A stretch of 51,339 nucleotides of DNA, filler included, from Jimgerdemannia flammicorona (Eukaryota), in NCBI GenBank assembly GCA_003990765.1. It is 2 parts of 2 records of this genome, joined end to end, with 100 filler letters (N's around TTAATTAATTAA, not from the genome) between each part and the next. Parts side by side here need not be neighbours in the genome. Positions count along the whole stretch, not along the records: positions 25,721 to 51,339 come from RBNJ01000813.1; 1 more part is not named here. One strand, 5' to 3'. Made by a program: the position numbers and the translations under genes. Positions 1 through 51,339 of this stretch are shown here, in pieces (positions within the stretch are counted from its first letter, which is position 1; each line of letters opens with the position of its first letter). The notes under the pieces were generated by a model, which was not told the origin of the DNA, did not search any database, and was given only the letters and a program-made list of their open reading frames with translations.

Positions 1-905
1 ACTTTGTCAAACACTATCCCCACCCTCCCACTACTCTGCTCACAGATCTTCATCACCAAACCGTGACGTTGTCCTCTCTGAGGACCCCAACCCACCCACC
101 ATCTGGTCAGCAGATCCCCCACCAGCTCCTCCCACCTTGACACCTTCTCATGTAGCCCCAACCGCTGCCCCTCCTTAAATACAAAAAGCCAATGGCCCGC
201 CAGTCTCACCCATACTGCTAACACCCATCCTACAGTGAGCCAACTATCCCCCACCCCACCTACAAGCTGAGATCTTAAGTCCTCCCAACGACCCCCCTCC
301 CACACCCGCTGACACCCCACACCCAGTCTATCCCCTATCTCAGCCCAAAATTCCCCAAGACCACACACTCTCCCAGCTAATGTTCCGGCATCTGTACATG
401 ACCCCCAGCCTGCCCAACATCATAACACTCCTTGTAGTCAAATTGTCCACCCTCTACTAAATGCCCCAAGTGGAAATTCAGCATGACATTCCTCCACAAT
501 ATTCACCACCATACCACCCAGAACTTGGGAGGAAGCCACTGCCATACCTCAGCACTCCAAGACCAGATGCCTGCCCAGTCCCACTCTTCTCCAATTCCAA
601 CTGCCTGCCAGCTACTCAGCCAAAGGTCCTGGCCAAGCCCCTGCTGATACTCCACTCCCTCCCCAATATTGAACACAGCCAGAGGAGCACTCCCCAGGAG
701 CAGTCCATCTTAATGCCACATATTTGGCCCCCATGCTGCCTCCCCCTCGTTACCCTGCCATCACAGGCCAATTCAGTGTGCTCCATCGGCCACTCCCCAC
801 CAAAAGCCCTTGAACCACAGCCTCTGAACTCCATTCAGTCCCACCAAAGAGAGCAGATCTCCTGAGGACCCTCGGGGGGATGTTCGCATCTCCCATACCT
901 TCTGC
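1..905 (-). mobile_element. L1-clade LINE fragment (3' part of ORF2, copy A), runs off window start
   Basis: Reverse complement matches the ORF2 C-terminal region of the LINE copies at 23630-25250 and 50400-51339 (FWVVWW..RNVMLNFH..DCKECY..PEH motif). The 5' end stops at ~905, where Gypsy pol begins. Confidence 0.85.
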
Positions 906-2584
906 AGGCTATGGACTATCTCAAGAGACTCCTTACTGAGGCTCCAATGCTAATTGCACCTGACTCTGCTAGATCATTTACTCTGACTACAGATACCTCT
1001 GATATTGTTATAGGGGTGGTACTCAGTCAAGAAGATCACCCAGTAGCCTACCTTTTCCAAAAGCTCAAGCCAGCTGAGATTTGATATACTATCCATGAGA
1101 AGAAACTCCTGGCCATTGTTACTGTACTTCAGGAATAATGCTATTTTCTTCTAGGATAACTATTTATAGCCTATACTGATTGCCATGCTCTGTGATATAT
1201 CTACATATAGTCCATACTGACCCACAGACAAGCCTGCTGAATGGAAATCATTACCAACTTTAATATAGAAATCAAGTATATCTCAGACAAAACCAACCAT
1301 GTGGCTGATGGTTTCTCCAGATATATAGAAGATGAACTTGTCTTCATGGTTAAGGTAATTGGAGACCTTACCCAAATGATCAAGAATAGCTATCAACAGG
1401 ACAGCTCTCTGATGAATTTCCTTCAATTCTACCAAGACCCAGAGGTCAAGATCTCAGAACTCATGAGACAAATGTCCAAAAGATTCACTTACTGTGATAG
1501 ACTTATCTACAGAGATCATAATAGAGTAGTTGTACCTAATAATAATACTCTGTGACTCAAGATTATGTAGGATCTCCATGATACTCCTACAGCAGAATAC
1601 TTTGGTTTTGAAAAGACCTACAATCTCCTCTCAAGAGAGTTCTACTAGCCAAAGATGACCAAGGGTATTAAAGACTTTGTGGCCTTATGCAAGATATACC
1701 AAAGATTCAAAAGTAGTAGTAGGCTACCAGTAGAACTTCTGTAACCCCTGCCTATTCCAAGTCATAATTGAGATCAGATTGCAATAGACTTTATTGTTCA
1801 GCTCTCCAAGACCAGGGCAGGATGAGATGCTATTGTGATATTCATGGACCACCTAAGTAAACAAGCCCATTTTGCATCCACCAAGACCACTGCTACAGCA
1901 CCAGAGATTGCTGAGATTTTTCTCAACCAAGTATTCAGACTATATAGTATGTCTAGCACCATTGTATCTGACTGAGATGCCAAGTTTACAAGTAACTTCT
2001 GGAAGGTATTCTTCTCTCTCCATAGAACCAAGCTGAAGTTCTCTACTGTCTACTACTCTCAGACTGATGGCCAAACCAAGTAAACCAATAGGACTCTCAA
2101 GTAGATACTTAGTATCTTCTGCTGTTATAAGCAGAATAATTGGAATAAGTACCTAATCTATGCTGAGTTTGTCTATAATAATAGCCAGCAAACCTCTATG
2201 AGGAAGACTCCATTCTTTCTGAACCATGGTCAACACCCAAGGACCCTGCGTACTACTGTAAAATCAGCAGTTCCAGCAGCCCAAGATCTGACTGAGACCA
2301 TTTCTGATCTTATCCAAATGATAAGAGATGCTCTCATAGAAGTATAAGACTATCAGATCAAGTATACAAACTTGAAGTAAAGAGAAGTCTTCTACAATAT
2401 TGGTGACATGGTCATGTTTAGAACAGACCACCTCCACCCAAACACTCTGACACAACAACCAGCCAAGAAATTCTATGCTAGAAGAATTGGACCATATAAG
2501 ATTGTGGGAAAAGTCAGTAAAGTTAACTATAAGCTATAACTTCCTCACAATATCTGAGTACACTCAATATTCCATATCAGCCAA

Positions 2585-2815
2585 TTGGTAGACTACCATG
2601 AGAATCCATTTCCCAAGTATATAGTTCCACCTCTACTTCCAATTAGAATTAATGATCATGAGGAATTCGAAATTGAGGAAGTACTTGACCACAAGGTCCA
2701 CAAATATCTCAAAATAGTCAAGCAGTTTTTCCTCATCAAGTGGAAGGGTTACCCCACCCATGATACTACTTGGGAAAAAGAAGAAGCTCTAGAGAATATA
2801 TGTGAAGCCCTCTAG
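2585..2815 (+). pseudogene. Integrase C-terminal chromodomain (chromovirus)
   Basis: ORF track EEFEIEEVLDHK...QFFLIKWKGYPTHDTTWEKEEALEN matches the chromodomain consensus. Confidence 0.88.
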
Positions 2816-3510
2816 CACTATATAGAAACACTTATCCCCCAGCAAAGAAAGGAACTATAGCTCTAAAAATTAGAGCATATAGCAAACAAGAGGATACTAC
2901 ATATTCTTATCTGAATATAATACCAAACATTGTAGAAAAAAGGAACATCATAGTTAATCAACAAGAAGATACTCAGGCAAAGAACAATCTAACAAGTATA
3001 GCAAAATGTATTTGAACAACTCTATTTTATACCATCTGTATCATCTCTACTAAATGATGACAGATACTTCATATGGAACTTAAGAAAGCCAATAATGTCA
3101 AAACCAATCTAAGTCCATCTATGTGACAGATATTGTTACTATAAATTGTCTTGGATTATAAGAAATACTATTTCTGAGAGGTTCAAACCCCCAGCTATGA
3201 TAATGAGAGCCCTCACCCTAGACAAGGATGGCTAGTTCTCACAAATATGCCAATCAGACAAAAAAAAAAAGAGGACCAAGACCTGTTAACTCTGTGTAAC
3301 CATGACTATAAGTAATGATATCTTTAAAATTAGGATTTTCTCATATAACTAGTATATGCTTTGCTTACAGTAATAGGTCACACATTTTTCTGCTAGAAAG
3401 TATGATCAAAAGAAGGTCACACCAGACAAGAGAATAAGTATAAATACTTAAGACCAGAATACCCTATAACTCTTATCTCCCTCTCCTTATAAAGAAAAGA
3501 TAAGACAAGA

Positions 3511-4212
3511 ATGCCTGCTATCCACTACCAAACTGTCCACCATAGCCAGCCCCTCCTAAGCCAGGTTGACTGTCTCTTTGGATATATCTTAGTTGCTATC
3601 TGAGAAAGGGACTACCACTCTGAGGCTCTTAACCTCTCTAGTCCAGACCTAGGATAGTATGTCCTTGACTACCATAAACTCATCGAAAGGACCTACCTTA
3701 CTACCAGCCACCTAGAGATCTGGTATGAATATGAAATTGGCCATCAACTCCTCTAACATACAAAGGACCTACCCACTGACCAGATCTCAGACTGGATCCA
3801 CCTAGATAGGCATGAGCAAAGACTTGCCAAGAAGGTCTATCAAATTATATACCATGCACTCTTTGCAATCCCCAATCTCAACTATGTCTAACTGAAGGAT
3901 TTCCAGAACCTCTCCTTCCTCAAGATTGATGTGCTAGAGATCAAGGTAGCCCAAGAAGCCAACTTCTGGATTATCCTCAAGTCTACTGACATTGAGCTCT
4001 ACTGGAGCCCCCTTCTGAATAATAATCCAGACCAATGGCTCTAAGGCCTCTCTAATCTCTTTGAAGGACCACCTATCTAAATAGATATCCCAGGCATAAG
4101 GATCAAGAATTCTACTTGGATGGTCTCAACTGTATCAGATAGAGAACCCCTACACCAGTACCCATCCCAATATAAGAACCATTTGCAGACCTCATTGACT
4201 TTTCTATCCTAG
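3511..4212 (+). pseudogene. Decayed accessory ORF downstream of chromoviral pol
   Basis: ATG at 3511 opens one frame for ~230 codons, interrupted only by TGA/TAG/TAA that revert to CGA/CAG/CAA. Contains YEIGHQL..DWIHL..RLAKKVYQII..AIPNLNYV*LKDFQNLS. Confidence 0.65.
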
Positions 4213-4348
4213 ACAGCAAACCATCAGCAACTACCCCCCCCTGCCACTAAAGAAGATAGCAATAATACTAAGGAAGATTCTCCACCTTTCTCTCCTCTGG
4301 TTCTCAATTTCTGAATCAATGAGAATATTGATTTCTAAGATAATAGAA

Positions 4349-5132
4349 TGAATAAACAAGTGAACAGATGAGATATAATGAGACAAGTGATCATATGACC
4401 TAGTGAGTAATGATGTCATCATATGATTGAGCATGATATATGATATTATAAATGAATAAATGATGCAGAAAATGATACAAAAAATGATATCCAGTTTATC
4501 TCTGACAATTGGTGTCACAGTAACTATTATCACAGTAGCTGATTATTGTCTAGTAATTGAGGTTCTGATCATAAAGTTGTTTTTGCCAAAAACCACCTAA
4601 CAAAGGTCATGATTACAAATCTCATTATAGTTACCAAATTAGTCACTCATACTTAGTCAGAAAATCATGAACCAACTTATATAAATACCCCTCAGTTTTC
4701 ATTCAAAATAAAGCAGTTTTAGTTCAGTCCTTGATATAAGAATCAAGTCCCCCCACATATACATATATTTTTCTGAGTCTTAGTAATGACACTTAAGTGG
4801 CTTTAGTATTTCTGACTAAACTCCAGAAGCCTAGCTAACTTCTGCCAGAACTGAGACCAGTATATAAATCTCCAAAGACTTAAGTAAACCCATTGAGCCT
4901 GAATTCCAAGGTGAATTTAGTCTGTGCATAGCAAAGAATAAGATCCTTGAAAGATAGGATAAAAGAGAAAGATCTTTAAAAGATAAGACACTACTACTAC
5001 AACTACTTTTAAGTGAGCACTTTCTCAAACTGAAGGCTTCTTGGTACACATTATGTACTAAGTTCCTAAGTAATACCTTATTTTCCTAAGTATCCAAAAA
5101 ATCAAAGAGGAGTAGAAGTGAGAGTTATTACA
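4349..5132 (+). repeat. Probable 3' LTR of the chromovirus (boundaries approximate)
   Basis: Decayed PPT-like tract just before ~4349, TATAAATA at ~4678-4687, AATAAA at ~4707, ends in ...TTATTACA at 5132. No partner LTR in the window. Confidence 0.45.
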
Positions 5133-5140
5133 ACTAATTC

Positions 5141-8100
5141 CCAGAGCTCTTTGATATCAGTAATTGACCCCAGACTAACTACCATATCATCTGCAAAGGC
5201 TCCAACCTTCTACACAATGTTGAATATAGATAGTCTCTCTATCTTCTGCTAAATTCTATTCATCAATGGCTCTAAGGATAGAATATAGAATAGAGGACAG
5301 TGGGTCTCCCTGGGGGACCCTCTTACCTAGTGGGAATACCACCCCTATATATGAGCACTACTTGACTCCTCTCTAGTAGGCTAATCATAGCTACTTAGAA
5401 CTGCTGTGGGATACCAATCTTATCCAGTACCTTTGTCAGCCAGATCTACCAAATATAGTTATATATTTTCTCCTGATCTAAGAAGACCAACCTCTCATCT
5501 AGTCCACAGGCCCAAACTCCTTCAATAATATCATATATCTAGACTATACTGTCTCTAATGAGTCAGCTCTCTATAAAGTCTTACTGCTCCTCACCCAAGA
5601 CTTACTGTACCACTGTCTGCAGTCTTATCACTACTACCTTAGTGATCAACTTCCTGTTCATGTCCAGGAGTATGATGGGTTACCAGTACTTTCAGTCCTT
5701 TCTCCTGATTTTGTCTTTGAAAAGCAGGGCCACTAGCCCCAGATCCTGCTCACCCACCTACCTCTCTGACTGCAGTATCAAATTACAAAGTGTCATCAAC
5801 TCTTTCAGCACTCCAGAGACATCTACCATCTTCTTCCAAAAGTCTCAGAGCAGACTATCCTCTTCTGGTACCATGCTTGGTATAGTTGTGGTAATAATCT
5901 AGTAATTTTTCTCCTTCTGTACCAATACTATCAAACTACTCAGTCCATCTATCTACAGTGGGTACCATTCCTCCAAAGCATGTTCTATAGTGGTAGCATT
6001 AGCTCCACCCTCTTTCTTACTCTACAAATCACTCCACCTCTCCTTCAATAAGCCTAGAATATCCTGTAAGTCATATACCATCAGACTATCAGCATCAAGA
6101 ACTCCCTCTCATCTCTGCTTCACTCTCCTTACCGGAAGGATCCTTGAAAGATACTCAGAGAGTCTCTTCTCCTCCTCTAGCTCCTACCAGTATAGCCATA
6201 CAACCAAACTCTACATCTACATCTCCTCTTCCTCTCTCAATACCTGTTGTAATTCTGCAACCTCTAGCTTTGTCTATATTATCCTCCAGTCCTCTATCCC
6301 CTCCAGGGCCAAGAGCTCTGCCCAATCTTCCAAAAGCCCAGCCAATTGAGCAAAGGTCCAGGTCACCCTCCTTCTCCTTTACCCTCTTGCTACCTTGCTA
6401 GCTTTACTCTAGTAGCTCTAGTGGTCTCCTTCAACTTCATCCAATAGACCCCAACTAGGGCCCCCTCTCTCATCCAACTCTTTAATCTCTGCTAAATGTC
6501 CTTTTCCCACTTATCTCACAATACCTTCTCAGCTAATAAAGAGAAATTGAGGTACCAATGTTCAGGCCCATCTTCACTCTCTCCAAAATGACCCTGCCCC
6601 AATAGCCCCCAGTGATCAGACCACAGATATCACTCAGTCTCCAGTGACTTTTAAATATCCAAACCCCAGTAGTCTGCTGTTAGTATCCAGTTAATCCTTA
6701 TTCTCAGACCATTTATCTAGTATATATAAACTCTCCTATTTCTTCAGAACTCTCTACTGGCATCTATCAGAGAGCTCAGCCTCTTTACTTTCTTCTATAC
6801 CACCAGACTTCCTGCTCCTACTCTCAGCCTCCTGCCCCTTATTAGTCCTATCTACCAACATATCTCAGATCATATTAAAGTCCCCTCTAAGAATGTCTAC
6901 TAGTCTCTGTAAGAGTCCCACTTTTCTAGAGTCCTCTCATCCAATCCACCCTCTCACTGCATACAGTAGGGCAGTAGCAAGAACTCACTATAACTGGCTC
7001 CCAATCTAGTCAAATCCACTATCCCCAAACTAGCCTGTCTTCCTAGCTCCTTGTCTCCTATATCTCCTCTCTATCTCTCAGGACCAGAATCCCAACCTTG
7101 CTCTTCCAAACTACTATACCTCTCCATTCTGTTGACCATTTCAGTCTGTCTGAGTTATCTATATATTGAATATCCTGCAAAAGAAAGAGATCAGCCTCTA
7201 AGCTCTTTAGCTAAATAAAAATGTTTTGACATCTAACCAAACTCTACAGCTCATTCACATTCAAAGAAAAAATGTTTGTTGTACTATTTATAAGAAATAA
7301 TGTTAAGGGTCATATATATCCACTATAACTCTACATTTATCTCCTCCTGTACCAAATCCAAGTTATATTCCACAGCTACCTCCTTCTCTTTAGCTCTCTT
7401 TATCTCTAATCCAACCATAAGTTTAGCTAGTTCCCTATCCTCCTTTTCCTCAAAGTCCTTATGATACTTTAGACAAACCTTCTGCTAGAGCTATAATTCA
7501 AAATGCTCTGCCTACTAGAGGGCACTCTACTCATCCACAGTAACTGCCAGTACTGCCTCTCTCTCCTTATCAACCTCATACTCTTCTTTTTCTAAGAAAA
7601 CTGTAAGTACCTCTATCTTTAGAGCCTCCACCACTCTATCTCTATATAGAATTTGTACTCAATAATCATTACTCATCACCCTTAGATCTACTTCTCTCAG
7701 CTCCTCAACTATCAAGTTATTCATTATCCTATATATTTGTTGTAGATTTCTCACCTTCTTTCTATCTGAAGTCACTGGCCTCTCCTCTCACAGTATCGAG
7801 GTATTTACTCCTATACTTGCAGTCTCACCTCCTTTCTATCTGAAGTCACTAGCCTCTCCTCTCACAGTATTGAGGTATTTACTCCTATACTTACAGTCTC
7901 ATCCCACTTCTCCTCTGAGACATCTACTAGTTCATTCTTATCAGCCACCACTACCTATCTTCCTTTTGTCACCTCAGGAACTCTAAAGTATACTTACTGG
8001 TCACTGTGCATGAGTATATCCTCTATCACCTAACTCCTTACAGCTGGACCCTATCTGATAAGAGGAGTAGAAGTGTCCTCCCATACTTTGAATATACCAT

Positions 8101-9493
8101 TCTTATATAGATCTTTACTCAGCACTTTTCTAGTCTCCTCCAGACCCATCTCTATATTCTCTCTACTTCTACTAGTCCAGATACTTGCTTTAGCTCCTCC
8201 AGTATTCTCAATATTACTAGTAACTCTCTTTGTCTTTCTCTTTAGCCTTGCCAGTAACCCTTTCTGTCTCTTATATCCTTGGAACCTCTTCCATAACTCC
8301 TTATCAATATAGATATACTTTTTATCCATAATCTCTAAGTATATTGATTTTATATATATCTTCTAAGCCTTCACCCTCTACTTCACTATACTACTTAGCT
8401 CCTCTAGTATCTCCAACAGGTCTTTTTCCTCCTCTTTACTTCTCTTCACTCTTGTTATCTTATATATGAAGGCTCTCTATACTATCACTAAAGACCAATC
8501 ATAAGTCTTCCCAGTAGTCTCTCTCTCTACCAACTAAACCCAGATATTAATATTCTCTATCTAGAAAGAGGTTCCTTTCCAGACTTTGAACCCTATATTG
8601 ACCACCTCTCTATACTTAACCATAATCTCCTCAACTCTCCTTCTCATCTCTATAGTAATCACTGTAGAAACTTCTTTCACCAGAAGCTATACTACTCTGA
8701 AATTTCATCTCAAGCAGTATACTATTAGGATACATATCTCTCTAATCATCAACTCAATCTTCAGTATATTCTTCAATGGCCCAGCCTCCTTAAAGCCTAT
8801 CTTTACTTCTTCTAGACCCCTCAGGAACTTTACTAATACTGTACTATTTATTTGCTTAGAAATCAGCCCTAAGATTATTTTTGTCATTACTGCTAAGTCT
8901 TGGAAGCACAAAGTAACTGTGAACTCCAAGATCAACTTCTTGAGTAATGAGGCCACTGCCAGACCTATTATACCATCAGTAAGGTCACTCAGTCTCATAC
9001 CTTTCCTACAGCTTAATCTACCATCAGTAGTCTCATCTAGATTTTTTTCTAGATTATTCATTATACTCCTATTAGCAGTTACCCCTTCAGTCACTACACT
9101 ACCAGCCCCCCTGCTCTGGCCCCCCAGAGAGGCACCCTTCTTCTCTCTAGCATCTGTCTTTCCCTTCTCTAGCTCTAGCTATCTATTTAGTCCTATTATC
9201 TAAGTCTCTATCTTGACCTTATTAGTAAAGATCAACCACTTTCCCCCTGTCTGCACCATGCCCCCTCCTCCTCTGCCACTGCTTCTCTTTCCTCTTAACA
9301 AGTTGCTCAGCATCCCCAGACCTGCTCTCTGACTCCTCCCTATATACTATTAGCTAAATATACTGAGGCTATCCTGCTTAGTACACTTTGTAGAACTCTG
9401 ATTCAAGAATATGTTCTTAAGGTATTTCTCTAAAGAATAGTATAAATATAGGTGATATATGATTGTATAATGTGAGGTATATCAGAAAGAGGG
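5141..9493 (-). mobile_element. L1-clade LINE copy B (5' end, ORF1, ORF2 up to RT catalytic motif), heavily decayed
   Basis: Minus strand: ORF1 (LLKKLILEFTVTL..VKFLRGLE) ~9300-7325; ORF2 from ~7291 (NIFSLNVNE, AP endonuclease); RT motifs PQGDPLS (~5310) and VGAFADD (~5190). Breaks off at ~5141. Confidence 0.88.
7749..7896. repeat. 74-bp tandem duplication inside LINE B ORF1
   Basis: Unit tctcacct...ctatacttgcag at 7749-7822 and 7823-7896, differing by 4 transitions. Confidence 0.9.
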
Positions 9494-10515
9494 TTTTTGA
9501 CTAATCTTACTTTATTATAATCAAGTTAAAAAATTATTACAAAAAAAGTATATTAACTTTTACTTAATTATATATAAAATAAACACTTTTTAATTCTTTT
9601 AAATATTAATCTCTAAATATAATAATCTGAATATCATTTGAAAATATCTATAATAATATTAATTCAGACCCTATGAGCTATGTGTCTTTTGAGAGTACTG
9701 TTGTGCTTCAGGCTATATAAGTATTCCAATAGATAGTTGGAGACCCATTACTTGGACAATTGATCTCCAAGTAGTGGACAGGTGCTGGCAGAAAGTTACT
9801 ACCTTCGAAGACTGTGGTTTGCATCTCGAGCTTAACATTGCTGCGCTGGCGTGCCACCTTGGACAGCTGCGGTTTGCGTTTGAGGAGAAAAGAAGTTTGC
9901 TATGGGGAGAATTAATTTTATGTAGCATCCGTGTGACGTCACGTGAGCTTTGCCACTTCGTGGCCTTTGCACTCTACTGTACGTTATTTTTAGATTCAGT
10001 TTATGCGGCGTATACAAAAAAAGCGAGTAGACATGAACTAAACCTTATATCCTTTGGTGGGAGAGAAGAAATTACTCCTCGCAGTCAGTGTTCGCAAAGA
10101 AAGTTCTATACACAATACAAAAAATACAAGTGGGTTGTTTGCGATTGCTACATAAATGCTACAAACTCGCATGTAGTGACGAACTCTGAGCGGCCGACAG
10201 GCAAAGAAACTCCATTTAGCCTCTGTTAAGCCAATTAGGGTGTAAGATCTGAATAGATACATGAGATTTTTAAAGTTGAATTCTGCCCTAGGCGATGATA
10301 TGGTGCCCATCATCTTTACGCGAAAAACAACACGCCAACGGTGGGTTTATTTTCATTGCATGTCGCTCGAATCGAGAAAACCAAGTATATGCACGTGCAT
10401 GCGTATGGAGTACATTTACATTAGCAAACATTTCTTTGTGTGAACAAAGACCCGCCGTTACTTTAACGAGTTGACCAGGTGAAACCACATAAACACTAAG
10501 GTAGAACCCGTCGTC

Positions 10516-11660
10516 TCACGCGCGCTTACGTCTCCTCAGCTTGACAACACAGTCTCTCATGCGTAGCGTCGCCGTTCCGACAATTTTGTTGGGGTGGCCC
10601 TTAATCATGTCCCACTCGAAGTGGGTGAGGACGATCTTGACCTCCAACTGGGCGATGGTCATGAACGAAGAAGGGCGAGTCAAGGACATAAATGAGATTA
10701 TGTTAGAGTTCATGGACAGGTTATTGACTCCGTTCCGAAAAACAGAAAAGAACATGACATCCTGCTGAGAATCCAAGATGAGAATACAACTCTTCCCCGC
10801 CTTCTCCTCCTGCTCGAACCTCTCAGGCCAAAACTTCTGCGCGTCCGTCCATAGCTCTTCGGAGTGGTGCATGGCGTAGAAGGTGATTAACAACCACGTG
10901 CCCTTGGGGACCTTGTATCCGCCCAAGACCTCGCCATCGGCGTCAACCTCCAACCTCGCGCACGGTGGCGGGAGCGATTGGCACCATGCGCAATACCTCC
11001 TTCAGGAAGCAATCGAAATACCTCCTTCAGGAAGCAATCGAAATACTTTAACGAGTGCACCTTGTCAAACGTCAGGTCTGCGAGTGACGGGATCTCGTCT
11101 AAGGCCGTGTTGACCTCCTCTCGCAGCTTACAAAGGACTCGGGGGTAGTGGCACAGGTAACCCATGGAGATGCCCACATCGTTGGTGGAGGTTTCAGAGC
11201 CTGCGAAGCAGGGTGGAGTGAGTGTGTTTGGTTAGTGAGTTGAATTCGCATGAAAAGACAAACGAGGTGAATGAAGGCCGAGCTGCTCATAAGAATGTTA
11301 AGGCTTGTCCGAACTCGGTCCAGACAAGCAGGCTTAGGTCTCTCCTCTTTGCGTCAGGTCAACCGTATCCTCCATCTCCTTTTCCTTTCTGCTCTTGTGG
11401 ATCAAATTTTTCTTCTGCACGATGTAATTCTTGTCAAAGTGGTTGCGGCGCCAGAACGCGGTCGGGTTCAGCAACGATCATCCGCTTCATGTCTATGTCG
11501 TTAGTCTCCACACCCGGCGGTGGGCTCGATGCCTTGTGGGGGATAAGGCGCAAGGTAATGAATGATTAAATGCGGTGCTTACGTCGGGCCCACAGTCAGT
11601 TTCAAACATGGGTTCCCCCGCTGTGTTCAACCCAAAGAGATATAATTGGAATTCATTCAT
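10516..11660 (-). pseudogene. Cytochrome P450 pseudogene (C-terminal part)
   Basis: I-helix (A)GSETST at ~11205-11180; K-helix LKEVFR; LGGYKVPKGT; FWPERF. Heme motif reduced to FMSLTRPSSFMTIAQLEVK with no Cys. Frameshifting 25-bp duplication; no N-terminus recognisable. Confidence 0.88.
10992..11046. repeat. 25-bp tandem duplication in the P450 ExxR region
   Basis: aatacctccttcaggaagcaatcga repeated twice plus a partial copy. Confidence 0.9.
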
Positions 11661-11792
11661 TCGCCTTTGCCCTTTTTGCCCCTCCCCCTTTGCCCTTTTG
11701 CCCCTTTGACAGACAAGGATGACGTGTGACCGGTTATCCTTTAGGACTTTTGTCAGACAGGAATATACGCCTTGACATAGAACTAACCAACC

Positions 11793-14509
11793 ATGAGCAG
11801 GAACTGGACAAAGCGACCAAGGAATTACGAGACCGACTACCCACTCCCACCACCACCATCCTCCTGGCAACAACACCATCCCCACCCCCATCCCTCTCAT
11901 CCCCACCGCCTCTTCCATAAGACCAACACAACGAGCATGATGCCCCCGGATCGCATCACCGACGAGTCCGTCAAGCGCCGTGTCCTACGCTGCTTTGAGG
12001 ACACCCTCTTCATCGCCAGCAACCATCTCACCGACCATTACCAGGACAAGTACGCCCGCTGTCTCGACATTGAGAACCACACCATTTCCCAGTGGCTTCC
12101 CCACCTCCTCATGGGCAAGGTCGATTGTGCAAGGTTCTCAGCCGAACCCTCCCAGGTATTCTTCTTCCTCATCAACGGGCTCGCCGACACCACACTCAGC
12201 TCTCACGCCCGCGTACTGCCACCAGATCTCGCCATCCGTCGACACCGCGATTTCTGGGTCGTTCGGAACCGCCTCATGAGGCTCTGTTCCTCCGTCGTCG
12301 CGCGATCGGTCCTACGAGACATGTACACGCGCGTCTACGAGGGCGCGCCGGTATTCCCGCTCATCTTTCCGAGGGGGGGTGATCAAGCCCAGCGATTCGA
12401 CGATTGGGACCAGCTGCTCGACGCACTGCCGCTTCAGAGAGCCCGTCTGAATCAAGAAAAGTCCACGCCGCTGTGGGCGGACGAGGACGACGATATGGCG
12501 CTGCAGATGCCCCTGGTCCAGCCCGAGCCGATTTTGGAATACGAGGAGAGGGGGCCTGACATCCGTGAAGGCTACGACCACCGCGAAAACCACGATTCCC
12601 GCAACCTCCGTGGTGCATGGAGGCCCAATCCCCGTGACGACCATAATGCATGCGACGAATACGACGACCGCGACTACCATGACACGAGGAGGTACGACCA
12701 CCGCGACAACTGCGACTCCCGGGTCTACGACCCAGACTATCGAGACCCACGCGATCCCCGTTACTCGAGGAGATACGACCCCTGCGACGAATACGACCAC
12801 CGCGGTGGCTACGACTCTCGTGATGCCCATCGCAACCCCCGCGACGCGAGGAGAGCCGGCCCCTGTGGTGACTACGACTCTCGCGATCATCACGAAGCCC
12901 GCGATATTCGAGAACTCCGCGATGCAAGAAAACCTGCCCAGCCGAACCCCCGCCGCGACTGCGCTACTGATTTGCCCTCCAACCCCCCACCCCACAAGCC
13001 CTCTGATAGCGGCTCGGAAGGCCCCAACTTCCTTCCCACACCCTCGGACTCGCGAGGCGGGAGCGCAGAGCCCACCGCCAGCTACCTTAGCACCCGCCCC
13101 GCACCCGCCGGACCCTCGCCAACACTCGTCCCAATCCCAGAGGAACACCCGCGCGTCGAGTCGCAGCCGCAGCTGCTGCAGCTGCCGCAGCCGCACCGAC
13201 CCATGATCCGGTTCCAGATCCACGTAGCCGGACACACCGCTCCCGCCGGCCAGAAGAACTTGCTCGACCGCGCGTCGGCGAGCCCGTCGCCAGCTCTTCA
13301 CGAGGATGAGGATGAGAACGCGGAAGAGAAGGCGCGATCGATGGGACTACTGCCCACGCCGATAGGAGTAATGGACCCGCTTGAGATGACGCGGTTGAGG
13401 ATTGTGAAGATGTTTGAGGATGTGCTGTTTGTGACAGGGCCGTCGTTCCAGGTGCATTATAGGCGAAAGTATGGCGTCGAGATGAAGTTCGTGGGGAAGA
13501 TGGTGGGTGCTGAATTTCCTGATCCGTTGGATGTTTCGTATATTATCGGTGGTGGTGTAGAAACTCGCAATTGGGGTACGGCCATCTATCATACCTTCCA
13601 AACTAACCTCCTTCCTCCCAGATGAACCACCTCACCAACCTCCTCCCCACAACGCTCACCCCCCTTCGCCACCCAACCTATGCCACCACCGTCCTCCTAA
13701 CCTTGACCCAACGCCCTCCGCTACCACCCACCTCAACGATACCGATCCCCCTTTACCTCCTCCGCTCACGCCTCCTCCGTCTTTGCCTTTGCTCCCTTCG
13801 CCCGGACCTCCTTCTCTGGCTCTACGACCACGCCTATGGCGACCTACCTGAGTGCCAGTTCCCCATGTCCTGTCCATCTTCCAATGGGTCCGTCTGGGTC
13901 AACAACTGGGCCATGTTTGTCTCCTGGGCGAGGAACGATCGCAGCCCATACGCCGCGTTGTATGCTGAGGCCGGAGAGGAAGCACCCGCTGTTAATAAGG
14001 TAGTCGGGACAGAGGTTAAGGAGCCATGGACATGGTTTGTCGGGTCCGCGGGAAGGGTATGTGCCGCGAAGGTCTTGAAAGGCAGCGAGGCGAAGGCTAC
14101 GGGAGGCGTCAGGGGAGATGGCGAGGATAAGGAGACAGTCGTCAGCATAGAGGTCGAACCGCCAGTGGAAGAACGGGCCAGTGCGTCGGTGGCGGTGACA
14201 CCGCGGCGGAACATGTATGGAGTGTTTTCGGTGTCGGCGCCGGTACCGGCTCTGGCGTCGGTTCCGGTTCCGGTACCGGTACCGGTACCGGCACCGATTC
14301 AGGTCTCCGCCCCGCTGCCGCCACCGACGAACTTGTACTACATGCTCACGCCACCGGCTCCAACTCAGGCCTCCGCCCAACCGATGGAGGAGGTGATTAT
14401 GGCGAAGATACCAACCGGCCTAGTCACACCGGCGCAGCGGCGGATGCTGGAAATCCTGTTCCTCGTGAACGATGTGATCCCGAGGAAGAGGAAGTTCGGT
14501 GAGGATTGA
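11793..14509 (+). CDS. Two-exon gene (11793-13502, 13622-14509; ~865 aa) with duplicated LOTUS/OST-HTH-like modules and an R/D/Y-rich disordered region
   Basis: Long GC/CpG-rich ORFs joined by a phase-0 intron 13503-13621 (GTGGGT donor, ACTAAC branch point, CAG acceptor). Splicing restores an internal repeat: FEDTLF..HYQDKY..RNRLMRLC..MY vs FEDVLF..HYRRKY..RSRLLRLC..LY. Gene call is strong; the domain identity is inferred. Confidence 0.78.
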
Positions 14510-14645
14510 TGGGGAACGGGGGTTTGGTTTGGTGTGCTCGGGTTTGGAGAGGGAGGGAGCCATTGCGCTTGGATTTTATTTTTCTTTCTTTTTCTTGGTG
14601 TTGGTGTTCAGGCTGTATACTTATGTACGTATACCACCACGGCTT

Positions 14646-14670
14646 TCCTTTCTTCCTTCCTTCCTTCCTT

Positions 14671-14728
<58 letters not shown>
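14646..14728. repeat. (CCTT)n plus long poly(T) tract
   Basis: Directly visible simple repeat downstream of the 11793-14509 gene. Confidence 0.95.
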
Positions 14729-14731
<3 letters not shown>

Positions 14732-15183
14732 CTTTCGTTGTATATATTTTTTTTATGTTTCTTACAATGAAGTTTATGGCGAGGCCTAGTTGCGGTTGAA
14801 TTGTTCCGAAGCGGCATGCTTCTTTGAGATTGTCTGTTGCAGTTTATAGGAGGTTGTGACAACGAAAACAATGATACTCTATCTTCGAAATTCACGCCCA
14901 TGATGATGGCATACCCAAACCCCTTCCACGAACCCTCCACCATCCTTACCAACCTCCTTGGTACCATTCACCATGAGTGCTGAGGTGATTAGGCCAGGGC
15001 GAGACCTGCGAACTTCCGGATCCAGCTCGTATCACCTCAGGGCGATGACGGTTTCGAGGTAGCTGGTAGCTGGTGCGCACGGACCTTTTCATGCAGTCTG
15101 TCGCACAAACCCCAGAAAGGAAAGTCACAGAAAATGGTCCCAACCCGCCCACTTCCTCCCCCCACACAAACCCTCCGCGGCCC

Positions 15184-17163
15184 ATGGGGACAGTCAATTC
15201 GAAAACAAACGGGGAAGCCATACAGAGCACCACCGGCAGCGACTCATCCTCACCGCGTGAGTCCATCGAGGCCCCACCCGAAGAATCGCCGGGGTTTAAA
15301 TGGGTAGCCGGGCGGAGGTCTACATTGGGGGACGGCGTGATCAACAAGTTTGTTCTGCCAGCGGACGATGATCTGACAGACAGCCGCCAGATCCTGCATT
15401 TTTGTTTAAGGTGAGCCCACCTCGACTTTGGCCATGCGCTGTTTTGTAGGCGTTGAGGTGAACTTCCCATTTTCAAAACATGGACCAGGTGTTGACGCAC
15501 ACTGCTTTCTATCCAATCCAGATATATTTTCCAAGGGTAGGTTAGTCGCCAGGTTGCTTGACCCGACAGTATCGAGCTGTATGTTCCAACATGGGTTTCT
15601 CACTTTACGACCAACACGCTCTCTCAGAAACTTTCAAGCCGATGTAATAGACTTATTAGAGGATGGTATCAAAGTGCTGGACGTTGGGTAAGCATAACTC
15701 GATCAACTCAATAATCATCAATCCGTTCCAATACGTATTCAACCTACCGATTAACTCTCTTCTTCCGCCCTCGCACGGCCTACCCACCTCGCTATGCAAG
15801 CTGTGGTTTGGGCCAATGGACACTGGTGAGTTTCATTCAGAATCCCACATGATCATACCCCGTTATACGCACTACATTGCGCACTTTTGTTCTCAACCTA
15901 CACCCCATTCTTCCGCACCCTACGCACAAAAATAGGAAATGGCCAAGGATTTCCCGGCCTCCACCTTCTTCGGCACGGACCTTGACGCCTCCGTGCTGCC
16001 GAAGCCGAGGAATGGCGACATGTGGCCGCCCAATGTCACTTTCCAGATTGCAAACACGTGTCAGAAGCTACCGTTCCCGGACAATACATTTGATTATGTC
16101 TTCCAGAGGTGAGTGTGCGATGGTTTTTTTTTTTTTTTTTTTTGGGAATGATCGAGGAATATGTACGACAGGAAAGGTGGACAGGAGAGAAAATATGATT
16201 TTGGTGGGTATAAGGATGGAAAAATGGATGAGGATGATGACAATACACAGACATTAATCGTGCTAGTCTAGGATCATGGGCATCCAGCGCGGACCTTTTT
16301 TTATTTAATCTTCCGACCACATCCTCATTGTCTATGTTACCCCCAATTTCACCGCATATACCCCGTTGGAAACAGATACCTGACACTCGACCTGACGACG
16401 AAGCAGTGGCGGAAAGTGATCAAGGAATTGGTGCGCGTCACGAAACCAGGTGGTTGGATCGAGCTTGGTAGGTTGCGATTGAATATGGGCGGTGCGGTGG
16501 GAGGTGTAAATAGCGGATTGCTTGCGTTATGACAGCGGCGTTGTTGCGGGATGTGTATTAGTGGGTATGGATGCGTGGGTGATAATTGGGAAGGGGTTTG
16601 AACGTATAGGGAGTCGATGAGGTGGTTTTTCATATTCTTGTACGATTGGATTTGGATGATCATTATAGTAGAACCCGACCTGCGCTATTGGGACCGAGGC
16701 CCGACGTTTGCAAATTGGAACGACAAGTGTAAGCGTTTTCATTTTCACATACTTATATTGCTTTAGCCCATCCTCCCATCTCACCCACCTCACCCCACCC
16801 GCAGTCCTCCAACTGATGACGAGCCGCAACATTGACCCTCGGCTCTCCCCCCAGCTCGAGCAAACGCTTGTCAGCGCCGGCCTAGTCGATACGGCCTCGG
16901 ACTTCCACTCGTGGCCACAATTCGCCGGTCGCCGGTTCCGCGAGCTGACCCTGCGCAGCGCCGAGCTCGCCCTCGAGGCCCTCCGGCCCGAGATGGCCCG
17001 CGCCCTTGGAAACCTCAGCCCGGCAGGGTACGATCACATGGCCCGCGAGGCGCTCAAAGAGCTCGTCGGAAATAAGAGCTGGCTGAACGTGTATTGGACC
17101 GTGGGGAGGAAACCGGAGAGTGCAGTGGCGAAGAGGGAAAGTTGGTTGGGTGGGTTGGGATGA
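15184..17163 (+). CDS. Class I SAM-dependent methyltransferase, 8 exons (15184-15410, 15522-15536, 15628-15687, 15801-15825, 15936-16108, 16376-16467, 16669-16728, 16805-17163)
   Basis: All introns are GT-AG and phase-consistent. Spliced protein has FVLPADDD..LHFCLRYIFQGNF, motif I KVLDVGCGLGQW, FFGTDL, LPFPDNTFDYVFQR, ELVRVTKPGGWIELVE and C-terminal VYWTVGRKP. An upstream in-frame ATG at 15091 is an alternative start. Confidence 0.9.
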
Positions 17164-17616
17164 GAGTGGATGGAAAGGGATAATGGAATGCTGTGGTGGG
17201 AGAGACATGAGACAATCTTTAGAATTTTAAGTGTTTGAAGACATGCAATACGTAGATGTTTGATAGAATTTCAACATGTCATTCAATTTTTGTCTCTTTT
17301 TTCTTTCTTTCTTATTATAATGCATATAACCTAAAGATCTTAATAAAAATATACAAAATTTAAAAACATAGAATATAATGAGAAAATAATTACTTAAAAA
17401 AGGTTTTTATTATATTATTTTTTAATTAATTTATTATTATATTTATTTAATTATTTTGTAGATTTATTATCTTATATATTATTTATTTAATACTACTAAA
17501 TAGTTTAATAATATTATATATTTTAATAAAAAAAAAAAAAATTATTCAAATTTATTTTTTTAATTATAAATAAAGAAATGATATTATTATACTATAGAAG
17601 ATATATAAAATTAAAC

Positions 17617-17617
<1 letters not shown>

Positions 17618-17655
<38 letters not shown>
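17618..17655. repeat. (TTA)n microsatellite in very AT-rich decayed DNA
   Basis: About 12 TTA units directly visible. Confidence 0.9.
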
Positions 17656-18814
17656 GAAAATTAAGCTTCTCTAGATTATCTATATTTCTGATTACTAATA
17701 TCTGGTGATAGTATATTTTATAATATTAACCTCAAGATCCAAATTAGACATATGTAGTGTTTTTAATTATGAGTTCTTTTTCTATTAATTGAATAAATAT
17801 AAAAAACAGAAGAAAATAAAAAAAAAAAATATTTAGAGCTTAGTTAATAAAATATTAATAGTTGAGAATTGAAGTATAGAAATTGTCTTAGCAGATTGTG
17901 TAGTATTAGATATATTATAATATATTAATAATAAGTAATACTAAATATTACTATATAAAGCTATTATCTTCTATATAGATCTTATAGAAGAACCAAGGCT
18001 CTATCAAATAATGTTTAGAGAAAAATTCCTTAAGCTTTATTTTCATTTCTATTTATCTTAATCTTGTAGCTATGATAATTGTATATCTCTAACTCTCTTA
18101 TTACTTATATATTTCTATACCAGCTATATATCTTTAATATATAGGCCTCATTCTGAATAATAATATATATTTATCTCTTCAGCTTTTGATATTAAATATT
18201 TTTTAAAATAGAAGTAAGCCCAGCTAAGTATATTTCTGATTATTCAATATATAATCTTTTATGTCTTATAATTCATCATACTATTTATCTCAAAGAGTAG
18301 AATAATGATAGCATTGAACTCATATATAAAGAATGTGATGGCCTTATAATAGATCTTATTCTAGAGATATATAATTCTATACAACATATATGTAATAACT
18401 ATAGTCAGTTGTCTGGCTTTTTGCTTTTTATACTTTGAGCTGGATCTATTTAAATAATCCATTCTGAATATCAGATTATCTATATATTAATAGAGATAGA
18501 CCATATATCTGATATTATATTATCTAATCTTGTCTATACTTTTGATGAAAGAGTACTATATAAATAGTATGCAAATGTCAGAGTCAATTAAAATAGTATA
18601 AATTGAACCATCTACTTATATTTTGTAATATTGCTTTTATCTCTCATAGACCCATACCAATTCCCAGTCATTGGTCTTTTAGAAATATATATATTAGTTT
18701 GTAATTACTGATAATTTTATATAGTAATGGTTAGCTATTTTTTCTATACTTTTTCTTAAAATATAGTAATCAGTATATCTGTTTATCTATAGGTTTATAT
18801 TACTAGTATAATAA

Positions 18815-21800
18815 ACCTATCTTTCTCTGGTAACATTCAGGTTATACAACCTTCTGACAATGTTTATAATATAGTTTTTGGAGAAATAATATTAGTAACA
18901 TAGCAAGTAATAAGTATTCTGAGATATATACTAGACAGGGAGATCTAAGTATATTTAATTGACAATATGTAAAAAGGGGCCTGGGCTTGAGAGGAAGTAT
19001 GAGAGGCTTACTGGTGGGCAGATGTAAAAGGAGAGAGAGTAGTGTTAGAGGACAGAGAATTGAGAGGGTAAGCTTTGCAGATAAGGTGAATAAGAGATAG
19101 CCAGCAACTAGACTAGAGGACTGGCTGAGAAGAGGCAAGGAGATGATAAAGAATATGAGATAGTAGCAGCCAGGGGGAGTCTTTCTGAGTAGCTAGAGTA
19201 GGGGGGCTGATGGTGTAGTGGCTGAGGAGATAACTACTGATGAGATAGTAATGGGTAATCTGAAAAAAAATCTAGATGGAACTGCTGATGGTGGACTAAG
19301 TTGTGGGAAGAATATAAGGCCTAGTGACCTAGCTAATAGTATAATAGAACTGGTGATGGCCCCATTACTCAAGAAGTCAATTTCAGAGTTTGTAGTTACT
19401 TTGTACTTCTGGGGCTTAGCAGTGATGACAAAAATAGTCCTGGGACTAATTATGAAGCAGATGGGTGGCATGGCATCTGTTAAGTTCCTGAGGGGCCTAG
19501 AAGGGGTAGAGGTGGGCTTTGAGGAGACTGGGTCATTAGAGGATATATTGAAGGCTGGGTTGACAGTTGGGGAGATATATGTACTGATGGCATACTGTCT
19601 GAGATGGGATCCCAGGGTGGTATAGCTCCTGGTGAAAGGGGTTCCTATGGTGACTGTAGTGGAGATAAGGAGGCAAGTAGAGGAAGTTATGACAGAGTAT
19701 AGAGAGGTAATCAATATAGGGTTCAGGGTATAAAAAGGAACCTCCTTTTAGACAGAAGGTGTTAATATCTGGATTTGGTTGGTAGGAAGAGAGACTACTG
19801 AGAAGGCTCAGGATTGGCCTTTGGTAATAGTGTGGGAAGCCTTTATATGTAAGGTGATGAGGATAAAGAGGAGTGAGAAGGAAGAAGAAGACCTGTTAGA
19901 GGTGCTGGAGGAGTTGAGTAGTATAGTGGATCAGAGGGTAAAGGCTTGAAAGATATTTGTGGAGTTAACAAACTTAGAGATTATTGATGAAAAGTATGTC
20001 CACATTGATAAGAGGCTGTAGGAGAGGTCCCAAGGATGCAGGAGATAGAAAGAGTTGCTGGCAAAACTTGAGAGAGGGGCAGAGAGGAATACTGGTAGTA
20101 GTGAGGATACCAGAGGTACCAAGGCAAGTGTCTGGGCCAGCAGAAGTAGAAGAAATGAGAAGGTGGGTCAGGAGGAGACCAGAAAGGTACTGAGCAAGGA
20201 TCTATATAAGGATAGTACATTTGAAGTCTAGAAGAATACTTCTCCTCCTCTTATCAGATAGGGACTAGCTATATATGAGAGGCTGGATGGTAGAGAATGT
20301 GCCAATGCAAGGTATCTAGCAAGTGTACTTTGGAGTTCTTAAGGTAGCAAAGAGGGGACTGGTGGTGGCAGCTGGTGAAGAGGAATTGGTAGATGTCCCA
20401 GAGAAGGAGTGGGATGAGTCTGTAAGTAGAGGTAGATACCTTGATGCTGGGTGGAGGAAGGCCAGTGACTCTAGGGAGGAAGAAGGTGAAAAACCTACTA
20501 TAGGTGTGCCAGATAATAAATAACTTTATAGCTGAAGAGTTGGGGGAAGTGGATCTAAGAGTGATGAGTGATGAGTATTGAATATAGTAATAGAGTAATA
20601 GAGGCACTGAAGGCAGAAATACTTATAGTTTTTCTGAAGGAGGAAGGATATGAGGTTGATAAAGAGAGGGAGACCAAGCTGGCAGTTGCTGCTGGTGAGC
20701 AGACCACCTACTGTTGGGCTGAGCATCATGGATTTCAGCTCTGGCAGGAGGCCTGCCTAAAGTATTATGAAGAATTTGAGGAAAAGAAGGATGGGGAAAT
20801 GACCAAGCTACTGGTTGGATTGGAGGCTAAGAGGGCTGAAGAGGAGGAGGTGTCTACTGAATATAATCTAGACTTGGCACAGGAGGTGATGAATATGGAG
20901 TAGTAGAGAATAGACTTGCTATCTTACAATATTCCTCATAAACAGTATAATTAATATTTTTTCTTTGAATGTGAATGGATTACAGAGTTCTTTTCAGCAT
21001 CAGAATATTTTCATTTTACTGAAGAGATTGGAGGCCAATCTCTTTCTTTTGCAGAATATCAGATATGAGAATGACTTAGATAGTCTAGAATAGATAAAGG
21101 AATGAGGAGGTGAGACAGTTTGGAAGGACAAGGTTGGGATTCTGGTCTGGAGAGGTAGAGGAGAGATATGAGGAGCTGGAGAAACAGACTAGTTTGGGGA
21201 GAGTAGATATGAACAGGTTGGGAGCCAGTTACAGTAGGTTTCTGCTACTGTCCCACTATGCAGAGTGAGTATGTAGATTAGGTGAAAGATCTTTAAGAGA
21301 GTGGGGCCCTTATAGAGACTAGAGTGGATATACTTGGCAGAGACTTTAATGTAGTCAGAGATATACTGGTGGATAGAACTGACAGAGAGTAGGGGGCTGA
21401 GGGTAGGAGTAGAGGTCTGGAGACATAAGAGAAAGTAAAAAGATTAAGTGTTCTGATAGATGCTAGCAGGGGGTTCTGGGGTAATAGAAGGGTATACATA
21501 TACTGAGCAGGTGGCCTGGGGACAAGGATTGACTAGATTCTGATAATAAGCTACTGGAGTTAGATGTTTGGAAGTTGCTGAAGGCAGAGTGGTGTCTGTG
21601 GTCAGATCATTGAGAGTTGCTAGGACAGGGTTATTTTGGGGAGAGTGGGGATGGGCCTGGACATTGGTGTCTCAATTCCTCTTTATTAGATAATAAGGTG
21701 CTATGAGACAAGTAGGCTGAGGATATTCAGCAGAGGGTGGAGGGCTGAATACAGAAGGATATCCCAGTTGGTACCTGGTGGATGAGGATGAAAGAGGCTG

Positions 21801-24800
21801 CTAGGGTCTACTGAAGTGAGGCTGGTAAGGTGACTAGAAGACAGAGGAGGAAGAGGGTGAGTTGGGCTTCTGCTAGACTGACTAGGCTTCTGAAAGATTA
21901 GACAGATCTGGTGGCCCTGGAGGGAGGAGAGGACTGGAGATTAATGCAGGCAAAGATAGAGGTTGGAGAGTTACAATAGGTATTGCAAAAAGAGGAGGGG
22001 GACATTGGTGCAGAGTTTGGTAGTATAGTTATGTTGGCAGGGGCTAGAGGAAGGGGAAAGGCCCTCTAAGTATCTCATAAGAGCTCTTCAGATGAGGAGA
22101 GTAAAGTAGAGGTGGGAGAGGGTACTAGATTCTAATAGTCTGTTAGTGTATAGTATACAAGATATTCTTGGATTGTTAAAGGAGAGATGGAGTGGTTATG
22201 GAGTGAGAAGGAGGGTGGGGCTGATGCTGCCACTATTGACCATGCTTTGGAGGATTGGTACCCACTATAAGCAGAAGGACTGGGCAGCTTAGTGATACTG
22301 ATACAGAAGGAGGAGATCTGCCAGGTTCTTGCTACAACTATACTAGGCATGGCACCAGAGGAGAATAGTCTGCCCTGGGACTTTTGGAAGAAGATAGTGG
22401 GAGTCTCTGAAGTACTGGGAGAGCTGATGACACTTTGTAACTTGATACTACAGTCAGAGAGCTAGGTGGAAGAGCAGGATTCAGGGCTGGTAGTACTGCT
22501 TTATAAGAATAAGGACAAGAGAGAGGACTGGAAGAACTGGTGGCTGATCATACTTCTGGATATAGACAGAAAGTTGGTTACTAAGGTGGTGGTTGCAAGA
22601 CTGTAGAAGGTGGCCCAGTAAGTCTTGGGTGTGAAGCAGTGGGGCTTTGCAGGAGGCCAGCTTATTAGAGATGACATGGTCTGAGTATATGGAGTTATTA
22701 AAGGAGTATGAGCCTGTGGACTGGATGGGTGACTGGTTTTTCTGGATTAGGAGAAGGCATATAACTGGGTTTGACAGATCTGATTAGTGAAGATATTGAA
22801 TAGGATTGGGATATCTCATCAGTTCTAGTTGGTAATAGTCAGCCTACTGGAAGAGAGTAGAGCTGTGCTCATATACAATAGATATAGAGGAGTGGCATTT
22901 CCCCTGGAAAGGGGTATTCCCCAGGGGGACCCACTGTCTCCCATTCTGTATGCTCTTTCACTAAAGCCTTTGATAGATAGGATTTGGTGAAAGATAGTCA
23001 GGCTCTCAGTTTTCAGGATTAGGTAGAAAGTTGGAGCCTTTGCAGATAATATAGTGGTCAGTCTGGGATCAATTGCAGATGTCAAGGAGCTCAAAGAGAC
23101 AGTGAAGTAGTATGAGGTGTACTCTGAGGCTAAACTCAATTAACATAAGTGTGAAATGATAGTGTTGGGTAATGGCCTAGTGGGAGGGGATATCATTGAA
23201 ACAATTGTCTCTACTAGAGAGGCAGTGTAGTACTTGGGTATCTATCTGTCAGTATATGGGTCAGTTCTACTAAGACCTTGGTGGGAGCAGAGAATTGTGA
23301 TCTGAGGGGAGGCCCTGCAGAGTTGAGGAGGACACCACTTGTCTCTGGCAGGGTGTATTTCAATTTTGAACATTTACTGACTGCCAAAGTTGTGATATTT
23401 GACTTATCACTTAGACTTCTTAGCCTGAGTGGTGAAGAGACTGTTGAAACTGGCCAAGGGGTTGATCTGGACTGAGAGAAGGAGTTAGATCAGCTGAGAG
23501 GTCTTGTCTTTATCAGTGGCTAGAGGGGATCTCAAGCTGGTTGATTTTCTGAAGAGACTGTACTATCTGAGAGCATGGTAACTAAAGAGAGCAGTAGAGC
23601 TGAGAGGGGATAGCTGGGTTCCCCTGATGCAGAAGGTCTGAGAGATGAGGTCTTCACCAAAGACTCTATAGGAGATTTACTATCCTTGATTAGACTTCAG
23701 AACAATGAGCATATGTGGTATAAAGGCTTCTGGTGGAGGATAGCAGATGGGGTATACTATATTTGAATTCACTAATAAGAAAATGAAGGAGAGATGCCTT
23801 GGGACCCAGAAATATAGAGATGGGACCAAGTATTGTTGGAGGGCATCCCCCTAATTTATTTTAATATTAGCAATGAGGTTGAGTACCAGAGAGAGCTAGG
23901 ACAGAATCTATGGCCAAGCAGATAGTAGTTGGCAGGTATTGGAGAGGAGTGGGACTAGAATGGGGTCTGGACCTGAAGTGCTGAGGTAAAGCAGTGGCTA
24001 CTGCCAAAGTACTAGATAGTCTGGTAGCATATACTGTAGAGGAATATCATACTCAACTTCTGCTTGGGCCATCTTATAGAAGAGAAAGTTTTTTTTTTTT
24101 TATAGTCACTTGGACTCTGCCATTTATTACCAATCTATACATAATTATACAGCATCTCCTCTCCTATCTGATTCCCATAGGGGAGCCCCTCCCTACAACA
24201 TCCTGAATAAAGGCCATCTTCTCACCCACTACCCCCACCCTTCCCCTACTCTACTTATAAATCTTCTCCACTAAGTAGTACCTTTGACCACTCTGCACCC
24301 CCCAACCAAGCCACCAGCCTATCAAGGTGTCTTCCATAAGACTATACCACCACAGCAACTGGTTCCCCAAGTCAAGTCTCCTTCTATCTTCAAAAACAAA
24401 TAGCCAGTGACTGGCCAACCCCACTCAAATTGCCAAAACCCAACCTAAGGTAAGCCACTCCTTACCCACCCCCTCCACCAGTCTATTCCTCAGATCTTCC
24501 CACCAACCCTGCATGCCACCACTCTGATACACTACTCCCAAGCAGTCTCCAATAGCTTGCCAGAAGTCGTTAAGTATCTTATACTCCTCTAGCCAATGTT
24601 CAGGCATCTGTATATATCTCTCTTCCTGCCCTACATTGTAGTACTCCTTACAGTCAAAGCAACCCCCCTCAATAAAGTAATCTGTGTAGAAGTTGAGCAT
24701 CACATTTCTCCTCAACAAGCACCACCAGACCACCCAGTACTTTGATGGCAGAAGAGGAAAGCTTTGACTGTAAGGAGTACTATAATATAGGATAGAAAGA

Positions 24801-25342
24801 GGGATTTGTATAGACACCAGAATATTAGCTAGGAGAGTATAAGGTACTTAGTAACTTTTGGCTAGTAATTGAAGATCAATTGAGTATTATGTATAGGGGG
24901 GATGGTGAGGAGTCAGTGGAAGGATTTGAGGGATAGATTGGTGGGGGGGGTGGGAAGAAATAGCATACTATAGATTAGATATTGGCAGTTTAGATGGGGC
25001 TGGTAGATCACTGATTGTCTGTTTTTGAGAAAGGGAGATATCTGAGTTTGGAGGTACAGCTATTGAGATAAGAAGGGTTGATGGAGGATGTTATGATGGG
25101 CTGGTGATTAGGTTGGAGTCTGCAGAGTGGTCAGAGGCATCACTTGGTAGAGAAAATCTATAGGTAGAGTGAGGAGAGGGTTGGGGTAGTGGGTGGTAAA
25201 GTAGTCTTCAAGTATAAAAATGTGGGGGGGAGCTACTCTATGGGGATTGAGTAGTGGGAGGAGATATTGTAACAATATCAATAGACTGATAATAAATGGT
25301 AAGGTCTAAGTGACTATAAAAAAAAAAAAAAAAAAAAAAAAA
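18815..25342 (+). mobile_element. Full-length decayed L1-clade LINE copy C with poly(A) tail and probable TSD
   Basis: 5' end resembles those of copies E/F. ORF1 (SFADKV, RRM-like) ends at 20903; ORF2 from 20938 (FSLNVNGL, PQGDPLSP, GAFAD(N)); poly(A) 25318-25342. attactagtataataa (18799-18814) vs attactaatacaataa (25345-25360) fits a 16-bp TSD with 2 transitions. Confidence 0.9.
24089..24749 (-). mobile_element. 5'-truncated LINE copy D inserted antisense into copy C
   Basis: Poly(T) head at 24089-24101. Minus ORF KYWVVWW..DCKEY..PEHWLEE. Flanked by agaagagaaag (24078-24088) and agaagaggaaag (24750-24761). Copy C reading resumes after it. Confidence 0.88.
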
Positions 25343-25444
25343 GAATTACTAATACAATAATATCTTAAGGTCATATAGATGTAATATATAAAAAAAGACT
25401 TTATTTTAGTTTAGAGAAGTTTTAAGTATAAATAGAAATAGTAG

Positions 25445-25620
25445 AATAGGCCATTGACTCTTTGTATTTGAGGAGGGGCAGCGGCTGGGGCTGGGTGCAA
25501 AGGTGTTACGGTGGGAGGAGCTGGTGGGGGATCTGCTGACCGGATGGTGGGTGGGTTGGGGACCTCAGGGAGGGCAACGGCGAGGCTTAGTGATGAAGAT
25601 CTGTGAGCAGAGTGGTGGGA
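25445..25620 (+). mobile_element. Short LINE 3'-region fragment cut by the gap
   Basis: Similar but not identical to the reverse complement of ~25-200; retains several CpGs. Confidence 0.8.
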
Positions 25621-25720
25621 NNNNNNNNNNNNNNNNNNNNNNNNNNNNNNNNNNNNNNNNNNNNTTAATTAATTAANNNNNNNNNNNNNNNNNNNNNNNN
25701 NNNNNNNNNNNNNNNNNNNN
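25621..25720. other. Artificial contig/scaffold spacer (44 N + TTAATTAATTAA + 44 N)
   Basis: Exactly 100 nt, symmetric; the 12-mer contains stops in all six frames. Confidence 0.95.
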
Positions 25721-25980
25721 TATATATCAAAAAAAAAAAAAGTCTATATATTGAGAAGGGTCAAAATAGTACCAATGGACAATTTAACTTAAAATAGTTA
25801 TATTAATGTCCATAATTATTTAAATATAATAAAACACATACTATTCAAAAGTTTAAAGGCTATTTTATTAATATTTAAAATTTTGGTTAAATAGAATTTA
25901 GATTAGAAGTATAATATAATTAAAATATTAATAATAACCAAACATTGGTATACTTTTAACTGTCACTATATTAAGAGATA

Positions 25981-26589
25981 CTATTAGGAGAATATAATGA
26001 TACAAATTGCACAGTACAAGAAGATATAACTGGTGGAAGCTTGGAAGTTCAAGTGAATAAGATGTTTCAGAGATGAATTATCTATTTGAGAGGAAGTTGT
26101 AACAGTTGATCCAAATTAGGAACATAAATCAAAAGAATAGATATTTGATCATAGTATCTGAATCTGATTTCCAAATATAGTATAGTCTTATAAATAATAG
26201 TTATTTTACAAATATTAAAGTTTTGACAAATGTTAAGTTTTTACAAATGTCAAGATTTCACAGATATTAAATCTTGATGATTATTAAAGACTTAACAGAT
26301 ATTAAGAATTAATACTTATGAAAAGTGACTTACAGGAAATATAGTCATAACTTAGCCACCTTATAGCTAGCAAACTTGTATAAATATCTCTAGTATCTAG
26401 AGTGAATAAACCTTAGATTGAAATAGTTCAAAGTAAAGAGAAAGTAAGAGAACTAATAAGTCTGTGGGCAGATATACTTCAAACTCACCCACTCATACAT
26501 CTTGAAAACTCTGTAGAATTAAAGAAGATTAAGTTTTCAAGATACAGAAATCTAACATATTTATACAGTTATATGTCTACTATATTACA
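25981..26589 (+). mobile_element. 3' end relic of the dUTPase-Gypsy family: accessory ORF tail, PPT and 3' LTR (26098-26589)
   Basis: IQIAQYKK..EAWKF matches the accessory ORF end at 29867-29940 (minus). PPT gagaggaagt is followed by TGTAAC...TATTACA, with the U5 region similar to the 469-bp LTRs. Confidence 0.8.
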
Positions 26590-27441
26590 CTATATAAATT
26601 ATACTTTTTTACTTATTTTTTTACTTTAAAGTTAATAAGTTTCAATTTATAGATATTTATATATTTAAAAGATTTTTTTATAAAATTTTAAATAAGTATA
26701 AGTTCTATTAAATTTAAAACTATTGATATTACTTCTTAAAGATCTTTAAAGATATAATTATAATATTTTTTTATAACTATTTTACTCTTTTCTAATATAT
26801 CTTAATAAAGTTATATTTATAATAAAATTTTAAATAAAAAATAATATTTTAATTATCTTCTATAATCTTTTTTAATAAATATTTCTAAGTTATAAAATAA
26901 ACTATAACTTTAAAATTTATTAAATATAGTATCTCAATTATATAAAGTTTTTATAAATATTTTTCTTAAAGTTCTCTTTTTATTAATATTTATTTTATAT
27001 CTTTAGTCTATTCTCTTAGCTTATTAGATTAATTATTAGAAAACATTATTATTTATTTTATATTATTAAAAAAAAGTATCTCTTAATAGTATATATTTCT
27101 TTTTTACTAAAATTAAAATTTATATCATTTATCTATAATATATTTTTTAATAAACATTACTATAATTAATATAATATATAGTATGAAATAGAAACAGAAA
27201 ATAGACATTTGATCATAGTATCTGAATCTGATTTCCTAATTTATTATAGTATAGAAATTACCTTTACTATAGATATTATATTACAAACTTCAGATAGAAT
27301 TTTATATAAGATTCTATCTGAGATATAGATGGAATTCTATTTGGAATTTCACATGAAATAACTTATTACTTAGTCTTATATTTAGTAATAGAATTAGTGC
27401 ACAAATCTGTATAAATAATTTAGTATTTTAGAGTGAATAAA

Positions 27442-27445
<4 letters not shown>

Positions 27446-27496
<51 letters not shown>

Positions 27497-28060
27497 ATAG
27501 ATGGTGGCTAAGTCATATAGTAATAATCTGGACCTATAATTGATAATCCAGTCAGCTTGACATTTAAGTGCTTGATAACATACTATTCTATATTACTTCT
27601 ATTCCTATATAAAAAAGTAATATACATCTATATATTGACATAGGTGTAACTTTAATAACTCTGCTATCTCCTCCTCCTAGTTCTCTCTGTAATCTTCTGC
27701 ACTAAATCTTCCACACACACAGATGCATTGACTAATCAGCTAAAGATACTATCATAGTATATAAGGTCAAATATAGTGAGATTTGAACTCCTGGTAAGAA
27801 AGATGAGATAGTAACAGAAGGCTGAATAGTATAGTAGCTAGTCTATAATATTGAAGTATATGATAGAATAACATATAGTAGTGGGAGTGATCCTTTTCTC
27901 TTATAATACAACTATATCTTCATTCTACCCTCTTCTTCTCCCCTATATCTATTACTACTATTACCACTACTAACTCTATCAATACTATAATACTTGCCTA
28001 TGACTAAGTATATAAGTACAATTAACTATACAAAGTATATAATTAGATGACCAAGAGGTG
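27446..28060 (-). mobile_element. Poly(A)-tailed retroposed insert (probably a 5'-truncated LINE of a second family) with perfect 15-bp TSD
   Basis: gagtgaataaacctc at 27431-27445 and 28061-28075; 39-nt poly(T) head; weak VWKI*CRR motif on the minus strand. Confidence 0.8.
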
Positions 28061-28279
28061 GAGTGAATAAACCTCAGTCAGTTTAGCTCAGTTACTTCTC
28101 CTCTCTCTTTATATGAATTTTGGAATCTACTGTACTTCTAAGATTATGTATCCACTATATTATAACTTAGTACCTATTGACTAATAATTCAAGATAAATT
28201 CTTACAAAATAAAACAACTGCCACTGCCTGATTTTGAAGATATATAGATTACTGTACAGACTATTATATATAATATTTA

Positions 28280-28927
28280 TCTCTATACTATCTGCTGTTA
28301 ATTAGTTATTCTGATTATTAGTCTTATTTCTGTAAACTATTAGTATTGAACAATAGATGCTCTGCAAAAGACTGTATTGTTGAGTTAATAGCTAGGTCAC
28401 TTTTTCAAGAGATAATATTATAAGAATTAATCATCAAATATATCAAACAAACTGCTATACAAATAGACTACTATATGGATATCTAAGAAAACAATATACA
28501 GATCACTGTATAAACTATTGTTATTTGATTTTGAAGAAGACAAAAAAACTACTATATAAAACATCACCCAATTTTTGAAGATATTATTCATCTCTATACT
28601 ATCTGCTGTTAATTAGTTATTCTAGTTATTAGCCTCATTTCTGTGAACTGTCAGTATTGAATAATAGATGTTTTACAAATGACTATATTATTGAGTTAAT
28701 AGCTGAGTTATTTCTTAGTTTAAGAGACAATATTATAAAAATTAATTACCAAGTTACTCCTTAGTTCAAGGGACAATATTACAAGAATTAATTATTAAAT
28801 ATACCAAATAAACTACTATGTAAATAGACTGCTATATGGACTACCACTTAAAGAAAATAATATATAGACTACTATACAGATCATTACTATCTGATTTTGA
28901 AAAAGATGAACAAATCACTATATAAAC
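28280..28927. repeat. Diverged ~310-bp tandem duplication
   Basis: tctctatactatctgctgttaattagttattct begins at both ~28280 and ~28591 and is colinear downstream. The second unit has an extra ~40-bp internal duplication. Confidence 0.85.
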
Positions 28928-29360
28928 AGACTACTATATAGATATAGATGAAATTCTATTTGGAATTTCATATGAAATAACTTATTACTTAGCCTCATAT
29001 TTAGTAACAGAATTAGTATACAAATCTGTATAAATAACTCAGTATTTTAGAGTAAATAAACCTCAGTCAGTTCAGCTCAGTTAAAAAAAATCTTCTTTAT
29101 ATACTCTTCTTCATCTCTTTATATGAATTTCAGAATCTACTTTACTTCTAAGGTTATACATCTACTATATTATATTAAATAAGTTATTAATATTTATAAA
29201 GTATTATAATTTTTATTAAAATATATAATATTTTAAGCTTTTATTATTATATTATCTATATAATATAATAGTTGATCTGAATTAGAAATAATAATCAAGA
29301 GATAGATATTTGATTATAGTATCTAAATCTGATTTCTGATATAGTATATATAATATATAG

Positions 29361-29829
29361 TGTAATGTAGCAGATACTTACTCTTGAAAGTATGTCAGAT
29401 TTCTGTATCTTAAAAACTTGACTGTTCTGACTCTTGCAGAGTCTCTTGAAGTTGCAGGGGAGGGTGGGTGAGTTTGAAGTGTATCTGCCTGCAGGCTTAC
29501 TTAGTTCCTTTGCTATCTCTTTGCTTTGAACTATTTTGATCTGAGGTTTATTCACTCAAAGATACTGGGTTATTTATACAAGTTTTGCTAGCTATGAGGT
29601 GATTACTGGGTTACGTGGCTAAGTTATGAGTCATTTAATACTTTGTGAAATGTTTCGCCAGTTGCGAAATGCTATACTATATTGGAGAGCTCGATCTTGC
29701 ACTTTGCAAAATATTTAGCAAGTTGTGAAATCGAGAACTGTTAACTATGTGGCTATACTGCTTTGGGACTGGGTACGATCAAGTATCTATTTCCTATTTC
29801 CTTCTTCCAAATATGGCTATACCATCACA
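29361..29829 (-). repeat. 3' LTR (469 bp)
   Basis: Direct repeat of 35601-36069 (~25 mismatches by manual count, no indels), preceded on the minus strand by PPT aggaggaagt. Confidence 0.96.
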
Positions 29830-29866
29830 ACTTCCTCCTAAATAGATGATCTCGTCCCTAAAGCAT

Positions 29867-30326
29867 CTATTCAAACTCCCAAGCTTCAATGGTCTGTATG
29901 GTCTTGTATTGTGCGATTTGTTGTATCACTGTTTCCCAATGGTGTTGCCTGACTCAGTCAAAGTCTGAGGGAGTCACTCCTCATAGGTGGGCTAGTGCTG
30001 ATTCATCCTCTTGGAATAGCTTGTGGATTCTTTTGGCAATGGTGATCTAGGAATAGGAGAGCTGGCATTCTGCGATCCAATTTTCTTTGGTCATTTCTGG
30101 GTCTTGGTTGAGTACTTGGCTGAGTTTGAAGTACTCTTGGAATTCATTTCAATGCTGATAGGCCTTGAAGTGTGAGATCCAAGAGATGAGTCTGCATGAT
30201 ACTTTAGATACTGTCATAAGACTCCTCTATGATCAGAGGCTCAGTGGTGCACCATTGTCTCTCGATGGCTCTTTGGGCAGCACTAGTGATCTTGAGTGCC
30301 ATCACAGTACTTTTGTTACTGGCCAT
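29867..30326 (-). pseudogene. Decayed accessory ORF between integrase and 3' LTR
   Basis: ATG at 30326; one apparent frameshift; stops revert to CGA/CAG. Reads QEYFKLSQVL..NWIAECQLS..TIAKRIHKLF..ALAHL*GVTPSDFD..WETVIQQIAQYK..EAWEFE*. Confidence 0.7.
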
Positions 30327-33024
30327 GATATTTCTTGAGTCAGTTTCAATGAATGGTGGTGGGAATTATTGTGCCTGAGGGTTTTCATAGCCAAAAGGTG
30401 GTTCCTTTTATATCTTACATGAGGTAAGGTCCTTTCCACTTGGGCTCCAGTTTTTGTGACCATGAAGCTTCAACCATATTCTGATACACCAGGACTTTGT
30501 CTCCTATCTTGATAATCTCTAAGGGTTTGTGGGTCTTTTCCGCATTCCTCTGTTGTAGTGTCTGCACCTTAGTTATGTAATCCTCAGCCTTCTTTCTGAT
30601 TTGGTGTAGTCTCCATATTTCCATGTCCATATGTTTCCATACAGCATCTCCATTGGATGACAAGGTTCCCTGAGAACATTCTTCTCTGAATAGTATTTCT
30701 CGAGGGGTAAAGTGAGTGCTTTGTGATCAGATATCCCAGAGAGCAGATAATGCTATTGGTAGATAGTGATCCCAGTTCTCATAGCTATCACAGATCTTGG
30801 CAATAATGTTCTTGAGGGTTTTGTTGGTCCTTTCTACTTGTCCATTTTCTTGAGGGTGATATGCTGTGGTCCAAATATGCTAGATCTTGTACTTTTTGTA
30901 GAGAACTTCAAAGAACTGGTTCACAAATTTGGTTCCTCTATCTGTAGTTACTTGTGTTGGGGTCTTGAACCGGCAGATGATTTCCTTGTAGAAGAAATCA
31001 GCGATTGACTGTGCATTGGCTTCTATAAGGGGTCTCGCTTCTATCCATTTTGTAAAGAGGTCTACGATGATGATGATGTATCAGTTGCCAGTCAAAGTCA
31101 AGGGTAGGGGGCCGATTATATCCATTACAATGTGGGTGAATGGTACTGGTTCTATGTGTGCTGATCCTGGGGCTTGATTTTGTTGATCTTGTTTCTGTTT
31201 CTGGCATTTGTCACAGGTCTTGATGAATTGTCTGATATCTTCCTCTATCCCTGACCACCATATTGTTCTCCTTGCCTTGTCATATGTATTCATTCCTCCT
31301 AGATGGCCAAGTTCGTGTACTGATTTCATTGCTTGCTCCTTTTTGTGCTCTGGTATGACTAGTAGTTTTCCTCTCTTCAGTATTTCTCCATCAGTTTCAA
31401 ATTGTTTCCATGTTCTGTTGATAATCATTTGTATCCATTCTTCCAGATGTTGGGGCATCTTTCGCTGTTCCAGATATGTGATAATTCCATAGTAGAGCTC
31501 CTTATTCATGGCGATTTTGTAGGGGTGGGGTCCTTCGGGGTATCCATGAGAGGGCATCTGCATTGGCATTGGTTCTTCCAGAGCGATGTACAATGGTTAC
31601 ATCATAAGCTTGCAACTTCATTATCCATCTGACATAGATCCCTTTAGGTTGTCCAGTTGTCAGTAGCCAGGTGAGAGCTGAGTAGTCCGTTTGGATAGTG
31701 AAGTGTCTTCCAGCCAAGTAGTAGTGGAACTTTTCTATGGCCCAGATGACTGCGAGGCATTCTAACTTGTAGGATTCGTATTCTTTTTCAGCTCCTCAGG
31801 TTCCATGGCTGAGGTATGCGATGACATACTCCACTTTATCTTTCTTTTGAGCTAGGACTGCTCCTAGTCCTTGTGCACTTGCATCAGTCTGTAGGATGAA
31901 TTCTTGAGTCCAGTCAGGTCTTCTGAGGATGGGTGCCTGGGTCAGTCTGACCTTGAGTTCATCAAATGCTTTTTGTTGTCTGCCAGTCTACTGGAACTTG
32001 GTATCCTTCTTATTAATTCGTAGATTGGTCCTGCAATATTAGAAAATCCTCTAATAAATCTGCGATAATAGGAGGCGAGTCCCATGAAGGCTTGGGCTTC
32101 CATAACAGTGGTGGGTCTTGGATATGCTGCCACTGCTTGTATCTTGAGGGGGTCTGTGTGTATTCCATCTTGGTTGATGATGTGGCCAAGATAGGAGATC
32201 TCGATTTCTACAAACTTGCACTTCTTGGGTTTGATGTAAAGGCCATGTTGTCTTAGTCTCTCCATTATCTGCTGTATGTGCTGCAGATGTTCCTCAGGTG
32301 TCTTGCTGTAGATGATTACATCATAGACATAGACCATCATCCAACTTCCCATGTCATAGTGGAAGATTTTGTTCATCATTCGCTGGAAGCTTGCTGGTGC
32401 ATTGCACATCCCAAATGGCATTCGTAGGTAGATGTAAGTTCTGTCTGGAGTAATGAAAGCTGACTTTTCACTTGCCATGTCTGTGAGTCCGATTTGGTGG
32501 AATCCTGAGTATAAGTCCAAGGTGCTGTAGTACTGTGCTTCATCTCCCAGTGTTATGAGGATGTCATTGATGAGGGGCAGTGGTTGGCGATCCTTCTTCA
32601 TAACTATGTTGAGTTTTCTGTAGTCAACACAGAGTCTTGGGGCGAATTCTCCAGGCTTGCTGCCTTTTTTTGGGGCCAGTACAATAGGTGAGGACCAGGG
32701 GCTGCTTGCTTCTTTAATGATGCCAGCTTCTTCCATCTGCTTGATTTCTTCTCTGAGCCATTCTCGGTAGGCTGGTGGGACAGGTCTTACCTTCTGATAA
32801 ATTGGTTCAGTGTCTCCAGTATCTACTTCGTGATAGTAGTGTGGGGTCTTTCCTTTGATATCCTTGAAATCTGTAGCAAGGATATCTTCGAATTCGTGGA
32901 GTATTTTCTTGAGTTCTTTCTTGAGTGAAAATTCATTTCTGATGGTGTAGCTGTGCTTGCTTGTGTTTTCCTCCTTCTTATGCTCAAGTTCAGTGATCTT
33001 GGTGTTGGCAAATACTCCTCTTCC

Positions 33025-33440
33025 TATAGATCCAAATCCTTTCTTTCCTCTTCTTATTTCCTCCAGCTTCTTAACTTCTATGATTTTTGGTTGTAGGATT
33101 GGAAAGATCAACATTTGCGCCAATCAGTCCTTCTTTTTGACTGGAAATGGGATTGTAGGATTGTGATTCCTAGCAATGAGTAGAATTTCTCCAGTGTAGT
33201 CTGAATCGATGACTCCTCCTTTGATTGTAATTTTGCTTCTAGCCAGACTGCTTCTTGTCTTGAGAATTCTGACATGATCCTTTGGGATAGTCATCTCCAG
33301 TCCAGTTGCAAGTAGGGTAGTTGTCTGGGGTTCCAGTACAGTCTCCTCTACTGTAGCGATGTCCATTCCGGCTGCATTTTCTGACTTGTATTCTGGCAAG
33401 ACTGCATCAGGGTGGATCTTTTGAATCTTGATCTTGATTT
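33025..33440 (-). pseudogene. dut: dUTPase domain within Gypsy pol
   Basis: All five trimeric dUTPase motifs in order: AGMDI, TRSSLA, GVIDSDYTGE, D*LAQML (CGA>TGA), RGKKGFGS. Confidence 0.95.
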
Positions 33441-35580
33441 CTCCTTCATCATCACTGTCCTCCAGGAGAGCTGGTGGTTCATCATCTTCCTCCTTCTCTT
33501 CTTCCCTGATCTGTTTTTCGAGAGCTTTCTGCCTTCCTTCCTGGTGAATCTTCCTGATTCTGATAGTGCACTGGTAGCAATCATTGACGTGCTCCATGCA
33601 GTACATCTTGATCCCGTGAGGACAGACTCCTTGTGGGGCATAACCTTCTGTGATCTTCTTACACCATTCTTCTTCACTCATCCATCTGACTTTCTTCTTC
33701 TTTGGAGTAGTTACCATATAAGCTTCCTCTTTCTCGCTCTCTTCTTCCTCCATATCAGGCAGGACTCCTTTGTTGACATTGATGGGAATTCATCCTGGTA
33801 GGTGATCTGCATCTTCTGGGCATTGAGATTAATTACTGCCTTGGCTTTGTGAAGCCATTGATTGCCAATGAGGATGTCATAGTTGGTGGCATTGGTTACA
33901 ATTACATCTACTGGGATGGTTGCTCCTCCAATCTTGATGGGAATGTCTCAGATCTTTCCCAGAGGTGTGGCTCTTGTGCCATCAGCTGTGACGAACACCA
34001 GCTTAGTTACTTCTTCTACATCCCAACCCAGGTGGTCTGCTGCCTTCTTGCTGAGGAGACATCCTCCTACTCCCATATCAATGATGGTCTTGAAGATTCT
34101 ATCTTTGATTTGGCATGTTGCATATGCAGAGGTTTTGCGATTGTCCTCACTTTCTTCTCCTGAGTTCTCTTGAGCATTATTGGCCTTGGTTATCTTCCAT
34201 CCCTGTTCCTTAGTTGTTTCGGCAAGTCCAAACCTCATTTGCTGTCTGAATGTTGGGATTTCTGTAAGCTGACCAAAGGTTGCATTGACCTTTTATTGAC
34301 TGAGGTCCTTGAAGATATCATACTTGAAGGTCTTGGTCTTGTGAAGCTTCTTCTCTTTTTCTCCTTCACTGGCTAGAGTGGTTCCTCAGATAATATCTTG
34401 AACTGCTTGCTCCAGCTCTGTATCTTGGTCCATCTCTTTGGCTTGGCTTTCTGTGGCAGTTTCCATCTGCTTTTCCACTGGGTTCTTCTTGGGTCTTCCT
34501 GGTGGTCTCTTGTAGGGCTCTTTGCGAGCATCCTTCTTGGTGGTCTGAGCAGGATAGGCCTTCCATTCTTCTTTGTTGGAATCTCCAATCTCCTCGAAGG
34601 TAATTGTATTAGCCTGCTCCTTATTTCATATAGCATTGCTTGGTTGAGCCTTGCGCTTGGTTTCACTCATGCATTCATAGGAGTAGTGGCCTTCTTCTCC
34701 ACAAGTATAGCAGGTGCCTTTCTTCTTGTCTGAGATGGCGGTGAACTTCTGGACAGGGTGGCGGTCTCTTCCTCAAATTTCCTTTACCATGTCTCCCAGG
34801 TGGGCAGTCATTTCAGCAAACCTTTTGATGAGTTCCTCCATAGGGTCACTGTTCTTTTGCTGCTCTATAGCTTTTGGCTGTATGTGTTTCAATTGATCAT
34901 TGTGGTAGAGATCACACTGGTTGTCTTAGGTGCCTCGATTCTGACTCCTGTGACCCTTTCCATTGTATGGTCTTGTGGATGTCTGGCTATCCAGTATCGC
35001 TGAGCATAGGTAACCTTCTGTGGCAGATCCAGAATCACTGGTAATGAGCGGATGGCCATGGCTATTTCTGGGTGAACTCCTTTCATAAAGGTTGCCTCAA
35101 CTACTTGATCTCGGATAGCAGCAGCATAATCTGCAAGAATTATCTGATATCGAATTCTGGTATAGAATGTGTTTGGATCCTCGCTCATTCCTTAGCATAT
35201 TGTATTGAGCTGATCCTTCAGGGCTTGCTTGATCTCATCTGTATAATATGTATTTCAGAGCCAGGTCTTCTGTGCTGTCAGTATAGCATCAGTATCATTT
35301 CCTGCATGGGTTGCAGCTGTGAATGCTGCTCTGGCAGGGCCTTGTAGGCTGAAGAGCATGAGGGCTACTTGCTGTGCTGCTGTCAGGGTTCTTACAGTAG
35401 CATACTACTTGAAATCATCAATGAAGGTGATGATTGATTCGTCTGAGGTGTACATATCCATAGAATACTGGTGGTCTTATATCCATCTTGTCTGGGTATT
35501 GGGGCTTGGTTTATATGGTTGTTCAGGTGGTGGCAGTTGTTCGTTGTTCAGCTTGAAAGTGAGGGATTCGTCTTGAATCA

Positions 35581-35597
35581 CCAGCCAATGGGCACCA
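35581..35597 (-). promoter_or_regulatory. Primer-binding site TGGTGCCCATTGGCTGG
   Basis: Starts with TGG 3 nt inside the 5' LTR end; decayed equivalents at ~28166 and ~36430. Priming tRNA not assigned. Confidence 0.75.
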
Positions 35598-35600
35598 AGT

Positions 35601-36069
35601 TGTAATGTAGTGGATGCTTACTCTTGAAAGTATGTCAGATTTCTGTATCTTGAAAACTTGACTGTTCTGACTCTCACAGAGTCTCTTGAAGTTGCAGGGG
35701 AGGGTGGTTGAGTTTGAAGTGTATCTGTCTGCAGGCTTACTTAGTTCCTTTGCTATCTCTTTACTTTGAACTATTTTGATCTGAGGTTTATTCACTTGAA
35801 GATACTGGGTTATTTATACAAGTTTTGCTAGCTATGAGGTGATTACTGGATTATGTGGCTAAGTTATGAGTCATTTAACACTTTGTGAAATGTTTCGCCA
35901 GTTGCGAAATGCTATACTATATTGGGGAGCTCGATCTTGCACTTTGCGAAATATTTAGCAAGTTGTGAAATCGAGGACTGTTAACTATGTGGCTATACTG
36001 CTTTAGGACTGAGTGTGATCAAGTATCTATTCCCTATTTCCTTCTTCTGAATATGGCTATACTATCACA
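35601..36069 (-). repeat. 5' LTR (469 bp)
   Basis: Direct repeat of 29361-29829, followed by PBS on the minus strand. Confidence 0.96.
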
Positions 36070-39000
36070 ATAGTTTATCAGTTCTTGATCTCTTAGTTAT
36101 ATGATTTGCACAATTGTATAAAACTCACAATTATATAGATTATATAGATATATAGATATCTCAACTATATAAAATAACTCATAGGAAAAAAAGTCCAACT
36201 TAGTTACTATATAGCTAGTAAACGTATATAAATATTTCTAGTAACTAGAGTAAACAAACCTCATATCAAAATAGTTTAAGTAAAGAGATAAGAAACTAGT
36301 AAGCCTATAGATAAATATACTTTAAACTCACCTATTTCTATATCTGAGAACTCTAAGAAGTTAAAAAATATCAAATATTCAAGATAAAGAAATTTATCAT
36401 ACTTTTGCTAATATATCTACTATGTTATAACTTAGTGTTTATTGGTTAATAATTTAAGATAAATCTCTCACTTTTAAGCTAAATAATGAACAACTACTAC
36501 TACTCAAATATACACTCAAATTGAATCAAGATATCTAGATAAAATAGATATAAGACTACTAGTATTTTATAGATATACCTCTAATAAATCAATCATCACT
36601 TTCTTTGAGTAATATGTTGCTATGAGAACTTTATCAGTATAACAACAAGTAGCTCTAATGCTATTCATTCTATGAGAATCAGCAAGAACTATATTTATAA
36701 CTATAGATTATACTAAAAATAATGATATTGTAATATTAGTAGCATAGAAAGCCTAGTTGTAAGTTACTTACTATATAGACAAAATTAAGCAAGCTCTGAA
36801 GAACTAACTCAACACCATCTACTAAAGAATGAATGAAGATCTAAATACCTTCTATACTTAAATCTACTATTAGATAATTTTGGCTGATTATGCTAATACT
36901 ATTAGAAATTAAGTAGCCAAAGTAATCTTCATGAAAGAAATTTACTTAGAGATAGTTATAGCAATCTGATCAATACTAATAGTCTTAAACTTAATACAGA
37001 GGGTGACTTACATATACTCAGTAATATTAAATAGCCAGACACTCTCAAGACTATATAATAGAGAGAGTTACTGAAATTAGAATTAAAGTACTCAAGATGA
37101 TCAGTATAATTTTTATAACTATAATCAATTGAAATATATCTCAACTAAAGACTATATAGCAGTAGAGGAACAGTGATCCTAGAGGAACTTACTAAGAAGT
37201 TACTGAAATAACTGCTTATCTAGAAGATATAGTAAAAGAAATTAGAAAAAGAGATTATTATCTAGTTCAGAAGTTTGCTACCACTACAGACAAGAAGAGG
37301 AGAATTTGCTATACTTATGGAAAAGAAGGTCACTACTCCTATGAATGTATGAGTGGGACCAAGTATAAGACCCAGTCAAGTAATGCTACTAGAAACTATG
37401 AATAGATCAATATCATCACCTTTGAAAAGATTAGAGATTCAGAGGAAGAAGAAGAATGAGAAGCTTATTTAGCCCTCACCTCTAAGAAAGATATCTACCA
37501 GAAACCCTATAAGAGACCACTAGGAGAACTCCAAAAAAAAAGTAGTAGAATAGCCTATAGAAGAATAAACAGAAATATTTATAAAAATTGAAACCACAGT
37601 TGAAGAAATGAATCAAGATATGAAATACAAATAAGCAGTTAAAGATATTATTTAAGACAATACTTCTGCTAGAAAAGAAGAGAAGGAGAAGAAGTTATAA
37701 AAGAGCAAAACTTTCAAATATGATATATTCAAGAATCTCAGCTAGTAAAAAGTCAATACAATCTTTGGACAGTTAGCAGAAATCCCTATCTTCAGACAAT
37801 AAATGAGACTGAAACTTACTGAAATAGTTAAGGATCAAGAGTAGAAGATAGTTAAGGCTAACAATATATAGGAGAATTCAGGTAAAGAAAGTAAAGAAGA
37901 TAACTACAAGATATCTACCTATGCTATCTATCAGATTGAGGACAGAATCTTTGAGGTCATTATTGATATAGAAGCAAAAGAATGTCTCTTTAGCAAAAAA
38001 GCTATAGAGAAGTTATGAAACTGATATTTATTATAATAGATAGTATAAGAGCTATACCTCTAGAGAAGATTTGAGATATCTCTATTAAGTTCAGAGGAGC
38101 AACTATTTCAGTAGACATGATTGTTACAAATACTACTAACTATAACATTCTCATTGACAACCAGTGGCTTCACAAGGCTAAGGCTATAATCAATATAAAC
38201 TCCTAGAAGCTACAGATTGTCTACTAAGGACAAAAGATATAAATTCTCATTAATGTCAATAAAGGAGTACTTTCTGAAATAAAGAAAGAAAACAGTAAAC
38301 AAGAAAAAGTCTATATAATAATTACTCAGAAGAAGAGGAAGAAGGTCAGATAGATTAGTGAAGAATATTAGTATAAGAAGATTACTGAAAAATATGTCTC
38401 ATAAGGAGTATATCCTTATAGAATTTGAATATACTATATGAAGTATATAGATAAATACTATCAATACATTGCTAAGATCTATAAGATTCATTAAAATGAG
38501 AAGAAAAGAAGACAGAAGTAGCAAGAAAAGGAAGACCAGAAGAATGAACCACTAGCCCTCCTAGAGGATAGTGTTGATGAAGAAGAAATCAAGATCAAAA
38601 TTTAGAGAATTTATCCTGATGCAGTCCTGCCAGAATACAAGTCAGAAAATGCAGTCAGAATAAATATTATCATTGTTGAGAAGATAATTCTTGAATCTCA
38701 GATAACTACTCTACTTGCAACTAGTCTAGAGATAACTATTTCCAAGGATTATATTGCAATACTCAAGACAAGAAGTGGTCTAACTAAGAGTAAAATTTCA
38801 ATTAAAGAAAGCATTATTAATTTTGATTATATTAGAGAAATCTTACTTATTACCAGAAACTACAATTTTATAATTCTGTTTATAGTTAAAAAAAAAGACT
38901 AACTTATATAAATATAAATCTTCCCAGTATTATAACTCAAGATTTTAGAAGTAAAAAAGCTAGAGAAAATAGAAAGAGGAAGAAAAGAATTCAGATTCAC

Positions 39001-40288
39001 AGGAAGAGAAGTTTTTATCAGTACTAAGATTGCCAAATTAAACCATAAGAAGGAGGAAATTTTAGATAAGTATAGCTATATTATTAGAAATAAATTTTTA
39101 TTCAAAAAGGAACTTAAGAAGCTATTATATAAATATGAAGATGTTTTTGTTATCAATTTTAAGGATAATAAAAAAAAGATACTATACTACTATTATGATA
39201 TAGATATAAGAGATACTAAGCCAATCTACTAAAGAATAAGATCAATTTTACCAGTATATTATAAATGGCTCAGAGAGATCAAGCAGATGGAAGAAGCTAA
39301 TATCATTAAGAAAACTATTAGTCCTTAGTCCTTACCAATCATACTAGTCTTAAAGAAAGAAAACAAGTTAGGAGAATTTACTCCAAGACTCTATACTAAC
39401 TACAAAAAGCTCAATGAAGTTATTAAGAAAGATTGCCAACTACTGCCACTCATCAGTAACATCCTGGTAATATTAGAAGATAAAGTACAAAACTACACTA
39501 TCTTGAATTTATACTCAGAATTCTATCAAATTAGCCTTACTAAGAAAACTAGTAAAAAGTCAGCCTTTATTACTCTAGATAGAATCTATGTCTATTTGTG
39601 AATATTATTTGAAATGTGTAATACTCCAGTAAGTTTCTAGAGAAAAATAAACAAGATCTTCTGAGAAGATATAGGAAAATAGATAATGGTCTATATAGAT
39701 AATATAATTATCTTCAGTAAGATAGTTAAGGAATATCTGAACTATATCTATTGAATCTTACAGAAACTGAGAGAGTATGGTCTATTTATCAAGCCAAAGA
39801 AGTATAAGTTTACAGAAATCGAAATCTTCTATCTTAGATATATTATTAACCAGACTAAAATCTATACAGACTCTATTAAGATTTAAGCAGTTATAGCCTA
39901 TCCAAAGCCTACTATAGTTACTGAAGCTCAAATCTTTATGAGACTCATTACTTATTATAGAAATTTATCCAAGGATTCTCCAATATTACAAACTCTATTT
40001 ATAAATTATTCAAGAAAAATATCAAGTTTCAATAGACTGATAGACAGCAATAAGCTTTTGAATATCTTAAGGTCTGTTTGATATAGGTATCTATCTTGAG
40101 AAGATCTGACTGATCTCAAGAGTTCATCTTATAGATAGATATAAGCTCAATCAAACTAGAAGCTATATATTCTTATATAAAAGAAGGATAAGATCAAATA
40201 TATAATTATATATCTCAGTTGAGAAATCTGTGAAAGAGAAAGAGAATATAGATTCTATAAGCTAAAGTATTTTATTATAATAAAACTA
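36070..40288 (+). mobile_element. Older, hypermutated copy of the dUTPase-Gypsy family (5' LTR split into ~29263-29360 and 36070-36429; gag to RNase H)
   Basis: Colinear with the reverse complement of ~35900-31740: knuckle ~37307-37347, protease ~37965, dUTPase ~38590-39003, RT VYIDN ~39690. Truncated in RNase H. Confidence 0.92.
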
Positions 40289-42572
40289 TATAATGACTTT
40301 CTATCTTAAGTTCTGAGTTCTTGAGAAAGTACTGAGTTCTAATTGTCTATTATGGTAGAGTTCAGATATTACTTTTGAATTCTTATACTGGTAAAAGTAT
40401 TATGCTTATATCCTAAGTTCATCAGACTCAGAATTATTAACAAGTTAGATCTGAGAGTTCTATGATAAGAATACTACTTTATTCTTGAGTTCAGAGAAAG
40501 TAGAGCTGAGATTATAATACAGAGTATTTATATATATTTGAATACTATAGCTAAATATAATATACTAGATATATTTATACATAGTTATACTATAATGACT
40601 GCTAGTTGGAATTTCTGTTGAAATTTTTGTTGAAATTTCTGTTAGAATTTCCAGAGACTTATAGATATATGTAATAATTTATTATATCCTTCTCTTCTTT
40701 ACTTGAGTCTACTTGTTAGACTCAGTACTAAACTCTAGATATTTGTCAAATTGAAAAGCAGTATACTGGACTATCTAAAAAACAATTTCACTCTATTATT
40801 CATCACTCAAATTGACAATATTCTCAGAAGATACTCTATAGAGATAGTTGAGGACTTAGAGTTAGATACAGAAAAGAACATAGAGTCTTTTGGTAATAAC
40901 ATAGATATAGTTGTCAATGAAAAGACAGGCTCATTATTTGGCAGCACTGAGAGTAGCTTATTGATAGATGAGATATCCTATCATAGTACTTCTTAAGTTC
41001 TTATTAGTAGCAAAAAGCCTGAAAGAATTAAATTCTTCCAAGATATTATTGGGCTTTATTTGGATCAGAGTTTCTAGAGATTAATATATTAATGGATGAG
41101 AGTTTTGTAGAATTCTATTGATATTCAATTGCTCTAAGAATGATAGTAGTAATCTTATTCTTGACTAATTCTCAGTATCATTACTGAGTACTTATATTAG
41201 AGAGTAGGTTTTATATAGAATTGTTTCAAGATATTTATACTTTTTTTTACTAAGGTTATTTAGAGATATAACTGTCTTTTGAAAATTCTGTCAGAATTTC
41301 TATTATATGATATTTATATTAAATTACTACTTCTTCTGCATTTGGCAAAAGATTGTCTTCTTTTTTCTAAGTAGCATTATACTCAAAGTATCCTTTCTAT
41401 TTCATGAGGTAGTATTTGGGTAGGCTTAGCAGCTTATTCAAATTAGTGATTCTTATGATTTAGAATGTAGTCTACTTTATATTCTAGTTACTAATTAATA
41501 ATTACTAGATCTGGAAGTAGTATGGTTCTCTCTTTAAAGATATTTAGAGTATATAACTGAAGTTGAGATATATAAAACACTGGGTAAATTCTTTCTAGTA
41601 TTATCAGAAGGTCCAACTTATATATAATAGATCTATATTTTTTAAGAATCTAAAATAGTTCAATATAGTGAGGTCTAAGTTTCTTTTTTGGACCTATGTT
41701 ACTCAGAGTTAGGTATTGAGTACTAAGTAATACTTGTTCTCCTTTTTCATGAGTAACTTCTCTTTTATTTTTATTAGTATATAATATTTATATTCTTTAT
41801 ACTTCTATAAGAGCATCTCATACTTACTAAATATTATCTTATATGATATCAGTAATTTCTTATACTACTAGTACTATAGTTTGAGTGGTAACTATAGAAG
41901 TTTGTAGGTATTATCTATAATTTAAGTAGAATGACATCATCTTGGTACTTGCACTTAAGCTGTTATTGTATATAAATTTAGCTAGAGTCAGCTTTTCATC
42001 TCAATCATTTTGCTTATAGCTGCAATAGATATTAAGTATCTACTTCAGAGTTCAATTAGTTCTTTCTGTCTAACTATCTATTTGTAGATGATATACTATA
42101 GACATTTTCAGTTGTACTCTTAAACTTGTGAAGAGTGCTTGCCAAAGTTACTTGTAAACTTTATATCTTAGTCTGAGATGATTACTAATAATAGTCTATG
42201 AAGGCAGAATACATTGTCAATAAATAGCTATGCTTTTCTAGTACTATTACAGTAGTAGTTATTGTAACAAAATGAGCCTGCTTGCTATGAAGATAATAAT
42301 TACATTCCTTTTCTTCTTATTTTTTAGCAACTAGACAATAAAGTCTATTCCAATATAGTCTTAATTTTAGATAAAAATTGATAGCAGTTATAGAGTACTG
42401 ACTAGTGCCTGGTTGCTAGACTTATATCTTTAGCAGATATTGTAGAATATAATGTAATTCTTGATGTTAGATATTATTTTGGGCTAATAGAAGTCTCAGG
42501 CAATATATTTGTATATCTTGTCAAAATCCATATATCTGACTATAGGTATATTATATAGTTCTTACAGAATTC
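40289..42572 (-). mobile_element. Second decayed chromoviral Gypsy 3' half (integrase, chromodomain, accessory ORF, PPT, ~400-bp 3' LTR at ~40289-40687)
   Basis: Minus strand: IGIDFIV, SKQAHFV, ISD*DIKFTSNF, TERTN*TLK (42350-42030); chromodomain YLMK*KGYFEYNAT*KKEDNL (~41410-41350); PPT aaagaagagaagga at ~40688-40701. Confidence 0.8.
40750..41190 (-). pseudogene. Decayed accessory ORF of the second chromovirus (limits approximate)
   Basis: Minus frame YVITKRLYVLFCI*L*VLNYLYRVSSENIVNLSDE**SEIVF*IVQ (~40903-40766) aligns without gaps to the accessory ORF at 29867-30326. Confidence 0.6.
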
Positions 42573-42663
42573 ATAAGTAGATATCAAACATTCAATCCAA
42601 CAATTATCTACAAGCCTGATAAGACACTTGTAGTACCAGATATCTTATCCAGATGCCCAGATC

Positions 42664-45605
42664 TTTTTTTTTTTTTTTTTTTTTTTTAAAGTCCCTTGGA
42701 CTCCGTCTTTATTACCAGTCTATGAATAAGTACACAATATCACCACCCACTATCCGATCCCCATTGGGTGGCCCCACCCCACCTCATCACGTATAAAGAC
42801 CACCCTCTCACCAACAACTCCAACTCTCCCACCACTCTGACCACAGATTTTCACCACCAAGTGGTGCCTCCAACCCCCCTGCAGCCCCCAACCAAGCCAC
42901 CAGCCTGTCAAGATATCCTCCATAAGGAACTGCCACCTTGCTAACTGGCTCCCCAAGCTCGGTTGCTTCTCCTTCTCAAATACAAATAGCCAGTAGCTGG
43001 CCAGCCCAACCCAAATAGCCAATGCCCAGCCTAGAGTAATCCACTCTTCCCCAACCCCTCCTATCAATCGATCCCTCAGGTCCTCCCACCTCCCCCATAC
43101 CATTCCTGCTTCTCATTCCTCTCCCTCTATCTGTCCTGTCTATCTCTGTATCCCATACCATGTTGAAGTCACTCCCCAGACAGTCCAACCCAACCTTGCC
43201 CATGACACTGGCCTCGTTCAAACTGCAAATCCAATCCACCCATTCCCCTCTCTCTGCTGGGCAGTAACATGACCCAACTGTCAATGGGCTCCATCCTGAC
43301 CTCTTCTACACTCCCAACACCAACCAAGACCCCCAATGTTCAATGTCCCCAATGTCCCCCATCCCTTTATGAATGAGGATACCCACCCTCCCCATCCATA
43401 CCACAGCCCCCTCCCATTCTCTAGTCCAATCCTGTAAGTCCACATCCTCCTCATAATGGACATCCTACAGTAAGAAGAGATCCACATCCAGTCCCTTTAG
43501 CCATCCAAAGATGTACTTCCCCCTAGCAGCCCCCCACAACCCATTCAAGTTTATAGAGAATATTCTAGTTATACTGTTCATATTGATTGAATTTGAGATC
43601 CCAGCCTAGTATTCCATACTTATCTCATCCCCAGCCAGATCCAAGCACCTCTCTACTTCCAAGTTCCCCTCTGTGACAGTCTGAGCATCCAATGCCTCCA
43701 AGATTTCCTGACATTCCACCCCATCCACCATCTCCATCTCTGACTGGTAGTCTGTGCAGACTATCCTCCACTTCTCTAATTCCTTCCTTGAGCTCCACAA
43801 GTATACTGCCCAGTCATTCACAATTCCCTTAAGTTCCTCCTCCCTCTGATCATTGACCTGGTATTCAACTGATTCCAAAAAGACTGCCAGGATCTCATTC
43901 CCCACCTTCCTCAGTACCTTCTCTCCCTGAAGGATTTCCTCTCAATGCCTCTCTTCCATAACCCAGAAGTCCTCTCCCCCCAGCTCCTCTGCTGCCACTC
44001 CTTCCAGAGTCTTCCACAGCTACTTCTCATCATCCACCACCTCTGCCACTCTCTGGGTGACCTGACCACCCCCCACCTCTGGGTCCACCAAAGCACTCCT
44101 TCTCACTGACTCATCCCACTCCTCATCTGATATATTCAGTAACTCCTCCTCCCTCTCTGCCCCACCTGGGACACTATACTAAGGGTGTACTCCTTCGCTC
44201 ATTTCTGCATCTGCCTCCACACCACTATCCCTCTTCTCTCTCAGTCCATCCTAAGCCCTGCCCTAGGCCATCCTGCTTCCCCTTGCCCAGGCACTCTCCT
44301 GCAATCCCACTTTTCCATCCCCTGTGCTACTGCCTTCCCCACTACCACCCAGCTTTGCCAGCAACTCCTTCTGGATTCTCCTCCCCTGCATCTTCTCCCA
44401 GGTCACCCGATCCATCCTGAACCTCTTCCCATCAACTACTTCCACCACTGTCCTGGCCTCATGCTCCTTCCAAGCCAATCTCCTCCTCTCAACCGCTTCT
44501 TCCAGTTCCTCCAGAGTCTCAAGCAAGTATTCCTCCTATTCCTGAGTCCCCTTCACCCTTGTGACCTTGTACTCCACCAGTCCCCACTTCAGAGCTGCTG
44601 GCCAGTCTCTTGTCTTCCCCATGTTCTCCTTTCCAGCCAGCCTCACCCAGATGTTAATGTCATCAGTCCAGAGCTCTGTACCCTCCCAGACCTTGAATCT
44701 AACATCCACAATCTCCCCATACTCCTTGATCACCCCCACAATCAACTCTCTAGCCCTCTCTCTCTCAATACTATAGGAAGATCCAATACCATCAACTGCA
44801 CCACTTGGGGGTCCCAGCACATGCACCTGGCCATAGAGACCATGATCCTGCCCACTATCACCCTCTTCACCATGGCAGCCAGCAGTGTATCTTCATCCTC
44901 AAACCCCACCTTGACCCCTTCTTTCCTCTTCAAAAACTTCACTGATGCTACCCCTTTTATCTCCTGCACCACCAGCCCTAAGATCATCCTCATAGTTACT
45001 GCCAAGCCCCTGAAACACATTGTGACAGCAAATTCTGACCTTGATTTCTTGAGTAACAGTGCTGACACCATGCCCATCACCCCATCTGCCAGGTCCCTGG
45101 GACTTGTGCCCACCCCCTGTCCTGAACCAGCAACTGTCATCACATCTGGATTTTTTTCCAGATCCCCAGTCACAGCCCCATCAACAGTCACATCTTCAGC
45201 CCCTACACCCCCCCTTCCTCTACCACCAGACACTCCTCTGGGCACTCCTTCCTGTCCTCCAGCAGTAGCCATTGATACCTTCCCCAGGCCCAGCCAGCCA
45301 TCCAGACCAGAGGCCATTCTCTCCATCTTGACCTTATTAGCAAAGGTCGACCTCTCCCTTCCTCACTGCCTCAGGCTGCCCCTCCCTCTACTACCAGAGC
45401 CCCAGCCAGCCATCGAGGTCCCTGGTATTCCCAAACCATCTCCCCTCCTCCCCACTTGCTGCCAGCCAAAGGCACCACTGTCCCCCTGGTCAGCATGCTC
45501 ACCAGTTCGACCATTGCTGTCTATGTTGATAGTCATCTATCATTAAAAACATTGTAAAAAGTGTTGTCTGAGTCTTGTGTCACCTGAATGTTACTGGTGA
45601 AAGTG
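42664..45605 (-). mobile_element. LINE copy E: 5' end, ORF1, endonuclease N-part fused directly to the 3' end (internal deletion removing RT), poly(A)
   Basis: ORF1 stop at 43606; ORF2 ATG at 43581 (RIFSINLNGL); GSDFN..DR is joined to RWEDLRDRL at ~43095; poly(T) 42664-42687. Confidence 0.88.
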
Positions 45606-45614
45606 CCAGTGCAG

Positions 45615-48600
45615 TACCTTTCTCCTGTACAATTCACATTATACCAACTTCAAGCAATAGTTTTCAACATAACTCAGAGAAAAGGTCCTATAAAAATGTC
45701 ATTGAGCAAGAGTTCCAATGGGTATGCTGGGTCAGATAGACCTGGGGCATTCAGCTAGCAGAATGTGGGGAGAGGCTATTGACTGGGGATGGGGGCCTTT
45801 GGAGGGTTGAAGGGTAGAGAGGAATTTGGTGAAGAACTGGTATCAGGTGGAAGTGGGGGAAGACCTGGCCCCCCTAGCTTTGCAGACAAGGTGAAGGAAA
45901 GTGGATGGCCAGTTGGAGCTAGGGCTGGTGCTACTGAGGGGAAGGACAAGGCTAGTATTGGTAGGGGGAGTGGTACCCAGGCAAGGGATGTGAGCATAGG
46001 GGCTGGAGGTGTTGTGGCTAGGGGTGGGACTGCTGATGGGAGTGTGACAGGGAATCATGAAAAAAAAAGAGATGTGATGGCTGATGGCAAGGTGGAGCAG
46101 GGGTTCCCAATGCAGAAGGGGGACCTAGTGGATGATATGATGGGGCTAGTGTTGGCACCATTGCTCAAGAAGTCAATCTCAGAGTTTGTGGCTACCTTGT
46201 ACTTCTGGGGCTTGGCGGTGATAGTGAGGATAGTCCTGGGGCTTATCTTGAAGCAGATGGCTGGAGCCACTTCAGTGAAGTTCCTGAAGGGTCTGGAGGG
46301 GGATGAGGTGGGCTTTGAGGAGGTGGGCCCACTGGACAAGACTCTGAAGACTGGAGTAGAGGTCAGGGAAGTGGTGGTCCCTATAGTGTGCTGTCTAAGG
46401 TGGGACCCCAGAGTGGTTCAGCTGTTGGTGAAGAGGGTGCCTATAGTAACAGCAGTTGAGACAAGGAGGAGGATTGAGGAGGTAATGACAGGGTATAGTG
46501 ATGTAGTTGATATTAGTTTTCAAATATAAGAGAGGACCACCATCAGGACTGGAGATATTAACATCAGGATTCGGCTGGCAGAAAAGGAGGCCACTGGAAA
46601 GACAACTGACTGGCCATCAGTGATACTATGGGGGGCTTTCATCTGTCAGGTATCAAGGGTGAAAGGGAGTGAGGAGGAGGAGGAGGATCTGTTAGAGGCT
46701 CTGGAGGAGATGAGTGGAGCTGTTGAGCAGAGGGCAAAGGTGTGGAAGAAGTATGTAGAGTCAATGCATTTGGAGATTGTGGAGAGAAAGCATGTCTGCA
46801 CTGATAGGGAGCAGTGGGAGAGGACACAAGGGTATAAGAGGAAGAGAGAGCTGTTGGCAAGTATGGAGAGTAGAGCAAAGAAGAATGATGACAGTGTTGA
46901 GGAGACTGGGGGAGCCAAGGTGAGTGTCTGGGATGGGAGGATTGTCAAGAAGGATCAGAAGGGAGCTGTGAAGTCGCTATCCAATGACCCTTATGCAGAT
47001 GGTACCATCGAAGTCTGGGAACAGGACTTGGATGATACTCCCCCCCCTCTTATCAGGAGGGGTCCTGCTGTGAGAAGCTGGGGGGTGGAGGACATACCAA
47101 TGTGTGGTGCCCAGCAAGTTCATTTTGGGGTTCCTGATGTGGAGAAAGGGGGTCAGCTGGTGGCAGTTGGAGAGGATGAGCTGGTGGACATTACAGAGGA
47201 GAAGTGAGATGAGTCTGCAAGTATAGGAGCAGATATGACAATCCTGAGTACAGGAAGGCCAGCATCTCCAGGAGGGAAGGAGGTGGGGAACCTTCTGTAG
47301 ATGAGCAAGATGATGAATAATTTTGCAGCAGAAGAGTTGGGTGAGGTGGATTTGAGGGTCATGAGTGAGGAGCACTGGGCAAGGATTCTGCAGTGAGATG
47401 GGGTAGTAGAGGTGCTGAAGGCTGAGGTGCTTGTGATCTTTCTGAAAGAGAAGAGGTATGAGGTTAATAAGGAAAGAGAGACTAAGCTAGCAATTGTGGC
47501 TGGTAAAAGGGCTGCATACTATTCATAGGTTGCAGCTCTGGCAGGAGGCATATCTGGAGTATTAGAAGAAGTTTGAGGAAAAGGAGGATGGAGAGATGGC
47601 TGAACTTCTGGTGGGATTGGAGGTGGAGATGACTGTAGAGGAGAAAGTAGATGGCAAACACAACCTGGACTTGGTAAGAGAAGAGATGAATGTGGACTTG
47701 TAGAGGAGGAGCAGAACTTCTAAACATTATTCCCAATGAACAGTACAACCAATATTTTTTCTCTGAATGTGAATGGTCTATAGGGCTCTGGTTAGCATAA
47801 GAACATTTTTACTTAGCTTAAGAGATTGGAGGCTGATCTTTTTCTGTTACAGGATGTTTGATGTGAGGATGATAAGGATCAGGAGACATGGACTAGAGAA
47901 TGGGGAGGATCTGCAGCTTGGATTGGCAAAGTGGCAATTTTGGTGCAAGGTAGTAAAGGGGACTTTGGTGGAATAAGAAGCTGGGGGGATCATTTGGTGT
48001 GGGGGGAGTGGCATAGACCTGGGTGGGCACTAGTGAGGGTTGGATCCTACTACTGCCTGGCAGTTAGGTGTGAGCAGATTGCTTGGATTAAGGGTCTTTT
48101 GGAAGAGGGTTCTTTACTGGAGGAGGGGGTCAATATTCTGGGTGAGGACTTTAATATAGTGTGAGATATGCAGTTGGATAGAACTGATGGAGGGAGGAGT
48201 ACTGGAGATAGGAGTGGTTTGGACACATGGAAGGAGGTAGAGAATCTTAGCTCACTGGAAGATATAGAGAGAATAGAGTGGGGAGATAGGCAGATTTACA
48301 AACACTGAATGAATGGACTGGGTACAAGGATTGACTAGATCCAGACAGCTGAATGCTGGGGAATAGATGTTTGGAAGTCTCTGGAGATGGAGTGGTGCCC
48401 ATGGTCTGATCATTGGGGTCTCTTGGGGCAGGGGCAGTTTGGGTGGAGTGGAGATAGACCCAGACATTGGCACCTTAACTCCTCCCTACTGGTTGAGAAA
48501 GTTTTGTGGGATCTATGGGTAGAGGACATCCAAGTGAAGATTGCTGGCTGGATATGTGAGGGTTTGCCAGTGGGTATCCAATGGTTAAAGTTGAAAGAGA

Positions 48601-51339
48601 CTATACAGATTTACTGGGAAGGGGCTAGTAGGGAGGCAGAGAAGTACAAAGGAAAAGGATGAGGTGTGCCTCCAATTGGTTGGTTAGACTGCAGATGGAA
48701 TGGGCAGATCTATTGTATTCTGGTGAGGTAGATGAGTGGAGGTTGGCACAGGCAAAATTGGAGGTGATGGAGCTGCAACAGGTGTTGAGAGAGGAGGAGG
48801 AGATGCATATGAAAGGAATGGCAGCTAGGCTGAGGTGGCAGGGACTTGAGGAAGGAGAGAGGCCTACTAGGTACTTGTTGTGGCTCCTCCTGGCCAGGAG
48901 GGTGCAGCATTGATGAGATGGGGTCCTGGATGCAGAGGGGGAAATAGTACATGGCACACAATAGATCTTGGGAATACTGAAGAAGAGGTGGAGGGATTTG
49001 TGGAGTGAAGAAGAAGGGAGTAAGGATGAGGAGACAATTGGAAACACACTGGAGGATTGGGATCCACCATGAGTGGAGGGCCTTGGTGACGTGATCCTTC
49101 CAGTCCAAGAGGAGGAGATACAGAGAGTCATTGTAGCAACTAAGCTTAGGATGGCACCAGGAGAGGATGGGCTACCTTGGGACTTTTAGAAGAAGATGGC
49201 AAAGGTTCCAGGGGTTCTAGGAGAGATAGCAGCCCTCTGTGACCATGTTATCCTGAATGGTGAGTGGGTTGGGGAGCAGGACTTGGGGTTGTTGGCCTTG
49301 TTGTACAAAGATAAGGGGAGGAGAGAGGACTGGAAGAACTGGATACCGGTCATACTTCTGGATATGGACAGGAAGATGGTGACTAAGGTGATTGTTGCAA
49401 GGCTACAGAAGGTTACTCAACAGGTGCTGGGTGAGAAGCAGTGGGGCTTTGTTGGAGGTTGGCTTATCAGAGATGAGACAACCTGGGTTTATGATATTAT
49501 TGAGGGAGCATGGGCTTGTAGATTGGATGGAAGATTGGTTTTTCTGGACCAGGAGAAGGCCTATGACCACGTTCAGAGAGTGTGGCTAGGCAAGGTGCTG
49601 GATAGAATTGGTGTTCCCTCACAATTTCAAGTTTCTATATTGAATCTGTTGGAGAGCAGTAGGGCAGTACTGATGTATAATGGTCTCTAGGGTCTGGCAT
49701 TTCCCTTGGGAAGAGGAGTTCCTCAGGGAGATCTACTGTCTCCTATTCTCTATGCTCTTTTGTTAGAACTGTTGATAGATAGAATAGAACAGAAGGTGGC
49801 AGGGCTCTCTATATATGGTGTGGTGTGGAATGTGGGGGCCTTTGCTGATGATATGGTTGTGGGACTTGGCTTAGTAGCAGATATTGAGGTGCTTAAGGAG
49901 ACAGTTGAATGATATAAGACACATTCTGGGGCGAAACTCAACTGGCATAAGTGTAAGACAATAGTGCTGGAGAATGGGCTAGTGGGAGGAGACATCATTG
50001 GAACAATTGTCCCTACAGGAGAGGTGGTGAGATATTTGTACATCTTCCTCTCTGTATATGGTTCTATCTTGCCATAGGTGTGGTGGGAAAGGAGGGTGGC
50101 CATTTGGGAGGAGGCTCTTAGAGGTTGAGGAGGGAATCATATCTCTCTAGCAGGCCAGGTATCAATCCTGAATGTCTACTGGTTCCCTAAGCTGTGGTAT
50201 GTTGTATATCATTTGGACTTTCCAGCTTGAGTGGTGAAGAGACGGATGAAACTGGCTAGAGACTGGATTTGGACAGGAAGGCAGTCTTAGATCAGTTGGG
50301 ACACTCTGGCAACACCAGTGGCTTGGGGATGACTAGGTCTAGTGGACCTTCCTAAGAGCCTGTACTGCTTGCAAGCTTAGTGGCTGAAAAGGGCTGTTGA
50401 TTTACAGGGAAGGGATTGGGTGCCACTGTTGCAGTCTCTCTGGTGGGTCTGGATGGAAGCTGATGGCTATGGTATAAGGGCTTCTGGTGTGGGGTGGTAG
50501 ATGGAGCACACTGAATAGGCCTACACTGGTGAGACAATGAGGGAGAGATGCTGTGGGGTCTAGCTATATGGCATTGGGACAGACTGCTTCCCAGGGGTAT
50601 TCCACTTACTGAGTTCAATATTGGTAATAGAGTGAAGTGTCAGTGGGGACTTGGTTAGGATCTTTGGCCAAGTAGTTGGCAGGCAGTGAGGATTGGCAAG
50701 GAGTGGGACTGGGCAGGAGTCTGGTCATAGAGTGCTGAGGTGCAGAGGTGGCTTTCTCCCAAGTTCTGGGTGGTATGGTGGCAGATGTTGCAGAGGAATA
50801 TCATGTTGAATTTCCATGCTGGGCATCTGGTAGATGGTGACCGATTAGATTGTAAGGAGTGTTATAATGTAGGGCAAGTTGGGAGATTTGTGCAGATGCC
50901 AGAACATTGGTTGAGAGAGTGTGAGGTTCTGGGGAACTTTTGGATAGCAGTAGAGGACTGGCTGGATGTGGGGAGGAGGACAGATGGAGAGAGAGATCAC
51001 TGGGAGGATTTGAAATCTCTGTTAGTGGGTGATGTAGGCAATAGTTGGCTCACTGTAGGGTGGGTTTTGGCAGTATAGGTAGGGTTGGTGGGATATTGGC
51101 TCTTTGTTTTTGAGGAGGGGTGACAGATAGATATATAGGAGAAGCTGTTAAGGTGGGAGGGGTTGGTGGGAGATTTGCTGACTGGGTGGTGGGTTGGTTG
51201 GGGTTCCCAGGGTAGGTGACATCACTGTCTGGTAGAAGGGATATGTGAACAGAGTGGTGGGTGAGTGGAGATGGTATCTGACAAAGTGGCCTTTTATTGA
51301 GAGGAGATAGAGGGGGGGGTCCCCCTAGGGGGATTGGGT
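45615..51339 (+). mobile_element. Near full-length L1-clade LINE copy F (ORF1 ~45697-47703; ORF2 from 47736), runs off window end
   Basis: ORF1 SFADKVK + RRM-like region. ORF2 MNSTTNIFSLNVNGL, GEDFN, WSDH, APGEDGLP, LDQEKAYD, PQGDLLSP, GAFADD, C-terminal CKEC-x14-H-x4-C. Scattered stops. Confidence 0.93.

Follow-up and report, generated by a model that had tools for sequence, protein, structure and literature searches.

A decayed stretch of DNA in the genome of the fungus Jimgerdemannia flammicorona (GenBank assembly GCA_003990765.1) is the dead third gene, here called ORF3, of a Ty3/Gypsy LTR retrotransposon. The element, designated element A, lies in a window of 51,339 nucleotides, this being the whole stretch of DNA that was analysed (two joined parts of the genome, filler included), together with further elements and remnants designated B to E (Table 1). 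Our overall reading, which we consider quite likely to be right, is that this dead Gypsy gene has a family of counterparts in related elements and a homologue in element C, that its product would be a separate helical binding protein, and that the gene has probably been exchanged between lineages. The stretch had been singled out in an earlier note, made from the sequence of the window, as a decayed accessory ORF of about 150 codons on the 3′ side of integrase. The run from integrase stop through ORF to polypurine tract in element A bears this out, and the coordinates given there, 30326-29867, are exact, extending from ATG to TAG.

Element A is a non-chromoviral, dUTPase-bearing element on the minus strand. 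Its Pfam matches comprise zf-CCHC, RVP_2, dUTPase (4.3e-16), RVT_1 (2.8e-31), the H2C2 zinc finger and the integrase core (2e-12), and the frame of the integrase differs from that of the reverse transcriptase and RNase H. The integrase ends with KYHGQ followed by TAA at 30318-30316, which is the endpoint of all 12 stand-alone integrases aligned with it. A HMMER search with the integrase and its tail collected 65,520 proteins at E ≤ 0.001. The closest of them, 43-49% identical, are stand-alone integrases of 394-448 aa that start with Met and stop about 5-40 residues behind the SH3-like domain. When integrase plus tail was searched among long proteins, none of the 84 matches spanned the tail of element A. 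Because the end of its integrase coincides with the ends of its relatives, the approximately 470 bp from the integrase stop to the polypurine tract lie outside the integrase. Element A thus consists of three coding units: gag-protease-dUTPase-reverse transcriptase-RNase H, a stand-alone integrase, and ORF3 reaching up to the polypurine tract.

Table 1. Retroelement features of the window (positions along the whole stretch)
Feature	Position	Strand	Remarks
5′ LTR of element A	35601-36070	-	470 bp; 94.7% identity to the 3′ LTR
gag (CCHC), protease, dUTPase, reverse transcriptase, RNase H of element A	31597-35600	-	Pfam; tblastn cover 30295-35473
Integrase ORF of element A (H2C2 zinc finger, rve core, SH3-like end)	30316-31509	-	Pfam; integrase profile match 31509-30340
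ORF3 of element A, decayed	29867-30326	-	ATG 30326-30324, TAG 29869-29867; 460 nt
Polypurine tract of element A	29839-29831	-	AGGAGGAAG; LTR start TGTGATGG directly behind
3′ LTR of element A	29361-29830	-	470 bp; pair of 35601-36070
Remnant E, RIP-mutated copy of the A family: last ORF3 codons, polypurine tract, LTR	25959-26589	+	65.7% identity to A element coordinates 6107-6710
Element B (chromodomain element)	818-2845	+	Chromodomain E 1.2e-11 (Pfam Chromo)
Claimed ORF copy in element B	3820-3915	+	Homology without support
Integrase and chromodomain of element C, RIP-mutated	41322-42690	-	SH3_Tf2-1 3.2e-8; integrase profile matches 42690-41614
ORF3 homologue of element C, heavily RIP-mutated, frameshifted	40727-41189	-	Colinear blocks start at 41156, 41033 and 40897
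Candidate polypurine tract of element C	40687-40700	-	AAAGAAGAGAAGGA; 9 codons behind the third aligned block, immediately beyond ORF3
Putative 3′ LTR of element C	40265-40686	-	Adjoins the truncation of element D; no second copy in the window

The ATG of the ORF3 of element A precedes the integrase stop by 8 nt. From there the reading runs in one frame to 30182 and in a second frame from 30181 to the TAG, and is interrupted by five internal stops (30206, 30151, 30049, 29983 and 29956). In a soil-metagenome DNA run, X1, this stretch is matched at 80-99% by 378 short contigs. Behind 30181, where element A carries a 2-bp deletion, two extra bases are found in 3 of 3 contigs of this run, a difference taken from the 40 listed of 124 differences to it. 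Once these two bases are counted, the ORF3 of element A comprises 154 codons. Two other copies of the A family occur in the window, both RIP-mutated. Remnant E preserves the peptide IQIAQYKKI.LVEAWKFK, with its stop at a position identical to that in element A, and the alignment of element D to element A breaks off at 40264. All three peptide strings quoted in the earlier note do occur in the sequence, at positions 29909-30043 (-), 3820-3915 (+) and 40766-40900 (-).

Is there an intact counterpart of this dead gene? From metagenomes, 80 loci encoding stand-alone integrases were taken, and the integrase end is present in 67 of them. These 67 contain 32 candidate ORFs of at least 90 aa starting near the integrase stop, 12 of which are grouped by BLASTP clustering. 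An iterative profile search of 1182 locus ORFs and 13 database proteins converged at 27 ORF3 members; the word-index database search by the ORF3 profile had given 13 proteins, all metagenomic and all without a name. Intact ORF3s in the relatives mostly have 143-153 aa and occupy the same place as in element A; in 19 diverged loci, intact ORFs of 119-283 aa, counted from the first ATG, stand at this place. The family was delimited by a size of about 120-230 codons and an ATG of its own near the integrase stop, both of which are found in the ORF3 of element A. None of the 19 ORF3s reaches the Pfam threshold (best E 0.017), and a full-text search of the freely available literature returned no description of the family. 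Its members have a single invariant residue, Leu, in addition to nearly invariant Gly, Tyr and Gly. As far as profile comparison can define them, the ORF3s of the relatives form a protein family without known relatives.

The long loci show the order gag-protease-(dUTPase)-reverse transcriptase-RNase H, integrase, ORF3. A dUTPase accompanies ORF3 in locus L003 and is absent from the ORF3 loci L007, L020 and L029; among the 80 loci, a single one gave a chromodomain-like match. In the 19 loci, the position of the first ATG of ORF3 relative to the integrase stop ranges from -54 to +151 nt, and in L001 and L015 this ATG overlaps the stop as ATGA. In seven of the 19 the ORF3 frame opens only past the integrase stop, and therefore ORF3 is a separate gene there. 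Among these metagenomic elements, taken relative to L014, identity in ORF3 is 17-39% where identity in integrase is 32-61%.

The ORF3 of element A likely belongs to this metagenomic family, in view of several overlapping profile tests and of its exact position. In an hmmsearch of all six frames of the window with stops written as X, the best match of the family profile is 30217-29873 (E 0.003), and with a larger family profile the ORF3 of element A again comes top (E 0.016). Strict affine-gap profile Smith-Waterman scoring of 2034 window segments gave 27.8 for element A and 20.1 for the runner-up, and RIP-aware strict scoring of the 2034 segments gave 26.7 and, for the next, 16.0. In profile-profile comparison, hhalign gave a P of 0.0044 for the ORF3 of element A against the family. 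BLASTP aligns it in register with the ORF3 of L001 at E 0.001 (RIYKLF/RIHKLF, SGMTQRDL/xGVTPSDF); L001 has the integrase nearest to that of element A (54%), and its own ORF3 matches the profile with E 4e-5 in a 7-sequence search. The motifs YYLG and A.R.Y.LF..G of the family profile are both matched in the ORF3 of element A, the match being modest and covering about 45 residues. The three statistics for element A, each near 1e-3, all concern this one region; they overlap and are not independent. In hhalign the N-terminal halves gave no match to the profile (E 0.57 for A and 0.46 for C), and tblastx and blastn of the element A tail against the 80 loci gave nothing below E 0.12. Two other kinds of scoring were set aside. 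An ungapped PSSM block scan, plain or RIP-aware, had no power, with AT-rich low-complexity stretches topping the ranking. Lenient linear-gap Smith-Waterman scoring gave 31.6 for element B and 29.6 for a region at 18.3-18.5 kb, and these scores were discarded because traceback gave gap-ridden alignments in other registers.

A homologue of ORF3 is also found in the window itself, in element C on the minus strand. The integrases of elements B and C share 42% identity, and their colinearity extends through the chromodomain; the chromodomain of element C is assigned by this colinearity, the Pfam Chromo match itself being absent. An ungapped six-frame scan with the 57 C-terminal residues of the ORF3 of element A gave 48 for remnant E and 43 for element C, followed by 20, 18 and 15. 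Of 300 shuffled 57-residue queries, two reached the score of 43 somewhere in the window; the same shuffle test gave 8/300 for the 104-residue in-frame part and 29/300 for the 45-mer quoted in the earlier note. Two further blocks of likeness lie upstream in another frame, one pairing KITSAAQRAIERQ of element A with KITTIILRAIEYQ at 41156 and the other at 41033. From block to block, element A has spacings of 117 and 138 nt and element C spacings of 123 and 136 nt. When the three blocks were chained and sought on both strands, element C scored 104, remnant E 49 and everything else at most 31, whereas the maxima from 200 shuffles had a mean of 29.4 and a highest value of 44. Over these alignments A and C agree in 29 of 98 residues. 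The ORF3 of element C alone gave an hhalign value of 0.23 against the metagenomic profile and no hmmsearch match; its link is with element A, not with the profile. The candidate polypurine tract behind it is the sole purine run of at least 10 between the chromodomain of element C and 40100. From the end of the chromodomain (41322) to the putative ORF3 start (41189) there are about 130 nt, so that ORF3 is most simply taken as part of the chromodomain element C. By colinearity, then, element C carries an ORF3 homologue at the place that ORF3 occupies in element A, and the claim that the ORF is common to a non-chromoviral dUTPase element and a chromodomain element holds.

The third copy claimed earlier, in element B on the plus strand, has not withstood the same tests, every window-wide one of which leaves it in the background. 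It scored 15 in the ungapped 57-residue scan, sixth in the window, and 26 in the chain test, under the median of the null maxima. The family profile matched it by hmmsearch with E 5-13, and strict profile scoring gave 17.4, rank 10 in the window, where the background extends up to 20.1. In pairwise Smith-Waterman comparison, shuffles equalled or beat it in 152 of 1000 cases against A and in 162 of 1000 against C, and with C as the query, or with A and C averaged, it did not come into the top six. Against the family, hhalign gave E 0.12, placing YEYEIGHQLL and LAKKVYQII of element B on YYLG and A.R.Y.LF as in A. The region begins 965 nt past the pol stop, with no purine tract closer than that at 4956-4972. 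Its distance from the SH3 motif is 1224 nt, as against 650 nt for the ORF3 of element C, so the two are not colinear. The statement that the ORF has the same position in both chromoviral elements is thus true of C, where the pol end precedes the ORF and a purine tract follows it, and not of B. Since B and C represent one chromoviral lineage, the phrase ‘three different lineages’ has to be given up as well: by these comparisons, ORF3 is common to two lineages, not three.

What kind of protein would ORF3 encode? An AlphaFold2 model of the family, built on a 20-sequence alignment, has a pLDDT of 88.2 and a pTM of 0.82 and consists of eight helices, with an exposed loop bearing a conserved P-P-Y or P-Y motif; the helical nature proposed earlier is in agreement with it. 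The full model found no convincing counterpart in Foldseek against PDB (best E 0.57) or in BFVD (best E 0.12). Against 48,161 chains VIA-align reached Z 5.7 at best, where the caution line for helical proteins is 8-13; several MIT domains came up at Z 4.3-5.1, alongside numerous unrelated helical proteins, and no MIT or TPR-like bundle stood clearly above this background. When PDB sequences were searched by profile with ORF3, the best E was 0.76, and a search of the ESM Atlas returned no usable ORF3 match. The C-terminal half folded alone has a pLDDT of 81.9, and its best values against known structures are Z 5.3 in VIA-align and E 0.72 in Foldseek, with no helix-turn-helix family prominent. 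The checks by AlphaFold and Foldseek recommended in the earlier note have thus yielded a confident model and no convincing structural match, and the family, which had not been recognised then, remains without a match in Pfam (19/19), PDB sequences or folds. Hydropathy is negative in all 20 proteins (GRAVY -0.16 to -1.00), which together with the soluble helical bundle of the model upholds the view that ORF3 is not env-like. The isoelectric points spread over 4.8-9.7, which does not favour a general nucleic-acid binder.

On this basis a tentative scheme of expression and function can be drawn. ORF3 would be made as a protein of its own, starting at an AUG that coincides with the integrase stop or lies close to it, by termination-reinitiation or from a subgenomic (shorter) RNA; the AUG 8 nt before the integrase stop in element A and the ATGA in two relatives fit either route. 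The product may be a soluble, non-enzymatic eight-helix bundle acting by partner binding, since the few invariant residues and the lack of a catalytic signature suggest a binding protein rather than an enzyme. Its partner could belong to the element itself, as integrase or particle, or be a factor of the host. ORF3 appears to be evolving faster than integrase, and the faster divergence described above fits a protein facing a changing partner. As for the presence of ORF3 in two lineages, the best integrase block between A and C, a short one in RIP-mutated DNA, is 30% identical over 46 aa. The module has probably been passed between lineages by recombination, because the likeness between A and C in ORF3 is about equal to that in the integrase core despite heavy mutation.

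How secure is it that a separate gene is present at all? If the stretch were non-coding 3′ untranslated DNA and its look-alikes chance products of AT-rich, RIP-mutated sequence, one would expect just such spurious AT-rich matches as lenient-gap scoring gave at 18.3-18.5 kb and in element B, and the failure of the tail to match the 80 loci significantly in tblastx would also be natural. However, intact ORFs stand at the ORF3 place in the 19 diverged loci, the family has a confident fold, the copy in element A is clearly first under strict gap penalties, the three colinear blocks of A and C far exceed the null maximum, and even the RIP-mutated remnant E retains the C-terminal peptide with its stop; the untranslated-region reading is largely refuted by these results and has very little probability left. 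Slightly better placed, and still highly improbable in our judgement, is a C-terminal extension of the integrase, for example a degraded chromodomain or targeting domain, reached by readthrough or frameshift. Many Gypsy integrases do have C-terminal modules, motifs of the ENWI type had at first suggested such a domain, and in 12 of the 19 loci the ORF3 frame is open ahead of the integrase stop, which would allow a frameshift fusion there. Against this, the frames are separated by stops in the other seven, the closest integrases end soon behind the SH3-like domain, the fold is all-helical, and chromodomain and ORF3 occur together in element C. Whichever frame of the tail is taken, Pfam detects neither Chromo nor another domain with E up to 1: with three frames of 29700-31200 only the integrase domains were found, by the same library that detects the chromodomain of element B. 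A degraded chromodomain, to which the ENWI and KRIHKLF motifs had pointed, is excluded by these Pfam results and by the integrase ends of the relatives.

Two further alternatives concern the distribution of ORF3 rather than its existence. Elements A, B and C might all carry the gene, with the copy in B too mutated to score. B is related to C, hhalign puts the motifs of B on the profile motifs matched by A with the same 32-residue spacing, and the best strict alignment of B ends at node 146 where that of A ends at 149. Yet its rank of 10 under strict scoring, its chain score below the median of the null maxima, its absence from the top six in the searches with C and with the A-C mean, the ease with which shuffles match or beat it against either A or C, the failure of colinearity with the ORF3 of element C and the distance to any purine tract make a third copy unlikely. 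Alternatively, what is taken as the ORF3 of element C might be the 3′ end of a separate ORF3 element, joined to the chromodomain of C by deletion or recombination. Element C is truncated and heavily mutated, no second LTR in the window defines it, and at this locus insertions are nested in one another, element D ending at 40264, all of which would suit such a chimera. The gap of about 130 nt between chromodomain end and ORF3 start, however, leaves no room for an LTR, and 40265-40686 is unlike the LTR of element A, although the same search found D and E; we regard a chimera as doubtful. The reading preferred here is still that of a separate gene, carried by element A and by the chromodomain element C.

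Extra ORFs after pol are known from other LTR retrotransposons. Those of bdelloid rotifers have ORF3s that encode env-like glycoproteins, GDSL esterases or DEDDy exonucleases (Rodriguez, Kenefick and Arkhipova 2017, PMC5408684). As described there, the bdelloid ORF3s resemble the present one in being an additional ORF after pol that is common to unrelated lineages, and three of the four bdelloid lineages have a dUTPase, as does element A. They differ from it in that the present ORF3, which belongs to fungal or soil elements, has a helical product some 150 aa long without enzymatic or membrane signature. In fungi, the legend of Figure 3 in Novikova et al. (2010, PMC2864245) lists an ‘add. ORF’ of unknown function in Gypsy elements, so that the statement in the earlier note that fungal Ty3/Gypsy elements usually carry only gag-pol was too strong. 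The same paper describes PR-dUTPase-RT elements such as PosPlaTy3-5, with the dUTPase between protease and reverse transcriptase. Element A is like the former in having an additional ORF and like the latter in the placing of its dUTPase; neither a sequence nor a description of the ‘add. ORF’ was found in the text of that paper (PMC2864245). The account of complex elements by Muszewska et al. (2011, PMC3248453) mentions only additional domains. Extra ORFs after pol are therefore nothing new as such; what is new is an unannotated family at a fixed place in a Gypsy clade with split-off integrase, which occurs also in a chromovirus.

Two comparisons help to place ORF3 functionally. The chromodomain (PF00385) of chromoviruses, present in element B, likewise fills the space between integrase core and polypurine tract; ORF3 differs from it in being a separate, all-helical ORF without a Chromo match, and it coexists with a chromodomain in element C. 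The other comparison is with complex retroviruses, whose Vpr, Vpx, Vif and Rev are small, fast-evolving, mostly helical, non-enzymatic proteins that are encoded 3′ of pol and act by binding partners from host or virus. Here the analogy would be one of role only, sequence and fold searches having given no similarity. Carried further, it leads to a speculation to which we give little weight, namely that ORF3 is a mobile module swapped by recombination among soil-fungal Gypsy lineages, in this case between a dUTPase element and a chromovirus, and serves as a fast-evolving, Vpr/Vif-like helical adaptor that ties a host factor to the replication complex of the element or disarms a defence of the host. 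A ubiquitin ligase might then be bound through the exposed P-P-Y loop, or else a component of silencing. Were this so, ORF3 would be the first such gene of fungal retrotransposons, with a fold absent from solved structures.

Extra genes of LTR retrotransposons mark steps towards virus-like complexity and often encode the points of contact between element and host. In the clade described here the integrase, too, has been split off as a separate gene. ORF3 accounts for a ‘spacer’ of about 470 bp that repeat libraries would class as non-coding, and thereby provides a concrete candidate for an accessory factor of fungal retrotransposons as well as a case for the study of module exchange among retroelement lineages.

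In the clade of element A, the dUTPase-bearing Gypsy element on the minus strand, integrase is encoded by an ORF of its own (seen at the junction region 31509-31942 (-) in the window; also loci L003, L007, L020 and L029, metagenome loci encoding relatives of this integrase). This ORF has a conserved start, M-N/D/E-x-x-x-Y, and either directly adjoins the ORF for RNase H or overlaps with it, the two lying in different frames in element A. The dUTPase of element A is located between protease and RT, whereas in two database Gypsy polyproteins, P0171 and P0195, it is found at the extreme C-terminus, downstream of integrase.

The metagenome relatives carry further ORFs. Around 500-700 nt downstream of ORF3, the accessory ORF that is decayed in element A, a second conserved ORF begins, characterized by the motif F.(N/R)FWNWI; neither of the two examples tested had a Pfam match, and it may represent an upstream portion of gag, which would be reached by reading across the LTR, or else another gene. 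L020, the contig ends of which share a 139-nt repeat with 100% identity, has an additional ORF, also lacking a Pfam match.

Features of the window and of metagenome relatives of element A
Feature	Position	Strand	Remarks
Element D	36174-40264	+	RIP-mutated member of element A's family
Remnant of element A's family	25959-26589	+	RIP-mutated; ORF3 end, polypurine tract and LTR
Smaller LTR-like pieces	27346-27445, 28124-28231, 28971-29066		
Strongly GC-skewed long stretches	5000-9500 (-), 19000-24400 (+), 42750-51339		GC skew up to 0.55, either sign
GC-rich island	10000-17000		GC 51-61%; between the repeats
F.(N/R)FWNWI ORF	L004:3157-3780, L007:6801-7436, L010:2978-3214, L014:2480-3211, L038:3144-3506		
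Additional ORF	L020:7404-8255		284 aa; between integrase and ORF3-family gene (8586-9176)

Two other members of the family lie in the window. Element D, 68% identical to coordinates 204-4308 of element A, ends abruptly at 40264, within RNase H, and the changes from element A to element D include 758 that are C>T or G>A, as against 166 in the opposite direction. The second is a remnant, shortly before which two 44-base runs of N (25621-25664 and 25677-25720) occur within the joining filler.

Outside this family, the GC-skewed stretches recur at a spacing of about 26.8 kb with an identity of 73-77%. Because an ORF within these stretches (49190-49687) has a match to reverse transcriptase (E 1.8e-8), they seem to be non-LTR retrotransposon copies; their remaining long ORFs have no Pfam match. 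The same is true of the long ORFs of the GC-rich island, such as 11787-13625 (612 aa), and the translation of this island is largely low-complexity and rich in R, G and P.

Beyond the window, a single soil-metagenome sequencing run, X1, contains hundreds of short contigs with 80-99% similarity to element A's integrase (window 29700-31300). Among the differences between these contigs and element A, most are transitions, with each direction well represented (A>G 37, G>A 30, T>C 27, C>T 21). Accordingly, element A's family is both abundant and diverse in the X1 soil sample.
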